This document shows, piece by piece, positions 1-64,000 of a stretch of 64,000 nucleotides of DNA (its first letter is position 1; each line of letters opens with the position of its first letter). Origin of the DNA: Candidatus Falkowbacteria bacterium (GTDB taxonomy: Bacteria; Patescibacteriota; Patescibacteriia; Patescibacteriales; UBA12465); NCBI GenBank assembly GCA_012800315.1, contig JAAZJO010000001.1:773-64772 (forward strand). The letters are read 5' to 3'. The translations under genes and the position numbers were made by a program. The notes under the pieces were generated by a model, which was given only the letters and a program-made list of their open reading frames with translations, was not told the origin of the DNA and made no database searches.

Positions 1-313
1 TATATTTATCCCGAAAAGAATCTAGGGCACTTTGTTTAGAAATATAATTTACCGCCCTAACCTTATCGGAGGCAGCAATTCTATCTTTTAACACCATGAT
101 TTCCGTATCAGAAGCATCTGCTTTTAAATAAAGGCTAATATTTATTTTCTCCTTAATCGCAGTGACAGCATCATCACTAATTACGCGCACAATCAAAAGT
201 GTATTAATGGAAAATAAGGAAATTACTAAAATCGTCACCGTCACCAAGGTTAACCAAATATTGCGAGTGATGTCTTGAAAACTAAATTTAATAATATGAA
301 ATAAAGATTGCAT
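1..313 (-). CDS. ftsX: Cell division permease FtsX, N-terminal part (3' end lies beyond window start)
   Basis: Not in the ORF track because it runs off the window. My translation from the ATG at 313 is MQSLFHIIKFSFQDITRNIWLTLVTVTILVISLFSINTLLIVRVISDDAVTAIKEKINISLYLKADASDTEIMVLKDRIAASDKVRAVNYISKQSALDSF..., i.e. an N-terminal TM helix followed by an FtsX-type extracytoplasmic domain. It starts 2 nt after the ftsE stop, the canonical ftsE-ftsX order. Confidence 0.75.
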   Translation of the reverse strand, partial: MQSLFHIIKFSFQDITRNIWLTLVTVTILVISLFSINTLLIVRVISDDAVTAIKEKINISLYLKADASDTEIMVLKDRIAASDKVRAVNYISKQSALDSFRDKY

Positions 314-315
314 AT

Positions 316-993
316 TTATAAAATATATTTACCGCGCGCTTGATCGCTAATAATTTGCCCTTGCTCCATTGTAACGACCCGACGATTCAAACGATTAACG
401 ATTTCTTTATTATGAGTAACTAAAATAATTGTCGTGCCAAATTTATTAATACGTAAAAGTAAATCAATAATTTCACTAGCGTTTATCGCATCAAGATTGC
501 CAGTTGGTTCATCCGCTAATAATATTTTTGGTTGATGAACTAGGGCCCGAGCAATCGCTGCTCTTTGTTTTTCCCCGCCAGAAACTTCATTAGGATAACG
601 ATCCTTCTTATCTTCTAAGCCAACAATCCGCATAACACTAGGCACAATTTTCTTAATCTTGGCAGCTGAACTACCAGATACTTCCAAAGCGAAAGAAACG
701 TTTTCTTCTAAAGTTTTTTTAGGTAAAAGTTTAAAATCCTGAAAAATAACTCCAATTTGACGACGTAAATATGGGACTTCTCGTCTAGAAATTTTAGTAA
801 TATCCCAATCACCAACAATTACTTGACCATCATCTGCTCTTTCTTCACCAATCAAAATTCTTATTAACGTAGTTTTACCGGCCCCTGATTGACCCACAAT
901 AGAAACAAACTCTCCCGGCTCTATTCGTAAATTAACCGAACGTAAAATTTTTGTTTTATTATATGATTTAGAAACGTTATGAAGAGTGATCAT
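316..993 (-). CDS. ftsE: Cell division ATP-binding protein FtsE (ABC ATPase)
   Basis: Walker A GQSGAGKTT, ABC signature VSGGEKQR, Walker B ILLADEPTGNLD. Length is 225 aa, and an ftsX-like gene lies immediately downstream. Confidence 0.9.
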   Translation of the reverse strand: MITLHNVSKSYNKTKILRSVNLRIEPGEFVSIVGQSGAGKTTLIRILIGEERADDGQVIVGDWDITKISRREVPYLRRQIGVIFQDFKLLPKKTLEENVSFALEVSGSSAAKIKKIVPSVMRIVGLEDKKDRYPNEVSGGEKQRAAIARALVHQPKILLADEPTGNLDAINASEIIDLLLRINKFGTTIILVTHNKEIVNRLNRRVVTMEQGQIISDQARGKYIL

Positions 994-995
994 AA

Positions 996-2462
996 TTAAT
1001 TTTTAACTTGACGCAAACCATATTTAATCATCTGCTCATTATCAGCCAAACTATTAACCTTAGAAGTTGATCCAAAATTAATAATAATTAAATTATCTTT
1101 TTCGGTTTTTATTCTAGTGATTAAACAATTACCTGCCTCATCAAGATAACCAGTCTTTGAACCAATAATTGAATACTGTGGATTAGTAACTAATTTATTA
1201 GTGTTAGTGATTGTATGTGCTTTTTTAGTGTTAACTGTAGTAAATCTATATCTGGCAGTCGTACTAATCTTTTGAATTATAGGATTTTTAAAAACCTCTC
1301 TTGCTATTATAGCATAATCAGCCGGAGAACTCACATTCTGTGGCGACAAACCAGTTGGCTCAACAAAAAAAGTACTAGTGGCGCCCCAATCCTTTACTTG
1401 CTCATTCATTCTTTTAATAAATTCTGAACGCTTTAAACCACTAACGCGCACTAAACTCTCTACTGTATTGTTGGCTGAACCTACTAGTGAACTATATAAT
1501 AAATCCTCAATCGTCATGGTTTCACCAGACTTAACATTTAATTTAGCTATCTCCCAAGGATTACAATATTGATAATTATAATTTTCATCCTGCGCTTGAT
1601 AAGCAACAACATTATTCAAAGTTGGTCTTGTGTCTAAAAAAACTTTAGCCGCCACTAATTTAGTCAAACTAGCTAAAGGAGAAACATTGTTTTCATTTTT
1701 GCCCCAAATAATACTACCATCACTTTCTTTAACAATAATCGCTGACGAAGCAGACACTATTGGTGTGGCTGAAATTTGTGGCGCCACTTCCCCAGTCGCT
1801 ACTTTTAATGGTTCAATTTTAACTCTAACTACTCCTGCTCCTAAGGAAGCAATTTCCTGAAAAGCGAGTTTATCAAGATCAATAACACGATCTGGAAATT
1901 TATCCCTCTCTGGACCAAAATCATTAATCGTCACATTAACTGACTTTCCATTATCTAAATTAATCACTTTCAAAACAGAGCCTTTTTTAAAATCTGGCGA
2001 AGCGGCGTATAGTCCACCCTTATAAGCATACCAGCTAGCTTTACCAACTGTTAAAATATTATGATTAGCTAAAACAATCACTTTTCCAGAAGTTGAAGTG
2101 ATAACCGCGGTTACTGAATTATCTGCTGGATTATCAGTCGTTGGCAAAGGATTCCAAGCACCAGACAAGGCATCAACAATGAAAATCTGTTTTAAATAAT
2201 TATCCGTTTGATCATAATTAATTTTAATTGTCATCGGAAAAGCGGGATCATAGGTATGTGGATTATTAAAAGAATATTCAAAAACTGGAGTTAAGGCATC
2301 CCACTCCCAAGGAAGACCAGTTGCTGGAGAGCTAGTGGCGACAATCGCCTTTTCAGTAAAATTAGGCGTGATAAACTCAGTCTGGGCTGCTTTAGTTGCC
2401 ACTGGCACAAGAAAAAAAAGAAGGGCCCCTAAACCAATTAATTTTTGATACTTTAACTTCAT
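996..2462 (-). CDS. Secreted fusion protein: RlpA-like double-psi beta-barrel domain plus D-alanyl-D-alanine carboxypeptidase (peptidase S11 / PBP5-like)
   Basis: Signal peptide MKLKYQKLIGLGALLFFLVPVATKAA. RlpA/DPBB-like block GKASWYAYKGGLYAASPDF..VLKVINLDNGKSVNVTINDFGP...RVIDLDKLAF. Serine beta-lactamase-fold motifs appear in order: SLTK (SxxK), SAN (SxN), KTG (GSKTGY). Confidence 0.75.
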   Translation of the reverse strand: MKLKYQKLIGLGALLFFLVPVATKAAQTEFITPNFTEKAIVATSSPATGLPWEWDALTPVFEYSFNNPHTYDPAFPMTIKINYDQTDNYLKQIFIVDALSGAWNPLPTTDNPADNSVTAVITSTSGKVIVLANHNILTVGKASWYAYKGGLYAASPDFKKGSVLKVINLDNGKSVNVTINDFGPERDKFPDRVIDLDKLAFQEIASLGAGVVRVKIEPLKVATGEVAPQISATPIVSASSAIIVKESDGSIIWGKNENNVSPLASLTKLVAAKVFLDTRPTLNNVVAYQAQDENYNYQYCNPWEIAKLNVKSGETMTIEDLLYSSLVGSANNTVESLVRVSGLKRSEFIKRMNEQVKDWGATSTFFVEPTGLSPQNVSSPADYAIIAREVFKNPIIQKISTTARYRFTTVNTKKAHTITNTNKLVTNPQYSIIGSKTGYLDEAGNCLITRIKTEKDNLIIINFGSTSKVNSLADNEQMIKYGLRQVKN

Positions 2463-2500
2463 AGAATATATTAAAATTATTTATTATTAAAATTATTTAA

Positions 2501-2530
2501 TTGACTAAACTGCTAACTTATCTTTATAAT
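2501..2530 (+). promoter_or_regulatory. Sigma70-like promoter for the tRNA pair (TTGACT-18 nt-TATAAT)
   Basis: TTGACT at 2501-2506 and TATAAT at 2525-2530. tRNA-Gly begins 28 nt downstream of the -10. Confidence 0.5.
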
Positions 2531-2558
2531 TATACTTGCCTCTATAAAATATTGTTCT

Positions 2559-2630
2559 GCGGGTATCGTATAATGGTTATTATATCAGCTTCCCAAGCTG
2601 AGGAAGGCGGTCCGATTCCGCTTACCCGCT
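2559..2630 (+). tRNA. tRNA-Gly (anticodon CCC), no encoded CCA
   Basis: Hand-folded cloverleaf. Acceptor GCGGGTA/TACCCGC; anticodon stem TCAGC/GCTGA with loop TTCCCAA; T arm GGCGG-TCCGATT-CCGCT; discriminator T. The T loop reads TCC instead of the usual TTC. Confidence 0.8.
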
Positions 2631-2636
2631 CAAATA

Positions 2637-2709
2637 GCCGAAGTAGCTCAGCTGGTAGAGCAACGCACTCGTAACGCGTAGGTCAGGGGTTCAAGTCCCC
2701 TCTTCGGCT
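2637..2709 (+). tRNA. tRNA-Thr (anticodon CGT), no encoded CCA
   Basis: Acceptor GCCGAAG/CTTCGGC; D arm GCTC-AGCTGGTA-GAGC; anticodon loop CTCGTAA; T arm AGGGG-TTCAAGT-CCCCT. Closely resembles bacterial tRNA-Thr(CGU). Confidence 0.9.
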
Positions 2710-2714
2710 CACAA

Positions 2715-3146
2715 TTAACCAAAAAAATAATTCCACCATTTCTTAAAATTACTTTCTGAAGTGGTGTTTTTATTTATTTCATCAGCCGTAGTGGCTATTG
2801 GTAAATTTTCAATCACGACAACCTGTTCACCCGGCTTCTTCATATTTAAATTAAGACGAGCCTGCTCTTCTAAAGACTGATCGGACTGCAAATAATCAAT
2901 CATCTGGCGTAAATCTTGGTTTGTTTTTTCAAAAACGGCAATCTCTTCTTTAACTTCATTAATTTCTTTCTCCACAATTCGTTTTTGAGTATACACTTTC
3001 GCTAGAGGAAAAATAATTAACAAAATAAAAACTAAACCCACCATCGCCAAAAAACGTTGGCTAGAAAAAAAACGATAAAAAAAATTATCTGGCTTTCTTG
3101 TTTGTCCAGCGCTAAGCACGCGTGGCTGTATTTTATGCTTATCCAT
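2715..3146 (-). CDS. Septum formation initiator family protein (FtsB/DivIC-like)
   Basis: Single TM helix (FLAMVGLVFILLIIFPLAKV), then a coiled coil, then the family-typical ...DQSLEEQARLNLNMKKPGEQVVVI segment. Confidence 0.7.
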   Translation of the reverse strand: MDKHKIQPRVLSAGQTRKPDNFFYRFFSSQRFLAMVGLVFILLIIFPLAKVYTQKRIVEKEINEVKEEIAVFEKTNQDLRQMIDYLQSDQSLEEQARLNLNMKKPGEQVVVIENLPIATTADEINKNTTSESNFKKWWNYFFG

Positions 3147-3189
3147 TAGCCTCTATTATAGCATAAAAAATGAATAGTAAAAAATCTAT

Positions 3190-4785
3190 TTAACGAGACT
3201 TTGGTGTTACCCAAAAACCCATATATTTTCCGCGCATTAATCTAATTTGCGCATCAAAACAAGGAATTGCACCAAAAACAATAATGGTAATTGGAACAAA
3301 AATCCATTCCAAAACCATCTTCACATTTTTCCAAACTGTATATTTTTTCGGTCTCTTCGGTAATAATAAAGAAGTAATAATGGCTGAAAAAACTAAACCA
3401 ATCATAGCCACCGTCATTAAATTTTGCGTTATAGTCGGCAAATTACCAGAAAGCACTGTAGAATTAAAACGATCACCGCCAATTAACATCGGCATCCAAC
3501 CAATAACTGCAATAATTAAAGCATTAGTTGCCCAAGACCAAAAACCATGAATCTGAATAATAATATGACCAATCAACTTCCGACGATCAACTGTGTGCCA
3601 ACGTTTAGCTGTGTTAAAAATTAAATAAGGAATATTTTCTGCGCCCCACGCCCAGCGACGTTGCTGTTTATATAAGCTCTGGGCAGTGCGCCAAAAATTT
3701 TGATCAAAGGTAACATCCATAGAAACTTTATAATACAAAGGTTCAACCCGATAATCACCATTATAATACAACAAACAATCCCAAAAAATGCGAGAATCTT
3801 CGCTCACCATCGCTGGCGACCAATAGCCAATCTCTTTTAAAGCAGCAAAAGTCATTGAATGAGAAGAATAAGTAACTAAACTTTCCTGGCGAATTTGCAT
3901 AATCATCTGCCAGAAGGTATTAGAGGAAGCAGTTAAACGGGAAAAAAATGGCGTTTCCCAAATATTATTATGATAAACCGGAATCGGCTGATAGCTAGCT
4001 CTATATGGCTCGCTAACAGTTAAAAACTTATAAGTTAAAGCAAAAAAATAACCGGGATGCACAACCGTATCAATATCAAAAACACTAACCAATATTTTTT
4101 TTATATCTAAATTCTCTTTTTCAATAATTTCTCGGTTAACAATCTTAACGGCCCAAGCCTGATTCGCCCCCTTGCCTTTTATTTCTCCTTCAATATTATC
4201 CGGATGCCAAGTGATTAAAAAGTGCCCAAACTTATCACCAAACTCTTCTTGAGCTATCGCTGCAATTTCTTTAGCGCTTTGTCCCGCTCTTTCCTCCATC
4301 GCCAAATTAACAATCATTCGCTCTGTTGGATAACCATCATTAACCAAAGACTCTAAAGCTCCCCGTACAATTTCAATTCCTTCTCCATAAGTTGGCAAAA
4401 TAATTAATTGCCAGAGACTATCCCAATGAACACCTTGAGCTGCTAATGAATCTGGAGAGACTTCTTTTAAATTCATTTCTTCTGAATTTCCTTCTTTCAA
4501 GCGTTGGCATTTTCCCTGCCAATCAATTGCTAGTCCCTTAGTTAGTTTGCGATAAGAGCTAACTAAAAAAAGAGCCATATAAATAACCAAAAGCAACCAA
4601 TAAACATCAAAAGCAATCACAAAATAAGCTACCCAAACTGGTTTAAAATAAGAAAAAACAGTTAAGACAACTAGAGTAGTAATAGAAATAAAGCCCGGTA
4701 ATGTTTCTAAAAAGCGATAAAACTTATAATCTTTACCACTTAAATCTGTTGCTTTACCAACTTTTAAATAATTTACCTGTCCCAT
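3190..4785 (-). CDS. Integral-membrane family-2 glycosyltransferase (processive, cellulose/chitin-synthase-like)
   Basis: Multiple TM helices at both ends. Central GT-A domain has DxD-like VFDIDTV, an ED motif (VSEDSRIFW) and the QxxRW signature (KQQRRWAWG). Confidence 0.75.
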   Translation of the reverse strand: MGQVNYLKVGKATDLSGKDYKFYRFLETLPGFISITTLVVLTVFSYFKPVWVAYFVIAFDVYWLLLVIYMALFLVSSYRKLTKGLAIDWQGKCQRLKEGNSEEMNLKEVSPDSLAAQGVHWDSLWQLIILPTYGEGIEIVRGALESLVNDGYPTERMIVNLAMEERAGQSAKEIAAIAQEEFGDKFGHFLITWHPDNIEGEIKGKGANQAWAVKIVNREIIEKENLDIKKILVSVFDIDTVVHPGYFFALTYKFLTVSEPYRASYQPIPVYHNNIWETPFFSRLTASSNTFWQMIMQIRQESLVTYSSHSMTFAALKEIGYWSPAMVSEDSRIFWDCLLYYNGDYRVEPLYYKVSMDVTFDQNFWRTAQSLYKQQRRWAWGAENIPYLIFNTAKRWHTVDRRKLIGHIIIQIHGFWSWATNALIIAVIGWMPMLIGGDRFNSTVLSGNLPTITQNLMTVAMIGLVFSAIITSLLLPKRPKKYTVWKNVKMVLEWIFVPITIIVFGAIPCFDAQIRLMRGKYMGFWVTPKSR

Positions 4786-4796
4786 AGATAATTTAT

Positions 4797-5372
4797 TTAT
4801 ATAATCACGTTTCTTCTTTTTAGCTCAAAAAAACATTCTGCGCAAGCCTTGACATCAACCAAGGCATCATGGGCATCTGGAAAACTAGTCTGAAATAAAA
4901 ATTGATATAATTCAGTTAAGTTTGGCCACTTATATCCACCATGACCATTATCAATCTGGCAAAGCTGAACACTTGCTTTCATGGTACAAATTTTATTCGC
5001 TGTGAGTAAAGGATTTTCCATTTGTAAACGCAATAATTCTGAGCCAACAATTTTTTCATCAAAATCAATATTATGACCGACTAAATATTCAGCTTTTTTA
5101 ACATCATCAATAAAATGTTCAAGCGCCTGACGAAGCTCAACTCCCTCAGCTAATGCTCTGGCTTGAGTAATGCGGTGAATTTTTGCTATCTCCTCCGGAA
5201 TCACAAAACCATTCGGCTTAATAATATAATTATAGCTCTCCCAATGATTCCCTTCAGCATCATAAAGACTCCAAGCCAACTGCACAATTCGTGGCCAATT
5301 AGAAAAATCATCAAGTGGTGCTTGATAATTTTTCGGCAATCCGGTTGTTTCTGTATCAAAAATTAAATACAT
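4797..5372 (-). CDS. DnaQ/DEDDh-family 3'-5' exonuclease
   Basis: Exo I LIFDTETTGL, Exo II LVGHNIDFDEKI, Exo III HDALVDVKA (DEDDh pattern). 191 aa, stand-alone. Confidence 0.8.
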   Translation of the reverse strand: MYLIFDTETTGLPKNYQAPLDDFSNWPRIVQLAWSLYDAEGNHWESYNYIIKPNGFVIPEEIAKIHRITQARALAEGVELRQALEHFIDDVKKAEYLVGHNIDFDEKIVGSELLRLQMENPLLTANKICTMKASVQLCQIDNGHGGYKWPNLTELYQFLFQTSFPDAHDALVDVKACAECFFELKRRNVII

Positions 5373-5376
5373 AATT

Positions 5377-7176
5377 TTATAACTTATTATCTGAAATAAT
5401 CATCTCCACTCCTTCCGGCAAATCTCTTTCTTGGTTACTCCTTTTAGCTACTTGATTCTGATCATTATGCTTAGTTATTGTTTCAATCTTTTTTATTTCT
5501 CGTCCCCGAAAATCAACCGGCTTCGCTTTAGCCAAATCTGCTAAAGATAGGGTTGGGGTTTCATTAACTAAAACCGTTTCTTCTTTTAAGCGTTTTTTTT
5601 CTATCTCTTTTTCTATTTTTCTTTTTTCCACTTCCAATCTTTTTTCTTCCTTTTTGCGACTCAAACATTCTTTACAATATACCGGCCTAATACCATCGGG
5701 AATAAAAACTGTAGTTGTCATTTGGCCACAACTAGAACAAATCGCTTCATGCCCCGAGGTACTAACAATTCGGGGATGATTAGCTGATTGATTAGTTAAT
5801 TTAGCTTCTGTCTTTACTTTCTCCGAGCGATTTTCTGTTTTAGACACTGAGTGAACTGAATTAGTGGCTAAAACTTTCTTGGCTGGCCCAATATCCTCAT
5901 TATAACTTTCATGCCAACGCATAATTTTTTCTTCAACACTCGCTCTTTCTGAAGCATACTTCTCTCTAGAATAAGCGATTACCTTAGCTGTATTATTAGT
6001 TTTTTCACTTGCCGGCAACGGCGGTAGTCCGCGAGCAGAAAATGGCGCTGAAGCAACTCCATCAATCATTAGTTTTAAATACATTTCATACTTCGGCAAA
6101 TTAACTAAATCTTCCTGGGTAAAAGTTGGCAAAAACTCTTTCTCTAATTCTTCAGCATCAGCCGCTCCCACCCGATAAGCCACTATTGTTCCCACATTAC
6201 CAAAAACTGCTGGTTTAACTTTTTCGCTTAGTTGTTCAATGTATTGGTGAGCTAAAACAAGATTTAAACGATATTTTCTTGCTTCTGATAAAATATTAGC
6301 AAAAGAATCAGTGGAAAAGTTTTGAAATTCATCAATATACAAATAAAAATCACGACGCTCTTTTTCTGGAATATCTACCCGGCTCATCGCTGCTAACTGA
6401 ATTTTAGTAATCATCATCGCTCCGAGTAAAGCTGAATTATCTTCTCCAATACGTCCTTTTGATAAATTCATAATTAAAATCTTGCCACTATCCATTATTT
6501 CACGGATATTGAATGATGACCTTACTTGACCAACAATATTTCTCATTAAAGAGTTAGATAAAAATTGACCAACTTTATTTTGGATAGGTGAAACCGCTTC
6601 CGAGGCAAATTTATCAGCATAGCTAGAAAATTCCTTCTCCCAAAAAGCCTTAACTACCGGATCTTTAATATTAGCAACTACTCTCTTACGATAATTCTTA
6701 TCTGATAACATTCTAATAATACCCATCAAAGTAGAACCCGGAAAATCTAAAATTGCTAAAATAGCATTGCGTAAAATATATTCCAAACGAGGCCCCCAGG
6801 AATCAGCCCAGAGTTTTTGGAAAACGCCGATCAAGCCAGAAGCGACTAAATGACGTAAATGTGGCTCAACTTGCTCAACCACATTAAAAGCAATCGGAAA
6901 ATCAATGTCTGCCGGATTAAAATAAACGACATCTTGGATACGATTATCTGGAATATAATCAATTATTTTTTCTGCTAAATCACCATGTGGATCAACCACT
7001 GCCACCCCAAAGCCAGCACGAATATCATCAACAATCATGTTTTCCAAAACAGTTGACTTACCCATACCAGTTTTCCCAATCAAATACATGTGGCGACGCC
7101 GGTCATCAGTTTTTATGCCGAATTTTTTAAATTCGTTACGATAAGTTGTTTGGGCAAAAACCGTAATATCCTTCAT
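5377..7176 (-). CDS. VirD4/TraG/TraD-like (type IV coupling-protein-like) P-loop ATPase, soluble, with K/E-rich linker and C-terminal CxxC-x17-CxxC zinc ribbon
   Basis: Walker A GKTGMGKST; Walker B-like FYLYIDEFQNF; RKYRLNLVLAHQYIEQL resembles the TraG/VirD4 C-terminal core. No N-terminal TM helices. C-terminal CSSCGQMTTTVFIPDGIRPVYCKEC has exactly 17 residues between the two CxxC pairs. Confidence 0.55.
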   Translation of the reverse strand: MKDITVFAQTTYRNEFKKFGIKTDDRRRHMYLIGKTGMGKSTVLENMIVDDIRAGFGVAVVDPHGDLAEKIIDYIPDNRIQDVVYFNPADIDFPIAFNVVEQVEPHLRHLVASGLIGVFQKLWADSWGPRLEYILRNAILAILDFPGSTLMGIIRMLSDKNYRKRVVANIKDPVVKAFWEKEFSSYADKFASEAVSPIQNKVGQFLSNSLMRNIVGQVRSSFNIREIMDSGKILIMNLSKGRIGEDNSALLGAMMITKIQLAAMSRVDIPEKERRDFYLYIDEFQNFSTDSFANILSEARKYRLNLVLAHQYIEQLSEKVKPAVFGNVGTIVAYRVGAADAEELEKEFLPTFTQEDLVNLPKYEMYLKLMIDGVASAPFSARGLPPLPASEKTNNTAKVIAYSREKYASERASVEEKIMRWHESYNEDIGPAKKVLATNSVHSVSKTENRSEKVKTEAKLTNQSANHPRIVSTSGHEAICSSCGQMTTTVFIPDGIRPVYCKECLSRKKEEKRLEVEKRKIEKEIEKKRLKEETVLVNETPTLSLADLAKAKPVDFRGREIKKIETITKHNDQNQVAKRSNQERDLPEGVEMIISDNKL

Positions 7177-7214
7177 GTTTTTTTATTTACAAAAATTATC
7201 ACTAATTATTAACC

Positions 7215-7940
7215 CTAGCTTCTTACTTCACAAAGCTTAACATATTTTTTTCCAATAGCCGCAAACTCGGTCATTTCTTTAGCGGTATAACCAGCCTCTC
7301 CCTTAAGTTTAGCGTCAACTAATTCAGTATCTGATTTAAAATTTTGCAAATACCATTTTTCCGCCCCCTTAATTATTTCTCCCATTTTATCAATATCTTC
7401 TTTAACTAAAAGACCGGGGACAACCGTCGTTCTAAACTCATAAGGAAGTCCACTAGATATAATCATTTTAGCACTTTTTCTAATATTATCACAATTAACT
7501 TTAACTCCTACTACCTCTTCATATTTATCCAGCGGCGCTTTTAAGTCCATGGCGATATAATCAATTAATTTTTCTTTCAGCAATTTTTCAATCATGCCTG
7601 GGTTAGTACCGTTAGTATCTAATTTAACTAAATAACCAATTTCTTTTATTTTCTTAATAAAAGACGGTAAATCGGGATGCATAGTTGGCTCCCCGCCAGT
7701 AATAACAACCCCATCAAGGCGTCCAAATCTTTCCCTTAAAAAAAGAAAAAGGTCTTCAGTGGAAAGTGCAGAAAAACCTTTTTCTTCTTTATTTTTTACA
7801 TCCTCTCCCTGACGGGGCAGGACAAGCATTGGGTTATAGCAAAAACGACAACGGAAATTACAACCTTGGGTAAAGATTATGGCCGCTAAATGATCGGGGT
7901 AGTCAAGAAAAGTTAATTTCTCTAAACCACCAATTATCAT
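7215..7940 (-). CDS. nrdG: Anaerobic ribonucleoside-triphosphate reductase activating protein (radical SAM)
   Basis: CxxxCxxC cluster CNFRCRFCYN, glycine-rich SAM motif VVITGGEP, located downstream of nrdD. Confidence 0.85.
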   Translation of the reverse strand: MIIGGLEKLTFLDYPDHLAAIIFTQGCNFRCRFCYNPMLVLPRQGEDVKNKEEKGFSALSTEDLFLFLRERFGRLDGVVITGGEPTMHPDLPSFIKKIKEIGYLVKLDTNGTNPGMIEKLLKEKLIDYIAMDLKAPLDKYEEVVGVKVNCDNIRKSAKMIISSGLPYEFRTTVVPGLLVKEDIDKMGEIIKGAEKWYLQNFKSDTELVDAKLKGEAGYTAKEMTEFAAIGKKYVKLCEVRS

Positions 7941-7955
7941 AAGCGTGTAGTCTAA

Positions 7956-8096
7956 TTATTCGGCGCAAACCTTAAAGGTTTTTCTATCCTTATATTCAGA
8001 CGCTTTACCGGGATTATAGTTCTTTACCGGTGTTAACCAGCCAACCACACGGCTGTAAACAATACATTCTTGTCTTTGAGTTTTAATTGGGCTCAT
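7956..8096 (-). CDS. 46-aa ORF carrying the NrdD C-terminal glycyl-radical motif (detached NrdD C-terminus)
   Basis: Below the ORF-track size cutoff. My translation: MSPIKTQRQECIVYSRVVGWLTPVKNYNPGKASEYKDRKTFKVCAE. The YSRVVGW...N.GK..EY.DRK pattern matches the extreme C-terminus of class III RNRs (..YsRi.GY..pv..wN.GK..Ef..R). It lies between nrdD and nrdG, 15 nt upstream of nrdG. Confidence 0.6.
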   Translation of the reverse strand: MSPIKTQRQECIVYSRVVGWLTPVKNYNPGKASEYKDRKTFKVCAE

Positions 8097-8165
8097 ATTT
8101 TTGTTTTATATTAAAATTATAAATAATATTTACTTAAATTACAATGTGCAAAATAATTAACAACT

Positions 8166-10217
8166 TTATTCATTAGCTAACCTAATTTCATCAACTGTTT
8201 CCGTATAACCAATCTCTGCATCACATTTCGGACAATATTTATGTTCACCCGAAAGATAGCCATGTTTCGGACAAATAGAGAAAGTCGGAGTAATGGTGAA
8301 GTATGGTAAGCGATAATTATTAACAATCTTCTTAACTAATTTCTTAGCGGCATCACCATTAGGCAAACGTTCTCCGATATAACCATGTAAAACAGTGCCA
8401 CCGGTATATTTAACTTGTAAATCATCCTGTAAATCAAGGGCGGTAAAAATATCATCTGTATAGCTAACATGAAGATGCGTAGAATTAGTATAATAAGGAT
8501 CGGCATTAAACTTTTTCACAGCCTCAGTGTTTGAACAAATAATTCCTGGATAAAGCTGCTGATCTTTTTTAGCAAAACGATAGGTGCAACCCTCCCCTGG
8601 GGTAGCTTCAAGATTATATAAATTATTAGTTTCGTTTTGATAATCCATTAATTTCTCTCTCATGAAATCTAAAATTTCAGCGGCAAAAGCAGCGCCCTCT
8701 GGAGTAGAAATATCTTTACCCATTAAATTTAAAAGTGCTTCATTCATGCCATTAATCCCAATCGTAGAAAAATGGTTTTTCCAATAAGAACCAAAACGTT
8801 CATAAATAGAACTTAAATAAAACATGGAGTATGGATACAATCTATCCTGAGTTAATTTCTCAACAATCTTACGCTTTATCTCTAAACTCTCTTTAGCTAA
8901 ATCCATTAAATTAAGCAATCTCTCTTTAAATTCTTCTTTGCTCTTAGATAAATAACCCAAACGAGCTAGATTAATTGTCACCACGCCAATGGAGCCAGTT
9001 AGTGGATTAGCGCCAAATAAACCGCCGCCCCGTTTTCTTAATTCACGATTATCCAATCTTAAACGACAACACATTGAGCGAGCATCATCACGATTCATAT
9101 CAGAATTAACAAAATTTGAAAAATAAGGAATACCATATTTAGCAGTCATCTCCCACATTGGATCTAAACATTTTCTATCCCAATCAAAATTTTTATCAAT
9201 TTGATAAGTCGGGATTGGAAAACCAAAAACACGTCCAGTTGAATCCCCTTCTAACATAATTTCAGCAAAAGCCTGATTAAACATATCCATTTCCTCTTGG
9301 AAGTCTTTATATTTTTCTGGCATCATCTTGCCGCCGATAATGACATTTTCTTCACCCACCTGTGCTGACGGGGTAACATCAAGCGTAACGTTAGTAAACG
9401 GCGTTTGAAAACCAACACGGGTTGGAACATTAATATTAAACATAAACTCCTGCAAAGCCTGTTTTACTTCTTTAAAAGTCAAACCATCATAGCGAATAAA
9501 CGGCGCTAAATAAGTATCAAAATTAGCAAATGCTTGCGCACCAGCCGCCTCTCCTTGCATCGTATAAAAGAAATTAATAATCTGGCCTAAGGCACTACGA
9601 AAATGCTTTGGTGGATTACTTTGCACCTTTTCGCTTACCCCGCGAAAACCGCGAATCAATAAATCTTTTAAGTCCCAGCCACAGCAATAAGGAGCCAATA
9701 AGCCTAAATCATGGAGATGTAAATCACCATTAACATGAGCAAAACGAATATTTTCTGGATACATCTTATTTAACCAGTAACGAGCCGAGATTGAAGAAGC
9801 AATATAATTATTCAAACCCTGAACAGAAAAGCTCATATTACTATTTTCTTTTAAGCGCCAATCAGCCCGACCCAAATAATCCTCCATTAATTTCTCATCC
9901 GAAACAACATTACTAATATCACGCATTTGGCGGTGCTGTTCACGATAAATAATATAAGCCTTAGCAATCTTAATTAATTTATTCTCAATTAAAACTTCCT
10001 CCACGATATCTTGAATTTCCTCAACAGCCGGAATACTGTTTTTATGGAACTTGGCATTAATTTTCATCACTACTTGATCGCCCATTTTCTTCGCCAAATG
10101 ACGATCATCTACGCCCACAGAGGCAGCCGCCTTATAAATAGCATTCACAATTTTGTCTTGATCAAAGTCGGCAATATCGCCAGATCTTTTGATTACTTTA
10201 CTAATGATTTCAGACAT
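8166..10217 (-). CDS. nrdD: Anaerobic ribonucleoside-triphosphate reductase (class III), large polypeptide that lacks the glycyl-radical loop
   Basis: N-terminal ATP-cone (VIKRSGDIADFDQDKIVNAIYKAA). Conserved NrdD core (..CCRLRLD.., ..GSIGVVTINL..). C-terminal Zn ribbon CPKHG...CPKCDAE. The ORF stops 15 aa after the Zn ribbon, before any RxxG(Y/W) motif. Confidence 0.9.
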   Translation of the reverse strand: MSEIISKVIKRSGDIADFDQDKIVNAIYKAAASVGVDDRHLAKKMGDQVVMKINAKFHKNSIPAVEEIQDIVEEVLIENKLIKIAKAYIIYREQHRQMRDISNVVSDEKLMEDYLGRADWRLKENSNMSFSVQGLNNYIASSISARYWLNKMYPENIRFAHVNGDLHLHDLGLLAPYCCGWDLKDLLIRGFRGVSEKVQSNPPKHFRSALGQIINFFYTMQGEAAGAQAFANFDTYLAPFIRYDGLTFKEVKQALQEFMFNINVPTRVGFQTPFTNVTLDVTPSAQVGEENVIIGGKMMPEKYKDFQEEMDMFNQAFAEIMLEGDSTGRVFGFPIPTYQIDKNFDWDRKCLDPMWEMTAKYGIPYFSNFVNSDMNRDDARSMCCRLRLDNRELRKRGGGLFGANPLTGSIGVVTINLARLGYLSKSKEEFKERLLNLMDLAKESLEIKRKIVEKLTQDRLYPYSMFYLSSIYERFGSYWKNHFSTIGINGMNEALLNLMGKDISTPEGAAFAAEILDFMREKLMDYQNETNNLYNLEATPGEGCTYRFAKKDQQLYPGIICSNTEAVKKFNADPYYTNSTHLHVSYTDDIFTALDLQDDLQVKYTGGTVLHGYIGERLPNGDAAKKLVKKIVNNYRLPYFTITPTFSICPKHGYLSGEHKYCPKCDAEIGYTETVDEIRLANE

Positions 10218-10253
10218 AGGATTAGAGGATTAACGGTCAGTAATATTTCTTTG

Positions 10254-10269
10254 CTCCGAAATATAGTGC
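10254..10269. promoter_or_regulatory. Possible degenerate NrdR box upstream of nrdD
   Basis: The minus strand reads GCACTATATTTCGGAG. The left half matches the NrdR-box consensus acaCwAtATaTwGtgt; the right half is poor (about 10/16). Confidence 0.25.
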
Positions 10270-10275
10270 TGCCCC

Positions 10276-10734
10276 TTATTTTCTCCCTTTAATTAATTTA
10301 TTTAATTCTTTTTGAAATTCACGTGCATCTTTAAATGATTCATAAACCGAGGCATAACGAATATAAGCAACCTGATCAACTTTTTTTAGATTTTTCATTA
10401 CTACCTGGCCAATTTGGCGAGAAGTAATTTCATTATCTTTCAAACGTTGTAAATCACGTTCAATAGAATGAATCAATTTTTTAAAACGATCTTCAGTAAT
10501 CGGGCGTTTCTCACATGATTTTTTTAAACCATTAACCATTTTCTCCCGATTATAAGCCTCTCGTCGTCCATCTCGCTTCACAATCACTAAATCAAGCAAT
10601 TCTATTTCCTCATAAGTTGAAAAACGAAAACAACATTTTAAACATTCACGACGGCGACGAATAGATAAACCATCGGGAGCCACCCGAGAATCAACTACTT
10701 TTGTATCAGGATAATAGCAAATTGGACATTTCAT
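10276..10734 (-). CDS. nrdR: Transcriptional repressor NrdR (Zn ribbon + ATP-cone)
   Basis: MKCPICYYPDTKVVDSR....CLKCCFRFSTYE Zn ribbon followed by an ATP-cone. I prefer the ATG at 10734 (MKCP..) over the track start at 10758, because NrdR proteins start at the Zn ribbon. Confidence 0.9.
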   Translation of the reverse strand: MKCPICYYPDTKVVDSRVAPDGLSIRRRRECLKCCFRFSTYEEIELLDLVIVKRDGRREAYNREKMVNGLKKSCEKRPITEDRFKKLIHSIERDLQRLKDNEITSRQIGQVVMKNLKKVDQVAYIRYASVYESFKDAREFQKELNKLIKGRK

Positions 10735-10781
10735 AGGTTTTATAGTGAAATACCACATTTTGTGGCTATTTTAAGTATTGA

Positions 10782-10797
10782 CCACTAAATATTGTAT
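10782..10797. promoter_or_regulatory. Candidate NrdR box upstream of nrdR
   Basis: CCACTAAATATTGTAT versus consensus acaCwAtATaTwGtgt, 13/16 by my alignment. It lies 48 nt upstream of the nrdR start. Confidence 0.4.
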
Positions 10798-10913
10798 TCA
10801 ATATCAATTTTAGCAAAATTTATAATATGGGTCAATTAAGCTAAAATTAATAAAAAAATAACTAATTTATAAAGTTATCCACAGAGAAATATAAAATTTA
10901 TTTTAAAAAAAAT

Positions 10914-10946
10914 AAAAATCCGACTAAATAATAATCGGATTTTTTA
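10914..10946. terminator. Rho-independent terminator downstream of ftsZ (bidirectional shape)
   Basis: AAAAATCCGA-ctaaataataa-TCGGATTTTTT: a 7-bp stem flanked by an A-run and a T-run. Confidence 0.65.
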
Positions 10947-10978
10947 TAATTAATATTTTTATATTTTTTCTTAGCAAT

Positions 10979-12172
10979 CTATCCCATTTTCTTCCGAATA
11001 AAGGCCGGCACACTTAAATCATCGTCATCATTCGTTGGTTTTTCTGCCTTTTTCTCTAAAGCCGGTTTGATTGGAATGTTTTTAAATACATTAAATTTAC
11101 TTTTATCCTTATTTACTGAAGTCAATGGAGAAGTTGGGACTTCCTTCTCTCCTTCTTTTTCAACAATAAAGCTATTAGGAGTATATGATTTAGTAGTTTC
11201 GCTCTTTTGATTCTTGCCTCGCCCATCAAAACCAGTAGCCACAACCGTAACTTTAATTTGATCCTTCATTTTTTCATCAATAACTGCGCCAAAAATTATC
11301 TTGGCATCCTCATCAGCTGCTGAAGTGATGACTTTGGCTGCCTCTGAAACTTCCGTCATACTCATATCAGGGCCACCAGTAATAGTAAAAACAATACCAC
11401 GCGCTCCATCAATAGACATGTCTAATAAATTAGAATTAATTGCGTCCTTAGCCGCTTCAATCGCTTTATTTTCACCACTAGCTGTGCCAATACCCATTAA
11501 AGCTGAGCCGGCATTAGACATCACTGCCTTAACATCAGCAAAATCAGCATTAATAATTCCGGGAACGGTAATAATTTCAGCAATTCCTTGAACGCCTTGA
11601 CGTAAAACATCATCAGCAATTTTAAAAGCCTCTAGAAGTGGTGTTTTTTTATCAATCACCTGTAATAATTTATCATTAGAAATAGTAATAATAGTATCAA
11701 CTTTATCAGCTAGTTCAGTATAGGCTCTATCGGCAATATTTTTACGCTGGCCACCTTCAAAGACAAAAGGTTTAGTTACTACTGCTACTGTTAAAGCGCC
11801 CATTTCTTTAGCGATAGAAGCAACAATAGGCGAAGCACCAGACCCAGTTCCGCCCCCTAAACCACAAGTCACAAAAACCATATCGCAATCCTTAAGCGCT
11901 TCTTTTATTTCGTTTTGAGACTCCTCAGCCGCGCTCTTACCCAAATCTGGGTTCATGCCAGCTCCTAAGCCCTTAGTAACTGTTTTACCAATGTTTATTT
12001 TTTCATTTGCTTTATTATAATGCAAAGCTTGAATATCAGTATTAATCGCCACAAAACCAACGCCACGAATACCGCTATCAACCATACGATTAATCGCGCT
12101 ACCACCGCCACCGCCGACACCAACTACTTTTATTTTTGCAAATGTTTCAATTTCTGGTTTTATTTCAGCCAT
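10979..12172 (-). CDS. ftsZ: Cell division GTPase FtsZ
   Basis: Tubulin signature [14 protein letters not shown] motif, C-terminal FtsA-binding peptide [12 protein letters not shown]. Confidence 0.97.
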
Positions 12173-12208
12173 AGAATTATATAGAATTATCTTAAATAAA
12201 TTAATTTA

Positions 12209-13468
12209 TTATTTAGGCATTATTTTACTAAAAAAGCCCTTAGTTTTTTCAATAATCCCTCCCAAGCCCTTAGATAATTTTCCACCCTCCATTTCGCCAT
12301 CAGCATGACTACCATAAACAACTAAGCCAAGGGCGGTTAAAAATTCTGGACTTTTAACTTTATCAATAACTACATTAATATTTTTAGCCTGACCAATCGC
12401 GGCTGGCAAACGTAATTTCTTTTTAGCTGATTCAACCAATCCTTCCAAACTAGCGCCACCACCGACAAAAATAACTCCCGCTGGCAACATCCCTGAGCGA
12501 TCTATTTTAATAAATTCACTATCAACCTTATCAAATATTTCTTCCACTCGCGCATTAATTATTTCAGAAACATATTTACGCGAAATTATACTAATATCAT
12601 CATTAACTTCTTCTTCCTTAACTAATTCACTCACATCAATCTCATCATTGTGCTTATCCATGTTTTCTGGTAAAGCATGACCATATTCTTTCTTAATTCT
12701 TTCTGCTAAATTAATCGGGCAACGCAAACCAATAGCAATGTCAGCCGTAATGTGCTCTGCTCCAATCGGCAAAATAGCTGTATGAATCAAATTCCTTTCC
12801 TCATAAACAGCTAATGAAGTTGTTGATGAGCCCAAGTTTACCAAAGCCACACCTAATTCTTTTTGCTTGCTGCTTAAAACCGCTTCAGCGGCTGCTAAAG
12901 GACTAAGAACTAAATCTTCTATTTCTAAACCAGTCCGATAAATAGCTCTTGTTAAATTTTTTATTTGTGTGCTTAAACCCTGAACAATTAAAGTTTCCAC
13001 TTCTAAGCGAATGCCGTTCATGCCAATCGGATCTTTAATATCCCCCTGATTATCAACGCTAAATTTAATCGGGATAACATGTAAAATTTCATAATTAACT
13101 GGCACCGCTAAAGCACGCGCTGCTTCAATCGCCCGATTAACATCATTATCAGTTATTTCGCCATCACTACGCCCAACCGCCACCACTCCTTTTGAACGTT
13201 CACATTTTATATGAGGATCATTAATAGCAACCCAAACACGAGTAATCGGCACACCAACCAAACGCTCCGCTTTTTCTAAGCAAGCTGAAATAGAAGAAGT
13301 TGTTTCTTCAATACTATTAACTATACCGCGACTAACACCGGCTGTCGGCACAGAAACAGCCCCAACAATCTGGAGCTCTTCACCGTCAATATTTGATACT
13401 CTTTGACCAACGACTAATCTAATTGAAGTTGACCCGATATCTAGTCCGGCAATAATATTATCTTTCAT
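12209..13468 (-). CDS. ftsA: Cell division protein FtsA (actin-like ATPase)
   Basis: N-terminal GLDIGSTSIR phosphate-1 motif, later VNLGSSTTSLAV and VGGGASL. Located immediately upstream of ftsZ. Confidence 0.93.
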   Translation of the reverse strand: MKDNIIAGLDIGSTSIRLVVGQRVSNIDGEELQIVGAVSVPTAGVSRGIVNSIEETTSSISACLEKAERLVGVPITRVWVAINDPHIKCERSKGVVAVGRSDGEITDNDVNRAIEAARALAVPVNYEILHVIPIKFSVDNQGDIKDPIGMNGIRLEVETLIVQGLSTQIKNLTRAIYRTGLEIEDLVLSPLAAAEAVLSSKQKELGVALVNLGSSTTSLAVYEERNLIHTAILPIGAEHITADIAIGLRCPINLAERIKKEYGHALPENMDKHNDEIDVSELVKEEEVNDDISIISRKYVSEIINARVEEIFDKVDSEFIKIDRSGMLPAGVIFVGGGASLEGLVESAKKKLRLPAAIGQAKNINVVIDKVKSPEFLTALGLVVYGSHADGEMEGGKLSKGLGGIIEKTKGFFSKIMPK

Positions 13469-13564
13469 AGAAACAAATAAATTATATAAAAACGAAGTAA
13501 TTTATCGTTTAGTAAATGCTGTTAATATTATACAAAATTTCTGAAAATTAAACAATTATTTTTA

Positions 13565-14335
13565 TTAGGAGAATAAACCTAAATACCAATTAATCAGCTG
13601 ATCGCCCCAAATTAAGGTAATAATAGCCCCGAAAGCTAAAAATGGACCAAGAGCAATGCGAGATTTTCTGTGCTTCTTCTTAACTAATAATAAAATAAGA
13701 CTAACTAAAGAGCCAGCACCATAAGAAATAATTAAAATTGCCAATAGATGGCTAAAATTAGGAAAAGACAAACCTAGCAAAAGACCAAGCCAAATATCCC
13801 CCTCCCCTAAACCTTTTTTCTTAGTCAAAATATATTGAATCCAGAAAAAAGCAGTGGCTACTAAAGCAGAAATAATAATCAGAACCCAGGAATAACCTAG
13901 AAGAATATTAAAGACAAGCATTAGAACACACATTGACCAAACAACACCCATCGGCACAAGCTGCCAACGTAAATCATAGACAAAAATAACTATCAAGGCA
14001 CTCACTAAAAGCCAGTCTCGCATCATTAAAAGAGCAAAAGAAGCTGAAGAAATATTTTTGAAAAAAAGCAAAACAAATAAAATGGCTGTGGCAATTTCCA
14101 CTAACGGATACTGCCAAGAGATTGGTTGGTGACAGTGACGACATTTTGCTTTTAAAAAAATAAAACTCAAAACTGGAATATTATCATACCAAGCAATTTG
14201 GTGACGACATTTAGGGCAATAAGAACGCCCGCCAACACTCTCATCTTCGTGTAAACGCCAGATAAAGCAATTTAAAAAGCTACCAATTACTAGACCAATG
14301 AGAATAACTAAAATTAAATAAAAAAGATTGATCAT
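13565..14335 (-). CDS. pilD: Prepilin peptidase (A24 family, PilD-like)
   Basis: N-terminal Cys pairs CPKCRHQIAWYDNIPVLSFIFLKAKCRHCHQPISWQYPLVE (DiS-P-DiS domain). Polytopic membrane body with GEGDIWL aspartate motif. Confidence 0.88.
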   Translation of the reverse strand: MINLFYLILVILIGLVIGSFLNCFIWRLHEDESVGGRSYCPKCRHQIAWYDNIPVLSFIFLKAKCRHCHQPISWQYPLVEIATAILFVLLFFKNISSASFALLMMRDWLLVSALIVIFVYDLRWQLVPMGVVWSMCVLMLVFNILLGYSWVLIIISALVATAFFWIQYILTKKKGLGEGDIWLGLLLGLSFPNFSHLLAILIISYGAGSLVSLILLLVKKKHRKSRIALGPFLAFGAIITLIWGDQLINWYLGLFS

Positions 14336-14351
14336 AGTTATTTAAAAATAA

Positions 14352-16631
14352 TTAAAAATTAAAAAAATTATTTAAGTTTTCATCATTCGGCGCTAATTCC
14401 AGAGCAGAATTAAAATATTTTTTCGCCTCAGTAAAGCTGCCCATTTCCTGATATATTAAAGCGACTGATAAAAACCAATTATAATCATTAGGGTTTCTTG
14501 TTAGTCCATGTAAATTATACTCCAAAGCCTTGTTTAAATCACCTCGCAAATAATAAGTATTGGCAATATCTTTCAATAAAGTAAAGTCATTAAGATCGTT
14601 AAGATAAGCTTCTTGATAATTTTTTTCTGCTTCCGAAAAATCTCCAGCCGCGAAATAAAGATCGCCTAATTTTTTAAAAATTATTTTCCGGTGCAATTTA
14701 ACAACTTCTCTATGCGCTTCATTTAAGCGACTATCACTAGTATCTGGTAAAATTTTATCAATCAGTTGATAGTTTATAATTGCCTCTGGTTTTCTTCCTT
14801 CTTTAAGCAATAAATTACCTAGCTCTAAATAAACTTTTGGCCAGTATGGAGTTTTAGCCGCAACAGCTAAAAAATATTTTTCCGCTAAAGGATAATTTTC
14901 TAACACTGTATTAATTTTGCCTTTAATTAAAAGGCTTTCATATCCCTGAGCATTAATTTTCTGATTAAGTTTAATTAATTTTTCGCGCGCAACTTTTCTG
15001 GAAAAAGGATCTTTAATTTGCGGATAAAAATCACTTAGTTTATCAGCTAAAAAAAGATAATATTTTTCTTGGTTAACCGGATTAACTACAACCTCCTGAA
15101 GACAATTATCTAAAAGAAAGGCGTTAAAATATTGTTCTGTCGCTAAAACATAAAAAAGCTTATTAAAATAGTAGTCGGCAGATAAAGTTTTAAATTCATA
15201 AACAATCCCCTTACCAGTAAATAAAAAAATAATTACAACCAAAATAATTTTCACCGGCCAAAAAGATTTTTTAAAACTACGTGGCTCTATTTTTATTAAA
15301 TCGCTTTGCCCAATATTAATGGCCGCCAAAACAGCTAAATAAAACCAAAAATAAACCTCGCCAGCGACAATTGTAAAACTAAACATTAATGATATGAGAT
15401 AAGCAAATACTCCCAAAAACAAGGCGAGAGATAGTCCTTTCATTTTTTCCTGTCTAATATTATCTACAGCCAAACGAAAAAAATAATAATATAAAATAAC
15501 AAAGAATATTAAGCCAAAAAATCCAGCAGAAAGCAGAATGTCTAAAATTAAATTATGCGCCCGATCAGTGGTAGCGTTAACATTGCCATGGATACCCCAA
15601 TCAGGTTGATAATAATCAATAAAAATCTCTCCACTATTTTCTAGACCATAACCAAAAATCGGTTTTTTCATAATCATCTCAGCCGCCGCTGAATAAAAAT
15701 TTACCCGAGCAGCCGAACTACCAGACTGAAAATCAAACAAACTAAGCAGACGTCCCTGTGAAAAAAAATTAAAACCAAGAAAAAGAGCAACTGACGTTAA
15801 AAAGACGCCTAAAATAATTAATATTTTTTGCGTTTTTTTTAATTTCAAAACTGAAAGTAAATAAAAAGCAAATAAGATAATGGTCAACACTAAAGCAATT
15901 ATTCCTCCTCTGCTAGAAGTGCAAAACAAACAAATTAATTCAGTAATTAAAACTAAAAAATAGAAAAATTTTAATAAAAACTTTTTATGCTGATAAAATA
16001 AATAAGCGCTTACAGGAATAACTAATAATAACCAAGAAGCTAAAAAATTAGGCTGACCGAAGGTGGAAATTGTCCGTTTAGTTAAAAACGGATCCTCCGA
16101 CCAAAGTAAAAAATCTAAGTTTAATATTTGTAATATGCCATAAAGAGCAACAATAAAGCTGGCAAGAGAAATAGTAACAAAAATTCGCTTAATTCGTTTT
16201 TGCCAACCACCAGAGCCATCATTTTTACCATCACCAATCGTTAGTAAATTAAAGAAAACCAAAACAAAGAAAAGAAAATAAAAAAGATAAGTTAAATACC
16301 CCGCCTGCCAACTATAAGAACCAAAAAAAGATTGCTGTAAATTGGTAGAAAAAAATAAAGTTAGTCCTAAACCAATAATAAAAATGACTGGAAAAAGAAA
16401 ATATTTTTTAAAAGGAAGCTTAACCTTATAAAAAACCAACTTGACTGCTGTTAAAAAAAATAATAACCAAGTTAAAACTTTAAAGAGAACTAATTTATTT
16501 AATTCAAAAATATTATATGTCGGAAAAGTAAGCGCAAAATAAATCGGCACAGCAAAAATAACTGCTAAATAAAAAAACTCTATCAATAAATCAATAATTT
16601 CTCTAAAATTTATTTTTATCCTTTGTTTCAT
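14352..16631 (-). CDS. O-antigen ligase-like (Wzy_C) polytopic membrane protein with C-terminal TPR repeats
   Basis: More than 10 predicted TM helices with a Wzy_C-like loop (CTSSRGGIIALVLTIILFA ... DRAHNLILDILLSAGFFG). The C-terminal ~270 aa has TPR-like repeats (..AEKYFLAVAAKTPYWPKVYLELGNLLLKEGRKPEAI.. ..AEKNYQEAYLNDLNDF.. ..ALEYNLHGLTRNPNDY..AKKYFNSALELAPND). Confidence 0.7.
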   Translation of the reverse strand: MKQRIKINFREIIDLLIEFFYLAVIFAVPIYFALTFPTYNIFELNKLVLFKVLTWLLFFLTAVKLVFYKVKLPFKKYFLFPVIFIIGLGLTLFFSTNLQQSFFGSYSWQAGYLTYLFYFLFFVLVFFNLLTIGDGKNDGSGGWQKRIKRIFVTISLASFIVALYGILQILNLDFLLWSEDPFLTKRTISTFGQPNFLASWLLLVIPVSAYLFYQHKKFLLKFFYFLVLITELICLFCTSSRGGIIALVLTIILFAFYLLSVLKLKKTQKILIILGVFLTSVALFLGFNFFSQGRLLSLFDFQSGSSAARVNFYSAAAEMIMKKPIFGYGLENSGEIFIDYYQPDWGIHGNVNATTDRAHNLILDILLSAGFFGLIFFVILYYYFFRLAVDNIRQEKMKGLSLALFLGVFAYLISLMFSFTIVAGEVYFWFYLAVLAAINIGQSDLIKIEPRSFKKSFWPVKIILVVIIFLFTGKGIVYEFKTLSADYYFNKLFYVLATEQYFNAFLLDNCLQEVVVNPVNQEKYYLFLADKLSDFYPQIKDPFSRKVAREKLIKLNQKINAQGYESLLIKGKINTVLENYPLAEKYFLAVAAKTPYWPKVYLELGNLLLKEGRKPEAIINYQLIDKILPDTSDSRLNEAHREVVKLHRKIIFKKLGDLYFAAGDFSEAEKNYQEAYLNDLNDFTLLKDIANTYYLRGDLNKALEYNLHGLTRNPNDYNWFLSVALIYQEMGSFTEAKKYFNSALELAPNDENLNNFFNF

Positions 16632-16649
16632 TCTATTATTATATCAAAT

Positions 16650-16676
16650 AAAAAAAGAGACTGAAAATACAGCCTC
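16650..16676 (-). terminator. Rho-independent terminator after secF
   Basis: The minus strand reads GAGGCTG-tatttt-CAGTCTC followed by TTTTTTT (7-bp stem with one G-U pair). Confidence 0.55.
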
Positions 16677-16700
16677 CTTTTTATATTTTTTATTCAAAAT

Positions 16701-17609
16701 TTAACTATTTTTACGATGCATCGCCTTCTCCCAAAGAACCAAGACTGGACTGGCGATAAAAATTGAACTATATGTACCAACAAAAATACCCACCACTAAA
16801 GCCATGGCAAAATCTCTAATTGTACTACCTCCAAAAAATAAAATAGCCACCAAAGCTAAAATTGAAGAAAATGAGGTGTTAATAGAGCGAACCATGGTTT
16901 GATTAATACTGCGATTAACCGTATCTTCAAAATTATCTTGGCTCTTAGGTAAATTTTCACGAATACGATCAAAAACAACAATCGTATCACTCACACTATA
17001 ACCCAAAACGGTTAAAATAGCAGCGATAAAAGGAGTATTTACTTCAATGCCATAAAAATGTCCTAAAAAGGAAAAGACGCCTAAGGTAATTATTATATCA
17101 TGAGCTAAAGCAATAATGGCAGTTACGCCATACTTCCAAGAAGCAACCGGGCGAGAAACCTTGCAAAAAGCCATAGAAATATAAAAAACAATTGCCAAGA
17201 GAACAACAACAGCTGTGTTAAAAGACTTGCTCTTTAATTCCTGTCCCACAGTTGGACCAACAGAATCAAATTGCAACTCTGTCATAGTTGTTTCTTTTTC
17301 TGCGGCTAACTTCTGTAAACCACTTAAAACAGCTTGATGGGCCTCTTCCGAATCCTCTTTAAAACGCAAAATAACAGAATCTTGAGTCGGCTGAATAGTT
17401 AAACTCTGAAGGTTAACCTCTTTTAAACTGTCTTGAACCTCAGTGACAGTTGCTTGATAATTATCAAACTTAACCTCCATTAAACTACCACCGGCAAAAT
17501 CAACTCCAAAATTTAAACCCCAAAAAATAAGCGCTAAAATTGAGCCAGTAATCGCTAAGGCTGAGATTGATAAAAAAATTTTTCTATTTTTAATTATCTG
17601 AAGATTCAT
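16701..17609 (-). CDS. secF: Protein translocase subunit SecF
   Basis: 302 aa with six TM helices, a conserved GLNFGVDFAGGS start and the YSVSDTIVVFDRIREN motif. Located downstream of secD. Confidence 0.92.
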   Translation of the reverse strand: MNLQIIKNRKIFLSISALAITGSILALIFWGLNFGVDFAGGSLMEVKFDNYQATVTEVQDSLKEVNLQSLTIQPTQDSVILRFKEDSEEAHQAVLSGLQKLAAEKETTMTELQFDSVGPTVGQELKSKSFNTAVVVLLAIVFYISMAFCKVSRPVASWKYGVTAIIALAHDIIITLGVFSFLGHFYGIEVNTPFIAAILTVLGYSVSDTIVVFDRIRENLPKSQDNFEDTVNRSINQTMVRSINTSFSSILALVAILFFGGSTIRDFAMALVVGIFVGTYSSIFIASPVLVLWEKAMHRKNS

Positions 17610-17627
17610 ATATTTAATAATTATTAT

Positions 17628-19199
17628 TTATTTATTTTCGGCAATTTGTTTTCTCTTAACCCCTAAAAGCCAAGGTTTTTTATCTAACCAGTCACCCAAA
17701 ATAACAACAAATAAAGTATGTGTGATAACAATAGCGCTAAACATAGAAACAGCCACACCGATAAATAAGGTTGTACCAAAGCCTTTGATCGTTGAGGTCC
17801 CAAAGAACATTAAAATTAAACAAGTAATAATAATCGCCACATTACCATCACGAATTGATGGCCAGGCGCGCTTAAAGCCATCTTCAACTGCTTGACTAAC
17901 TGTTTTGCCAAGTTTTAGTTCTTCGCGTGTACGAGAAAAAATTAAAATATTAGCATCAACTGCCACCCCGATAGAAAGAATGAAGCCAGCAATACCAGAT
18001 AAAGTTAAAGTAATTGCCTGCTGAGCATAAACAAATAAGAAGATACCAATAATTGAGAATAAAATCGCCAAGGCACCATTAAATAACTTTAATTCATTAA
18101 AGGTATAATAAATTAAACCAATCATGGTAATAACTAATATCAAAGAAAACCAAACCGGCAAAGGCTTAAAAATAGCTAAAATAGTAACACCATAAACTAA
18201 CAATGATAATACCGATAAAACACCGGGCAAACGATAAAAAAGAATCATGAAAATAGAAACTAATAACAAGCCCAATAAACCAGCCTGCATACTATCGCTA
18301 ATTGACTCATTGCCCAAACTAGCTTCTACTGTTTTTTGAGAAACTAGGGAAATTGGCACTGGCAAAGCTCCAGAATTTAAACGTTTAACCAATAATTTCG
18401 CTTCTTCAGCTGTGAATCTACCAGAAATACTAGCTGAGCCACCGGTAATTTTCTCATTAACTGTTGGTGTACTAATTGGATAACCATCCAAAAAAATGGC
18501 CACTGGTTTATTAATATTGCGGGCAGTAATCTCTTCAAATAACTTTGCTCCTTCATCATTAAATTCCAAAGAAACTTCCGGTGTACCGTCATTCGGATTA
18601 AATTGTAAAGAGGCTCGTTTTAAATATTTTCCTGTCAATTCCGTATTTTTCCACTCAGCCGCCATATTTTCAGCTAATTCAACTGACTCCTCATTAGCCT
18701 CATTAACCTCAATGGTCTCAATAGAGCCCATGTCAAGCTCCTTAAATTCAAGAATCGGGGTTTCGCCGATAAGTTGAATAGCCTCTTTAACATCTTTTAT
18801 ACCTGCTAATTCAGCAATTACCTGATATTCACCATTAATTCCTCGGTTAACCTGAACAATCGGCTCACTAACACCAAAACTGTTAACTCGGCGCTCAATC
18901 ACATCTCTAACTGATTCTAAGGCACCCGCTCTATCAGCTTCCGGGATATCCGTAACATCCGCCTTATAAACCAAATGAGTTCCGCCTTGCAAGTCTAGAC
19001 CTAGACTAAAAGGAATTTCCTTAACTAACGGCAAAACAACTATTTGATTAGTTTTTTCCGCTAAATTTTTAGCAAATTTATTGTAATAACTACCACCAGC
19101 CGCCAAAGCGACAGCAATAGCAAAAATAACAATAATTGCTAAAATCCATCTAGCTCTAATTCGGGCTGGTAATTTAGAAAATTTTTGCGTAAATGACAT
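17628..19199 (-). CDS. secD: Protein translocase subunit SecD
   Basis: LGLDLQGGTHLVY, periplasmic P1 domain, AGIAGFILSIGVAVDANILIFSRTREE. I prefer the start MSFTQKF.. at 19199; the track start at 19262 adds 21 low-complexity residues. Confidence 0.92.
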   Translation of the reverse strand: MSFTQKFSKLPARIRARWILAIIVIFAIAVALAAGGSYYNKFAKNLAEKTNQIVVLPLVKEIPFSLGLDLQGGTHLVYKADVTDIPEADRAGALESVRDVIERRVNSFGVSEPIVQVNRGINGEYQVIAELAGIKDVKEAIQLIGETPILEFKELDMGSIETIEVNEANEESVELAENMAAEWKNTELTGKYLKRASLQFNPNDGTPEVSLEFNDEGAKLFEEITARNINKPVAIFLDGYPISTPTVNEKITGGSASISGRFTAEEAKLLVKRLNSGALPVPISLVSQKTVEASLGNESISDSMQAGLLGLLLVSIFMILFYRLPGVLSVLSLLVYGVTILAIFKPLPVWFSLILVITMIGLIYYTFNELKLFNGALAILFSIIGIFLFVYAQQAITLTLSGIAGFILSIGVAVDANILIFSRTREELKLGKTVSQAVEDGFKRAWPSIRDGNVAIIITCLILMFFGTSTIKGFGTTLFIGVAVSMFSAIVITHTLFVVILGDWLDKKPWLLGVKRKQIAENK

Positions 19200-19271
19200 A
19201 ATGTTAAAATTTATATTAACTGTAGACTTTAGAATCTTAAAATAAATAAAAAGAAAAATCAAGTTTTAGTC

Positions 19272-19300
19272 TTTACAAAAAGGCTATTTTTATTTATAAT
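19272..19300 (+). promoter_or_regulatory. Sigma70-like promoter for clpP (TTTACA-17 nt-TATAAT)
   Basis: TTTACA at 19272-19277 and TATAAT at 19295-19300, 25 nt upstream of the preferred clpP ATG. Confidence 0.4.
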
Positions 19301-19325
19301 GGTTTTACTAATAATTTATAAAAAT

Positions 19326-19904
19326 ATGCCATTAATACCTACAGTAATTGAAAAAGAAGGTCAAATTGAAAGAGCTTATGATATTTATTCTCGTCTCTTA
19401 AAAGACCGGATCATCTTTTTAGGCGAGCCAATAGACAACCATACCGCCAATATTGTTATTGCCCAACTCTTATTTTTAGATGCTGAAGATCATACTAAGG
19501 ATATAAAATTCTATATCAACTCCCCTGGTGGCTCCGTCTCAGCCGGCTTGGCTATTTATGACACCATGCAATATATTAAGTCTCCAGTCTCAACCATTTG
19601 TATTGGCATGGCCGCCTCCATGGCCTCTGTTCTTTTAGCCGCGGGCGAAAAAGGAAAGAGATTCGCCCTGCCAAACAGTGAAGTATTAATTCACCAAGTA
19701 ATGGGTGGCGCCGAAGGACAAGCCTCCGATGTTAAAATTCACGCCGAACATATTTTAAAAACTAAAGATAAAATGAATAAAATTTTAGCTCTCCACACCG
19801 GTCAAAAAATTGCTACGATAGAAAATGATAGTGATCGTGACCACTATATGAGCGCCGAAGAAGCTAAAAACTATGGTATTATTGATAAAATTATAAAAAA
19901 ATAA
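19326..19904 (+). CDS. clpP: ATP-dependent Clp protease proteolytic subunit ClpP
   Basis: [31 protein letters not shown] start. Catalytic Ser in GMAASMAS, His in IHQ, Asp in DSDRDHYM. Start chosen at 19326. Confidence 0.95.
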
Positions 19905-19916
19905 ATATATAAAAAG

Positions 19917-19949
19917 TAAAAAACGGGGCTACAACACCCCGTTTTTTTA
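19917..19949. terminator. Rho-independent terminator between convergent clpP and the surface-protein cluster
   Basis: AAAAACGGGG-ctacaaca-CCCCGTTTTTTT: a GC-rich 6-bp stem flanked by an A-run and a T-run. Confidence 0.8.
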
Positions 19950-19968
19950 TTTTTAAATTGAAATAAAA

Positions 19969-21030
19969 CTAATTTATCTTCAAAGAGTTTATCATTAATT
20001 TATAAATATTCGGATAAGCTACCTGCCCATCAACCGGAGAAATAAAAGAAATTACATAAATATTTTTCTTAGCCTTATCTGTTAAATAAAAATTAAGATT
20101 ATCGCTACCCCAAACACCCTCCCAACTATCCGCTAATTTTAGCTTATCGTAAGTAAGAGCTTCGCTCGGAAACAAATCACTATACCAGCCCAGAATTCCT
20201 TGCTTATTAATATTTTCTTGAACAGAAATTTGAATAATAGAATTATCAGAAGCAGTAAAAACAACTAAATCATCATTATCTAAAATACTTAACTTCCAAG
20301 CTCGTGGATATAAAATTTTATAATTAAATGTTTGATTAAAATATTCTTCTAAATTCGCATTTAAATTTAATTTTTCTCCAGCTACCACTGGATCATAACC
20401 ATTATTAATTTCCACTAAATCAGCGTAGCCATTACTATTTGAGTCAATCATGCTTGGATTGGTCCCTAAAAGTTCCTCTTCATGATCATAAAGCCCATCA
20501 TTATCGGAATCAATTAATGGCTTTAAAGTTGCCGATTCATTAATTACCTCCTCTGTAATTTCTTCAAGAGTTGAGGAGGCGGAAGAGGTTGCTAAATCAA
20601 GAATCTCTGGCGTTATTGTTTCAATCACATTCACATCATCTATTAATGTTTCTTCTGATGCCTCTATTTCTTTATTAGCATTAATAATATCAATTATGCT
20701 CTCAGGATTTTGAGTTGCCTCCTCAATGACAGTAGTTGTGGGTTCAGCTGGTGCTGATGGCTTAATAATAAAAACATAACTAGCGTAAATTAGACCACCA
20801 ATCAGCAATAATCCCCCCAAAATAATTAATGCTCCTGCCATTTTAAAATTATGTTTTGGTTTTTCTAAACCCGAAAGAAGTTCGCCACCCGAAACTAATC
20901 GTGTATTAGTCGCTGGTCCAGCATTAAAATTTTGCGGGCTAGGCATATTATGTACTAAAAAATCCTGATTAACTTGCTCACTTATTTCTTCCTCCTTATT
21001 TAATTTTTCAACTTTGTTTTGACCAAACAT
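19969..21030 (-). CDS. Single-pass membrane protein: acidic linker, thrombospondin-type-3-like Ca-binding repeat, C-terminal globular domain
   Basis: TM AGALIILGGLLLIGGLIYASYVFII at about aa 65-88. DSDNDGLYDHEEELLGTNPSMIDSNSNGYADLVEINNGYDP follows the DxDxDGxxDxxE pattern. No enzymatic motif recognised. Confidence 0.6.
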   Translation of the reverse strand: MFGQNKVEKLNKEEEISEQVNQDFLVHNMPSPQNFNAGPATNTRLVSGGELLSGLEKPKHNFKMAGALIILGGLLLIGGLIYASYVFIIKPSAPAEPTTTVIEEATQNPESIIDIINANKEIEASEETLIDDVNVIETITPEILDLATSSASSTLEEITEEVINESATLKPLIDSDNDGLYDHEEELLGTNPSMIDSNSNGYADLVEINNGYDPVVAGEKLNLNANLEEYFNQTFNYKILYPRAWKLSILDNDDLVVFTASDNSIIQISVQENINKQGILGWYSDLFPSEALTYDKLKLADSWEGVWGSDNLNFYLTDKAKKNIYVISFISPVDGQVAYPNIYKLMINSLKIN

Positions 21031-21033
21031 AAT

Positions 21034-21234
21034 TTATTGAGTAGAGAAATAAAGCCAAACAGAAAAAGCGGCAAAAACTACTAAAATTATCAAACCCAAA
21101 ACTAGCCACTTTTTCCAGTGGCCAGTAACAGTCTGGGGCATAATATGAAGATTAAGGGAAAGATTACGACGTTTATCATGTTCACTAGAAACCTCAGACC
21201 GCGGCCGTTTTTTTTGCTCAAAATTATTTAACAT
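21034..21234 (-). CDS. Small C-terminally anchored membrane protein (hypothetical)
   Basis: 66 aa with a basic N-terminus and the TM WLVLGLIILVVFAAFSVWLYF. The 3-nt gap to the downstream gene suggests translational coupling. Confidence 0.45.
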   Translation of the reverse strand: MLNNFEQKKRPRSEVSSEHDKRRNLSLNLHIMPQTVTGHWKKWLVLGLIILVVFAAFSVWLYFSTQ

Positions 21235-21266
21235 AATAACCTTATAATCCTAGGGTTATCTTATTA

Positions 21267-22034
21267 CTAGTTATCTGAAAGTTTAGCACCGACTCTATTA
21301 GGATCATAACCATTTTTTACTTCTTCTCCATCAAGATAGCCATCGCCATCGGTATCAGCGCTTAAAGGATTAGTTTTATAAATCTTTACTTCCTCATAAT
21401 CACTTAAACCATCACCATCGGTGTCAATTACATTAATGTTTGTCCCTAAAAGTATTTCTTCTTCATCAGTTAGGCCATCACCATCAGAATCAATCATAGA
21501 AACCGGTTCAGTAATTTCTGGTAACGGAATAACAGCTTCCCCTTCTAACGGACTATCTATTTCTGAGGACATCTCTATGTCCGAAAGATCTGTCTCAGAT
21601 GAGGTAGCTTCTTCGCCTGGGATAACTACCGGCGAAACTGGAGTAGCTTCAACACCTGGAAGAGAATCAACAAAATCACTATCAGCTGATTTTGGTGCTT
21701 GATTTTCTAATGGTGATTCAACTTTCCCAGAATTAACAGGAACAATTTCTGCATTATTATTCAAATTCCCTTTAAATACTTTAGCATAAACTAAGTAAGC
21801 TCCGCCTAAAATCGCTAACGACAAAGTAATAATAATAATTAACTTTAAATAATTACGCTTCTCTGGCGCTTGATCATCGGCTAATTCTAAAGTTTCCCCG
21901 GAAGAAGCTAAACCAACATTGCGCACCTCAATCTCTGGCTGTAAACCGCTAGCTGCTGGTTTATCTGTCTCCGCAAAAATATCATCAACCTCCTGTTTGT
22001 GGGGGTTTGTTTGATTAGTAAGATTATTAAACAT
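21267..22034 (-). CDS. Single-pass membrane protein with three thrombospondin-type-3-like Ca-binding repeats
   Basis: TM LKLIIIITLSLAILGGAYLVYA. C-terminal DSDGDGLTDEEEILLGTN..DTDGDGLSDYEEVKIYKTNPLSADTDGDGYLDGEEVKNGYDP. Same architecture as the 19969-21030 product. Confidence 0.6.
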   Translation of the reverse strand: MFNNLTNQTNPHKQEVDDIFAETDKPAASGLQPEIEVRNVGLASSGETLELADDQAPEKRNYLKLIIIITLSLAILGGAYLVYAKVFKGNLNNNAEIVPVNSGKVESPLENQAPKSADSDFVDSLPGVEATPVSPVVIPGEEATSSETDLSDIEMSSEIDSPLEGEAVIPLPEITEPVSMIDSDGDGLTDEEEILLGTNINVIDTDGDGLSDYEEVKIYKTNPLSADTDGDGYLDGEEVKNGYDPNRVGAKLSDN

Positions 22035-22085
22035 ATTATCTTTATTAAAATTGATTAATTACTTAAATTATAACGAATATTCTAA

Positions 22086-22412
22086 TTATTGGCTAGTTTC
22101 TTCTAGGTTTTGGGGAATTAATGGCTCAACTTTTGCCGGATTAACAATATCTGATTCGTCTCTAATAATTTTATAAACTGTAACTTCACCGCTCTCATCA
22201 CGACTCATTACTTGTATTTGTGTCTCTGCTGGGATGCCCATTTCTTGTTTTTCTGTAGTACTTAACATTTCTGGAATAAAGTCGGTCGCGTATTCTAATT
22301 CGCCATTCTTTTTTGCTTTATTTTTATCAGGCAAAAAAATAATCGCTAAAATAATTAACAACAAAATAATACTAAGAGAAACAATAATGGTGGTCGTTTT
22401 TTTCTTATTCAT
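22086..22412 (-). CDS. Small N-terminally anchored membrane protein (hypothetical)
   Basis: 108 aa with the TM TTIIVSLSIILLLIILAIIFL followed by an acidic ectodomain. Confidence 0.45.
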   Translation of the reverse strand: MNKKKTTTIIVSLSIILLLIILAIIFLPDKNKAKKNGELEYATDFIPEMLSTTEKQEMGIPAETQIQVMSRDESGEVTVYKIIRDESDIVNPAKVEPLIPQNLEETSQ

Positions 22413-22451
22413 AAAAACAATTAAATCAACTAAATTAATAATTAAAAATTG

Positions 22452-25256
22452 TTATTTCCAATACCAGCAACGGTATTCAGCGGCAGCCTTATTAACTGCA
22501 ACCCCCCACTGTTTTTTATTGGCAATATTTTGAAAAATTTTACAACTCGTACCCTTAACCGGGGTAGTTAAATTACTACCACAAAAAGGTTGTAGTCCAT
22601 ATAAATATGAACCATAGCCCTCAATGGTTGAGGGAGCTTCATCCGCCTTATCACAATCTTTTGCTTTATAGCAAGAAACTAATTCACAGCAAATATATTC
22701 TTCTTGAGTTATGGCGGAAAAATTACCTCCTTCCATGTTGGCTGGCGCAAAGGTGTTTGTTTCTGAAGCGATTGTTGGTGATTCTTCAAAACCAGTACAA
22801 TCATTTTTACATATTATTGTGGTAGTAGCGGTAGCCGGACAATGCGAAGGATTTCCTTCAAGAGCGGCCTCTACTTGATAAACTATTCCCGGATCACAGG
22901 CTTCGCCACTATTAATCTCCCCGTTGCCACATAAACAATCTGCGGGGCAAGTAGTATAATTCTCTCCATAATTACAAACTCCGTCGCCACAATGACAATC
23001 CGCTGGACAATTCTGATTATTTTCTATTCCCTCATCACAAACTCCATCGCCACAACAACTACCCACACAATCTACCGGACAATTACATTTATTTTCCATC
23101 ATTTTGCCATTAATTTTTCTTTGACAATAGCCATCACCACAATAGCCGCCACCCTCAATCGGAGACTTAAAAACACAATACTTATTATCAGCTAAAATAG
23201 GATACGGAGCAGGATTATTTAAACCATTAGTACACCCATATTGCATAAGTAAACTACTACTAGCAACTGAAGGAGCTATTCCATCCTCCCCATCGCAACT
23301 TTCATAACCATAATTATGGACTCCGCCCCGCCCCTCGGTATTTGGCCATTGCTTAATACCATCACCACAATAATTATTTACTTTTAATGGAAAAGAAATA
23401 GTACTAAAAGCTGAGTAGGCGCCCGTTACTTTTATATTAACCTGACCAGTATAAAGAGCAGTTGGGCTACCACTTAAATATACTTGAGAAGAAGAGGCTA
23501 ATATTGATAATCCTGATGGCAAACCATCTATCTGGGAATATGATAAAGTTTGATTATTTTTATTTATTGGACCCAGTAAACAAGAATAAGGATTAGAAAT
23601 ACGCGCGCTTTCTGGACAATTAAAATTAATTTCTGGAGAAGTCGGTTTTTTTAAAGTTATCTTAATGTCTTTAGTAACCACTTCCGCATTATAATTATTT
23701 CTAGCTGTTATTTTAAAACTATTAATAACGTCAGAAGAAAAAGAAATATTAGAGCTTAGGGGAATTTGATACACAATCTTATATCTATTTTCCCCGGCCA
23801 AAGAAATAACCGGTGTTATGCTGGCAAAATTAAAAACATTATCAGACCCAATTTCTTCTATTGAAAAAAAGTTAATTATATTAGCCGCCGTATAAGTACT
23901 ATCTGATAAATAAAAACTATATAATACTTCATTGTCACCAGTATTTAAATCAAAAACCGCATCCTCTGCCTCAATAAAAGGCTTCGGGCTAATAATCGTA
24001 ATTTTAGTTGTAGTACTCGCAACTCCGCCTTGTCCATCCTCTACTGTCAGCCTTATATTTCTTTCTCCAGGACTCCCAGCCCGAGCAGCATAAATCTTTT
24101 TAACATTCGGCATATTAGTATCTAACAAAACTGGAGCAGCACTCCAACCATCCCCCCTCCAATCAAAATCAGTCTCTAAACTCCAAGTTAAAGGATTATT
24201 TTCCGCATCAATAGCCTTAACCGAACCATTGAACTCTTTGCCTGGTTCACCAACTAAATATAGATCCACTATTTGAGGAGCTGTATTAATAATTCCCCCC
24301 TCAGAAGAAGCACCTATATTTTTAACACAATCTGAAATAGCAGCAATCTCAGGCACAAAACTATAACCACTCTCTCTTGTTTCTAAAACTGAACATAATT
24401 GATAACTAGAACCTTCGGAATCTGTTTTATACACAAAACCATAACTACCCGCCGGTAACTCTAATTTATTAATTAAATCAACATTAGTGCTAAATTTATT
24501 TGTGTCTTTATTCCAGCAAGTAACTGGATCAAAGCCAGGACAATCACCTAAGCGATTAATCGGATCTTTCAGATTTTTCAAATTTAAAGTTGGAAGAAAC
24601 TTATCGTTCCAGCTAGGCCAAACGGAAACAGAAATATGTGGTACATAAGTTCCTGATTCTAGTTTTGGATAAAAACCGTTTAAGGTTTTATATATATTCA
24701 ATGAGGAATTTAAGTTAGTAACCATGGCTGCTCTCTTTAAATCACGGATAGCCTTGGCTTTAAGACTATCGCAGAAGAAATTGTTTGAACAATCACTATC
24801 AAGCACACATTGTTGATCAACTGGACAATCAGTCTCCCCACTTGAGCAAGAGTTTAAAGAAATAGAGCAAGTGCCAACCTCTTCCATGTTTGTGTTAAAC
24901 TTCCACTTCTTAATAATTTGTCCCAGAATATCTACTGTTTTATCAGAAGAACTTTGGTTATATGATATTAGATAAATGTTAGTATAAAGATTTTTATTAC
25001 TGCTATTAATTGCATTAACATAAACCGTGCGACCATCCCGAATCGCCTCATAGCCATCAATAATTAAGGCTTGCGGAGAGCCGGTAAATCCTTGTTTTTC
25101 ATACCATTCATTTATTCCATAGTGTTCTGGATTAGAAAAAATACGAACAGCGATAGCATCGCTTTCGTTTTGGGCTTGAACATATTTTTCCCAGCCCAAA
25201 AAACCTGAGACAAAAACTAGAACAAAGACTAAAAGAATAAATTTATTTCTTTTCAT
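22452..25256 (-). CDS. 934-aa secreted Cys-rich repeat protein
   Basis: Signal peptide MKRNKFILLVFVLVFVSGFLGWEKYVQAQ. Ig-like middle region. C-terminal tandem CGDG(x)C....C(P)xDC modules (CGDGYCQRK..CNCPVDC, CGDGVCDEGIENNQNCPADC, CGDGVCNYGENYTTCPADC) and a CGNGEINSGEACD unit resembling the Myxococcus-type Cys-rich repeat. Confidence 0.7.
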   Translation of the reverse strand: MKRNKFILLVFVLVFVSGFLGWEKYVQAQNESDAIAVRIFSNPEHYGINEWYEKQGFTGSPQALIIDGYEAIRDGRTVYVNAINSSNKNLYTNIYLISYNQSSSDKTVDILGQIIKKWKFNTNMEEVGTCSISLNSCSSGETDCPVDQQCVLDSDCSNNFFCDSLKAKAIRDLKRAAMVTNLNSSLNIYKTLNGFYPKLESGTYVPHISVSVWPSWNDKFLPTLNLKNLKDPINRLGDCPGFDPVTCWNKDTNKFSTNVDLINKLELPAGSYGFVYKTDSEGSSYQLCSVLETRESGYSFVPEIAAISDCVKNIGASSEGGIINTAPQIVDLYLVGEPGKEFNGSVKAIDAENNPLTWSLETDFDWRGDGWSAAPVLLDTNMPNVKKIYAARAGSPGERNIRLTVEDGQGGVASTTTKITIISPKPFIEAEDAVFDLNTGDNEVLYSFYLSDSTYTAANIINFFSIEEIGSDNVFNFASITPVISLAGENRYKIVYQIPLSSNISFSSDVINSFKITARNNYNAEVVTKDIKITLKKPTSPEINFNCPESARISNPYSCLLGPINKNNQTLSYSQIDGLPSGLSILASSSQVYLSGSPTALYTGQVNIKVTGAYSAFSTISFPLKVNNYCGDGIKQWPNTEGRGGVHNYGYESCDGEDGIAPSVASSSLLMQYGCTNGLNNPAPYPILADNKYCVFKSPIEGGGYCGDGYCQRKINGKMMENKCNCPVDCVGSCCGDGVCDEGIENNQNCPADCHCGDGVCNYGENYTTCPADCLCGNGEINSGEACDPGIVYQVEAALEGNPSHCPATATTTIICKNDCTGFEESPTIASETNTFAPANMEGGNFSAITQEEYICCELVSCYKAKDCDKADEAPSTIEGYGSYLYGLQPFCGSNLTTPVKGTSCKIFQNIANKKQWGVAVNKAAAEYRCWYWK

Positions 25257-25259
25257 ATA

Positions 25260-28200
25260 TTAATTAAGAATATAACAATTATTTGTCCAACTTCCGGTAT
25301 AATATTCACATTTAGCCGGATTAACAAACCCCCTATTAAAATTACAACCAGAAACGGAGCAATACGGATGACCAGCAGCTAAAGCGATTTTTCCTACAAA
25401 AGCTCCGGGAGAAGTTAACTTCTCATTTTCATCACAAACTGGCAAATAAGGATTCTTTGATTCAATGTCCATCTCAACCAGACAATCAGTACCTAAAGGA
25501 GTCTCTAATTTACTAGTCGCTCTTCGCCAAACAAGAACATCACTCCTCCTCTCCCCATTTTCTTCAGCATTAAAATAATACTCTTTCTCCACTTTATCGC
25601 TCTCATTTCCAAAGCTATCAATCGCTGAAATAGCAAAATAATTAGCTCCTTGAGGAAATTTATTTAAAGGAAATGATAAGTTATTTTCCGTACCAATTGA
25701 ATCAAAGGTTTCCGCATATTTTCCAGAACTTATGCCATGATATAAGCGATAAAAAGCGGTATCATCATTATTCGCTTGCCAAGAAAAATTAAACATTGAA
25801 TTCTTAATAATGACATCAAGCCCGGTTGGTGTAGCTGGTGCTTTTTTATCAGTCGGAGTAGCCATCACTTCATTAGATAAAGCACTCTCTGTTTTATTAG
25901 TCGCAACAATCGTTAACTTAAAAATATATTGCTGATTATTAGTTAGCCCATCAATCTTATAAGTACACTTATAAACTGAACCTTCTTTAGAGCAAATTCC
26001 TTCGGGTTTTATTTTTTTACTCATCATTAAACCACGACCAGAGCGCAAATAATAAATCTTGTAAGAATCTACCTGATCAACAGAAGATTCCCACTTAACT
26101 TCTACCTCTCCCCCATTTTTCATATCTCTGACTTCAACAATATTACCACTCGGCAAAATTGTTTCTCGGAAAAAATATGTTTCTTTTAATAAATTAGAGA
26201 AACTTCCTTTTTTAGAAATCGGATTATTAGAAATTGCTGGTAAATCATCAAAGGTTTCGGCGGTGCCAGCATCACGACAATAATAAAATTTATAATTATA
26301 ACTTGAATAATCATCTCCCTGTCCCTTATCTAACCAAGGAGACCATGTCCCATCAGAATTAACTGCTGGCCATGGATTCTGACAAAGGAAAATATAAAGA
26401 TCGCTAGTATTATAATAACCATTACCAGTCTTAATCTTATTACAACCACTGCCACTGGCAGAGCAATCATTAGAAAGATATTTAGACATATCAATCGTTG
26501 CTTTCAGCTTAGCTTCAACATCCGTTGCACCTGCTTTCGCAGAAACTAAAAGGCTATTTTGCGATAAAGGAGCAGAGGTCGCAAAAGCCTGATCATTATT
26601 AATTGACCAAGTCCAATCCCAAGAATAACCCTCTACAGGATTTAATAATTTACCATCAACACTATAAGCACCAGCACTAAACAATTTATCTCTATCAGCA
26701 ACTGTATCAAAAGTGGGGTTTAAAATATCACTATCATTTTCATTAAGATCATTACTAGTTGTCTTAAATAAATATGATGCTGGCCTAATCTTGACATTAT
26801 CTATTGCGCAAATTCCAGCGTTCACTCCTTGGCTCGGAAGAGTGACAAATTTAAAACTATAAGAATTTTGATAAGAAGTTTTATTAAAAGTTACTGGCTT
26901 GTTATTCATCTCTCCATCTTTAAATCCTGATCCCTTCATGCCCACACCAGAATAACTTAAAACCCCCGTCCGACTATCAAGATTTTCATCCCCTTTTACT
27001 ACCACATAAAAATTAGCAGCTGGAGAAAGTAGGTTTTTCGGGCTAAAAATTAACTCAGTTTGCGATCCATTTTGCACAGCGCTAACACTACCAGGTACCC
27101 GACAATATAATTTATCAGCTGAAGGAGCTTCAGCCAAAGCGCGTTTATTAGAATTATTAAAGACACGACTAATTTTTGAATTTATTTTTTTCCAAATATG
27201 AACAAAAATATTCTTTGTCTGTGAATTAATTAAATCTTCAGTGGTAATATTTTCTGCTAAAAAAGTCCCGGCTGGACAAAGCTTTTTGCCATATTCTAAT
27301 TCTTCATACAATAAAAAATTATCACTAAAACTGGAAACGTTCATCGGCTGATTAAAAACAATTCTAATTGTAGCATTGCGACAAACATTTGTTTCCGAGG
27401 CAATCGGCGAAGTTTCAATAATGCTTGGTCGGGCCTCGCAACAAGTACTAGAATTACAGCCAATCGTGGCGATTGAACCACAATCACTGTCCTGAGAGCA
27501 ACCACAACATAATCCCCGATTAGCTCCCGAGCAATTTCCGACATTAGCTAAACAATGTAAATTGGGAGTTGTCTCACTAACACAAGGATCAATTTCTGCT
27601 TCTGGATTACAGCAACAAGCCCCACAATCAGATCCTTCTCCACCAGCACCAGTCTCCTGCAAACAAGCAAAACCATTGGTGCCACACGCGTTGAAATCAC
27701 AACGATCCTTTGTTTGACTATCGCTACAATCTAAGCCAGCCCCAACTGATGGATTGCCGCATTTATCATTACATTCCTCTATACTAGAAAATTTAGGCGT
27801 GGTGGTTGGTGTTGTTTCGCAAGCTAAAGGATTATCTGCCGCTGACTGGCAAGCATAATAAGCACAATAACCCTTATTTTCTCCTGTTTCTATTTTGTTA
27901 CCACTCTTACACTTAGAGGTAGTTTTATCATAACAGCAATTTGCCTCATTTGAACATTTTTCCTGATCATTATCAAAAAAGCGACAATAATCACTGCCCA
28001 CTCCTGCCTGACAACCACTAAGGCAAGAATCTATTTTTTTAAAATAACCTATTTTAACTGGAGTGGTAGAAGCACAAACATAAGGATCATTTAGTGAACA
28101 TCCATAATAGGAGCAATATCCATAATTAGCACTATTTTTATCATCACTAATAACCGTTGAATCTTTAATCCCTCGGCAATAATCATCATCAGGTGTGCTT

Positions 28201-31200
28201 GTATTATTTGAATCAAAACAACAAGCGCTTGAATGATCACCGCAGCTCGCCTGATCAGTTAAGCCGGCACAATCCACACAAATACCTTCTGGGTGTTCTG
28301 TAGTAATGGAGCAATATTTAGAGCTACTACCAAAACAATTACAGGCCGCATCACGTGCCGCCGTAGTTTCTCCAGCCTGCGCACAACCAGAACAATAACC
28401 ATAAGTATTATTATTGTTTGTGATATCAGAACCACATTTTCCAGTACAAGTTAAGCCAGCACAGCAATCTTGTTTTTCATATCCCAAACGACAACAACAC
28501 TCACAAGTCGGAACAACATTAATAACACAATTATCCGCCTCACCAGCCACTAAATTATCAACGCACTTAGCGTCTTTAGCTGAACAAACTTTATCAGAGA
28601 CACAACGTCCTTCTTTGTTTATTTCTTGACAATTTAAACCGGCATCACAAGTGCGACGACATTTACCTGCCTCCCCGTCTTGAACACAAGTTCTATTGCC
28701 AGTCTTAGTCCAACCAGCTGGACAAGAAGCTGCCCAAGCAATTTCCCATTGTCCTGAACTATTACAAGTCTTTTCAACAGTCTCCATCTCAGCGGCAGAA
28801 ACACAACGATAAGAAAGCATCGTGCCCGTAAAAGCACCTATATTGCCGCGCTCACGCCAAGTATTTATTGTTTCCTCTTTATACGGTTCAACTGCCACCG
28901 TGTTTTTATAAAATTTATTACAATAAGCTAATTTATCAATTCCGGACCCTGAAAATCCATCAGGATCTGTCTCCCAAGCCCCAGTCTCTAAGTTCCAATG
29001 CTGATTAACTTTTCCGGACCAATACATAATACGCGGAATCTTATTCGCTGACTGATTAACTAGTTTCGGAATATAAATCTTAGTTGGAAAATCACAAACA
29101 CCTTGACTATCTTTTTTATTTTGGACACATCTATCTAGTTCACTATTATAAGTACAAGTAGATTCATCACACCCGGGAACATTCTGACAACTATTATCAC
29201 AAGTACCTATTATTTTTTGATAGCTAGTTAGAGCTGAGGAGCAAGAACCCGGACTATTTGGACAACTAACTCCTTGATAACAAGAACCTAAATATTTTGA
29301 TAAACCTAAACAACTATCAAAAATTGAAGGAAGATTATCAGGGCTCGGATCATCTTCGGTGCCAGTATTATTTCCATCTATCTCAGTACTAAAACTCCAC
29401 TCAAAAACTGATGTTGGAATATTTACAAAACACTCACTCAAAGAAGCAACACATTGTCCTTTTTTATAAGTATTTGATGGACAGCATATTTTTCCTGCTC
29501 CCGCTGAACAACCATCATCATTAAGACATTCGGCCACTGTAAAATTAAGTTCATTACTACTTCTCTGATTATGAGTATTAACAATTTTAACACCGCCAGT
29601 AGTTGCGTCTGAGGGCACCTCTGCTTTAATTTTATCAGCACCACCTTCTTTTAAAACATTACCCGTCTCATCACCACTGCCTGTTACTGTTTTATCTAAA
29701 TAAAATTTAACGGCAATATTACTTGTTTTTCTACCAAAATATTCCCCCCAAAAAGCAACCGCCGTTCCAGCTGTTCCTTGTCCGGGATCAATTTTACATA
29801 AACTAGGCGCTAAAGCTAAATTATTATTAAGCTGAAAAACATTTGGATTTAAGTTTTGGGTAGAAATAATAGTCTCGCCTAAATCAATTTCTATTTGATA
29901 AAAATCTTCAGCCATTTCTGGCGCTTTCACAATTATTTGATGATCATTCCAAACAGAGTTAGCACAAATACTGGGGAAAGAATAAGAAGCCTCTATTTTA
30001 TTGCTTCCGCTAACAAAATAAACATGACTATTGCCTCTTGAGCCCCCAAAACCAGCTCCAGTAATTGTAATGTATTGCCCTACTGGACCACGCGAAACTT
30101 TTTGCCCATTTTCATCAACTTCTAGTGGAGTAAAAGATTTAATATAGGGACCAGAGTTTTCATCAGCTAATTTAGTAAATTTTAGAAAATTACTTTTTTG
30201 TACCTTACCCTCCACCACCGTCTCAACAAAGCTGCCAGAATCTCCTTTTCTAATATTAGGAATAGTTGAGGTGCCAGTTAGACCGCTCTGATCATTAAAA
30301 GAAGAATACAGAGCACCAACGTTGGATTTATAATTACCAAAATAAGCCTTGCCAGCATATAAATTAACTCCTTGATAATTAACTTGGGAATTTAAAGCTC
30401 CGACTACTGGATCAAGAGTGCAAAGCCCTGGACGACTAATATTATTAACTATTAAGTTATTTATTTTTGGTCCATTCTCATCGCCAGTTTTATCCGATAA
30501 GTTATCTTTAGTGATAACTTCAATTTGACCACTTTGCGCACCGCTTGGAATAGCAATGATAATTTGTTCATCACTCCAAAAATCAACACAAGCTGTATTT
30601 ATAGCTGAAGGGGAAACACCAACCCGAGGTGAATCAGTGCCTAAAAAAATCACCTGACTAAGCTCTGCGTCATATTCACCAAAGTTTTTTCCGATTATTG
30701 TTAAAAAATTATTAACAGCACCATTTGGAGTTTCTGTGTCACAAGTCCCCGCTCCACAATCATCATCTGATAAACAGGCTTTATTAATATTGTTATCGCA
30801 AAAACCACCAACCGGACTAATTCCTAAAATAACTGGAGAACCAACACAAAGACATGATTCCGGATCACAAGTAGTGTATTCTGAGCAACGATTATTATCG
30901 GCATCGCAACGCGCATTTGTTAAGTCGGCATCACAAGAAGAACCCGCACTACCTTGTGGTTGACATTTACAATCTTGGTCACAAAAATAGCCACTGGCAC
31001 AAATTTGATTATTGGCCTGACAAACACCAGAAATTGTATTAGCATTACAATCTTTTGGTATAACAAAGCAATTATCAGTTGAACCAATACAATTTCCCCA
31101 ATGACCGCCCGAGCAAAACATCGCCCCACCACAACCACAAGACAGCGAAGTTCCATCAACACACACACTACCACTACCATCACCAGAAGTTGCTCCGCCC

Positions 31201-31586
31201 AACTTATTTAAAATAAAAATAGCAATCGCCCAAGATGATAAAATAATTACTAAACCAATGGTAGCGTTTTTTAAAATCTTTTTTGCGCCAGTAATTTTCT
31301 CTTCATCGCCGCCCGACATCAACCACTTAAAACCAGCATAAATAATTAATAAAACAGCGATAATACCAAGAAGACCTAATAGAATATTAATTATTCTCCC
31401 AGCAATCGCCCGCGGATCAGTACTAACCAAAACTCCATCCAGACCTGAATCAACTTCTCCCATGCCAAAATCAGCTTGTGCTAAAGCAAACTTAGTAAAA
31501 AATAAACAAGCAATTAAACAAAACCCAAAAATGTATTTTTTAATGTTTTTTTTGTTCATTTTTTTATTCATTTTATTTATTGACAA
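25260..31586 (-). CDS. 2108-aa giant surface protein: TrbC/VirB2-like pilin-type N-terminal membrane module + Cys-dense region + IPT/TIG-like, SbsA-Ig-like and FN3-like domains
   Basis: One uninterrupted ORF. N-terminal ..FALAQADFG..DPRAIAGRIINILLGLLGIIAVLLIIYAGFKWLMSGGDEEKITGAKKILKNATIGLVIILSSWAIAIFILNKL. IPT-like segments (SPVILGISP..FLTIIGKNFG; IKSFTP..YITITGAGFG; LCKIDPGQGTAGTAVAFWGEYFG). SbsA-Ig-like PSIIETSPIASETNVCRNATIRIVFNQPM. FN3-like PATPTGLDVIIKNSMFNFSWQAN. The start may instead be a downstream Met (M6 or M10), which would remove the 10-nt overlap with the upstream gene. Confidence 0.8.
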   Translation of the reverse strand: MSINKMNKKMNKKNIKKYIFGFCLIACLFFTKFALAQADFGMGEVDSGLDGVLVSTDPRAIAGRIINILLGLLGIIAVLLIIYAGFKWLMSGGDEEKITGAKKILKNATIGLVIILSSWAIAIFILNKLGGATSGDGSGSVCVDGTSLSCGCGGAMFCSGGHWGNCIGSTDNCFVIPKDCNANTISGVCQANNQICASGYFCDQDCKCQPQGSAGSSCDADLTNARCDADNNRCSEYTTCDPESCLCVGSPVILGISPVGGFCDNNINKACLSDDDCGAGTCDTETPNGAVNNFLTIIGKNFGEYDAELSQVIFLGTDSPRVGVSPSAINTACVDFWSDEQIIIAIPSGAQSGQIEVITKDNLSDKTGDENGPKINNLIVNNISRPGLCTLDPVVGALNSQVNYQGVNLYAGKAYFGNYKSNVGALYSSFNDQSGLTGTSTIPNIRKGDSGSFVETVVEGKVQKSNFLKFTKLADENSGPYIKSFTPLEVDENGQKVSRGPVGQYITITGAGFGGSRGNSHVYFVSGSNKIEASYSFPSICANSVWNDHQIIVKAPEMAEDFYQIEIDLGETIISTQNLNPNVFQLNNNLALAPSLCKIDPGQGTAGTAVAFWGEYFGRKTSNIAVKFYLDKTVTGSGDETGNVLKEGGADKIKAEVPSDATTGGVKIVNTHNQRSSNELNFTVAECLNDDGCSAGAGKICCPSNTYKKGQCVASLSECFVNIPTSVFEWSFSTEIDGNNTGTEDDPSPDNLPSIFDSCLGLSKYLGSCYQGVSCPNSPGSCSSALTSYQKIIGTCDNSCQNVPGCDESTCTYNSELDRCVQNKKDSQGVCDFPTKIYIPKLVNQSANKIPRIMYWSGKVNQHWNLETGAWETDPDGFSGSGIDKLAYCNKFYKNTVAVEPYKEETINTWRERGNIGAFTGTMLSYRCVSAAEMETVEKTCNSSGQWEIAWAASCPAGWTKTGNRTCVQDGEAGKCRRTCDAGLNCQEINKEGRCVSDKVCSAKDAKCVDNLVAGEADNCVINVVPTCECCCRLGYEKQDCCAGLTCTGKCGSDITNNNNTYGYCSGCAQAGETTAARDAACNCFGSSSKYCSITTEHPEGICVDCAGLTDQASCGDHSSACCFDSNNTSTPDDDYCRGIKDSTVISDDKNSANYGYCSYYGCSLNDPYVCASTTPVKIGYFKKIDSCLSGCQAGVGSDYCRFFDNDQEKCSNEANCCYDKTTSKCKSGNKIETGENKGYCAYYACQSAADNPLACETTPTTTPKFSSIEECNDKCGNPSVGAGLDCSDSQTKDRCDFNACGTNGFACLQETGAGGEGSDCGACCCNPEAEIDPCVSETTPNLHCLANVGNCSGANRGLCCGCSQDSDCGSIATIGCNSSTCCEARPSIIETSPIASETNVCRNATIRIVFNQPMNVSSFSDNFLLYEELEYGKKLCPAGTFLAENITTEDLINSQTKNIFVHIWKKINSKISRVFNNSNKRALAEAPSADKLYCRVPGSVSAVQNGSQTELIFSPKNLLSPAANFYVVVKGDENLDSRTGVLSYSGVGMKGSGFKDGEMNNKPVTFNKTSYQNSYSFKFVTLPSQGVNAGICAIDNVKIRPASYLFKTTSNDLNENDSDILNPTFDTVADRDKLFSAGAYSVDGKLLNPVEGYSWDWTWSINNDQAFATSAPLSQNSLLVSAKAGATDVEAKLKATIDMSKYLSNDCSASGSGCNKIKTGNGYYNTSDLYIFLCQNPWPAVNSDGTWSPWLDKGQGDDYSSYNYKFYYCRDAGTAETFDDLPAISNNPISKKGSFSNLLKETYFFRETILPSGNIVEVRDMKNGGEVEVKWESSVDQVDSYKIYYLRSGRGLMMSKKIKPEGICSKEGSVYKCTYKIDGLTNNQQYIFKLTIVATNKTESALSNEVMATPTDKKAPATPTGLDVIIKNSMFNFSWQANNDDTAFYRLYHGISSGKYAETFDSIGTENNLSFPLNKFPQGANYFAISAIDSFGNESDKVEKEYYFNAEENGERRSDVLVWRRATSKLETPLGTDCLVEMDIESKNPYLPVCDENEKLTSPGAFVGKIALAAGHPYCSVSGCNFNRGFVNPAKCEYYTGSWTNNCYILN

Positions 31587-34300
31587 TTACCATCAACCCC
31601 CAAAACATTAGTCGCCGTACCAAAACAACAAGAAGGACTAGTTTCTGTCGCTACACAAGACTCACTAGCGCTAGGCTTATAGCAATTTTGATAAATATCT
31701 CTAATACCTGAACCAGCTTGAACATGATAAGTCATTGATTCTAAAAGAGGAGTATGCATTATCCAAGAAATTGTTTTGTCTGGCTCGCCATCAAGTGATT
31801 GAAAGGGAGTTTCTATATCAATATTTTCATTTTTCACCCAATAACCAACTGCTTGATTAGCTGAACTCCATAAATTTATTAATTTATGTTCAACCGTCGT
31901 TAGCCCGTTATTTACCTTACGACTACCAGTGGTTAAAGTACTATTCATCATTAAAGTATTCCAAGCTATTTTTATCGGCTCAGCTAAGCCCACCCCCGTT
32001 GCTCCTTGAACTGGAGTAATTGATTCAATCTTCGGTGGCGTCAAATTAATCGTATTATTAACAAAGAAAGAAAAGCGATAATTATCTTTCTTATTATGAT
32101 TATCCTCAGCACTAAAATTATCATTATAAAAATTTAGTGGCCCATCTGAAACATTATTACGATCACCATCAAAAGAATTAAGAGCCAAATCAACCACTCC
32201 ATTAATTTGAGCGCTAGCGCTTGGATAATTATTACCGTCAATATCTTGGCAAGTGTTATAACCCAAAGATGTTGGTGAACAAATATTATAAGGGGAGTAA
32301 GCTGTGCAATCCGCATTAGTTGAACAAGTTTTTAAATCAGCTGTTTTCATTTTTACAGCTAAATGGCTACCCCCCGGCAAGCAATAAATTTTTTCCCCAC
32401 AACCATTAACTCCACATTCTTTATCCGAAATAAACTCTACTGTTCTATAAGCATTGCTCACAATAAATCTCCCCGCCACATAATCCCCCACGCAAGTTTT
32501 TGCTCCAACTGCCCCCTCGCATTTATAAGACTGACAATCAGAATCAGCAACACAAGGCAAGCCATCAGCAAAACTATCTGCCTTATAATTAACTACCTTA
32601 ATATAATCAGCTACCTCTGAAGCCAAACCAGCAATCTTTATCGGATTAACTGGTTCATCAAAATTTAACTGAATAACTGTATTCATCGGCACATCTTTTC
32701 TGTCTCTAACTTCATCCAAGCTCTGACGATCCTGACCACCAGCTGGCGGAGTAATTTGTAAAGCACTTGGGTTGCTAGTACTAACTTCAATCTTATTGCC
32801 ACTAGCTCCAGCCACTTTAGAAACTAAACTAATTTTTGCATCACCGGTGTTAGAAACATCAAAAGAGGAATTGCCGCTTAAAATTGCATAAATACTTCTC
32901 ACTTGCTCCGAAAAATCACCTTCTGGATTTATTTTTATAATATTAGCGCCAGAATTTGTGCTAGAAAAAGTATAAGTATCAGAACCAAGTGTAAGTGTGT
33001 CTGCTAATTGTTCTGGCGACATCTCAATCAGCCAAGCATTGCCAGCACTCCGATTATCAGCGGTTAAAGTAAAGTAACCAGCAAATTTAGCCGTATTTTG
33101 AGCATCAAAACTAGCCGAACCTAAAAGATTAGTGTCGTTATTGCCATCAAATAGCTGTACTTTAGACGTATCAGCAGAAATCACTGCTTTAAACTGCGTT
33201 AATGTTCCTTGATAATTAAGCGGAGCAGCTACCGCTACTGGCGATTCACCAATTGAAGTAATTTTCTCAACCTTGGCGGCTTGATAAACTTTAGGCATGG
33301 CCTTAACAGTAATTGAACCTTCTGCTTTTTTTGCCTCGGCAGTTTTATTACTTACATCATTTTCATTATCCGGCAGAGGGAAAATGCCACCCACAACTAC
33401 TTGAGGCGGAGTTAAATCAATTCGCGAACTAACTTCAAATCTCCAATTAAAATAATTATCATAACAATTTTTAAACATGGAAGTGTCATCTATTTTTTTA
33501 ACCTTATCAGTCATTTTAACCGAATACCAAACATTATTAACTCCATCCCCTAAATAACTAAGAGGGGTTAAAACTAAAGTTCGGCTATCACTAGAAATAG
33601 AAACTTTAACTTCAGTTATATTAGCATTTACTTTTGGACAACTATTATTACAGGAATCTCCCAATTCTGTTTTAAAGATTCTAATGCTTTCCGGATTCAT
33701 ATTACTGCAATCATTATTATTACAAGCACAAGCAGAGCCAGAAGCATCAACACAGACACTTTCCGCTTTCAGTGGTTCTTTAAAAGTAATTGTAATTGCA
33801 CTATTGCGCGCTACATCAGTTTGCTTATTTTCTGGATAAACAGTATCAACTGAGCAAGCGCCAATAGCGCTTAGGCCACTATTAGTCGTCAAGGAGATGC
33901 GTCCAATACCACCTTGATTACTCCCCTCTTTAACACCCGTTGCCTCTGATAACTTAGATAAAATAAAAGTAGCTATTGACCAAGAAGATAAAATAATTAT
34001 TAAACCAATAACAGCGTTTTTCAAAATTTTTTTAGCCTTAGTAATTTTATCTTCATCGCCTCCCGAAGTTGTCCATAAAAATCCAGCATAAATTACTAAA
34101 AGCAAAGCGATTACCCCTAGAAAACTTAAAGTAATTTGAATAATACGACCAGCGATTGCGCGCGGATCAGCTTGTGATAAATTAATTACTTCCGCCACCG
34201 GCTCTGTGCCAAAATCAGCTTGCGCCAAAACAAAATTAGCCCCAACTGAAAAAACAATTAAGCTGAAAACAAAAATAAATACTTTAACTTTTTTTAACAT
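31577..34300 (-). CDS. 907-aa surface protein: TrbC/VirB2-like pilin-type N-terminal membrane module + three SbsA-Ig-like domains + Cys-rich segments
   Basis: The N-terminal ~120 aa are paralogous to the 2108-aa protein (..FVLAQADFG..DPRAIAGRIIQITLSFLGVIALLLVIYAGFLWTTSGGDEDKITKAKKILKNAVIGLIIILSSWSIATFILSKL). SbsA-Ig-like blocks: VDTVYPENKQTDVARNSAITITFKEPL, DVPMNTVIQLNFDEPV, IESITPVQGATGVGLAEPIKIAWNTLM. Confidence 0.8.
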   Translation of the reverse strand: MLKKVKVFIFVFSLIVFSVGANFVLAQADFGTEPVAEVINLSQADPRAIAGRIIQITLSFLGVIALLLVIYAGFLWTTSGGDEDKITKAKKILKNAVIGLIIILSSWSIATFILSKLSEATGVKEGSNQGGIGRISLTTNSGLSAIGACSVDTVYPENKQTDVARNSAITITFKEPLKAESVCVDASGSACACNNNDCSNMNPESIRIFKTELGDSCNNSCPKVNANITEVKVSISSDSRTLVLTPLSYLGDGVNNVWYSVKMTDKVKKIDDTSMFKNCYDNYFNWRFEVSSRIDLTPPQVVVGGIFPLPDNENDVSNKTAEAKKAEGSITVKAMPKVYQAAKVEKITSIGESPVAVAAPLNYQGTLTQFKAVISADTSKVQLFDGNNDTNLLGSASFDAQNTAKFAGYFTLTADNRSAGNAWLIEMSPEQLADTLTLGSDTYTFSSTNSGANIIKINPEGDFSEQVRSIYAILSGNSSFDVSNTGDAKISLVSKVAGASGNKIEVSTSNPSALQITPPAGGQDRQSLDEVRDRKDVPMNTVIQLNFDEPVNPIKIAGLASEVADYIKVVNYKADSFADGLPCVADSDCQSYKCEGAVGAKTCVGDYVAGRFIVSNAYRTVEFISDKECGVNGCGEKIYCLPGGSHLAVKMKTADLKTCSTNADCTAYSPYNICSPTSLGYNTCQDIDGNNYPSASAQINGVVDLALNSFDGDRNNVSDGPLNFYNDNFSAEDNHNKKDNYRFSFFVNNTINLTPPKIESITPVQGATGVGLAEPIKIAWNTLMMNSTLTTGSRKVNNGLTTVEHKLINLWSSANQAVGYWVKNENIDIETPFQSLDGEPDKTISWIMHTPLLESMTYHVQAGSGIRDIYQNCYKPSASESCVATETSPSCCFGTATNVLGVDGNCQ

Positions 34301-34337
34301 GAAATATGATGAAAAACTTCTAAATTATTCTTCCTTT

Positions 34338-34346
34338 TGATATAAT
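34338..34346 (+). promoter_or_regulatory. Extended -10 promoter element (TGATATAAT) for rel
   Basis: TGnTATAAT match 49 nt upstream of the rel ATG. Confidence 0.4.
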
Positions 34347-34358
34347 TTAGATAAACTT

Positions 34359-34367
34359 ATTATAACA
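34359..34367 (-). promoter_or_regulatory. Extended -10 promoter element (TGTTATAAT on minus strand) for the surface-protein cluster
   Basis: The plus strand reads ATTATAACA. It lies 58 nt upstream of the ATG at 34300, in the divergent intergenic region shared with rel. Confidence 0.4.
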
Positions 34368-34395
34368 TAAAAGCAGTAAAAAGAAAAAGCATTTT

Positions 34396-35868
34396 ATGAC
34401 TATTGAACAAATTATAAAAAAGTTCAAAGAAAGCCATCCAGATGAAGATTTTTCTATTCTAGAAAAAGCCTATAAATTCGCTGAAATGGCTCATGAAGGA
34501 CAAACAAGAAAAAGTGGTGAACCCTATATTCAGCACCCTCTTCATACTGCCTTTCTTTTAGCGGAAATTAAGGCTGATTTATCAACTGTGACTGCCGGTA
34601 TTCTGCATGATGTGCCAGAAGATACTAATCATAGCCTAGAAGAAATAAAAGAAATCTTTGGAACTGATGTTTATAATTTAGTTAAGGGAGTAACTAAATT
34701 AGGTAAAATTAAATACCGCGGCATTGAGCGCTATAGAGAAAATTTAAAAAAAATGTTTTTAGCCATGACTAATGACTTGCGCGTTATTTTTATCAAATTT
34801 TGTGATCGTCTACATAATTTACGCACACTAGAAAATCTGCCTCCAGAAAAACAAAAAAGAATTGCCCAGGAAACACTAGAAATTTACGCCCCAATTGCTG
34901 GTCTCTTGGGTATTGGTCGTTTAAAATGGCAAATGGAGGATCTTTGTTTTAAATATTTATACCCAGACCAATATCATGAACTAGAATATAAATATGAAGT
35001 AGAAAAAAGAGTTGAACGCAATCGTTTTTTCCAAAAAATAAAAAACATTCTTATTCCTAAACTAGAAGAAGCCGGTATAAAATTTGAAATTGAGGCCCGT
35101 TTTAAGCACCTATACAGCATTTATAATAAAATGCAGGAAAAGGATAAACAATTTGATGAAATTTATGATATTTTTGGGCTACGCCTCATCGTTGAAACAG
35201 TTAATGATTGTTATAAAACTTTAGGCATAATTCATGCTCTCTGGCGCCCAAAGCCTAATCGCTTTAAAGACTATATTGCTGTACCAAAACCAAATGGCTA
35301 CCGTTCTTTACACACCACTGTTTTTGGCCCAGAAGGAACATTGGCAGAGTTTCAAATCAGAACTAAAGAAATGCATGAAGAGTCTATTTATGGTTTAGCT
35401 GCTCATTGGTATTATAAATCAAAGAAAGAGGCTGGTAATTATCAATCACCTGCCTGGGTAAAAGAAATTGTTGAAATTCAAAAAGAAATCACTAATACCA
35501 CTGAATTAGTCACTAATATCAAAATGGATGTTTTCCGTGATCGTATTTTTATTTTTTCTCCCAAAGGAGATGTTTTTGAATTACCAGAAGGAGCCACGCC
35601 AATTGATTTTGCCTACGCGGTTCACAGCAACATTGGCAATAAAGCCGCCCGCGTTATTATTAATGATAAACTAGGTCGGCTTGATCAAGAATTAAAAAAC
35701 GGTGATTTAGTTGAAATTATTATTGAAAAAAATCGTGAATATCCGAATCGGGATTGGTTAAAATTTGTTAAAACAAAACGCGCCCGTGATCGTATTAAAC
35801 AATTTGCTAAAAAATCAACTTTTGATAATATTAAACGTTTTCTGCCTGGAATAAAAAAATCCTCCTAA
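34396..35868 (+). CDS. rel: Bifunctional (p)ppGpp synthetase/hydrolase, short RelA/SpoT homolog (HD + synthetase + TGS only)
   Basis: HD motif ILHDVPEDT; synthetase core DYIAVPKPNGYRSLHTTV..EFQIRTKEMH; TGS domain IFIFSPKGDVFELPEGATPIDFAYAVHSNIG. The ORF ends after about 490 aa with no ACT/RRM region. Confidence 0.88.
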   Translation: MTIEQIIKKFKESHPDEDFSILEKAYKFAEMAHEGQTRKSGEPYIQHPLHTAFLLAEIKADLSTVTAGILHDVPEDTNHSLEEIKEIFGTDVYNLVKGVTKLGKIKYRGIERYRENLKKMFLAMTNDLRVIFIKFCDRLHNLRTLENLPPEKQKRIAQETLEIYAPIAGLLGIGRLKWQMEDLCFKYLYPDQYHELEYKYEVEKRVERNRFFQKIKNILIPKLEEAGIKFEIEARFKHLYSIYNKMQEKDKQFDEIYDIFGLRLIVETVNDCYKTLGIIHALWRPKPNRFKDYIAVPKPNGYRSLHTTVFGPEGTLAEFQIRTKEMHEESIYGLAAHWYYKSKKEAGNYQSPAWVKEIVEIQKEITNTTELVTNIKMDVFRDRIFIFSPKGDVFELPEGATPIDFAYAVHSNIGNKAARVIINDKLGRLDQELKNGDLVEIIIEKNREYPNRDWLKFVKTKRARDRIKQFAKKSTFDNIKRFLPGIKKSS

Positions 35869-35882
35869 GGGAGGATTTTTTA
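35853..35882. terminator. Bidirectional rho-independent terminator (rel / rpsU convergent pair)
   Basis: AAAAAAATCCTCC-taag-GGAGGATTTTTT; the rel stop codon lies in the loop. Confidence 0.75.
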
Positions 35883-35901
35883 TAAAAAAGATAGTTAAAA
35901 A

Positions 35902-36135
35902 CTATGATCTTCTTGTGCTTTCCGGTAACTTACCAATACGACGTAAATGTTCATTTTTTTTACTCAAAGCTAAACCAGCTAAAGCATGCTTCTTTTGAAG
36001 ACGTTTAGTCATTTTAGGCTCAATATACTGTTTAGATCTCGCTTTCTCCAATCTTTTATTGTTTTTTAAGCCTTTTTTAAATTTTCGTAAAAAACTCTCA
36101 AAACTTTCTCCGGGTTTTCTTTTAAAGTCTGCCAT
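35902..36135 (-). CDS. rpsU: 30S ribosomal protein S21
   Basis: 77 aa and basic. ..KRKPGESFESFLRKFKKGLKNNKRLEKARSKQYIEPKMTKRLQKKHA.. matches the S21 pattern (ES.E..LRRFKR......G.l.e.r.r..yekPs..Rkrk). Confidence 0.75.
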   Translation of the reverse strand: MADFKRKPGESFESFLRKFKKGLKNNKRLEKARSKQYIEPKMTKRLQKKHALAGLALSKKNEHLRRIGKLPESTRRS

Positions 36136-37507
36136 GTAGTTCTTCCTCCTTTCTAATATTTAATCTTTTTTCAATTATTTTATCTTTTTTAATTAAACGC
36201 TCTTTTATTTTCTTAAAAACAACCACTTCCTGAGCACTAGAATCCATATCGCGCATTAAAATTGTACCATCTAATATCTCTTTTTTACCTAATATTAAAC
36301 ATGTTCTTGCCTTAAGTGCCGCCGCTTCCTCTAGCTGTGTTCTTAAACTATCAGAAGTAAAAGATTGTTTCACATTAAAACCAGCTTTACGCAATTCCTG
36401 GAATAACTGCAAAGCCTTAAGCTTCGCCTGTTCTCCTAATTGAGCAATAAATATTATATTCTCTTCTCCTGGATTTGCCAAGCTGTGTTTATCTTTCAAG
36501 CGAGACAGCGTTCTTTCAATACCAATAGCCAAACCAATCGCTGGGGTTGGCTCGCCGCCCAAGCTATTAATTAAAGAATCATAACGACCACCACCAGCCA
36601 AGGCTAATTTGCCCTGAGCCGATCCATCTTCATTAAGTGGCCAAAATTCAAAAACCGTATCATTATAATAATTTAAACCCCTAACTAAATAGGGATTAAA
36701 ATTATAACTAATATTTAATTCATCTAGAAATTCTAAAGTTTTAGTAAAATATTCACGACTTTCATCAGATAAATAATCAGCAATTTGCGGCGCTTCTTCA
36801 CGCAGCTTAACACAAGCATCCTCCTTACAATCAAGCAAGCCAAGAATATTCTTGCCTAAATTATTTTTACAAGAATTACATAATTTAGAACGACGTCCTC
36901 TTTCCTTATAGAATGCCATTAGTTTACTACTATATTCACGACGACATTCAACTGAACCAATACTATTCACTTGAACTTGAGTGGCGATTCCTAATTCTTC
37001 AAAAAAATTATGGGCAATTGAAATTAAAATAGCTTCCGTGATTGGGTTTTTTTCACCAATTATTTCTAAGTCAAGTTGAGTTGATTCACGATAGCGGCCA
37101 GATTGTAATTTTTCTCGCCGGAAAATTGGTCCTAAAGAAAAAAGTCTAACTGGTAAATTACCTTCATTTAATTTATTTTCTAAATAAGCTCGTAAAATTC
37201 CCTGTGTTAATTCTGGGCGCAAAACTAGACGCTCACTTTTTTCACCTTCAACCGCATAAAACTCCCTTTCAAGATTGCTGCGAGTTGATTTTTTATAAAG
37301 ATCAAAACTTTCAATAATCGGTGTTTTTATTGGTGAAAAACTATAAGCCTTAGCCAAATTTAGCGCTTTATTTACCAGTAAATCATAACAAACACATTCC
37401 GAGCCAAGAATATCCTTCATCCCTAAAAGACGAGGAATAACTTTGCCACTGCGCTCTTCCGTTTTTTTAACATTGCTATCAGTTGAAGTTTTTTTTACTC
37501 TAGGCAT
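36122..37507 (-). CDS. hisS: Histidine--tRNA ligase
   Basis: Class II motifs: LRPELTQGILRAY, FRREKLQSGRYRESTQLDLEIIG, LAGGGRYDSLI, PAIGLAIGIER. C-terminal anticodon-binding domain. Confidence 0.92.
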   Translation of the reverse strand: MPRVKKTSTDSNVKKTEERSGKVIPRLLGMKDILGSECVCYDLLVNKALNLAKAYSFSPIKTPIIESFDLYKKSTRSNLEREFYAVEGEKSERLVLRPELTQGILRAYLENKLNEGNLPVRLFSLGPIFRREKLQSGRYRESTQLDLEIIGEKNPITEAILISIAHNFFEELGIATQVQVNSIGSVECRREYSSKLMAFYKERGRRSKLCNSCKNNLGKNILGLLDCKEDACVKLREEAPQIADYLSDESREYFTKTLEFLDELNISYNFNPYLVRGLNYYNDTVFEFWPLNEDGSAQGKLALAGGGRYDSLINSLGGEPTPAIGLAIGIERTLSRLKDKHSLANPGEENIIFIAQLGEQAKLKALQLFQELRKAGFNVKQSFTSDSLRTQLEEAAALKARTCLILGKKEILDGTILMRDMDSSAQEVVVFKKIKERLIKKDKIIEKRLNIRKEEELHGRL

Positions 37508-37519
37508 AATAATGAAATA

Positions 37520-38089
37520 TTAAATATTATACTCTGGCCAACAATCTTTATTAAATAATTGCATCTCACTGAGTGGCCAGCCACGAAATAAAATTTTACC
37601 AATTACAAAACTTTTATTAATCGGCCCAAAATAACGAGAATCTTTTGAAGCATTACGATTATCCCCTAAAACAAAATATTCATCTGGGCCAATGGTAATT
37701 TTTTCTTCACTATCACTAAAAGTTTCTAAATTTTCCGGCAAATAGTTTTCAGTTAAAACCATTCCTTCTGGATACTCATTATTAAAAATAATAACTTGTC
37801 CATCTTTAATTTGAACCTGTTCTCCCGGCAAGCCAATTAAGCGTTTAATAAAATATTCTTGAGGATCACGGGGGTAGCGAAAAACAATTACTTGCCCACG
37901 CTCCGCTGGAGCGAAGCGATAACTTAATTCATCAACAATTAAATACTCTTTATCTAAAAAATTAGGTTCCATGGAATCTCCTTTCACAAAAAACGGCTGA
38001 ATTAAGAAATGGCGAATTGGTATTATAATAGCAGCCGAAATCAGAACCACCTTAACTAGCTCCCAAACAAACAAAAAAAATTTTTTCAT
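37520..38089 (-). CDS. lepB: Signal peptidase I
   Basis: GDSMEPNF (catalytic Ser), KRLIGLPGE (Lys box), GDNRNASKDSRYFGP. I prefer the start MKKFFLF.. at 38089 over the track start at 38134. Confidence 0.9.
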   Translation of the reverse strand: MKKFFLFVWELVKVVLISAAIIIPIRHFLIQPFFVKGDSMEPNFLDKEYLIVDELSYRFAPAERGQVIVFRYPRDPQEYFIKRLIGLPGEQVQIKDGQVIIFNNEYPEGMVLTENYLPENLETFSDSEEKITIGPDEYFVLGDNRNASKDSRYFGPINKSFVIGKILFRGWPLSEMQLFNKDCWPEYNI

Positions 38090-38192
38090 ATTGAACAAAG
38101 AAAAGTTAAAATCGGGATAGAAAAATGCTAACAATTAGCTCAAATTGTACCAAAAAATGAAAAAAAAATCAAATCCGCATTATCAGCTAATT

Positions 38193-39245
38193 TTAGTAAA
38201 TAAACATCGCATCACCATAACTAAAAAACCGATAACCTCGCTTAACTGCCTCGGAATAGGCAGCGCGTATCTGTTTTTTACCCGCTAAAGCGCTCACCAA
38301 CATTAACAAGGTTGATTTCGGTAAATGAAAATTAGTAATTAAAGCATCAACTACTTTAAAAGTATAACCAGGATAAATAAAAATATCAGTCCAAAATGAT
38401 TGCTTAACTATTTGCTGACTATTTTTTAATTGCTCCCAATTAATTGATTCTAGTGAACGACAACTGGTTGTCCCCACAGCAATCACACGATGTTTAGCCT
38501 TCTTAGCTGCTAAAATTGCTTTTAATGTAGCTGCTTTAATCTCTACCAATTCCCGATGCATTTTGTGCTCAGCAATATTTTCTGTTTTTACGGGAGTAAA
38601 TGTTCCTAAACCAACATGTAGAGTTATGTAAACTATTTTTACTCCTTTATTTTTTATTTTTCTTAGCAATTCTTTAGTTAGGTGCAACCCAGCAGTTGGT
38701 GCAGCCACCGAGCCAATTTTATTATCTGCTGCAAAAACTGTTTGGTAGTTATTTTTATCACTAATAATTTGCTTATCTCTCTTGATATATGGCGGCAAGG
38801 GAACTTCACCAATTTTATTGATCTCACGCCAAAACTTTTCTCCCAATAAATTAAACTTCAATTGCCAAGTCCCATCATGATTATCCTTAATCACTTCCGC
38901 TGCTAATAATTTTGATAAAATAATTATTAATCCTGCTTTTACCTTTCCCTTCAATAAGCACTCCCAAGTATTTTTTGATAATTTCCGATGTAAAAATATT
39001 TCCGTCTTACCACCCGTTTCTTTTTTGTATCCAATCAAGCGTGCCGGAAAAACTTTAGAATTATTTAAAACCAAAAGATCTCCTGCTTGCAGATAATCAA
39101 TAATGTTAAAAAAATATTTATGTTCTATCTTCCCACTTTGACGATTAAGCAACAATAACCGCGAGTGATCCCGCGGTTTAATTTGTTTTTGAGCAATAAG
39201 TTCTGGGGGTAAATGATAATCAAATTCCTTCAACGACAAAAACAT
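38193..39245 (-). CDS. queA: S-adenosylmethionine:tRNA ribosyltransferase-isomerase
   Basis: FDYHLPPELIAQKQIKPRDHSRLLLL start, ..GSVAAPTAGLHLT.., ..HVGLGTF.PV.., RFFSYGDAM end. Confidence 0.92.
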   Translation of the reverse strand: MFLSLKEFDYHLPPELIAQKQIKPRDHSRLLLLNRQSGKIEHKYFFNIIDYLQAGDLLVLNNSKVFPARLIGYKKETGGKTEIFLHRKLSKNTWECLLKGKVKAGLIIILSKLLAAEVIKDNHDGTWQLKFNLLGEKFWREINKIGEVPLPPYIKRDKQIISDKNNYQTVFAADNKIGSVAAPTAGLHLTKELLRKIKNKGVKIVYITLHVGLGTFTPVKTENIAEHKMHRELVEIKAATLKAILAAKKAKHRVIAVGTTSCRSLESINWEQLKNSQQIVKQSFWTDIFIYPGYTFKVVDALITNFHLPKSTLLMLVSALAGKKQIRAAYSEAVKRGYRFFSYGDAMFIY

Positions 39246-39275
39246 AAATCAATCATTAATTTATTTTGTTTTAAC

Positions 39276-40316
39276 CTAAATTAATTTATCTGTTCCTGGC
39301 ATTTTTAGGCCCAGATGTTCATAACCTAAATGCGTAATCACTCGGCCACGTGGTGAACGATCTAAAAATCCCAAACGCATTAAATAAGGTTCATACATAT
39401 TTTCAATTGTATCCATTTCTTCGCCGGTAGCCGCCGCTAAAGTATTTAAACCAACTGGACCACCCTTAAATTTCACCGCAATAGTTTCTAGAATACGACG
39501 ATCAATTAAATCCAAACCTAGCTCATCAATTTCTAACATTTTAAAAGCCTCTAAACAACTTTTTAAAGTAATTTTACCATCTCCTTTTACTTCGCAATAA
39601 TCACGCACTCTCTTAAATAAACGATTAGCGATACGTGGTGTACGGCGACTACGAGCCGCAATAGCTGTTTTTGCTTCAGCCTCTATCTCTACCTTTAAAA
39701 TTCGGGCGCTCCGCATAATAATTTTTTCAATATCAACTATTTCATAAAATCCTAAATGGTGAGTGATACCAAAACGATCGCGCAAAGGTGCCGATAATAA
39801 ACTAGCTAGTGTAGTCGCGCCAATAATAGTAAATCTCGGCAAATCTAAACGCAAAGTTCTAGCGCTTGGCCCCTTACCCATAATAATATCCAAAGAAAAG
39901 TCTTCCATGGCTGGATATAAAATTTCTTCAATCGTTTTTCTTAAACGATGGATTTCATCAATAAATAAAATATCACCTTCTTCTAAATTAGTTAAAATAG
40001 CAGCTAAATCACCGGCCTTTTCAATCGCTGGCCCAGAAGTAACCTTAATATTGGCTCCGATTTCATTAGCAATAACATGGGCTAAGGTTGTTTTACCTAA
40101 ACCGGGCGCACCATATAATAAAATGTGTTCAATCGGTTCGCCCCGCTTCTTAGCAGCCGCAATAGTAATTTCTAAATTAGCTTTTATTTTTTCTTGCCCA
40201 ACATATTCTTTTAAAGTTTTTGGACGTAAAGATGAATCAAAAGCTTCGTCGCCCTGATGTTCTATCGGACTAATTAAACGCTCTTCGGTTTCATCAATGT
40301 TTATTTTAGTAGCCAT
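39276..40316 (-). CDS. ruvB: Holliday junction branch migration helicase RuvB
   Basis: [14 protein letters not shown], Walker [10 protein letters not shown], Walker [11 protein letters not shown], sensor TLVGATT-like IIGATT, C-terminal winged helix. Confidence 0.95.
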
Positions 40317-40327
40317 ATTTTTTATAA

Positions 40328-43300
40328 TTAACGCTGTTTAAATTCACAAATAGAATTAAAATCACAAAACCCACACAACGATGAGGGGGTTGGCGCAAAG
40401 TTTTGCTTCTTAATCAAAGAAATTTTTTCCTTGACCCATAATTGCACCTTAGTAATATCTTTAGCGGTAGCTGTAAAAGTGAGCTTCTCACCACTCTCTA
40501 CATAATAATAAGTCAGGGCACTCACTTTGATCCCTAAAAATTCTTCAGTAAATAATTGATATAAAATAAGTTGGCTCTTATCCTTAAGCTCTAATTTAGA
40601 TTTTGTTTGGCCAGTTTTATAATCAATTATTTCTAAAGTTCCGTCGGGCAGTTTATCAACTCTATCAATAGTTCCCTTAATAATCTCGCCGCCGATTTTA
40701 AAAGAAAAGCTCTTCTCTAAAAATATTATTTCCTGTGGCGGATTAGCTGAATAATTTTGCCAAAACTTCTTTAAAGCTTCAATCCCTTTTTTATAATAAG
40801 CTTCTCTTTCAGCTTTATTTTTATAACCATCCCCCTGCCAAAGCTCTTCATAAATTTCTAACAATCGTTTTTCGGTTAACAGTTTGGATAATTTATCTTG
40901 TTTCTCTTTTTTCTTTTTAGCTCCATCAAGTTCAGCAAATAAATCACCTTGCATTTTTCGCCATTCACTCATGGTTGGTAAAAGGAAATTATATAAAGTA
41001 CTATGTATAACACGACCAAAAATAAGATTGGACTTATCAGTTGAGGCTGGAATCTTTAAAACAAAAGCGTATTTATATTGTAATGGGCAAGTAGAAACAG
41101 CGGTTAATTGTGAAAAAGAAAATTTATCTGGCAAAGGATATTTTTCTTCTGTAGACAGTTGCTGACTACTAGCTTCTTGAGAGTTTAAATAATGTAAATC
41201 TCGTAAAAATTCATTTTTCTGTGTTAATTTAATTTCTGGTGCTAGAGAATCTTCTATCCCCATTTCTGATAAAAAACGTGATGGCTTTTTTTCGCGTACT
41301 CCGCCGTAATCTTTAGCGCCCGTTAAATATAACTCCTCCTTAGCTCGGGTGACAGCTACATAAAATAAACGGCGCTCTTCTTCTAAGTGGAAGTCTGCTC
41401 CCGCAACAGTCTTTTCCTTAACTAAATCATCTGGCAAAGGAATTTTTTCTCCGCGAGCAATGGTCGGAAATTTTTTATCTACTAAATTAACCAGAAAGAC
41501 ATATTGAAACTCTAAACCTTTTGAGCCATGAACTGTCATAATCTTCACTGTTTCATTATCAACAAAATCTAATTTAAGTGAACCTGTTTCTCCGGCCTCT
41601 AACTCCAAATTAATTGCGGCCAAAAAGTCTTTCAGATGTAAATCTGGCTCAGCCTCCTCCATTTTTTTTATTTTTTGATAAAACTGATTTAAATAAGAAA
41701 ATAATTCTAAGTCCCGATCATGATCTAAATCAGCTAATAGTCCCGACTCATAAACAAAGGTTAAAAATATTTTTGAAGTACTTTGCTGCGCCACTAAAGC
41801 AGAATGGGCAGTAATTAAATTTAATAGTTTTTTAATATTTTTAATACTTTCAGTACTCACTCCAGAAATAGAATCAATATTCTTTAGCGCTTCATATAAA
41901 GACCAAACCTTGCGAGTTGCTTTTTTATTAATCGTCACTAAATCAAGATGAGAAACTTTAAAAATATCCATATTCAAAACCCGAAAAAGGGCTGATGATT
42001 CATGATAATTATCTAGTAAACGCAAATAAGCTAAAATATCTAAAATAAGCGGTTTATAATAAAGACCGCGCCAAGACATAAATTGATTAGGAATATTATA
42101 ACGCCCAAGCGCTTTAACATAAGCATCAGCTGTATCATTAGCGCGCACTAAAATGGCAAAATCTGACCAACTAATTTTTTCCCCAGCCGCCTGTTTCCTT
42201 TGATAAATATCTAAGATCCTTTGAGCTACAAAAGAAGTTTCTTCTTCAGCTGTTTCAAAATTATAAAATTTAACCGCCGGCTCAGTTTTTGGTTTTTTAG
42301 CTATTTTACCCTTAGCTTTCAACTGTTTATTTATTTTTAGTTTCTCTTCTAAGCGATTAGGATTATTATTTTGAATAAAGCGATGAGCATAATCTAAAAT
42401 CTCCTGACGAGAACGATAATTTTCTGTTAAAACTAATTCAGCCGCCTTTTTAAAATCATCTTTAAATTGCATGATATTAGAAATAGAGGCACCGCGAAAT
42501 TTATAGATTGAATTATGAACAAAAATTTCATCAGCTACAAAATTATGAGTCCCAGCAATTTCTAAATCATAAACAAAATCCTTTTTTGTCTGCTCTTGAC
42601 GATCAACAACTTGATCATATACTATGCCCGAGTCACTCATAATTGGCACAGACATGCCGGGAAAAACATTTTTTGCTGGAACAACTGTTGCCTGCAAAAC
42701 TTTTTCCTTTGCTTTAGCAATTTTCATCTGCGGCTCAATCAAGCCAGCAAACTCTTTTTGTATTCTTAAAGCAATGCGACCTAAATATTTTAAATCATCA
42801 CTCTGTAAAAACAGGCTTTTCTTTTTAGCACCACTTACTATACTAAAACCCATTTTTTTCAATTTTGAAATTGTTATTTGATCAGTAGTTTCAATCCTTA
42901 AACAATGAAAAGCCTTAGGTTTGGCTAAAGAATTATTTTTACTTATTTTTGAATTATGCTTTTGAGAGCACATTTCTAAATTAATCTTGAATTTTGCTTT
43001 ATTGCCATAATTCGCCGTCTCTGCATAACAAGGCGCTGACTCTAAATCAAGATTAAGGTCTTGAGCTAAACGACGCACCCCCGCCTCTACTTTTAACTCC
43101 CGACTTAATTTTTCACTCCACTTTTTCTCATTCAATAAACTATCTCTTTCCCGACAATAATTAACCGGAATTCTGTATTTTAAAGACAATAATTCTTTGT
43201 AATAACCAGCTTCTGCTAGTGTCTTGAAACTGCGAACAGCTATTATTCTATCGGCTGATTTTTCTAATCGCAATTGCGAAGCTAAATCATTAGTTAAGCC

Positions 43301-44404
43301 AATTCGCCAACCTAATTCTGGCTTAAAGATCAAATAAACATAAAAATATTTTTTATCAGCAATGCGCGGGACAAAACAAAATAGTTTATGATTATCAGTC
43401 ACCGTAACTTTCTTGCCGGAGTTAGTAGTAAAAGTTAAAAATAAAGCCTCTTTTTTAATTTTATTAACCTGAGAAACCTGACCATAACTCCAAGCTCCCT
43501 TGCCAACCGCCGTGACGACCTCATCACCTTTTTTTATTTCTTTAATTTTTTTTGACTGACCACTATTCAACAAAACTAAAGAATCACCCGGCAAACATTG
43601 ATCATCATCACCCACAACTACTAAATTATTTTTTGGCGCAGCCAAGATTTTTACTAACTCATACTGAGCCCAATTCGTATCCTGAAATTCGTCCACCATG
43701 ATATATTTAAATTTTTGACGATAATATTGTAAAATATTCGGACGTTCAGAAAATAATTTTAAAGTATAAACAATTAAATCACCAAAATCTAAATAATTAT
43801 TTTCTAATAATAGTTGATTATAAACTTGATAAGCCTCAGCTAACTCCTTTATTCTAGCTACCTCCATTTCTTCACCCTCATCAGCCGTTTTTTTTAAGCT
43901 AGCAGCATATTTTAAATATTCTGCCGGAGTAATATTTTCATCTTTAAGACGAGAAAAATGACGAATCAATTCGGAAATGAATTTAGTTGGATTGCCTAAA
44001 GGACGATAATAATCCAAATTAAAACGTGTTAAATTTTTTCTAATTAATATCCATTGATCTGTTTCTGTTAATAATCTGAAATTAGCATTTAATCCAATAT
44101 CTAAAGCGTGTTCACGTAATAATCGTTCTCCAAAACTATGAAAAGTACTAATCCAAAGATCAACATAACCATAAGGTAAAATTTGGTCCGCTCGTTCCTC
44201 CATTTCGCTCGCTGCTTTTTCCGTAAAAGTTAATAACAGAATTTGGTCTGCCGGGACTTTTTTCTCCATAATTAAATAAGTCAAACGATTAATTAAAACC
44301 GTGGTTTTGCCTGTGCCGGCACCAGCAATAATTAAAAGAGGACCAGCCTCATGAGTAACAGCCTGTCTCTGTTCCTTATTTAATTTTTCTAATATTTTTT
44401 TCAT
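40328..44404 (-). CDS. UvrD/PcrA-family helicase interrupted by an intein and fused to a C-terminal Cas4/AddB-type PD-(D/E)xK nuclease with 4-Cys cluster
   Basis: Motif [10 protein letters not shown]; motif [10 protein letters not shown]; motif III split as VVGDDDQ | intein | SIYKFRGA; later motifs VHGSKGLEF and YVAVTRAK. The C-terminal 264 aa carry CPLQYKY ... [13 protein letters not shown] ... QLILYQL ... [10 protein letters not shown] (C-x2-C-x5-C). Confidence 0.85.
42512..43597 (-). mobile_element. Intein (362 aa) inserted in helicase motif III of the UvrD-like gene
   Basis: Begins with Cys ([10 protein letters not shown], block A). Block B is [10 protein letters not shown] (TxxH). Ends [21 protein letters not shown] followed by +1 Ser (SIYKFRGA). 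Removing it restores [13 protein letters not shown]. Confidence 0.85.
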
Positions 44405-44408
44405 TGTT

Positions 44409-45674
44409 TTAAAATTTTAAAATAGCTTTTATTTTCTCATCTTTTAAATCACCAATAATTGCCAAATTTAAATTTTTATTAACAAATAAACGCTGTGCTA
44501 AATCACGAATCTGCTCTGCTGAAATTGCTTTGAGGCGACGAATCATTTCGCCGGGGGTAATTATCTTTTTACGATAAATAGCTTGGCGAGCATACCAATT
44601 CGCTAAATTATCAGATGCTTCCATTTGCAAAAGAAGGCGTCCTTGGAACATATCCTTAGCGCGTTTTAGTTCTTTAGCCGGAATCAACTCTTTAGTTAAT
44701 TTTTTATATTCTGCCAAAATTATTTTAATCGCTTTTTCTATTTTATCAGTCGGCACACCCGCCTGAGTAGTTAAATAACCAGAATCAGAATAAGCTTCGG
44801 TGATTGTATTAACATAATAAGCTAAACCATTGCGTTCACGTAAACTAATAAACAAGCGCGAGCTCATTGAACCACCTAAAATAATTGAGAGCAATTTTAA
44901 TTTAAACTCATCTGGATGACCAACCGGCAAAGCTCTTACCCCTAAAGAAATAGCTGCTTGATCAGTTTTTTTATAAGAAATTTTTAGTTGAGGAGTTTTT
45001 TGTTTTTCTACAACCGCTAATTTAGGCGGATATTTATTAGGTTTTAAAACAGAAAAAAGTTTTTCCACTAATTTTTGATCAGCTGGTTTTAAGCCTCCCG
45101 CCATAACTATATAAGCACTTCGGGAACCATATTGTAATTCTAAATAATTAATAAAATCCTCACGTTTAAAGCGCAAAATATTTTCTTTAGTACCAATCGT
45201 TTCCCAGCCAGCTGGTGTATCACCATAAAGACAGGTTTCAAAAATATCTTCAATATGCATGCGGGGATTATCTTCATACATATTTAATTCTTCAATAATA
45301 ACCCCTTTTTCTCGCTCAATTTCCTCCGCAGCAAACAAAGAATTAGATAACATATCACTTAAAATTTCCAAAGCCTTGCCTAACTTATTATTCGCTACCT
45401 TAAACCAATACCCAGTATATTCTTTGCCAGTAAAAGCATTATACTCTCCGCCCAAAGCATCCATTTCGCTAGAAATAGCTAAAGCGCTTGGACGTTTTTT
45501 AGTTCCTTTAAAAAACATGTGCTCTAAAAAATGGGAAATACCATTATTAGTCGCCTGTTCATGTCTAGAGCCAGTTTTAAAAACAATTAAAGCCGTTGTC
45601 GTTTTAGCCCCCTTTATCGGTACGGTGATAATTGGTATTTTATTTGACAAAACGGCCTTTTTATAAGTATTCAT
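44409..45674 (-). CDS. M16-family (pitrilysin-like) zinc peptidase
   Basis: Inverted zinc motif HFLEHMFFKGT (HxxEH) and downstream Glu in EREKGVIIEE. 421 aa. Confidence 0.85.
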   Translation of the reverse strand: MNTYKKAVLSNKIPIITVPIKGAKTTTALIVFKTGSRHEQATNNGISHFLEHMFFKGTKKRPSALAISSEMDALGGEYNAFTGKEYTGYWFKVANNKLGKALEILSDMLSNSLFAAEEIEREKGVIIEELNMYEDNPRMHIEDIFETCLYGDTPAGWETIGTKENILRFKREDFINYLELQYGSRSAYIVMAGGLKPADQKLVEKLFSVLKPNKYPPKLAVVEKQKTPQLKISYKKTDQAAISLGVRALPVGHPDEFKLKLLSIILGGSMSSRLFISLRERNGLAYYVNTITEAYSDSGYLTTQAGVPTDKIEKAIKIILAEYKKLTKELIPAKELKRAKDMFQGRLLLQMEASDNLANWYARQAIYRKKIITPGEMIRRLKAISAEQIRDLAQRLFVNKNLNLAIIGDLKDEKIKAILKF

Positions 45675-45719
45675 AAGATTATTTATTATTTATCAACTGT
45701 TCTAAATTTACCATATTTT

Positions 45720-45728
45720 TGTTATAAT
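45720..45728 (+). promoter_or_regulatory. Extended -10 promoter element (TGTTATAAT) for radC
   Basis: Exact TGnTATAAT match 48 nt upstream of the ATG at 45777. Confidence 0.4.
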
Positions 45729-45776
45729 TTAAAGATAGAAGTTATTCTTCATATTTTATTATTAACCTTTACTAAT

Positions 45777-46493
45777 ATGTCTTATAAAATTAGCGACCGT
45801 AATTTTATTTTAAATCACGGTAAGCAGTATAAAATTTTAGCGGTCCGCGATTTACCAGACAATGAGAAGCCGCGGGAAAAATTACTTCAGTATGGAGTTG
45901 GCGCTCTTAGTTCAGCCGAGCTGTTAGCGATTGTTCTGGGCGTTGGCACAAAAAAAGAAGAAGTTTTCTCTATGGCTAATCGTCTCCTGCGTGAATATGG
46001 AGAAAAAGGAATTGCTTATCAGCGTGATCCAGCTATTATTGAAAAAGATCTGAAAATTCCGAGCGCTAAAGCTTGCCAAATTGTTGCCTGCTTTGAACTG
46101 GGTCGTCGTTTTTATCAAAAAAAACCAGGCAGCCTCATTACTATTCGCACCGCCAAACAAGCTTTTACCTATTTAAAAGATATGGGTAATCTAAATAAAG
46201 AACAATTCCGCGGACTCTATCTTAACTCCCATTATCAATTAGTTCACGATGAAGTAATTTCTATTGGCACATTAAACGCTTCTTTAGTTGCTCCCCGTGA
46301 AGTCTTTCGCCCAGCTTTAGAATATTCAGCGGCCGCCATCATTATTGCCCATAATCATCCGTCCGGAAGCTTAAAAGCAACTAAAGCAGATGTTGAAATA
46401 ACTAATAAATTGATTGAGGCCGGTAATATTATGGATATTGAAGTACTTGATCATATTATCATTGGCAAAAATAAATTTGCCAGTATTTTATAA
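45777..46493 (+). CDS. radC: RadC-like JAB/MPN domain protein
   Basis: N-terminal helix-hairpin-helix-like region (PREKLLQYGVGALSSAELLAIVLGVG). JAMM motif HNHPSG and surrounding RadC pattern (EV.RPAL...AAAIIIAHNHPSG). Confidence 0.88.
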   Translation: MSYKISDRNFILNHGKQYKILAVRDLPDNEKPREKLLQYGVGALSSAELLAIVLGVGTKKEEVFSMANRLLREYGEKGIAYQRDPAIIEKDLKIPSAKACQIVACFELGRRFYQKKPGSLITIRTAKQAFTYLKDMGNLNKEQFRGLYLNSHYQLVHDEVISIGTLNASLVAPREVFRPALEYSAAAIIIAHNHPSGSLKATKADVEITNKLIEAGNIMDIEVLDHIIIGKNKFASIL

Positions 46494-46501
46494 CTCTCAA
46501 A

Positions 46502-46786
46502 ATGCCTGAAAAAAAATATAAAATCAAGCCACTTGTCTGGCTTGTTCGTGATGAAAAAAGCGCAAAATTTCATGTAAAAAATGACGATTATTTTGGAACC
46601 ATCGCCACTATTTTAAGTTTAATCAAGCAGCAAATAAAAAAAGATGCCTGTCCAAATGCCGCTACCTTAAATAAAATACTAGGAAACCTAGAAAAAGAAT
46701 TAATGTTTCTACAAAAAAATTATCAAATTAAGCCTAAAATTAAAAACAAGAAAAAGACACCAAACGGTAAGCTAAGCAACCAGTGA
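46502..46786 (+). CDS. Hypothetical small basic protein
   Basis: 94-aa ORF 8 nt after radC. No recognisable motif. Its 3' end overlaps the convergent gene by 64 nt, so the true extent is uncertain. Confidence 0.3.
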   Translation: MPEKKYKIKPLVWLVRDEKSAKFHVKNDDYFGTIATILSLIKQQIKKDACPNAATLNKILGNLEKELMFLQKNYQIKPKIKNKKKTPNGKLSNQ

Positions 46787-48054
46787 TCAAGCATCATTAA
46801 TATAAAAAGAGCAGCTATAACTGGTAGAGCAAAGGCCTCTCTTTTTTTATTTTTAAGTAAAAAGAAAATAAAAATTAAAAAGGCAGAAAAAGCAAAAACT
46901 CCATTCTCTGCCAAAGACAATAAAAAGGAATTATGAACCGGCTGATAATCCCAGGCTGGTTTTTTATTATCATCCAATGAAGCCAAGGCTAGGGTATAAT
47001 TACCTGCCCCTACACCAGTTAACGAATGTTGCTGCAGAATTTTATTAGCTTCCGCGATAGAAGAAGTACGCTCTATAATTGACTTTTGCTCTAAACGTGT
47101 GTCCGCCTTAATGCGCGTAGTAACCAAATCTTGAAAAGGAATAACCGCCATAAAAATCAATAAAGAAGAAAAAAGCAGTAAAGCTAAAAATCGTCCCAAA
47201 ATCCACTTATCTTTATTAACAACAAAAACAATTAACAGCACTAAAAAGCCAAAAAGCAAAGCCAGCCAGGCACTACGAGAAAAAGTAAAAAACAAGGCAT
47301 AAAGAGTAACAAAATAAAAAATAAAAAGAAAAATAGAAGCCCAAACTTGTCGGCGAGAATTGAGCATTTTTTTCTTGGCCAAAATACAAACTGCTATAAT
47401 TAAAGAAACAGCTAAAAGACCGCCTAAAATATTAGGGTGATCAAGTCCACCATAAGCTCTCAGCCAACGACCAGCAGCCGTTTCTACAACGGCGGCGCCT
47501 AAATCAGTTGAGTTATGTGCTGCTAAACCCAAATATTTACAAACCGGAGTGCTTTGAGTAAGAAATTGATAAATACCTAAAATCGCCTGCAAAAAAACTC
47601 CCGACAAAAAACTAAAAACTAAATATGAACGATTAAGTAAAGGTTCTTGGTAATTTTGCTGCATCGTTCCAAAACGAATAATAAAGAAGAGACAAACTCC
47701 CGACAAAATAATAAAAGAGCGATAAAAAGCTAAAAATTTATCGGTCGCGAAAAAAGTAGAAATAAAAACAAAGAAAACAAATGATAACAAGGCATACAAC
47801 ACCCGGCGACAATCGCCAATACACTCTTTTTCACGGGTACTTTGAAATAAAAAAAGAAGCAAAATTAATAAAAGCAAAATCTGACTAGCATAAAGACTAA
47901 TCTCGGAATAATTATTGCTTCCAGGCTGTAAAATTAATTTTGTTTGCCAAGGCAAAAGAAAAACAAATAAATAAATTAAGTATTCGCTTGCTTTTCGCAA
48001 AAATTTAAATAAGCCTTTCTCCATATTTTTCTGCATATTCGCGACGTCGGTCAT
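46723..48054 (-). CDS. O-antigen ligase family (Wzy_C) membrane protein
   Basis: About 10-12 TM helices. Wzy_C-like loop FSRSAWLALLFGFLVLL ... PVHNSFLLSLAENGVFAF. Confidence 0.7.
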   Translation of the reverse strand: MTDVANMQKNMEKGLFKFLRKASEYLIYLFVFLLPWQTKLILQPGSNNYSEISLYASQILLLLILLLFLFQSTREKECIGDCRRVLYALLSFVFFVFISTFFATDKFLAFYRSFIILSGVCLFFIIRFGTMQQNYQEPLLNRSYLVFSFLSGVFLQAILGIYQFLTQSTPVCKYLGLAAHNSTDLGAAVVETAAGRWLRAYGGLDHPNILGGLLAVSLIIAVCILAKKKMLNSRRQVWASIFLFIFYFVTLYALFFTFSRSAWLALLFGFLVLLIVFVVNKDKWILGRFLALLLFSSLLIFMAVIPFQDLVTTRIKADTRLEQKSIIERTSSIAEANKILQQHSLTGVGAGNYTLALASLDDNKKPAWDYQPVHNSFLLSLAENGVFAFSAFLIFIFFLLKNKKREAFALPVIAALFILMMLDHWLLSLPFGVFFLFLILGLI

Positions 48055-48883
48055 GTAAATATAATTTTAAAACCTGATTATTTATAACCACGCCGTCAGA
48101 ATTATTAGCTGCTTCCTTTAGTGCTGGCGGCATAATCGCCAGTTGAAAATCAGCTGATAATTTTTCTAAATAATTTAAAATTTTTGATTTTGAGGAAACA
48201 AAGCAATCTTCAGACTTAAACAAAGCTGTTGGCAAAAGTCCATTAACACTTAAAAACTGTTCATACGTCCTTTTTTTATTATACAATAAAACGAGACTTC
48301 TAAGCCAGTAGTAAAAATAAGGATCACTATTCGCTAATTTAAATTGCTCCAAATTCATCTTAGCCGCCGATAAATAAAAACTTAAACATATTTTATCTCG
48401 CTTATTTTTTTCTGTCGGACGACTCTTAGCTAATTTAGCTACACCAGTACAAAATAAACGCGTTAACCATAACCGCTGTGGTGCTGTAATAATTAAAAAA
48501 TCAATATCGCTGCCATCGCGCATATTATTTTGGCCAATAGAATTGGCTAAAATAACACATCTAACAAACGGGCAAACTTTAAATATCTTGGTAAATCGTT
48601 GAGCAATTTTAATTTTCCGCCAAGAATAATTATGACGTAAGGCCCGCGTGTTTAAAATTTCCCGGCGATCAGATAAAAAGAAAAAGCCATTTTCTTGCTT
48701 AATCTTTTTAATAGATACTAAAAAATCAAGAGTAGCAATTATTTCGCTCAAAGCTACTTGTTTATCTAAATACTTAAAAACTTCATAAGCTGTTAACGGG
48801 TAATCAAATAAATCAAAAAAAATAATTACTCGTCTAACTGTCTCCGCCAAGTCTTCTTGGTTTTTTGAAATACTATTGAGCAT
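48005..48883 (-). CDS. Hypothetical protein, possible nucleotidyltransferase fold
   Basis: ILANSIGQNNMRDGSDIDFLIIT resembles the G[SG]-x(9-13)-DxD minimal NTase motif. This is otherwise unrecognised and the call is weak. Confidence 0.3.
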   Translation of the reverse strand: MLNSISKNQEDLAETVRRVIIFFDLFDYPLTAYEVFKYLDKQVALSEIIATLDFLVSIKKIKQENGFFFLSDRREILNTRALRHNYSWRKIKIAQRFTKIFKVCPFVRCVILANSIGQNNMRDGSDIDFLIITAPQRLWLTRLFCTGVAKLAKSRPTEKNKRDKICLSFYLSAAKMNLEQFKLANSDPYFYYWLRSLVLLYNKKRTYEQFLSVNGLLPTALFKSEDCFVSSKSKILNYLEKLSADFQLAIMPPALKEAANNSDGVVINNQVLKLYLHDRRREYAEKYGERLI

Positions 48884-49997
48884 TTTTCGGACGATCTATT
48901 TTTAAAACCTCAACGGTACTTTTTCCTTCAGTAATTTTAGTGATATCTTTATCAATCTTTTTAAACTCTACATAAGCATTATTATAATGATTAACAGTTG
49001 TTGACATGCTCATGCCTAGTTTTTTCATGAATTCATCATAACTATTCATGTGTTTACCCAACTTCTCAATATTCGCCCGAATTTCTTTAGCTCTTTCCTC
49101 AATTTGCATCGCTTTGAGTCCCTGAAGAACAGTTTGTAAATAGGCCAAAAAAGAGGTTGGCGAAACAATGATCACTTTTTTATCACGAATAGCATATTCA
49201 ATTAAATCGCGCGTATTAACTTTAACTGCCCCCACCTTATTAATTAATAAATCATAATAAATAGCCTCAGAGGGAATAAACATAAAAGCAAAATCCATCG
49301 TTTTTCTCTCCGGTAAAACATATTTAGCTGTTTCATCAATCCGATTTTTCAAATCTTGCTTAAAAGCTGCTTCTAATTTTTCACGCACCTCTTGATTAGA
49401 CGCCTCTAAAATACGCTCATAATTTTCTAAAGAAAACTTAGCGTCAATTGGAATAATTTTATCCTTAACAAAAACAACCGCATCAACAATCAAGTCTTTG
49501 CCTGTTCGTTCATCCTTGCCTAGTGGATATTGCATTTGATAAGAATTAGGCGGCAAAACATTTTTCAAAGTTTCTTCTAAAAAATATTCTCCCAAAACTC
49601 CTCGTTGTTTCGGGTTTTTTAAAATGTCCTGTAGATTTTGAAGTTGGGCAGAAAAGTTAATCACTTGTTTATTAGTTTCATCAAGCTTGGTTAATTTTTC
49701 GGTCACCTCAGCAATTAATTTCGCTGATTGAGCAGTAATATTTTGCACAATACGCGTGGTTTGACTAAATTGATCCTGATTGGAGCGATGAGTTTCTGAT
49801 AATTTTTTATCAAGTTCTTGACGCAATTCCGAATTTTGAGAAGATAATTGAGATAATTTTTCTGATTGCTGAATTAAGCGCTCAGTTAAAGAATCAATTT
49901 TAGCTCCACTGCCACTATCTTTGCGACGCAGTAATAAAAAAATTACCAAAGCGATGCCAATAATTAAAATTGCCAACAAAAAATAAATTAACGACAT
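48873..49997 (-). CDS. rmuC: DNA recombination protein RmuC
   Basis: N-terminal TM + long coiled coil, then an RmuC nuclease-like core (..DAVVFVKDKIIPIDAKFSLENY.. ..FMFIPSEAIY..). Confidence 0.8.
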   Translation of the reverse strand: MSLIYFLLAILIIGIALVIFLLLRRKDSGSGAKIDSLTERLIQQSEKLSQLSSQNSELRQELDKKLSETHRSNQDQFSQTTRIVQNITAQSAKLIAEVTEKLTKLDETNKQVINFSAQLQNLQDILKNPKQRGVLGEYFLEETLKNVLPPNSYQMQYPLGKDERTGKDLIVDAVVFVKDKIIPIDAKFSLENYERILEASNQEVREKLEAAFKQDLKNRIDETAKYVLPERKTMDFAFMFIPSEAIYYDLLINKVGAVKVNTRDLIEYAIRDKKVIIVSPTSFLAYLQTVLQGLKAMQIEERAKEIRANIEKLGKHMNSYDEFMKKLGMSMSTTVNHYNNAYVEFKKIDKDITKITEGKSTVEVLKIDRPKNAQ

Positions 49998-50012
49998 ATT
50001 TATAAAAATTGA

Positions 50013-50492
50013 TTATTCTTTTTTTAATAAATCTCTAATTTCGGTCAACAATTCCTGATCCTTAGTTAGGGGCTTAGGTGTTTCTTCAGTCTTTTCTTTT
50101 TCTTCTTTAATCAATCTTTTCTTTAAACGCCCAATCATTTTCACCATAATGAAAACTGCCAAAGAAATAACTAAGAAATCAAAAACATTTTGAATAAACA
50201 CACCAATATTCATGGTAACTGCTTGCTTAATCACCTCACCATTTTCAGCTAAAACAGCGGGTCGCAAAATCCACTTCCAACCAGTAAAATTTACTCCCCC
50301 AACCAAAACACCAACTAATGGCATAACAATATCAGCTACCAAAGAAGAAACAATTTTTCCAAAAGCAGCACCAATAACTACTGCTACTACTAAATCAACA
50401 ACATTTCCTTTAACAGCGAAATCTTTAAATTCTTTTAACCAATTAGCACTCTTACTTTTTTTAATTTTTTTAACTATATTTTTATCTTCCAT
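50013..50492 (-). CDS. mscL: Large-conductance mechanosensitive channel MscL
   Basis: LKEFKDFAVKGNVVDLVVAVVIGAAFGKIVSSLVADIVMPLVG is the canonical MscL TM1 region. It has a second TM helix and a charged C-terminal helix. An ~18-aa basic N-terminal extension is present. Confidence 0.9.
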   Translation of the reverse strand: MEDKNIVKKIKKSKSANWLKEFKDFAVKGNVVDLVVAVVIGAAFGKIVSSLVADIVMPLVGVLVGGVNFTGWKWILRPAVLAENGEVIKQAVTMNIGVFIQNVFDFLVISLAVFIMVKMIGRLKKRLIKEEKEKTEETPKPLTKDQELLTEIRDLLKKE

Positions 50493-50532
50493 ATTCTTTA
50501 ATCTTAATTTTATATCTTTATTTATAATTCAT

Positions 50533-50560
50533 AAAAGCCGGCTTTTAGAGCCGGCTTTAA
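50533..50560 (-). terminator. Rho-independent terminator after gyrA
   Basis: Two copies of the self-complementary AGCCGGCT separated by 5 nt, followed by a T-run on the minus strand. Confidence 0.7.
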
Positions 50561-50562
50561 AA

Positions 50563-53088
50563 TTAAACCCAAGTTACGCCAGCCACTTTATCCCCCTCTT
50601 CTTTAAATTTCATCATTCTCACACCTTGCGTATCACGCCCTAAAACATTAACTGATTTAAACGGAGTTCTGATCACCTGTCCTTTTTCAGAAATAATAAT
50701 CAAATCTCTATCTTCCATGCTAACGGCATTAATTAAAAAGGCATTGGTAATATCTCCAGTTTTATCGGTTGTTTTAGCAGTCTTAATACCGCTGCCACCA
50801 CGTCCCTGAACTTTATAGGAAGAAATATCAGTGCGTTTTCCAAAACCATTAGCCATAATCGTTAACACTTGATATTTTCTCTTCTTTTCTTTATCAGTTT
50901 TAGCAATTCCCATGCCAATCACCCGATCCCCTTTCTTTAAACGAATACCATGAACACCAGCTGCTCCTCGCCCCATGCTACGAACATCGGTTTCAACAAA
51001 TCTGATTGCCTGACCTTTGGCTGATATCAACATAATATGGTCACTACCTGAGGTCGGTTTAACCCAGATAAGTTTATCATTATCTTTAATTTTAATAGCA
51101 ATTAAGCCGCTACGACGAACATTGTTAAAGGCACTCAGCTCAACTTTTTTAACCAATCCTTGCTCGGTAGCAAAAAATAAATATTTACTAAAAATAGTTT
51201 TATCTAAAGGCAAAATGGAAGATACTTGTTCATTGCTAGTTAATTGTAAAAAATTAATCACCGGTGTGCCTTTGGCGATCCGAGAGGCTTGGGGAATTTC
51301 ATAAACCTTTAACTGAAAAACACGTCCCTTAGTTGTGAAGAATAAAACATCATTATGGGTTTGTGAAGTAAACATGAATTCAACTGTATCCTCTTCTTTG
51401 GTTGTTAAGCCCATCACACCCTTGCCGCCCCGTGCCTGAACCTTAAAAGTATCTGGCTCAAGTCTCTTAATATATCCGTCACGAGTCATCATAACCACTG
51501 TTTCTTCATTCGGCACCAAATCTTCCATACTAAACTCACCCACTCCATGTGCGACCACTGTTGTTTTTCTATCATCACCATATTTATCAACCAAAACCTG
51601 TAATTCATCTTTAACAATCTTTCTAATTTTTATTACTGATTTTAAGATTGATTCTAATTCTTTAATTAAAGCTAATTTTTCTTTTAATTCTGTTTCAATC
51701 TTTATGCGCTCCAAATTAGCCAAGCTCTGTAGACGCATTTCCAGAATAGCTATTGCTTGACGATCAGATAATTTAAATTTCTTTATTAAATTAATCTTAG
51801 CAACCTCCTTGTCCTTAGAGGCTTTAATTGTCTTAATTACTTCATCAATATTTTTCAAGGCAATCATTAAGCCTTCTAAAATATGAGCGCGATCTTTAGC
51901 TTTATTTAATTCAAATTGAGTGCGACGACGTACAACCTCTTCACGATGCTTAATATATTCTTCTAAAATCATCTTTAAGGTTAAAATCTTTGGCTGAATG
52001 CCATCAACCAAGGCCAACATATTAAGATGAAAGGTAGTTTGCAAAGAAGTATATTTATATAAACTATTCAAAACCTTTTTCGGATAAGAATCTTTTTTCA
52101 ACTCCATCACAATTCTCACGCCCTCCTTATCAGATTCATCTCGTAAAGCCTTAATACCATCAATTTTTTTATCTTTTATTAAGGTGGCAATTTTCATAAC
52201 CAAGTCCGCTTTATTAACCTGATAAGGAATTTCGGAAACAATGATTTGGAAACCGCCATTTTTCATTTCTTCAATATCTGCTTTGCCGCGAAGAACGATG
52301 CCACCCTTACCAGTCGCATAAGCTTCTAGTATTGCTTTTTTATCATAAATAATTCCTCCGGTTGGAAAATCTGGTCCCTTTACAAACTGCATTAGATCCT
52401 CAACACTAGCCTCTGGATTATCAATTAAATGATCAATTGCTCCCGCCAACTCTCTTAAATTATGAGGGGGAATATTGGTTGCCATACCAACAGCAATTCC
52501 CATTGTCCCGTTCAATAACAACTGCGGAAGTTTAGCGGGTAAAACACGTGGCTCTTTTCTGCTGCCATCATAATTAGGAATAAAATCAACTGTCTCTTTA
52601 TCTAAATCAAACAGCATTTCTTCAGAAATCGCAGAAAGTTTAGCCTCAGTATAACGCATAGCCGCTGCGCTATCGCCATCCATTGAGCCAAAGTTTCCTT
52701 GGCCACGCACTAAAGGATAACGCATTGAAAAATCCTGGGCCAAACGAACCATTGAGTCATAAACAGCACTATCACCATGTGGATGATATTTACCTAAAAC
52801 CTCACCAACAACCGTCGCTGATTTACGAAATTTTCCATTCGCTCTTAAACCAATATCCCACATCGCATACAAAATACGACGATGAACTGGCTTTAAACCA
52901 TCACGCACATCTGGTAAAGCACGAGAAATAATAACGCTCATCGCATATTCAAGATATGAGCGACGCATTTCCTCTTCTAGCGGCTGTTCTTCAATTATTC
53001 CGTATTCTGTTTGCTGACGAAGATTATTTGCTGGTTTATCTTTCTCTTTCGCAATAGGTTTTTTTTGATCTTTCTCAGTCTTTGACAT
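50563..53088 (-). CDS. gyrA: DNA gyrase subunit A
   Basis: Active-site region [10 protein letters not shown]; QRDR-like [14 protein letters not shown]; C-terminal beta-pinwheel with GyrA-box-like QARGGKG / QGRGGSG. Confidence 0.96.
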
Positions 53089-53097
53089 AAATAAAAA

Positions 53098-53538
53098 TTA
53101 ATACACTAATTCAGTTATTCCCTCACAACCGATTGGGATGCTACAGGAACGAGCAGCGCCAATTGTTGGCATACAATTTATATAAGCAGGGCAACTTGAA
53201 TTTAAATCTTTAGGCTCGGGTAATTCTGGGATAATAATAGGTTGTTCTTCTGAAACAGGAGAAATATCAGGCATTAAAATATCAGAGCTTGAAGTAGCTG
53301 GCAGAAAATTTTCTGACTCAACTTCTTTTATCTTATTTAATCCTTCATTTAACTTATCTAAAGTTTCATTAAGCTCATCACGGATAGACTGCAATTCTTC
53401 TTTATCTTGATTTACTTCTGAAGCCTGCTTAATAAACGAATGCTTCATAACAAAAAGCCAAAAAACGAAAACTAGAATCATGATTAAAATCACTCCGACT
53501 TTCATAATCTTTTTTCTCTCATCTTGATTCTCTTTCAT
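53098..53538 (-). CDS. Hypothetical single-pass membrane protein with coiled coil and Cys-containing C-terminus
   Basis: TM VGVILIMILVFVFWLFV, coiled coil (ELQSIRDELNETLDKLNEGLNKIKE), C-terminal CPAYINCMPTIGAARSCSIPIGCEG. Confidence 0.45.
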   Translation of the reverse strand: MKENQDERKKIMKVGVILIMILVFVFWLFVMKHSFIKQASEVNQDKEELQSIRDELNETLDKLNEGLNKIKEVESENFLPATSSSDILMPDISPVSEEQPIIIPELPEPKDLNSSCPAYINCMPTIGAARSCSIPIGCEGITELVY

Positions 53539-53570
53539 AAATATTTTAGCACCTCTTAAACTCTTTAAAG

Positions 53571-54173
53571 TTATTCATTAATATTATCAAGATTAATGTC
53601 ATACAAAATATGCTCGGCAAACAAGCGATATTTTAAAATTTCTTCTTCAGTAAACCAGATTGGGATTTCTCTAGCTGCATCTTCAACCGGATCAGAGCAA
53701 TGAATCAAATTACGAACAGCCCGCTCATCTAGGCTGGCTAAATCATAAGAATCTAAAGTATAGTCACCACGAATAGTCCCACCATCAGAAGACAAGGGTT
53801 CGGTTGAACCAACAATTTTTTTAACAATGCCAACTGCTTGATTTCCTTCCCAAATCATCGGAACGACTGGACCACAACTCATAAACTTAACTAAAGCACG
53901 AATAATATCTTTACCATATTCAATCGCTTCCTTTTCAATTGGCATACCAGCCGCCTTTCTTTCTGCAACAATTCTTTCCCCCTTGCTTAAAAACCAAGCA
54001 TCGTCCTTAGCATAATGCTTCCACAGCTGCTCTTCAGTAGCAATAATCATTTTCATGGCCACTAATTTTAAACCAGTGTTTTCAATTCTTTTAATTAATT
54101 CACCAATTAAGCCGCGCTGCACAGCGTCAGGTTTAAGGATAACCAAAGTTCTTTCTTTTTTCGGATTAATCAT
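53571..54173 (-). CDS. ndk: Nucleoside diphosphate kinase (long form with internal insertion)
   Basis: ERTLVILKPDAVQRGLIGELI start, active-site His in NLIHCSD. About 200 aa versus the usual ~140-150, because of an insertion after the KHYA motif and a C-terminal tail. Confidence 0.8.
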   Translation of the reverse strand: MINPKKERTLVILKPDAVQRGLIGELIKRIENTGLKLVAMKMIIATEEQLWKHYAKDDAWFLSKGERIVAERKAAGMPIEKEAIEYGKDIIRALVKFMSCGPVVPMIWEGNQAVGIVKKIVGSTEPLSSDGGTIRGDYTLDSYDLASLDERAVRNLIHCSDPVEDAAREIPIWFTEEEILKYRLFAEHILYDINLDNINE

Positions 54174-54177
54174 AAAT

Positions 54178-54822
54178 TTAAATACTTAATATTACTAATT
54201 CCATATCTTCTTGAGGAAGATCTTTTTTAGAAATTTTTAATTTTTCTTCATAACTTGGGGCGACGCCAATTTCTTTAATAAACTTATCTAGTGGATCAAG
54301 GTCAATTTTTACGCCTTCAGTTTTATAATGCATCGGAATAACAATGCGTGGTTCAATCTGGGAAATTACTTCTACTGCCTTCTTCGCATCAATTGTGTAT
54401 TTTCCGCCAACTGGAATTAATAAAATATCCGTTCCGGCTAATTTTTCAAGCTGGGCACTATCCAAAACATCCCCTAAATCACCCAGGTGAACAACTGAAA
54501 TATCATCAATTTCAATACGATATATTATATTATTTCCTCTTTCCTTGCCTTGCTGACTATCATGATAAGAATCAATTCCCTCAATTAAAACTTCTTTTTT
54601 ATCATATTCACCAGCACAAGAAATAACAAAAGGGTTGCCGCGAATCGCGCCAACATTATTATGATCATGATGATCATGGGAAATTGTAACAATATCCGCT
54701 TCAAAATTCGGAACCTTAAGTCCCACTTCCTTGCCAAAAGGATCGGTAACAACTGTCACTCCTTCTGGGCCAATTTTATCTTGAAGTTTAAAGCATGAGT
54801 GCCCTTGCCAAGTAATAATCAT
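54178..54822 (-). CDS. MBL-fold metallo-hydrolase
   Basis: ISHDHHDHNN (HxHxDH) motif. 214 aa, small UlaG/YtkL-like size. Confidence 0.75.
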   Translation of the reverse strand: MIITWQGHSCFKLQDKIGPEGVTVVTDPFGKEVGLKVPNFEADIVTISHDHHDHNNVGAIRGNPFVISCAGEYDKKEVLIEGIDSYHDSQQGKERGNNIIYRIEIDDISVVHLGDLGDVLDSAQLEKLAGTDILLIPVGGKYTIDAKKAVEVISQIEPRIVIPMHYKTEGVKIDLDPLDKFIKEIGVAPSYEEKLKISKKDLPQEDMELVILSI

Positions 54823-54922
54823 ATATCTTAAACAATAAAAAAGGTCGTCTAACCTTAAAAATATTATAGCAAAAGATACCTATCAGGTCAAACAAAAAAT
54901 AAGCTTAAAAATAATAAAAAAA

Positions 54923-55756
54923 CTAGCTTTTACTTGCCCCAAAAACTTTAATAGTCCCCTCAATATCCGTTCTTTTGATATCTATATTTAAGCTTTTTAC
55001 CCTATCTAAAACCTCTTCATGAGGATGGTTAAAACGATTATTAGCGCCAGCGGAAATCACAAAAATTTTTGGCTTAACTGCTCGTAAAAAGGCTTCACCA
55101 TTAGACGTTTTAGAGCCATGATGAGAGGCTTTCATAATTTCTACCGACCAATCATATCCAGTTGCCAGTAAAGCCTTTTCCACTGCCAAACTATTATCAC
55201 CACTAAAAATAGCCCTTAACCCATCACAATCTAATTTAACGACAATTGAATTATTATCATCCTCTGACACACTTAAAGCTGCAGGATTTAACAAAAAAAG
55301 AGAACAAGAGGCTGAGTAATTTATTTTTGCTTCATTTTTAAGATTAATTAAATTAACTCCTCTGACCCGAGCTTCTTTTAATAATTCAGCTAAAAATTCA
55401 GTTTTATTTACATCGTCCACATAAATAATAGTATCAATCTTATAACGATAAAGAATTTCTAATAAGCCAATGACATGATCATCATGTGAATGGCTTAAAA
55501 TCACTAAATCAATTTTCCTTTTAAAAAAAGGTAAATTTTCTCCCAAACGCTTTAAAACTAAATTATCTGGACCACCATCTATTAGAATAGTCTTTCCTTT
55601 AGCAATTTTTATTAAGGCAGCGTCACCCTGACCAACATCTAAAAAATCAACTTCCGTTAATTTTTGATGGGAATTAAAAAATATTATGACCAAAAACAAT
55701 AAGCCAAGCAGCAAGGCGACAATAAATAAAAAAGTATTTTTTCTTTTTTGTAGCAT
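54923..55756 (-). CDS. Membrane-anchored ComEC/Rec2-type metallo-beta-lactamase domain protein (stand-alone)
   Basis: N-terminal TM, then FLDVGQGDAALI and LSHSHDDHVIGL, then KASHHGSK. This pattern is typical of the C-terminal lactamase domain of ComEC. No competence-channel TM region is present. Confidence 0.7.
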   Translation of the reverse strand: MLQKRKNTFLFIVALLLGLLFLVIIFFNSHQKLTEVDFLDVGQGDAALIKIAKGKTILIDGGPDNLVLKRLGENLPFFKRKIDLVILSHSHDDHVIGLLEILYRYKIDTIIYVDDVNKTEFLAELLKEARVRGVNLINLKNEAKINYSASCSLFLLNPAALSVSEDDNNSIVVKLDCDGLRAIFSGDNSLAVEKALLATGYDWSVEIMKASHHGSKTSNGEAFLRAVKPKIFVISAGANNRFNHPHEEVLDRVKSLNIDIKRTDIEGTIKVFGASKS

Positions 55757-55845
55757 AGCTTAATTAATATAAAAATATTCACTCATTATATAATAAAGAG
55801 GCTAAATAAAATCTAAAGAAATAAATTTAACAAAACCCTAAGTGA

Positions 55846-55873
55846 TTGACATTTTTATTAAAAGGTGGATAAT
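55846..55873 (+). promoter_or_regulatory. Sigma70-like promoter (TTGACA-16 nt-GATAAT) for the 55937 ORF
   Basis: Perfect -35 TTGACA at 55846-55851 and GATAAT at 55868-55873. Confidence 0.45.
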
Positions 55874-55936
55874 AGATAAACTATCGTTCTTTAAAAAGAA
55901 AATAAAAAAAATAAATATAACCTAAATCTTTAAGAA

Positions 55937-56617
55937 ATGGAGAAATTATATTTTGATTTAATGCCGAAATGTTCAGCGATAGCATCACTATCGCCAAACA
56001 ATAAGCTGAACGCCCTAGAGCAAGCGGTTGATATTTTGGCTGGCAAAAAAAGTTTAGAAGAAAAAATAAACGAAGAAATTGCTAACTTCGTTTACAATCT
56101 GCGTAACTATTTAATACCAGTAAAACAAATGGAGGATTTTAAAAAAATTAAACCCCTGGCTCAAAGAAAAATGGAAAAAACCATCCTGCAGTACGAGGGG
56201 GTGTTAATCAGGGTGCCAAGGAAGCTAACAGAAAAGATGGCTGAGATTGCTTTTCAATATTCTCCCGATATGAGAAAAATTGAAATAAAATTTCTTCAAC
56301 AACATTCTTCATCCTATTTCCTGGCCAGAAAAAAAATTTCTGGACACATGGAGCCCGCTATCATCATGAACTTTTTTAACAATCTAGGTAAGGAGCATGG
56401 CCGGCTAATTGTGGCTGACATATTAATAAAAGCTGAGTTTGATATAAAAACTGAACAATCAATTATTATCATCAATGCTTATAAATCAAATATTAAAACT
56501 CCAACTAAAAAATTAATCCTTGATTGGAATCATCTTTTTATTGAAAAGGGAGAAAAAGTTCTTGCTGTCCCCGATACCCAGGAATACATTAAATTAAAAA
56601 CCATCAAAACTGCGTAG
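55937..56617 (+). CDS. Hypothetical protein (no recognisable domain)
   Basis: 226-aa ORF with its own promoter-like element and a strong terminator. It is the only plus-strand gene in its neighbourhood. Confidence 0.5.
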   Translation: MEKLYFDLMPKCSAIASLSPNNKLNALEQAVDILAGKKSLEEKINEEIANFVYNLRNYLIPVKQMEDFKKIKPLAQRKMEKTILQYEGVLIRVPRKLTEKMAEIAFQYSPDMRKIEIKFLQQHSSSYFLARKKISGHMEPAIIMNFFNNLGKEHGRLIVADILIKAEFDIKTEQSIIIINAYKSNIKTPTKKLILDWNHLFIEKGEKVLAVPDTQEYIKLKTIKTA

Positions 56618-56623
56618 GCTCTA

Positions 56624-56656
56624 AAAGGCTACTCAATTAATTGAGTAGCCTTTTTT
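56624..56656 (+). terminator. Rho-independent terminator after the 55937-56617 ORF
   Basis: AAGGCTACTCAATT/AATTGAGTAGCCTT perfect inverted repeat followed by TTTTTT. Confidence 0.8.
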
Positions 56657-56666
56657 CTTTGACTAA

Positions 56667-56697
56667 CAAAAAACGTTCTAAAGATAGAACGTTCTTT
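56667..56697 (-). terminator. Rho-independent terminator after the histone-like gene
   Basis: The minus strand reads AGAACGTT-CTATCTTT-AGAACGTT... i.e. AACGTTCT/AGAACGTT stem, followed by TTTTTT. Confidence 0.65.
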
Positions 56698-56753
56698 GTA
56701 TAATTTTTAAATCAATAAAACTTATTAATGATTAATTAATAAATTTTAATAAT

Positions 56754-56972
56754 TTATTTTTTCTTAGCAACCTTCTTAGCTGGTTTCTTAGCAACCTTCT
56801 TTACTGCTTTCTTAGCAGCTGGTTTCTTAGCAACCTTCTTGGCAGGTTTTTTTGCAACTTTTTTAGCTGGTTTTTTAGCAGCTGGTTTCTTAGCAACCTT
56901 CTTTACTGCTTTCTTAGCAGCTGGTTTCTTTGCCACCTTCTTAGCAGGTTTTTTTGCAACTTTCTTTTTCAT
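56754..56972 (-). CDS. Lys/Ala/Pro-rich histone H1-like DNA-binding protein
   Basis: 72 aa made almost entirely of KKPAKKVAKKPAAKKAVKKVA repeats. A strong SD-like GAGGGGGTGA lies just upstream of the ATG. Flanked by terminators. Confidence 0.7.
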   Translation of the reverse strand: MKKKVAKKPAKKVAKKPAAKKAVKKVAKKPAAKKPAKKVAKKPAKKVAKKPAAKKAVKKVAKKPAKKVAKKK

Positions 56973-57145
56973 AAACTCACCCCCTCTCTTGAGTAAATTA
57001 ACTTTTAAAATTTAATAGATTAATTTTTAAAATTTAATTTGATAGATAAAAATTTATCTTAAAAATAAAATTTTATCTTCTACAATAATTATACAACTTC
57101 TAAAATTAACTAGCAATACTTTTTCCCCTTTTTTAAAATTTTTTA

Positions 57146-57187
57146 TAAAAAAATTCCTCTGCCGATTCCGAAGCACAGGAATTTTTT
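57146..57187. terminator. Rho-independent terminator after glyQS (bidirectional shape)
   Basis: ATTCCTCTGC-cgattccgaa-GCACAGGAAT (10-bp stem, one mismatch) flanked by an A-run and a T-run. Confidence 0.65.
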
Positions 57188-57221
57188 ATTTTTTATTTTG
57201 CCAAACTAATTTTTTTCGCTC

Positions 57222-58610
57222 CTAAAATTTCAAACGAAAAAAATTTTCCAATTCTGATATTTTTATTCTCTCTTGTTTCATTGTATCACGATCGCGCACA
57301 GTCACTTCATCATTTTCTAAACTTTCAAAATCAACTGTCACACAAAATGGTGTTCCAATTTCATCTTGGCGGCGATAGCGTTTGCCAATATTGCCATTAT
57401 CATCAAACTCACAACGCCAAGTTAATTTTAAAACATCAAATATCTCACGCGCTTTAGCCACTAACTCTGGTTTATTTTTTAATAATGGGAAAACTGCAAT
57501 TTTAATTGGCGCTAGTTTTGCTGGGAAAGCTAAAACAATTCTCGTTTCTGTCTCAATTTTCTCCTCCCGATAAAATTCAGTTAACGCAGCCAAGAATGTC
57601 CGACCCACACCCGCTGAAGTTTCTACTACATGAGGAATAAATTTTTGATTAGTTACCGGATCAAGATAATTTAAGTCCTGACCAGAGGCTTGGCTATGAA
57701 CTGACAAATCATAATCACCACGCGCGTGTATTCCTTCCAACTCTTTAAAACCAAAAGGAAATTTGTATTCAATGTCATAAGCCTCTTTAGCATAAAAAAC
57801 TAAATTCTCATGTTTATGCCATTTTAAATTTTCTTCTTTAAAGCCCAAATTAAGATAAAAATTCCAACGCCACTCTCGCCACTGATTATAATAAGTCATT
57901 TCTTCTTCCGGCTGAACAAAGTATTGCATCTCCATCTGTTCAAACTCACGAGTCCGAAAAATAAATTGCCGAGCAGTAATTTCATTACGAAAAGCTTTGC
58001 CAATCTGCGCAATGCCAAAAGGAATTTTAACGCGAGCCGAATCTAAAACATTTTTAAAATTAACATAAATCCCCTGACAAGTTTCCCCGCGTAAATAAGT
58101 TGGTTCTTTTGACCAGTCGCTGGTAAAATTTCCTAAATTAGATTGAACTAGCAAATTAAATTTTTTGCCGGGAGTAAACTCGTGTCCACCACAAACCGGA
58201 CATTTCACTTTATTTAAATTGTCATTAAAGATTTTATTAATTTCCGCCTCAGTCATTTTTTCATCAGCAAAAACACCTGCTTCCTCTAATAAAGTATCTA
58301 AGCGTAAACGGCTGTGACATTTCTTGCATTCTGTTAAAGGGTCAGAAAAGCCCTTAACATGACCTGATGCCTCCCAGATTCTCGGGCTCATAAAAATAGC
58401 TGCATCTAAACCAACAATATCATCACGCAGTTGGGTCATCGCTTTCCACCATTCCTTTTTAATGTTATTGGCCAGCTCAACACCATAAGGACCATAATCA
58501 TAAACAGCCGCTAAACCATCATAAATTTCTGAAGATGGAAAAACAAAACCACGACGTTTACAAAGTGAAATTATTTTATCCATAGAGGTGTCTTTTTCTT
58601 GTTTACTCAT
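57222..58610 (-). CDS. glyQS: Glycine--tRNA ligase (homodimeric alpha2 type)
   Basis: MDKIISLCKRRGFVFPSSEIYDGLAAVYDYGPYGVEL start; class II motifs (FRNEITARQFIFRTREFEQMEMQYF; ETSAGVGR); C-terminal anticodon-binding domain. Confidence 0.93.
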   Translation of the reverse strand: MSKQEKDTSMDKIISLCKRRGFVFPSSEIYDGLAAVYDYGPYGVELANNIKKEWWKAMTQLRDDIVGLDAAIFMSPRIWEASGHVKGFSDPLTECKKCHSRLRLDTLLEEAGVFADEKMTEAEINKIFNDNLNKVKCPVCGGHEFTPGKKFNLLVQSNLGNFTSDWSKEPTYLRGETCQGIYVNFKNVLDSARVKIPFGIAQIGKAFRNEITARQFIFRTREFEQMEMQYFVQPEEEMTYYNQWREWRWNFYLNLGFKEENLKWHKHENLVFYAKEAYDIEYKFPFGFKELEGIHARGDYDLSVHSQASGQDLNYLDPVTNQKFIPHVVETSAGVGRTFLAALTEFYREEKIETETRIVLAFPAKLAPIKIAVFPLLKNKPELVAKAREIFDVLKLTWRCEFDDNGNIGKRYRRQDEIGTPFCVTVDFESLENDEVTVRDRDTMKQERIKISELENFFRLKF

Positions 58611-58646
58611 ATATTTATTATTTTCTGTTTACTATTTTATTAAAAT

Positions 58647-60347
58647 CTACATCTCCTCAATCACTGGCATGCCTAAAAGATTAAAGCCATTATTTAATAC
58701 TTGGGTAATTGCCTTAATTAATGATAGGCGAGCCTGACGTGTTTTTGACCCTGCTTTCAAAATTGGTACTTCATGATAATAATCATTTGATAATTGAACT
58801 AATTCAAATAAATATTTAGCGACTTCGCTCGGATTATATTTTTCTCCAGCCAATTTAACAACTTCTTGATACTGTGCCAACTTCAGCAACAACCCTTTCT
58901 CTCTTGCTTCTTTAAGTTCTTTTAAGTCTACTCGCCAATTAAATAACTTTACCGGCTCTTTACGAATAACGCTTTTTAAGCGCGCATAACCATATTGTAA
59001 ATAACAAGCCGTAAAACCATCAAAGCGTAAAGCATTATTAATATCAAAAACAATAATTTTATCAGCGCTCACCTTCAACATCTCAAACTTCATGGTTGAA
59101 ATAGCTAAACTTAAGGCCGCCTGTTCAACCCGACTATCAATCCAGTCTTCGTGGCGTTTTTTAGTTTCAATAATTAATTTTTCCCAAATTTTATTTTTCA
59201 GCGACTCATAAGTAATTACATTGCCTGTTCGTGAAGCCATCATACCTTCCGGTAAAGTAACAAAATCATAACTAAGATGTTTTATTTTTTGCCTATAACC
59301 CATTAACTCAAAAATTTTAGCTAACTGCTGAAAATATAAACTTTGACGAACATCAATAACGTAAAGAGATTCTTTAATTTTATATTTTTTAAATTTCGCT
59401 TGAGCTAAAGCAAAGTCAGCCACCGGATAAAGAGCTGTGCCATCTGTCCTAATTATCGGCAAAACGGATAAACCATATTGCTCTAAATTAGCAATAATTG
59501 CTCCTTGACTTTTCACTAATTGACCAGCAGCCAATAACTCATTAACTAATTTTAAGCCGGCATCAGTATATTCACTTTCATAAAAAGTGTGTTCAAACTT
59601 AACTTCTAGTTCTTGATAAATAGAAGCAAAATAATCAATGCTCCATTTTCTGGTCTCTGCCCATAAGTCATAATACTTTCCTTGACGACTTTCAATCGCC
59701 TTCATTATCTGACTAACCTCTTCTTTATATTCTGGGTGCTCGTCTAATAAGCGGGAAGATTCGCTATAACATTTTCCTAAAAGATAACCCTTGGGCTCTG
59801 AGCTAATCTTATATTTCTGATTACGTTCCCAGTTCCATAAAGTTTTAGCAGTAAAAATACCAAAATCATTAATAAAAGATACTGGAATGGATTTATAGCC
59901 ATTAGCGTTTAATAAATGATTAACCGCATCACCATAAGCAATATTGCGTAAATGTCCGACATGATATTCTTTGTGCGTGTTTCCATTAGAAAACTCAATC
60001 ATTATCCGTCTGCCTCTACCAGAACAATTAGTTCCATACTTTTCGCCCTTTTTCTTTATCTCCCTGATCACCTTATTAGCCAGATACTCACTCTTAATAT
60101 AAAAATTAAGATAAGGACCAGCCGCTTTTATGTCGGAAAAATATTTTTTTAATCGGGAACTATTTTTTAATTTTTCCGCCAACTCCCCAGCTAAAGCAGC
60201 CGGATTTTTCTTGTTTTCTTTAGCCAACTCAAAACAAGCTAAACTTAAATCTCCTAAATCGCTATTTGGCGGATAGGAAAAACTTGCTTTTTTTAATTTT
60301 AGCTCTCGGGTTATTTTATTTTTAACACTGGTTAAAATAGCAGGCAT
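58647..60347 (-). CDS. argS: Arginine--tRNA ligase
   Basis: EFSNGNTHKEYHVGHLRN (HIGH region), MMASRTGNV (KMSK-equivalent of ArgRS), C-terminal DALR anticodon-binding helices ending ..PVIEEM. Confidence 0.92.
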   Translation of the reverse strand: MPAILTSVKNKITRELKLKKASFSYPPNSDLGDLSLACFELAKENKKNPAALAGELAEKLKNSSRLKKYFSDIKAAGPYLNFYIKSEYLANKVIREIKKKGEKYGTNCSGRGRRIMIEFSNGNTHKEYHVGHLRNIAYGDAVNHLLNANGYKSIPVSFINDFGIFTAKTLWNWERNQKYKISSEPKGYLLGKCYSESSRLLDEHPEYKEEVSQIMKAIESRQGKYYDLWAETRKWSIDYFASIYQELEVKFEHTFYESEYTDAGLKLVNELLAAGQLVKSQGAIIANLEQYGLSVLPIIRTDGTALYPVADFALAQAKFKKYKIKESLYVIDVRQSLYFQQLAKIFELMGYRQKIKHLSYDFVTLPEGMMASRTGNVITYESLKNKIWEKLIIETKKRHEDWIDSRVEQAALSLAISTMKFEMLKVSADKIIVFDINNALRFDGFTACYLQYGYARLKSVIRKEPVKLFNWRVDLKELKEAREKGLLLKLAQYQEVVKLAGEKYNPSEVAKYLFELVQLSNDYYHEVPILKAGSKTRQARLSLIKAITQVLNNGFNLLGMPVIEEM

Positions 60348-60408
60348 AAAAAGACATTAAAATACTGCCACTAATAGTTTCAGTCGCTTGGTATTAATTA
60401 TTGAATTA

Positions 60409-60417
60409 TGTTATAAT
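60409..60417 (+). promoter_or_regulatory. Extended -10 promoter element (TGTTATAAT)
   Basis: Exact TGnTATAAT match 44 nt upstream of the ATG at 60462. Confidence 0.4.
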
Positions 60418-60461
60418 GGTATCAGACTTTTATAAGTTTTTCAATTAATTTTTAAAAAAAT

Positions 60462-61439
60462 ATGTTCTCTTATCGTTCAATTTTAAAACAGGCCTGGGCC
60501 ATAGTCTGGAAACATAAATATCTATGGATTTTTGGCTTATTTGCTTCTTTAGCTGCCGCCGGAGGCACGATGGAGTACCAATTTCTAACTGATTCTCTAA
60601 GCCAAGGAATAATTGATAGTTCCTATCTCAATTTAGTAAATATCTTAACCTTGGGTAATTTTTTTAAATTATTCTCCTTAGGTATAGCTAACCTTTTCAG
60701 TCAAAATATTATCTTTATTCTCAATGCTATCACTCTTCTTCTTCTTTTCTTACTACTAATCTCTCTTCTGGTGTGGTTAGCCATCACTTGCCAAGCAGCC
60801 TTGGTTGATAATGTTAAAAAAATCTCTACCTCTAAGAAAAAAAATATTACTTTTAGTTTCCGAGACGGACTAACCCAAGGAGCAAAACATTTCTGGCCAG
60901 TTTTAGGTTTAAATATTTTAACTAAAGCTCTTGTTTTTCTTGCCTTTTTTATTGTTAGTCTACCCTTGCTCTTTTTAGTTGGTAGCAATAGTTATGTTTT
61001 TGTGATTATCTATACTATTTTATTCACCATCTTTATTCCAGTCGCTGTCTCCTGCTCTTTAGTCGTGAAATATGCAATCTCCTACTGTATTTTAGAAAAC
61101 TATTCTTTAGTTAAATCAATAAAAAGTGCTTGGGAATTATTTAAGAAAAACTGGTTAATTAGCTTAGAAGTTGCCTTAATTTTATTCTTGATTAGTTTTC
61201 TAGCTGGCTTTATCGCCTTGGCAATTTTATTTATCCTATTTTTCCCTCTTTTCTGGGTCGGTTTATCTTTCTCAATTACCTGGTTAAGTATCATTATTTT
61301 AATTTTAGGCTTAATTTTTGTGATCGCCTTTGGCTCAATGATGACTAGTTTTCAAATAACTGCCTGGACAAATCTTTATCTACAACTTAAAAAAAATAAA
61401 CTTCTAGCTAAATTAGAAAGAATATTTAAACAGAACTAA
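60462..61439 (+). CDS. Polytopic membrane protein of unknown function
   Basis: 325 aa with about 6-7 hydrophobic helices and no catalytic motif recognised. Located immediately upstream (11 nt) of the PilB-like gene. Confidence 0.6.
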   Translation: MFSYRSILKQAWAIVWKHKYLWIFGLFASLAAAGGTMEYQFLTDSLSQGIIDSSYLNLVNILTLGNFFKLFSLGIANLFSQNIIFILNAITLLLLFLLLISLLVWLAITCQAALVDNVKKISTSKKKNITFSFRDGLTQGAKHFWPVLGLNILTKALVFLAFFIVSLPLLFLVGSNSYVFVIIYTILFTIFIPVAVSCSLVVKYAISYCILENYSLVKSIKSAWELFKKNWLISLEVALILFLISFLAGFIALAILFILFFPLFWVGLSFSITWLSIIILILGLIFVIAFGSMMTSFQITAWTNLYLQLKKNKLLAKLERIFKQN

Positions 61440-61450
61440 ATTAAACCGTT

Positions 61451-64000
61451 ATGAGTGATTTGACTTCAATTGAAAACTTAATTAATCCGTCCGACGATGA
61501 AGAAAGTGTGGTTGGACAATTTGCTAAAAAGCAAAAAGAAATCAAATCAAAAGAAATAGAAAAGAAAACCGAAAGAGAGGCGGCGGTCTTAGGTTTGCCT
61601 TATGTTAATCTCTTTGGCTTTCCTATTAGTCCGGAAGCTTTGGTTTTAATTCAAGAAAGCAGAGCGCAAGAAATAGGTGCGGTCTGTTTTTATTATGATG
61701 GGAAAAATCTTCGTCTCGGCTGTGTTGAGCCAACACCAGAAGTAAAAGAAGAGCTGCTCCGCCTAAATGAACAATATTTTGTTGATGGCAAACTTTATCT
61801 CATCTCTGAGAATAGTTTAAATTACGCCTTAGAAGCTTATAAAGGTCTCCCTAAAACTAAACGTCAACAAGGCGGTATAGAAATTAGTGAGGAAAGTTTA
61901 GAAAAGTTTAAAAATGATATCGCTAATTATAAAAATTTAAATGATAAAATAAATGACGTTAATATCAGCGATGTTATTACCTTAATTTTAGCAACTGCCC
62001 TAAAAGTTGGAGCTAGTGATATCCATATTGAAGCCGGAGAAACTGGTGTAGCTATTAGAATCAGAATTGATGGTGTTTTACAAGAGGCAGCCACGATTAA
62101 TCGCGATAAATGGAAAAAAATAATTTCCCGCTTAAAAATATTAGCGCGTGTTAAAATTAATATTGAGAATAAGCCACAAGATGGACGCTATACTATTTAT
62201 TTAAAAAATAAAAAAATAGATGTACGTTGTTCGTTTTTACCAACAGCTTTCGGCGAAAGTGTTGTGATGCGTCTACTTGACTCTGAAGAAACTATTTTAG
62301 ATTTAGAGGCCCTAGGTGTTCGTCCAGAAATATTATCAATTTTAAAAAAAGAAATTAGTAAACCAAATGGTTTAATCTTAACTACCGGTCCCACTGGTAG
62401 CGGTAAAACAACCACTCTTTACGCCATTCTTAATAAACTAAATAAACCTGGAACAAAAATTATCACCCTGGAAGATCCGATTGAGTATCAGCTCAAAGGC
62501 GTTAACCAAAGCCAAGTTGATGAAAAGCGCGGCTATACTTTTTCTGATGGCCTGCGTTCTATTTTGCGACAAGATCCGAATGTTGTTATGATTGGAGAAA
62601 TCCGTGATTTAGAGACAGCTGAAATAGCTGTTCAAGCTTCTTTAACTGGTCACCTAGTTTTATCAACTATTCATACTAATGATGCCGCTGGAGTAATTCC
62701 TCGTTTAATTGATATTGGTGTTAAACCCTATTTCTTAGTACCCTCAATTAACGCTGTTATCGGTCAACGTTTGGTACGAAAACTTTGCCCTTATTGTCGC
62801 CGAGAGCATAAGCTTAGCCCTGCTGAAAGCGAACAAGTTAATAAAATATTAGCGGTTATCTCGCCTAAAGCGGAAATAGATATCCCAGCTATTTTACCAA
62901 CTATCTATCAAGCTGGGGAAGGTTGTGAACACTGTAATTTTATTGGCTACCAAGGACGAATTGGCATTATGGAAATTTTCACCATGAATGACAATATCAA
63001 ACAATTAACCATTGATAAAGCACCCTCCTTTAAAATACTTCAACAAGCGATTGAAAACGGCATGATTACCATGCTCCAAGATGGAGTTTTAAAAGCACTT
63101 GATGGTATCACTTCTCTGGACGAAGTTTATCGCGTCATCGGCAATTTTGATTATATCAATGAACTTTATGATATTGTAATCTCCCAAACTATTGGTCGGG
63201 GAATAAAAATTAAAGCAGCCGAATTTGAGCAAGCTAAAAAATTAAGTCAAAATATTTCAGCTATTGCTGAAACCGCCAAAGAAATCCCTAGCTCAGAATT
63301 AATTAACTTAGTGATGTCGCTAGCGATTGTTAATGAGGCGGGTGATATTCATATTGAACCAACCGAAAATGATGTTAGTGTTCGCTTCCGTATTGACGGC
63401 GTTCTTCATGATATTCTAAAACTACCAAAAACTAGCTATCTACCATTATTATCAGAAATAAAAATATTGGCTGGCGCGCCAACTAATATAAGACGGGCTA
63501 CTTTTGATGGGCGCTTCAGCGTTTACTTAGCAGACAAAAAAATTGATTGCCGTATTTCTATTATTGCTGGTGGTTATGGAGAAACAATTGTTATTCGCTT
63601 ACTAACGACCAACGCTATTAATTTAGAAATGGAAAAACTAGGCATCACTTCAGTTGCCCTAGACACCTTACAGCAAGCCATGAAAAAAACTCGTGGCATT
63701 ATTCTCACCACTGGCCCCACTGGTAGCGGTAAAACAACCACTCTTTACGCCATTCTTAATAAACTAAATAAACCAGATACTAAAATAATTACAATTGAAG
63801 ATCCGATTGAATACCAACTCCCTGGTGTAATGCAAACTCAAATTGACGAACAACGCGGCTATACCTTTGCTTCTGCGATGCGTTCTCTTTTACGCCAAAA
63901 CCCAAACATCATGATGATTGGAGAAATCCGTGATACAGAAACAGCTAAAATTGCCATGGAAGCTTCTTTGACTGGTCACTTAGTTTTATCAACTATTCAT
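61451..64000 (+). CDS. Tandem double PilB/GspE-family secretion ATPase (two complete ATPase modules in one ORF; 3' end beyond window)
   Basis: Not in the ORF track because it is open-ended. I translated from the ATG at 61451 and found no stop through 64000 (850 codons). Module 1: T2SE_N-like GLPYVNLFGFPISPEAL, ASDIHIE, Walker A GPTGSGKTTT, ITLEDPIEY, Walker B VVMIGEIRD, His box LTGHLVLSTIHTNDA, tetra-Cys CPYC..CEHC. A linker of about 40 aa follows. Module 2: AGDIHIEP, Walker A GPTGSGKTTT, ITIEDPIEY, IMMIGEIRD, LTGHLVLSTIH... Confidence 0.85.
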   Translation, partial: MSDLTSIENLINPSDDEESVVGQFAKKQKEIKSKEIEKKTEREAAVLGLPYVNLFGFPISPEALVLIQESRAQEIGAVCFYYDGKNLRLGCVEPTPEVKEELLRLNEQYFVDGKLYLISENSLNYALEAYKGLPKTKRQQGGIEISEESLEKFKNDIANYKNLNDKINDVNISDVITLILATALKVGASDIHIEAGETGVAIRIRIDGVLQEAATINRDKWKKIISRLKILARVKINIENKPQDGRYTIYLKNKKIDVRCSFLPTAFGESVVMRLLDSEETILDLEALGVRPEILSILKKEISKPNGLILTTGPTGSGKTTTLYAILNKLNKPGTKIITLEDPIEYQLKGVNQSQVDEKRGYTFSDGLRSILRQDPNVVMIGEIRDLETAEIAVQASLTGHLVLSTIHTNDAAGVIPRLIDIGVKPYFLVPSINAVIGQRLVRKLCPYCRREHKLSPAESEQVNKILAVISPKAEIDIPAILPTIYQAGEGCEHCNFIGYQGRIGIMEIFTMNDNIKQLTIDKAPSFKILQQAIENGMITMLQDGVLKALDGITSLDEVYRVIGNFDYINELYDIVISQTIGRGIKIKAAEFEQAKKLSQNISAIAETAKEIPSSELINLVMSLAIVNEAGDIHIEPTENDVSVRFRIDGVLHDILKLPKTSYLPLLSEIKILAGAPTNIRRATFDGRFSVYLADKKIDCRISIIAGGYGETIVIRLLTTNAINLEMEKLGITSVALDTLQQAMKKTRGIILTTGPTGSGKTTTLYAILNKLNKPDTKIITIEDPIEYQLPGVMQTQIDEQRGYTFASAMRSLLRQNPNIMMIGEIRDTETAKIAMEASLTGHLVLSTIH
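62390..62448 (+). repeat. Exact 59-bp direct repeat, copy 1 (Walker A region of PilB module 1)
   Basis: CCCACTGGTAGCGGTAAAACAACCACTCTTTACGCCATTCTTAATAAACTAAATAAACC is identical to 63716-63774. Confidence 0.9.
63716..63774 (+). repeat. Exact 59-bp direct repeat, copy 2 (Walker A region of PilB module 2)
   Basis: Identical to 62390-62448. The offset of 1326 nt (442 codons) keeps both copies in the same frame. Confidence 0.9.

Follow-up and report, generated by a model that had tools for sequence, protein, structure and literature searches.

How could a class III ribonucleotide reductase (RNR), the anaerobic type that produces DNA precursors in the absence of oxygen, work if its catalytic chain, NrdD, ends before the glycyl-radical loop, while that loop is encoded by a separate small open reading frame (ORF) further downstream? 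The question is raised by a locus of a Candidatus Falkowbacteria bacterium (GTDB lineage Bacteria; Patescibacteriota; Patescibacteriia; Patescibacteriales; UBA12465), which was examined in a window of 64,000 nt, the term being used here for the whole stretch of DNA analysed (assembly GCA_012800315.1, contig JAAZJO010000001.1, positions 773 to 64,772). Glycyl radical enzymes are thought to need their loop tethered to the barrel, and it has long been asked how the activase gains access to a glycine that lies buried once the enzyme is active. With a loop that is naturally a separate 46-residue peptide, activation, barrel insertion and replacement after oxygen damage could each be studied by itself. 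Our answer, which we hold with good confidence, is that the locus probably encodes a class III RNR whose two chains are translated separately, one of them providing the radical loop in trans. A genuine two-piece RNR, akin to GrcA/YfiD, had been suggested in a first-pass annotation of this DNA, and the suggestion is now supported by comparative evidence, namely (i) a conserved split, (ii) selection on both pieces; and (iii) the independence of the small gene. The two-gene arrangement appears to be undescribed for class III RNR: literature searches found no published split NrdD or free-standing glycyl-radical peptide of RNR, and a 2026 review places such small proteins only in formate-lyases.

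Anatomy of the nrdD locus

The four genes of the locus were found in the minus-strand order nrdR, nrdD, spacer, small ORF, and nrdG (Table 1), an order of genes that recurs in two other loci (L083 and L092). The nrdG product matched NCBIfam TIGR02495 (NrdG2) at 210 bits (cut-off 131), along with Pfam Radical_SAM and Fer4_12. A search for NrdR boxes returned a single site with three mismatches upstream of nrdR, which was not above chance.

Table 1. Positions of the nrd genes and of the elements discussed in the text (window coordinates)
Feature	Position	Strand	Remarks
nrdR	10276..10758	-	nrd-gene transcriptional repressor, first in the cluster; Pfam Zn_ribbon_NrdR E 3.2e-19, ATP-cone E 3.3e-20
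nrdD large chain, 683 aa	8166..10217	-	ATP-cone, catalytic barrel and zinc ribbon, without the glycyl-radical loop
Cys383-Cys384 codons, finger-loop motif SMCCRLRLD	9066..9071	-	HMMER alignment to 8p23_A
Zinc-ribbon codons, residues 649-665 (CPKH...CPKC)	8223..8273	-	last conserved element of the large chain
Large-chain tail, 18 residues, DAEIGYTETVDEIRLANE	8169..8222	-	outside the family models; TAA stop at 8166-8168
Intergenic spacer, 69 nt, 12% G+C	8097..8165	-	four in-frame TAA codons beyond the nrdD stop
Small chain, 46 aa, loop ...ECIVYSRVVGWLTPVKNYNPGKASEYKDRKTF...	7956..8096	-	PF13597 model positions 530-562
Gly19 GGC codon of the small chain	8040..8042	-	predicted radical-bearing glycine in the RVVG[WYF] motif
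nrdG, radical-SAM activase	7215..7940	-	begins 15 nt past the small-ORF stop codon

The features of a class III NrdD, namely a barrel core, a finger-loop cysteine, a zinc ribbon, and a nearby NrdG, are all present in or beside the large chain, whose translation closes with ...CPKHGYLSGEHKYCPKCDAEIGYTETVDEIRLANE followed by TAA. The chain was matched by PF13597 (NRDD) at 606 bits (cut-off 26.2) over model positions 1-529 of 562, by NF006126 at 1030 bits (cut-off 548) over positions 3-657 of 684, and by TIGR02487 at 513 bits (cut-off 326), with the ATP-cone occupying residues 7-96. An AF2 model of the core matched solved class III RNRs (Foldseek E 1e-30 to 1e-19). HMMER paired residues 382-384 of the query (MCC) with MGC at 418-420 of Prevotella copri NrdD (8p23_A), and the cysteine named as the partner of Gly711 in the P. 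copri enzyme is Cys416 (PMC11226230). The 8p23_A chain has 743 residues compared with 739 in the paper, which implies a 4-residue offset and makes residue 420 the published Cys416. By this offset, Cys384 of the large chain aligns with the thiyl-radical cysteine of a solved NrdD and is its putative equivalent. Alignment A6 shows no variation at C383 or C384, nor at the ribbon residues C649, H652, C662, and C665, the predicted zinc ligands. The glycyl-radical loop, RVxG[YFW], is absent from the large chain, which stops 18 residues beyond the ribbon. Among relatives this tail varies, but its opening residues, D-x-E-x-G-[YFW], are found again in most large chains of the split type.

The small ORF opens at its own ATG (8096) and encodes the 46-aa product MSPIKTQRQECIVYSRVVGWLTPVKNYNPGKASEYKDRKTFKVCAE, which carries a YSRVVGW...GK motif. 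It was matched by the terminal part of PF13597 (E 6.8e-7; 28.8 bits, above the gathering score of 26.2) and by positions 649-683 of 684 in NF006126. No Pfam family other than PF13597 was detected in this ORF at E ≤ 1, only NrdD models were returned from NCBIfam, and a sequence search of the PDB with the small ORF gave no match. Gly19 (G702 when the two chains are numbered as one) was the sole invariant column in A5, an alignment of 74 sequences of split and unsplit NrdDs. The start codon is preceded by A-rich sequence that has a T at -1, as for other genes of the window, and a Shine-Dalgarno sequence is absent before the small ORF and before most window genes alike. These results bear out much of what the first-pass annotation had read from the letters: that a 683-aa NrdD ends just past its zinc ribbon without the loop; that the radical motif, with W in place of Y, lies on the 46-aa ORF; and that nrdG and nrdR are intact. 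The alignment to a family model that it had called for divides NRDD between the two ORFs, positions 1-529 falling on the large and 530-562 on the small.

Annotation pipelines label the large chain as a normal NrdD, whereas the small ORF is either overlooked or given the name 'anaerobic ribonucleoside-triphosphate reductase'. When the metabolism of ultra-small bacteria is reconstructed, this essential step may therefore be judged wrongly.

The split in relatives and the small gene on its own

Orthologous loci, a comparison likewise proposed in the first-pass annotation, were found to share the split in 79 of 79 evaluable cases, each from a distinct metagenome-assembled genome (MAG) or genome (about 80 species-level genomes in all), with large chains 75-91% identical. 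Two complete chromosomes, CP066698.1 and OW818634.1, are among them. Common to these loci are an nrdD stop past the ribbon and a small ORF that begins M[SA]P... at an invariant ATG. The small ORF is under strong purifying selection (mean pN 0.116 versus pS 0.775; median dN/dS 0.09 over 310 unsaturated pairs), and its relatives in NCBI, JGI, ENA, and Logan form 136 clusters at 90% identity, all of 41-65 aa. Such recurrence and selection are far beyond chance. Unsplit relatives of the NF006126 family are 58-62% identical, and their junction reads ...CPxC-x(3-6)-[CT]EVYSRVVGY..., which places the loop 3-6 residues past the ribbon. Some unsplit forms (L122, L188, and L195) have a long linker. A profile search found all matches of the Falkowbacteria type (84-91% identity) to be of truncated length, and an unsplit protein with the W-type loop (RVVGW) was not seen. 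Judged from these sequences, the split is ancestral to a large, Falkowbacteria-like group of Patescibacteria and is also found outside that group, both in further lineages and on predicted viral contigs.

The position of the small gene was found to vary. It follows nrdG in L086 and L087 (contigs of 2.6-3.2 Mb), an nrdD-nrdG-small order that is repeated in L143; it overlaps the end of nrdD in another frame in L083 and L084; and it is unlinked to nrdD in L089 and L090, where it lies beside mraZ-rsmH. When 1.84 billion representatives were searched with a profile, 378 matches were obtained at E ≤ 1e-10, and the best 150 of these were all 47-115 aa in length, nearly all Met-initiated and without the ribbon. 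Among 80 metagenome loci, 43 were unsplit, 21 had the two genes adjacent, one was ordered nrdD-nrdG-small, one was unclassified, and 14 held the small gene without nrdD in the DNA examined. One locus (L167) encodes a free-standing protein of ribbon plus loop. In addition, 23 IMG/VR contigs hold the small gene alone, and they do not overlap with the 58 viral contigs that encode an NrdD core; the viral status of the 23 is based on the IMG/VR call and on weak hallmarks (PHROGs and Pfam matches of neighbouring genes). No free-standing small gene was found in GenBank phages. The loop motif and radical glycine of the viral copies, one of which lies at 6001-6141 of L095, are conserved as in catalytic NrdDs. 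Predicted viral contigs that carry the peptide gene by itself point to a new auxiliary metabolic gene of very small size. As is expected of a GrcA-type protein, the small protein is free-standing, carries a glycyl-radical motif, and has its own ATG and unlinked copies.

The genes that are unlinked to nrdD or lie on predicted viral contigs, together with the free-standing ribbon-plus-loop proteins, would also be compatible with a small protein that serves as a GrcA-like spare part for a full-length NrdD encoded elsewhere, the local truncated NrdD being inactive or having some other role. We consider this unlikely, because the truncated NrdD retains every conserved catalytic element, is conserved in about 80 genomes to the degree of an essential gene, and is always accompanied by the small gene and nrdG, often with nrdR. 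The uniformly truncated length of the Falkowbacteria-type matches and the failure to see an unsplit RVVGW-type protein likewise speak against it. A second RNR was not found among the ORFs of at least 540 aa within the window.

The spacer and possible routes to a single chain

A different account would have the two ORFs restored to one chain, whether by read-through, frameshifting, a bypass like that of T4 gene 60, an intron like that of T4 nrdD, or protein trans-splicing. The spacer had been described as very AT-rich, 69 nt long, and with four additional TAA codons; measurement agreed on each point, so that five consecutive in-frame TAA codons, counting the nrdD stop, separate nrdD from the small ORF. 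In relatives the spacers are not conserved and range from 11 to 201 nt. The two ORFs do share a frame in the window, as had been noted and as a restored chain might suggest; however, all three frame offsets are represented among relatives (31/20/23), so the shared frame is incidental, a coincidence of this genome. In 72 of the 79 loci the nrdD stop, or a stop beyond it, closes the frame of the small ORF, whereas in the remaining seven, which have short spacers, this frame is open back into nrdD; these seven loci and the overlap of the ORFs in different frames in L083 speak for a continuous product. Neither the fixed frame relation nor the conserved recoding signals of programmed recoding were found. 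Read-through, frameshifting, and bypass were therefore rejected on the basis of the variable spacer length and frame, the closed frames, and the variable gene order, in which the small gene lies past nrdG or elsewhere in other lineages; the earlier rejection of read-through is borne out by these same frames and spacers. The invariant ATG and the conserved MSP N-terminus of the small protein are also counter to a chain that is made whole in translation.

Routes through splicing fared no better, even though introns and inteins often interrupt RNR genes (PMC3653736). A group I or II intron would not fit into spacers of 11-201 nt, and neither the tail of 18 aa nor the 9-aa head is long enough to be half of a split intein. 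The spacer gave no match to Rfam at E ≤ 1, its predicted fold was weaker than that of shuffled sequences (z +1.15) rather than stable, and an intron or other RNA element was rejected on these two results. Neither an ORF nor a terminator-like site was found in the spacer, and it contains no self-splicing element or endonuclease of the kind that marks an intron, intein, or homing-endonuclease split. The idea of a scar left by an excised element, which had been raised as an alternative, is without support, the spacers being short, unconserved, and devoid of any known RNA element. Overall, restoration of a single chain is very improbable. With regard to transcription, a promoter-like match (TTGTAA-17-TATAAT) was detected in the spacer at 8144..8116, but such sites are no commoner there than in shuffled sequences, and TAWAAT preceded the small ORF in 30 of 74 loci compared with 35% expected from composition. 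A promoter of its own is not claimed for the small gene.

Where the small gene stands alone on predicted phage contigs, its product might be thought a regulator or decoy that titrates NrdG or blocks the barrel, the phage copies acting as inhibitors of the host RNR. This too we regard as highly doubtful, because a large chain without the glycine loop has no other radical source, and because the radical glycine and the full loop motif are kept as in catalytic NrdDs, phage copies included. Least credible of all is an error of assembly or sequencing, or an nrdD that has recently become a pseudogene, alternatives that the first-pass annotation had left standing: MAGs do have indel errors and the spacer is of low complexity and AT-rich, yet the architecture is repeated in 79 assemblies that are independent of one another, some of them long-read or complete chromosomes, and in small-protein clusters from four sequence collections, the small ORF is under purifying selection, nrdG and nrdR are intact, and conservation of the split across so many species-level genomes rules both out.

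The proposed two-chain enzyme and known systems

The two-chain reading of the locus can be set out as a mechanism modelled on the workings of single-chain NrdD and GrcA. The nrdR-nrdD-small-nrdG genes would be co-transcribed, with the small chain initiated from its own ATG. The large chain has the ATP-cone, the barrel with its finger-loop cysteines, and the zinc ribbon, and the small chain no more than the glycyl-radical loop, with Gly19 in RVVGW, and a short segment that follows it. NrdG would abstract a hydrogen atom from Gly19 of the peptide, which would be seated non-covalently in the barrel beside Cys384, and the radical would then shuttle between these two residues in just the way it does in one-chain enzymes. 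Since the large chain lacks a loop of its own, it would be left with no radical source unless the peptide is present. The oxygen-labile part of the enzyme would then likely be a cheap, replaceable subunit of 5 kDa. We know of no precedent in class III RNR for an untethered 46-residue peptide with a stable radical. Two published observations are consistent with the proposal, in that (i) the glycyl-radical domain of a one-chain NrdD is highly mobile (PMC11226230); and (ii) a free small protein can supply the glycyl radical to pyruvate formate-lyase (PFL) (PMC13450708). Docking of the peptide is without modelling support: AlphaFold, given the fused sequence and a 74-row alignment, produced a good core but pLDDT values below 50 at residues 640-729, which take in the ribbon and tail and all of the small chain, and the single-sequence fused model (pLDDT 37.5) held no usable structure.

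More tentatively, and at somewhat less than even confidence, we suggest that much of Patescibacteria and some other lineages may use a free, exchangeable 5-kDa loop subunit that NrdG activates off the enzyme, that plugs into the loop-less chain, and that is swapped after damage by oxygen or side reactions, while their phages may bring a copy of the peptide alone that sustains the host reductase in the course of infection. If true, it would be the first glycyl radical enzyme for which two chains are obligatory, and 'spare-part' systems would for the first time extend beyond the formate-lyases.

The closest relatives of the system are the single-chain NrdDs with their NrdG (phage T4, E. coli, T. 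maritima, and P. copri; PF13597, NF006126/TIGR02487), with which it shares the ATP-cone, barrel, finger-loop cysteine, zinc ribbon, RVxG[YFW] motif, adjacent activase, and NrdR control. In those enzymes the loop is on the same chain, 3-6 residues past the ribbon, whereas here a stop, a spacer, and a new start intervene, and each piece has been extended, the large chain by a tail of 18 aa, the loop piece by a 9-aa head. GrcA, a protein of 127 aa homologous to the PFL C-terminus, backs up full-length PflB after cleavage by oxygen. Similar to GrcA/YfiD, the small chain is a separate protein with only the glycyl-radical region, and it would presumably be activated by the activase of its parent and act in trans. 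Unlike GrcA, it matches the NrdD family and not the PFL C-terminal domain, and its adjacent parent is without a loop in all 79 of the loci compared; with no loop on that partner, the small chain would be indispensable.

Other RNRs are also encoded in pieces. The catalytic chain of class II NrdJa/NrdJb comes from two consecutive genes and forms a two-chain enzyme (PMC9669993), as do nrdA-a and nrdA-b of phage Aeh1, two consecutive genes for a functional two-chain RNR (PMC3653736). The present locus resembles both in the division of an RNR catalytic chain between consecutive genes; however, these belong to other RNR classes and are cut at another site, the radical-bearing element is never the detached piece, and the Aeh1 split is due to a homing-endonuclease gene, which is not present here. 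Phage nrdD itself can be broken up, by a group I intron with I-TevII in T4 and as a fragmented gene in Aeromonas phage phiAS4 (PMC3653736). Though the coding sequence is interrupted in all of these, the T4 and phiAS4 genes are isolated cases of an intron or of unexplained recent fragmentation, while the cut described here is old, lineage-wide, fixed in position, maintained by selection, and without an intron. In concept, the arrangement also recalls the NrdA and NrdB of class I RNR, where the stable radical is on a polypeptide separate from the catalytic barrel; NrdB, by contrast, is an unrelated ferritin-like metalloprotein that works through a long proton-coupled electron-transfer path and has neither homology to the glycyl loop nor shared chemistry with it.

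Organization of the nrdD cluster and assignment of its two ORFs

The features of the cluster are collected with those of other genes and compared loci (table). The layout described in the first-pass annotation was re-derived exactly (coordinates, terminal TAA, in-frame TAA codons and small-ORF sequence), and nrdG (activase, TIGR02495 model) and nrdR were found by family models to be intact, as that annotation had stated. No terminator-like site was found between nrdD, the small ORF and nrdG, and thus these three genes are likely co-transcribed. The start of the small ORF was an invariant ATG preceded by A-rich sequence with a T at −1, as for most genes of the window, and this T was present in 74 of the 74 small ORFs examined. 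Among the 40 window ORFs of at least 150 aa, 30 displayed T at −1; leaders were A/T-rich, and the gene starts lacked a Shine-Dalgarno motif.

Features of the nrdD cluster, other genes of the window and compared loci
Feature	Position	Strand	Description
nrdR	10758..10276	minus	
nrdD	10217..8166	minus	683 aa; ends ...CPKHGYLSGEHKYCPKCDAEIGYTETVDEIRLANE, then TAA
Spacer, nrdD/small ORF	8165..8097	minus	69 nt; 12% G+C; four more in-frame TAA
Small ORF	8096..7956	minus	46 aa, MSPIKTQRQECIVYSRVVGWLTPVKNYNPGKASEYKDRKTFKVCAE
nrdG	7940..7215	minus	
NrdR-box-like palindrome	10782-10797		5′ of nrdR; weak, 3 mismatches to ACACWATATATWGTGT; not above chance
Promoter-like TTGACC-17-TAAAAT	10835..10807		Near the palindrome, upstream of nrdR
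TrwB/VirD4-like coupling ATPase	5380-7176	minus	Directly downstream of nrdG; C-terminal treble-clef zinc finger
Very large protein	25263-31586	minus	2108 aa; N-terminal T4SS_pilin domain, then Ig-like (Big_5, TIG) domains
Very large protein	31580-34300	minus	907 aa; same domain order; gene overlaps the preceding one by a few bases
UvrD/AddA-type helicase-nuclease	40331-44404	minus	1358 aa; intein (Intein_splicing, residues 277-631, and Hint module) right after N-terminal helicase domain
48-aa glycyl-loop gene, contig L089	5001-5147		
48-aa glycyl-loop gene, contig L090	4167-4313		
Viral small gene, contig L095	6001-6141		
Viral small gene, contigs L091/L115	5001-5153		
Free-standing ribbon + loop, locus L167	4818-5114		
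Free-standing ribbon + loop, locus L183			
Free-standing ribbon + loop, locus L180			
Free-standing ribbon + loop, protein P0167			

The small ORF, which carries the glycyl-radical loop, and the large ORF, which lacks it, were found to align to successive parts of one NrdD family. Positions 1-529 of Pfam NRDD (562 positions) mapped to the large ORF and the last positions, 530-562, to the small ORF, as the first-pass annotation had anticipated; the small ORF alone cleared the gathering score (28.8 vs 26.2 bits). With NCBIfam NF006126, the large ORF scored 1030 bits over model positions 3-657 and the small ORF matched positions 649-683. Retained in the large chain were the ATP-cone, the finger-loop cysteines and the zinc-ribbon ligands (C649, H652, C662 and C665), with Cys384 of the finger loop aligned to the P. 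copri NrdD cysteine that we take to be its thiyl-radical Cys416 (PMC11226230). The AF2 model matched solved class III RNRs over the large-chain core, with residues 640-729 at pLDDT <50. No other RNR was detected among ORFs of at least 540 aa within the 64-kb window.

Conservation of the split and position of the cut

When a single genome of each species was scanned, 80 loci with a large chain 75-91% identical emerged, mostly from Falkowbacteria or Patescibacteria MAGs and including two complete chromosomes. Two loci stop at a contig edge; at the other 78 and the window, that is, 79 of 79 evaluable loci, nrdD stops soon after the ribbon and is followed by an ORF starting M[SA]P...EC.VYSRV.GW, such that the split suspected from the window alone recurs throughout. 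Across loci the spacer varied from 11 to 201 nt, the frame offset was 0, 1 or 2 at 31, 20 and 23 loci, respectively, and in 72 of the 79 a stop codon, either that of nrdD or one beyond it, closed the frame of the small ORF. No support was found for joining of the two parts. The variable spacer and closed frames uphold the earlier dismissal of read-through; the reported same-frame relation does hold in the window and, given the variable offsets, is due to chance. The window spacer matched no Rfam family and folded worse than its shuffles; its length is well below that of a group I or II intron, and the 18-aa tail of the large chain and 9-aa head of the small chain are too short for the halves of a split intein.

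Over codons 1-40 of the small ORF, mean pN was 0.116 vs a pS of 0.775, with a median dN/dS of 0.09 for 310 unsaturated pairs. Protein searches with the small ORF returned 136 clusters at 90% identity, every one 41-65 aa, and Gly19, the predicted radical glycine, was the sole invariant column when 74 sequences, split and unsplit, were aligned. The first-pass annotation had also allowed for an assembly artefact or a pseudogenised nrdD; these are ruled out by the conserved split and low dN/dS, and the small-protein clusters likewise count against them. Among small-chain variants, Trp replaces the radical Gly in P0070 (VVWW), and the loop motif is tandemly duplicated internally in P0125 and P0184; these may be errors or real.

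A profile of the small chain was searched against 1.84 billion representatives and gave 4134 matches at E ≤ 1e-3, of which 378 reached E ≤ 1e-10. The top 150 were all 47-115 aa, nearly all with a Met start and without the ribbon, and many with the canonical RVVGY. When 80 metagenome loci were drawn with a profile of peptides of this Y-type, nrdD was unsplit in 43, split with the small gene adjacent in 21, and in the order nrdD-nrdG-small in one; 14 had the small gene without nrdD in the flanking DNA covered, and one was unclassified.

Database matches at 84-91% identity were all 677-703 aa. Unsplit relatives, with ribbon and loop on one chain, were 58-62% identical and 702-755 aa, with source names of Moranbacteria, Parcubacteria, Saccharimonadales and Bathyarchaeota, and read ...CPxC-x(3-6)-[CT]EVYSRVVGYLRPV.QWN.GK..EF..RKTF. 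Since only x(3-6) follows CPxC in these proteins, the cut lies within the few-residue linker from the zinc ribbon to the strand leading to the radical glycine. In the majority of large chains of the split type, the ribbon runs on as CPKC-D-x-E-x-G-[YFW], and the sequences diverge thereafter. In a second split group the second knuckle is degenerate (CPY[DNE]H), and an unsplit long-linker relative of this group was identified (L188); linkers of 20-30 residues occur at two further unsplit loci, L122 and L195. The long-linker unsplit forms and the degenerate-knuckle group suggest that the linker may have expanded before a stop and start arose, possibly more than once. At five metagenome loci (L117, L143, L148, L195 and L196), nrdD matches were broken by insertions of ~0.5-1.1 kb in the coding region, which are probably inteins or introns in the nrdD of related lineages.

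The small gene at other loci and on viral contigs

Its arrangements elsewhere mark the small gene as an independent gene. On L086 and L087, G+C-rich contigs of 2.6 and 3.2 Mb that are not from Patescibacteria, the order is nrdD, nrdG, small gene, with an nrdD of 687 aa ending ...CPKCDEEMGYVEEEAAPSLEEASQR; at L083 and L084 the end of nrdD and the small gene share 32 nt, read in different frames. A 48-aa glycyl-loop gene was found directly after mraZ-rsmH of the cell-division cluster on 14 contigs, including L089 and L090, where neither nrdD nor nrdG was present within 5 kb. Relatives of the small ORF (60-88% identity) were also detected on 23 IMG/VR predicted viral contigs (L094-L116), with no nrdD, nrdG or nrdR within 6 kb. 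None of these 23 was among the 58 viral contigs with an NrdD core, most of which were unsplit and at least four split. One small-gene-only contig encodes an Amidase_2 lysin, RuvC, HNH and a giant Laminin_G protein; hallmarks were weak on the others. A peptide-only gene on predicted viral contigs raises the possibility of a 46-residue auxiliary metabolic gene. Autonomous NrdD-type radical domains of a second kind were observed as free-standing proteins of 75-115 aa with their own CxxC...CxxC ribbon and glycyl loop, of which the L167 gene adjoins a rubrerythrin-like gene far from any nrdD.

Proposed mechanism and comparison with known systems

The glycyl-radical domain of one-chain NrdD, made up of a zinc site, a buried loop and a tail, is highly mobile, and it is disordered in inactive states (PMC11226230); for PFL, the radical can be supplied by the free protein GrcA (PMC13450708). 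By analogy, NrdG would activate Gly19 on the peptide, the peptide would fill the loop site beside Cys384, and oxygen cleavage would call for resynthesis of no more than the 46-residue piece. Viral contigs with peptide-only genes are in keeping with such a consumable subunit. The comparative evidence supports the two-piece RNR with a radical domain in trans put forward in the first-pass annotation, and from the sequences we consider a functional two-chain enzyme quite probable; the fuller reading, an exchangeable subunit with phage supply of the peptide, is offered tentatively and is somewhat more doubtful than not.

Neither a split NrdD nor a spare-part protein for RNR was found described in the literature searched, which covered few subscription journals. 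Split RNR genes are already known (NrdJa/NrdJb, PMC9669993; Aeh1 nrdA-a/b, PMC3653736), as are phage nrdD genes interrupted by an intron (T4) or fragmented (phiAS4; PMC3653736); however, in none of these is the radical-bearing element detached as a conserved, lineage-wide feature. The pair belongs to class III RNR by homology but misses one defining feature of that enzyme as a single polypeptide, namely the loop on the same chain. With GrcA, the small chain may share its working principle, although the two are not homologous and, unlike GrcA, the small chain would be obligatory.

Follow-up and report, generated by a model that had tools for sequence, protein, structure and literature searches.

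The window analysed here, a stretch of 64,000 nucleotides from a contig assigned to Candidatus Falkowbacteria, closes within a gene that encodes a PilB/GspE-type ATPase with two ATPase modules on one polypeptide (Table 1). Its frame is free of stop codons for 850 codons and is cut by the window end. The preliminary description of this DNA had reported one open frame from position 61451 to the last letter, a junction between the modules without stop or frameshift, and a set of motif strings; the translation bears out the frame and the junction, and every quoted string was recovered. Pfam matched T2SSE twice in the ORF (E 3.8e-203) and placed one N1 domain per polypeptide, at the N terminus, with none in module 2; in the AF2 model the N1 region forms a folded alpha/beta domain (aa 20–130).

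Module 1, whose closing string LDEVYRVIG has its last residue at aa 564, is 50% identical to module 2 over 422 aa (aa 142–562 against aa 584–1003 of the complete protein; blastp, E 1e-140). The homology of module 2 to module 1 begins at the N1–N2 linker, as the inter-module linker aligns from aa 584 with the N1–N2 linker of module 1, starting there at aa 142. This inter-module linker carries the motif G-x-x-DY-x3-LY...SQT-x-GRG and a helix predicted by AF2 at aa 567–580. As read from the translation, the protein is thus shown to have the layout N1–(N2D–CTD)1–conserved linker of about 45 aa–(N2D–CTD)2. Directly upstream, the gene for a 325-aa membrane protein, which has no Pfam or NCBIfam match, places its stop codon 11 nt before the tandem start.

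Table 1 Features of the tandem ATPase gene and of the gene preceding it, in window coordinates
Feature	Residues	Position	Strand	Basis or remark
Polytopic membrane protein	325 aa	60462..61439	+	ORF list, translation
Tandem PilB/GspE-type ATPase gene		61451..64000	+	Truncated by window end; translation, Pfam, full-length relative
N1 domain (MshEN/T2SSE_N)	aa 47–133	61589..61849	+	Pfam PF05157, E 4.9e-06
Module 1 (N2 domain and C-terminal ATPase domain)	aa 142–562	61874..63136	+	Translation, Pfam, blastp
Module 1 DGR		62180–62188	+	
Module 1 Walker A, GPTGSGKT	aa 313–320	62387–62410	+	
Module 1 Asp box, LEDPIEY	aa 340–346	62468–62488	+	
Module 1 Walker B, MIGEIRD	aa 380–386	62588–62608	+	
Module 1 His box, TGHLVLSTIH	aa 399–408	62645–62674	+	
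Module 1 CPYC	aa 446	62786–62797	+	
Module 1 CEHC	aa 492	62924–62935	+	
Inter-module linker	aa 563–609 (~45 aa)	63137..63277	+	Conservation, blastp, dN/dS, AF2
Module 2, first 241 residues (N2 domain and ATPase core to His box)	aa 610–850	63278..64000	+	
Module 2 DGR		63506–63514	+	
Module 2 Walker A, GPTGSGKT	aa 755–762	63713–63736	+	
Module 2 Asp box, IEDPIEY	aa 782–788	63794–63814	+	
Module 2 Walker B, MIGEIRD	aa 822–828	63914–63934	+	
Module 2 His box, TGHLVLSTIH	aa 841–850	63971–64000	+	Last letter is the window end

The complete protein and its relatives

The part of the protein lying beyond the window is supplied by P0001, a full-length relative of 1003 aa and 99% identity on the collinear contig L001, which adds 153 residues and from which we predict a gene of 1003 codons ending near position 64462. 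In P0001, HANSAAG directly follows the His box of module 2 and is succeeded by CPHC...CEKC and the C-terminal helices. The earlier statement that module 2 holds all catalytic boxes as far as the window reaches thus extends to the entire module, which is neither truncated nor degenerate.

We found the same form in more than 120 clusters at 74–99% identity, all of 1003–1004 aa, drawn from four independent sources (NCBI, JGI, ENA and Logan) and from contigs of up to 977 kb, the longest being the closed chromosome CP066698.1, which carries the same architecture. A genome scan yielded 260 matching stretches, among which the best 80 species-genome loci are all full length (65–88% identity); at least 80 species genomes, on contigs of up to 1.27 Mb, encode the full-length tandem. 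Two full modules were likewise present in 238 of the 375 database proteins compared, and about 14 clusters formed at 50% identity are represented by collinear tandems (39–63% identity). The carriers are labelled Falkowbacteria, Moranbacteria, Parcubacteria and Paceibacterota, the last three being the labels of the more divergent tandems. The survey of relatives that the preliminary description had proposed therefore finds the fusion in hundreds of genomes of the ultrasmall Patescibacteria (CPR bacteria). That description had also been unaware of any characterisation of such a protein. This stands for the searchable literature, where we found no description of a natural tandem PilB/GspE, but it had overlooked that tandem proteins with generic names, KKU82539.1 among them, have been publicly deposited from 2015 onwards.

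The breadth of this sampling bears on whether the fusion could be an artefact, whether from faulty assembly, from the collapse of two paralogs or from a sequencing error that merged two adjoining genes. A few entries in the databases (P0142, P0138, P0135 and P0143) are indeed fragments or chimeric calls, but hundreds of independent assemblies agree on the 1003–1004-aa form, purifying selection acts on the conserved linker, and an assembler could not confuse two modules that are only 50% identical. The fusion is real, and an artefactual origin seems next to impossible.

As to how the duplication arose, an NJ tree placed module 2 of 34 of 37 representative tandems in one clade that otherwise held tandem fragments only, with a bootstrap for the exact split of only 45%. 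A single origin of all tandems was rejected, as P0129, P0127 and P0136 duplicated independently (bootstrap 100, 97 and 90%, respectively). Free-standing module 2 genes within the module 2 clade were rejected as well, those sequences being tandem-gene fragments or chimeric calls. One protein, P0271 (1460 aa), has three modules, which are 45–57% identical to one another and have all motifs intact; two-module and three-module forms are the only ones seen, both numbers being divisors of six. Judging from these comparisons, the tandem is shown to stem from an ancient internal duplication, conserved by vertical descent, of an assembly-type type IV filament ATPase of the PilB/GspE kind, with a two-module architecture fixed across a large part of the Patescibacteria.

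Conservation and family assignment of the two modules

Across 97 tandems, the Walker A (G..GK), Asp box (E.P.EY), Walker B (E.R(D)), His box (TGH...H), DGR and four Cys are invariant in both modules, the catalytic motifs being kept in each down to 38% identity. The tetra-Cys zinc-site motif, CPYC...CEHC in module 1 and CPHC...CEKC in module 2 (P0001), thus contributes eight invariant Cys of eight. The same set holds in 12 divergent tandems, except that two module 2 Cys are conserved there at 90% or above, and the Walker A variants of divergent members (GPTSAGKT and GSTGAGKT) retain G-K-T. Linker residues G564 and Y573 are conserved in at least 90% of the 97 tandems. The ratio dN/dS was 0.008–0.044 for module 1, 0.013–0.031 for module 2 and 0–0.17 for the linker, and comparison of module 1 between the window and L001 gave 36 synonymous and 0 nonsynonymous changes. 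Both modules are under equally strong purifying selection, and both are apparently catalytically active.

Among columns conserved at 85% or above in both modules, 75 have the same residue and 1 a different one. In total, about seven columns are specific to one module, most of them in the N2 domain: in module 2, R227 is replaced by E or is variable, conservation is relaxed at Q243 and P264, and G708 and A809 have been gained. The slight relaxation at three N2 positions that are conserved in module 1 and in single-module PilBs, together with the missing N1 domain, could be taken to mean that module 2 is degenerate, a catalytically dead scaffold or a regulatory pseudo-ATPase. Given that every catalytic motif is invariant in module 2, with G-K-T preserved even in the divergent Walker A variants, and that its dN/dS equals that of module 1, we consider this very unlikely.

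To which family the modules belong was judged from NCBIfam scores and structural comparison. The best scores of module 1 alone were 501 bits for GspE and 488 for PilB, and those of module 2 alone 452 and 411 bits, below the equivalog cutoffs of 630.25 bits (GspE, TIGR02533) and 675.65 bits (PilB, TIGR02538), whereas the 850-aa window ORF reached 812 and 762 bits as the sum of its two modules. Against the ComGA model (NF041000, cutoff 300) the modules scored 253 and 240 bits and the window ORF 459, again by summation of the two modules. The TfpB cutoff of 850 bits (NF053534) was reached neither by the modules (392 and 356 bits) nor by the window ORF (623 bits). With the PilT model (TIGR01420, cutoff 319.1) the modules scored 189 and 161 bits.

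At the length of one module, Foldseek aligned the AF2 model to PilB/PilF structures, including 5tsh and 5oiu, with TM 0.89–0.93 and 40–44% identity. The solved relatives serving as references are Geobacter metallireducens PilB (5TSG/5TSH), Thermus thermophilus PilF (5OIU/5IT5) and Vibrio GspE (4KSR/4PHT), and those among the matches listed align with the query over one module only, in keeping with chains of a single module. Like these proteins, each tandem module has the N2D and RecA-like CTD fold with Walker A, Asp, Walker B and His boxes, the N2D arginines and a tetra-Cys motif, and the chain has an N1/MshEN domain ahead of the ATPase core. It differs from them in bearing two full modules (rarely three) instead of one and a single N1 per two modules, in its conserved linker motif, in the location of its gene outside pil/gsp operons and in single-module scores under the equivalog cutoffs. 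The hexameric motors PilT and PilU have the same superfamily core of N2D and CTD, whereas the tandem has N1 and tetra-Cys; to our knowledge, PilT is without an N1 domain and without the tetra-Cys subdomain. By these measures both modules are PilB/GspE-type and neither is PilT-like.

This assignment bears on the bifunctional motor envisaged in the preliminary description, in which one module would drive assembly and the other disassembly or regulation. The few module-specific positions in the N2 domain of module 2 (R227, Q243, P264, G708 and A809) would be compatible with it, as would the finding that no PilT lies within ±10 kb of a canonical pil cluster in L091, and some single ATPases, such as CpaF, perform both tasks (PMC11656802). 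On the other hand, both halves score as PilB/GspE and well under the PilT cutoff, both retain the tetra-Cys subdomain, and the 75 shared columns far exceed those that are module-specific. The pairing of an extension-like with a retraction-like half is accordingly not upheld, and a bifunctional motor is in our view unlikely.

Genomic surroundings and relation to pil genes

The 325-aa membrane protein precedes the tandem in 84 of 84 Falkowbacteria-type loci (34–78% identity), where a Translin-family protein, a YfcE phosphodiesterase and uvrA are further neighbours; in Moranbacteria-type loci a DHH protein takes its place. We considered the Translin/YfcE/membrane-protein cluster as a functional operon and downgraded this idea, because argS and uvrA are equally syntenic and the neighbours differ in Moranbacteria-type genomes. 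In the more divergent loci, ruvB lies immediately downstream of the tandem in L085, L086, L089 and L092, ruvC and/or yebC are nearby in L088, L089, L090 and L092, and dnaA and/or dnaN in L088, L089 and L092. Upstream, tsaE occurs together with a DHH (NrnA-like) phosphoesterase in L087 and L092, tsaE only in L090 and DHH only in L085.

Genes for pilin, PilC, PilM, PilT and PilD were absent from the window and from ±10 kb around the tandem in the 84 Falkowbacteria-type loci. Pil genes were also missing next to the tandem in seven more divergent loci, with PilC 6 kb away in L085 only, and tblastn over 1.7 Mb of related loci revealed no extra PilB, PilT or PilC beside it. The window itself holds no class III signal peptide (pilin) motifs, nor any pil gene among 30 further ORFs annotated with Pfam. 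These 30 ORFs comprise housekeeping genes, giant proteins with a T4SS_pilin domain and one TrwB-like ATPase. The tandem gene is thus shown, in roughly 90 loci, to lie outside pil gene clusters and, since no pil gene adjoins it there, homology alone would tie it to a filament machine. That it is the motor for PilD-processed pilins, as had been proposed, finds no evidence in these surroundings.

A canonical cluster and the tandem gene do occur about 100 kb apart on a 921,850-bp contig of one Moranbacteria-type genome. The cluster includes a single-module PilB (584 aa), PilC, GFTLIE pilin-like ORFs, PilX_N, PilM and PilN. With a canonical PilB cluster on the same contig, the tandem of that genome is an additional paralog, an extra, orphan motor and not the motor of the cluster. 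In two further genomes PilC shares a contig with the tandem gene.

These surroundings raise the question of whether the tandem serves DNA uptake or another nucleic-acid transaction instead of the main pilus, or has some other role outside the pilus. Conserved replication and recombination genes (ruvB, ruvC, yebC, dnaA and dnaN) in place of pil genes would fit such a role, as would the upstream tsaE and DHH genes of L085, L087, L090 and L092, the Translin-family, YfcE and uvrA neighbours of Falkowbacteria-type loci, and the fact that the pil cluster of one genome has a canonical PilB of its own. However, since the housekeeping flanks argS and uvrA are equally syntenic, adjacency may be a legacy of ancestral gene order where genomes are small and dense; moreover, Falkowbacteria-type and Moranbacteria-type loci have different genes directly next to the tandem, and neither module passes the ComGA cutoff. 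We therefore regard a DNA-linked or non-pilus role as doubtful.

Assembly of the tandem chain and its implications

PilB, PilT and GspE motors have been described as homohexamers, and the chemical identity of their six sites makes the rotary, C2-symmetric ATP cycle proposed for them hard to dissect; for PilB, such a cycle was reportedly put forward by McCallum and colleagues in 2017. Our main reading, to which we assign a probability of about 0.6, is that the gene encodes a conserved tandem-duplicated PilB/GspE ATPase, three chains of which would build a six-module ring acting as a second, orphan motor. The most plausible assembly would be a trimer-of-tandems pseudo-hexamer, one ring in which modules 1 and 2 alternate, that is, a natural obligate hetero-hexamer with only three N1 domains. 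The N2 domain of module 2 could then pack in cis on the tethered ATPase domain of module 1. In a C2-symmetric rotary cycle, opposite positions of this ring would always be taken by one module 1 and one module 2, which would explain the need for both modules to be active. On a platform of the PilC type, such a ring would build a type IV filament or a pseudopilus, which might serve DNA uptake rather than be the main pilus.

The chain could instead form a stacked double ring, in which six chains would build coaxial hexamers of module 1 and module 2 with one ring touching the membrane platform. Tandem P-loop chains form stacked rings in several well-known ATPases (p97, ClpB/Hsp104 and KaiC), and the linker of about 45 aa with its predicted helix could bridge two tiers. 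Module 2, having no N1, would suit a distal ring that needs no contact with the platform or a PilM-type partner. The AF2 monomer, with good domain folds and a pTM of 0.51, does not fix the relative placement of the modules and leaves the arrangement open to either form; the double ring and the single pseudo-hexamer are equally compatible with the data. On the other side, we know of no PilT/VirB11-family ATPase that stacks, and none of the PDB entries matched is described as a tandem chain or as stacked. Both modules also share the same conserved surface columns (75 identical), and the three-module P0271 would require three tiers. A stacked arrangement is for these reasons somewhat improbable.

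Linked or alternating ring ATPases exist in other superfamilies (F1 alpha3beta3, Rvb1/2, EccC, p97/ClpB/KaiC and dynein), where duplication and fusion have turned a homo-oligomeric ring into a pseudo-symmetric or stacked one whose subunits can specialise. These P-loop families are, however, unrelated or only distantly related to that of the tandem, and in the searchable literature we found no report of a covalently linked or alternating ring in the PilT/VirB11/GspE family. Another likeness may be the two-motor extension system of Acinetobacter baylyi, PilB and TfpB, in that a single organism would employ a pair of diverged PilB-type ATPases working together; a review raises the question of whether mixed PilB–TfpB hexamers exist (PMC11656802), and the tandem would enforce such mixing by a covalent link. 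It differs in that TfpB is a separate gene, whereas the tandem is fused, derives from an internal duplication and falls below the TfpB cutoff.

A more detailed version of the single-ring reading is possible, and we offer it tentatively. It would make the tandem a covalent hetero-hexameric filament motor, a trimer of two-module or a dimer of three-module chains with divided roles for its modules, which would alternate at fixed positions, and a dedicated second motor of the Patescibacteria (for example for a DNA-uptake pseudopilus with a link to the neighbouring recombination genes) rather than that of the main pilus.

Two papers describe the episymbiotic lifestyle of Patescibacteria as dependent on type IV pili (PMC12206443, PMC9894109), and a dependence on DNA uptake has been proposed (PMC6744442). 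The tandem is a widespread and strongly conserved gene of these bacteria. Since the scores of its two modules sum past the PilB and GspE cutoffs, automatic pipelines that use these cutoffs could give it a confident PilB or GspE name and hide its two-module architecture. For the family of motors, a ring with only three N1 domains would bear on the stoichiometry of ATPase contacts with the platform and PilM partners. A conserved, fused two-module PilB would also answer on evolutionary grounds that alternating hetero-rings are viable in the PilB family, and it would let sites 1, 3 and 5 be altered by mutation while sites 2, 4 and 6 stay as they are, or the reverse.

Two PilB/GspE-type modules in one reading frame

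The tandem ATPase gene is open for 850 codons with zero stops, and the end of the window, which cuts the frame exactly at the second His of the module 2 (M2) His box, is the sole reason why it ends. Pfam recognised two T2SSE domains in the 850-aa translation (E = 3.8e-203) and one MshEN/T2SSE_N domain (N1; aa 47–133). All motifs quoted in the preliminary description were found in the translation, with Walker A, Asp box, Walker B and His box in both module 1 (M1) and M2, CPYC...CEHC in M1, and LDEVYRVIG closing M1. The 153 residues beyond the window were supplied by P0001, a 1003-aa protein that is 99% identical to the window ORF and encoded on a collinear 24.6-kb ENA contig (L001); in it, M2 is complete, with HANSAAG, its own tetra-Cys pair (CPHC...CEKC) and C-terminal helices, so that the proposed fusion of two modules in one ORF is borne out. 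Comparing the 850 codons shared by the window and L001 gives 58 synonymous and 5 nonsynonymous differences. M1 (aa 142–562) and M2 (aa 584–1003) share 50% identity over 422 aa (E = 1e-140), and the single N1 domain is N-terminal, M2 being without one.

When NCBIfam models were scored on each module separately, the best scores came from the GspE/PilB models (501/488 bits for M1, 452/411 bits for M2), while the PilT model reached 189 bits for M1 and 161 for M2 against a cutoff of 319. The tetra-Cys subdomain, a typical feature of assembly ATPases, is retained in M1 and M2 alike. The earlier suggestion of one extension-like and one retraction-like half is therefore unsupported, since both modules are PilB/GspE-type and neither is PilT-like. 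An AF2 model (mean pLDDT 84.6) matched Geobacter PilB and Thermus PilF with TM scores of 0.89–0.93 over one module, and the closest solved sequences, M. xanthus PilB, Vibrio GspE and Geobacter PilB, each aligned over one module only.

A first homology search returned >120 clusters at 74–99% identity, all of 1003–1004 aa, from NCBI, JGI, ENA and Logan assemblies with contigs of up to 977 kb; the closed Falkowbacteria chromosome CP066698.1 is among the carriers. Scanning one genome per GTDB species gave 260 matching stretches, of which the best 80 loci were all full length (65–88% identity). Relatives do carry the same fusion: two full modules were present in 238 of the 375 fetched proteins, and three in one. 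In a library clustered at 50% identity, about 14 representatives were themselves collinear tandems (39–63% identity), and a profile built from them recovered more tandems under the labels Moranbacteria, Parcubacteria group and Paceibacterota. An assembly artefact is ruled out by the recurrence of the architecture in independent assemblies, the full-length loci and the closed chromosome. For many tandem-carrying contigs, L005, L006 and L011 among them, the record title reads "uncultured Gammaproteobacteria bacterium" (MAGs from binchicken/SRP co-assemblies). This clashes with the gene content and synteny of these contigs, and the title has the look of a placeholder or an error.

Constraint and descent of the modules

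Across 97 tandems, down to 38% identity, Walker A (G..GK), Asp box (E.P.EY), Walker B (E.R(D)), His box (TGH...H), the four cysteines and the DGR arginine of the N2 domain are invariant in both modules. Six independent close pairs gave dN/dS values of 0.008–0.044 for M1, 0.013–0.031 for M2 and 0–0.17 for the linker; judging from their sequences, both modules look functional. The linker, a helix in the AF2 model, carries the motif ...DY...LY...SQT.GRG..., with G564 and Y573 at least 90% conserved. Among columns at least 85% conserved in both modules, 75 hold the same residue and one a different residue (G367 versus A809). Module-specific columns number about seven in all, the others being S189, R227, Q243, P264 and D375, relaxed or replaced in M2, and G708, gained there; because they fall mostly in the N2 domain, they point to a mild specialisation of the M2 N2 domain.

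In a neighbour-joining tree of 206 modules (416 columns), M2 of 34 of the 37 representative tandems fell into one clade (exact-split bootstrap 45%), whose remaining members were only fragments or chimeric calls of tandem genes, and M1 sequences were interleaved with genuine single-module PilBs. In P0129, P0127 and P0136 the two modules of each protein are sisters (bootstrap 100, 97 and 90%), and these three proteins appear to have duplicated independently. The modules are 73% identical in P0129 (995 aa) and 55% in P0127 (994 aa), which indicates more recent independent duplications or gene conversion in these two. P0136 (1047 aa; NCBI/Logan, 37.7-kb contig) has a PilC-like T2SSF cytoplasmic domain N-terminal to two T2SSE modules, by its domain matches a platform domain fused to a double motor. 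The three-module protein P0271 (1460 aa), found on a single JGI contig, has modules of 45–57% mutual identity, Walker A, Asp box, Walker B and His box intact in all three and the linker motif repeated.

Genomic setting

Between argS and uvrA, the window and 84 of 84 loci of Falkowbacteria-type genomes have a run of four co-oriented genes, which encode a 325-aa membrane protein, the tandem ATPase, then a Translin-family protein and finally a YfcE-type phosphodiesterase. The run is weak functional evidence because the argS/uvrA flanks are equally syntenic. The membrane protein keeps its position in all 84 loci and is fast-evolving (34–78% identity); Moranbacteria-type genomes lack it at this site. 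Homologues of PilB, PilT and PilC are absent from the ±10 kb around the tandem gene in all Falkowbacteria-type loci and from the rest of the 64-kb window, and no pilin signal peptide was found in the window.

Coordinates of the features discussed (window positions unless a locus is named)
Feature	Position	Strand	Remarks
Tandem ATPase	61451-64000	+	cut by window end
Polytopic membrane protein, 325 aa	60462-61439	+	no Pfam/NCBIfam match; 11 nt upstream of tandem ATPase
UvrD/AddA-type helicase-nuclease, 1358 aa	40328-44404	-	intein-interrupted; Pfam
Two T4SS_pilin-domain giant proteins, He_PIG protein, coupling ATPase	25260-31586, 31577-34300, 22452-25256, 5377-7176	all -	
P0271, three modules	L087 10001-14383		
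Canonical type IV pilus cluster	L091 8242-17407		Moranbacteria-type genome; compact

Elsewhere in the window, two giant proteins (2108 and 907 aa) combine an N-terminal T4SS_pilin domain (PF18895) with Ig-like domains and are adjoined by a 934-aa He_PIG protein; a coupling ATPase that resembles TrwB/VirD4 and carries a zinc finger lies further away. They belong with type IV secretion-like surface components rather than with the parts of a type IV pilus. The intein of the UvrD/AddA-type protein (Intein_splicing, aa 277–631, plus a Hint match) sits between the UvrD N-terminal and C-terminal domains.

Divergent lineages have other neighbours, with ruvB directly downstream in four loci, ruvC and/or yebC close by in four, dnaA and/or dnaN also near, and tsaE and/or a DHH phosphoesterase upstream. 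These replication/recombination neighbours (L085, L086, L088, L089, L090, L092) may be kept because their order is ancestral or because the tandem gene is functionally connected with DNA transactions. On one 921,850-bp JGI contig, the tandem ATPase P0334, flanked by tsaE, DHH, ruvB, yebC and ruvC, lies ~100 kb from a canonical pil cluster (histidine kinase, response regulator, PilB, PilC, two pilin-like ORFs whose signal peptides are of the GFTLIE type, then PilX_N, PilM, PilN and a pair of small ORFs), within ±10 kb of which no PilT was found. The PilB of this cluster is a single module of 584 aa, 43–44% identical to either tandem module. Since the cluster and the tandem gene share one contig, that one Moranbacteria-type genome has the tandem protein as an extra, orphan paralog.

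Assembly and possible target machine

The protein is thus a covalent pair of PilB-type modules with one N1 domain, both modules apparently competent. Three chains would form one six-module ring with M1 and M2 alternating and with three N1 domains rather than six, in which each M2 could place its N2 domain in cis against the M1 ATPase domain to which it is tethered. The multi-module forms seen have two or three modules only, and both numbers divide six. A C2-symmetric cycle was reportedly proposed for PilB by McCallum et al. in 2017; in such a cycle, opposite ring positions would always be one M1 and one M2, so that both modules would have to stay active, which agrees with M1 and M2 being equally constrained. 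A stacked double ring is the chief structural rival, and at pTM 0.51 the AF2 model does not tell it apart from the single six-module ring. Of the preliminary description, the fusion is confirmed and the interpretation stands in part, minus the extension/retraction halves.

By analogy, the tandem could act as a second motor on a PilC-type platform, comparable to PilB and TfpB of Acinetobacter (PMC11656802). It could also serve a DNA-uptake pseudopilus, as hinted at by the recombination and nuclease neighbourhood.

Full-text literature searches found no description of a natural tandem PilB/GspE, nor did a targeted check of the paper on CPR protein families (PMC6744442), the 2024 review of PilB (PMC11656802), the survey of the type IV filament superfamily (PMC6668835) and the paper on MshE (PMC4624772) reveal one. 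Tandem sequences have been public under generic names since the 2015 GW2011 genomes (e.g., KKU82539.1, "General secretory pathway protein E"); the architecture is the unremarked part. It is only by summing two sub-threshold modules that the 850-aa window ORF clears the equivalog cutoffs for PilB and GspE, and cutoff-based automatic names could therefore be inflated, so that annotation pipelines using NCBIfam equivalog cutoffs could mask the tandem architecture. This apparently uncharacterised tandem is a real, conserved architectural variant of a well-known motor family.
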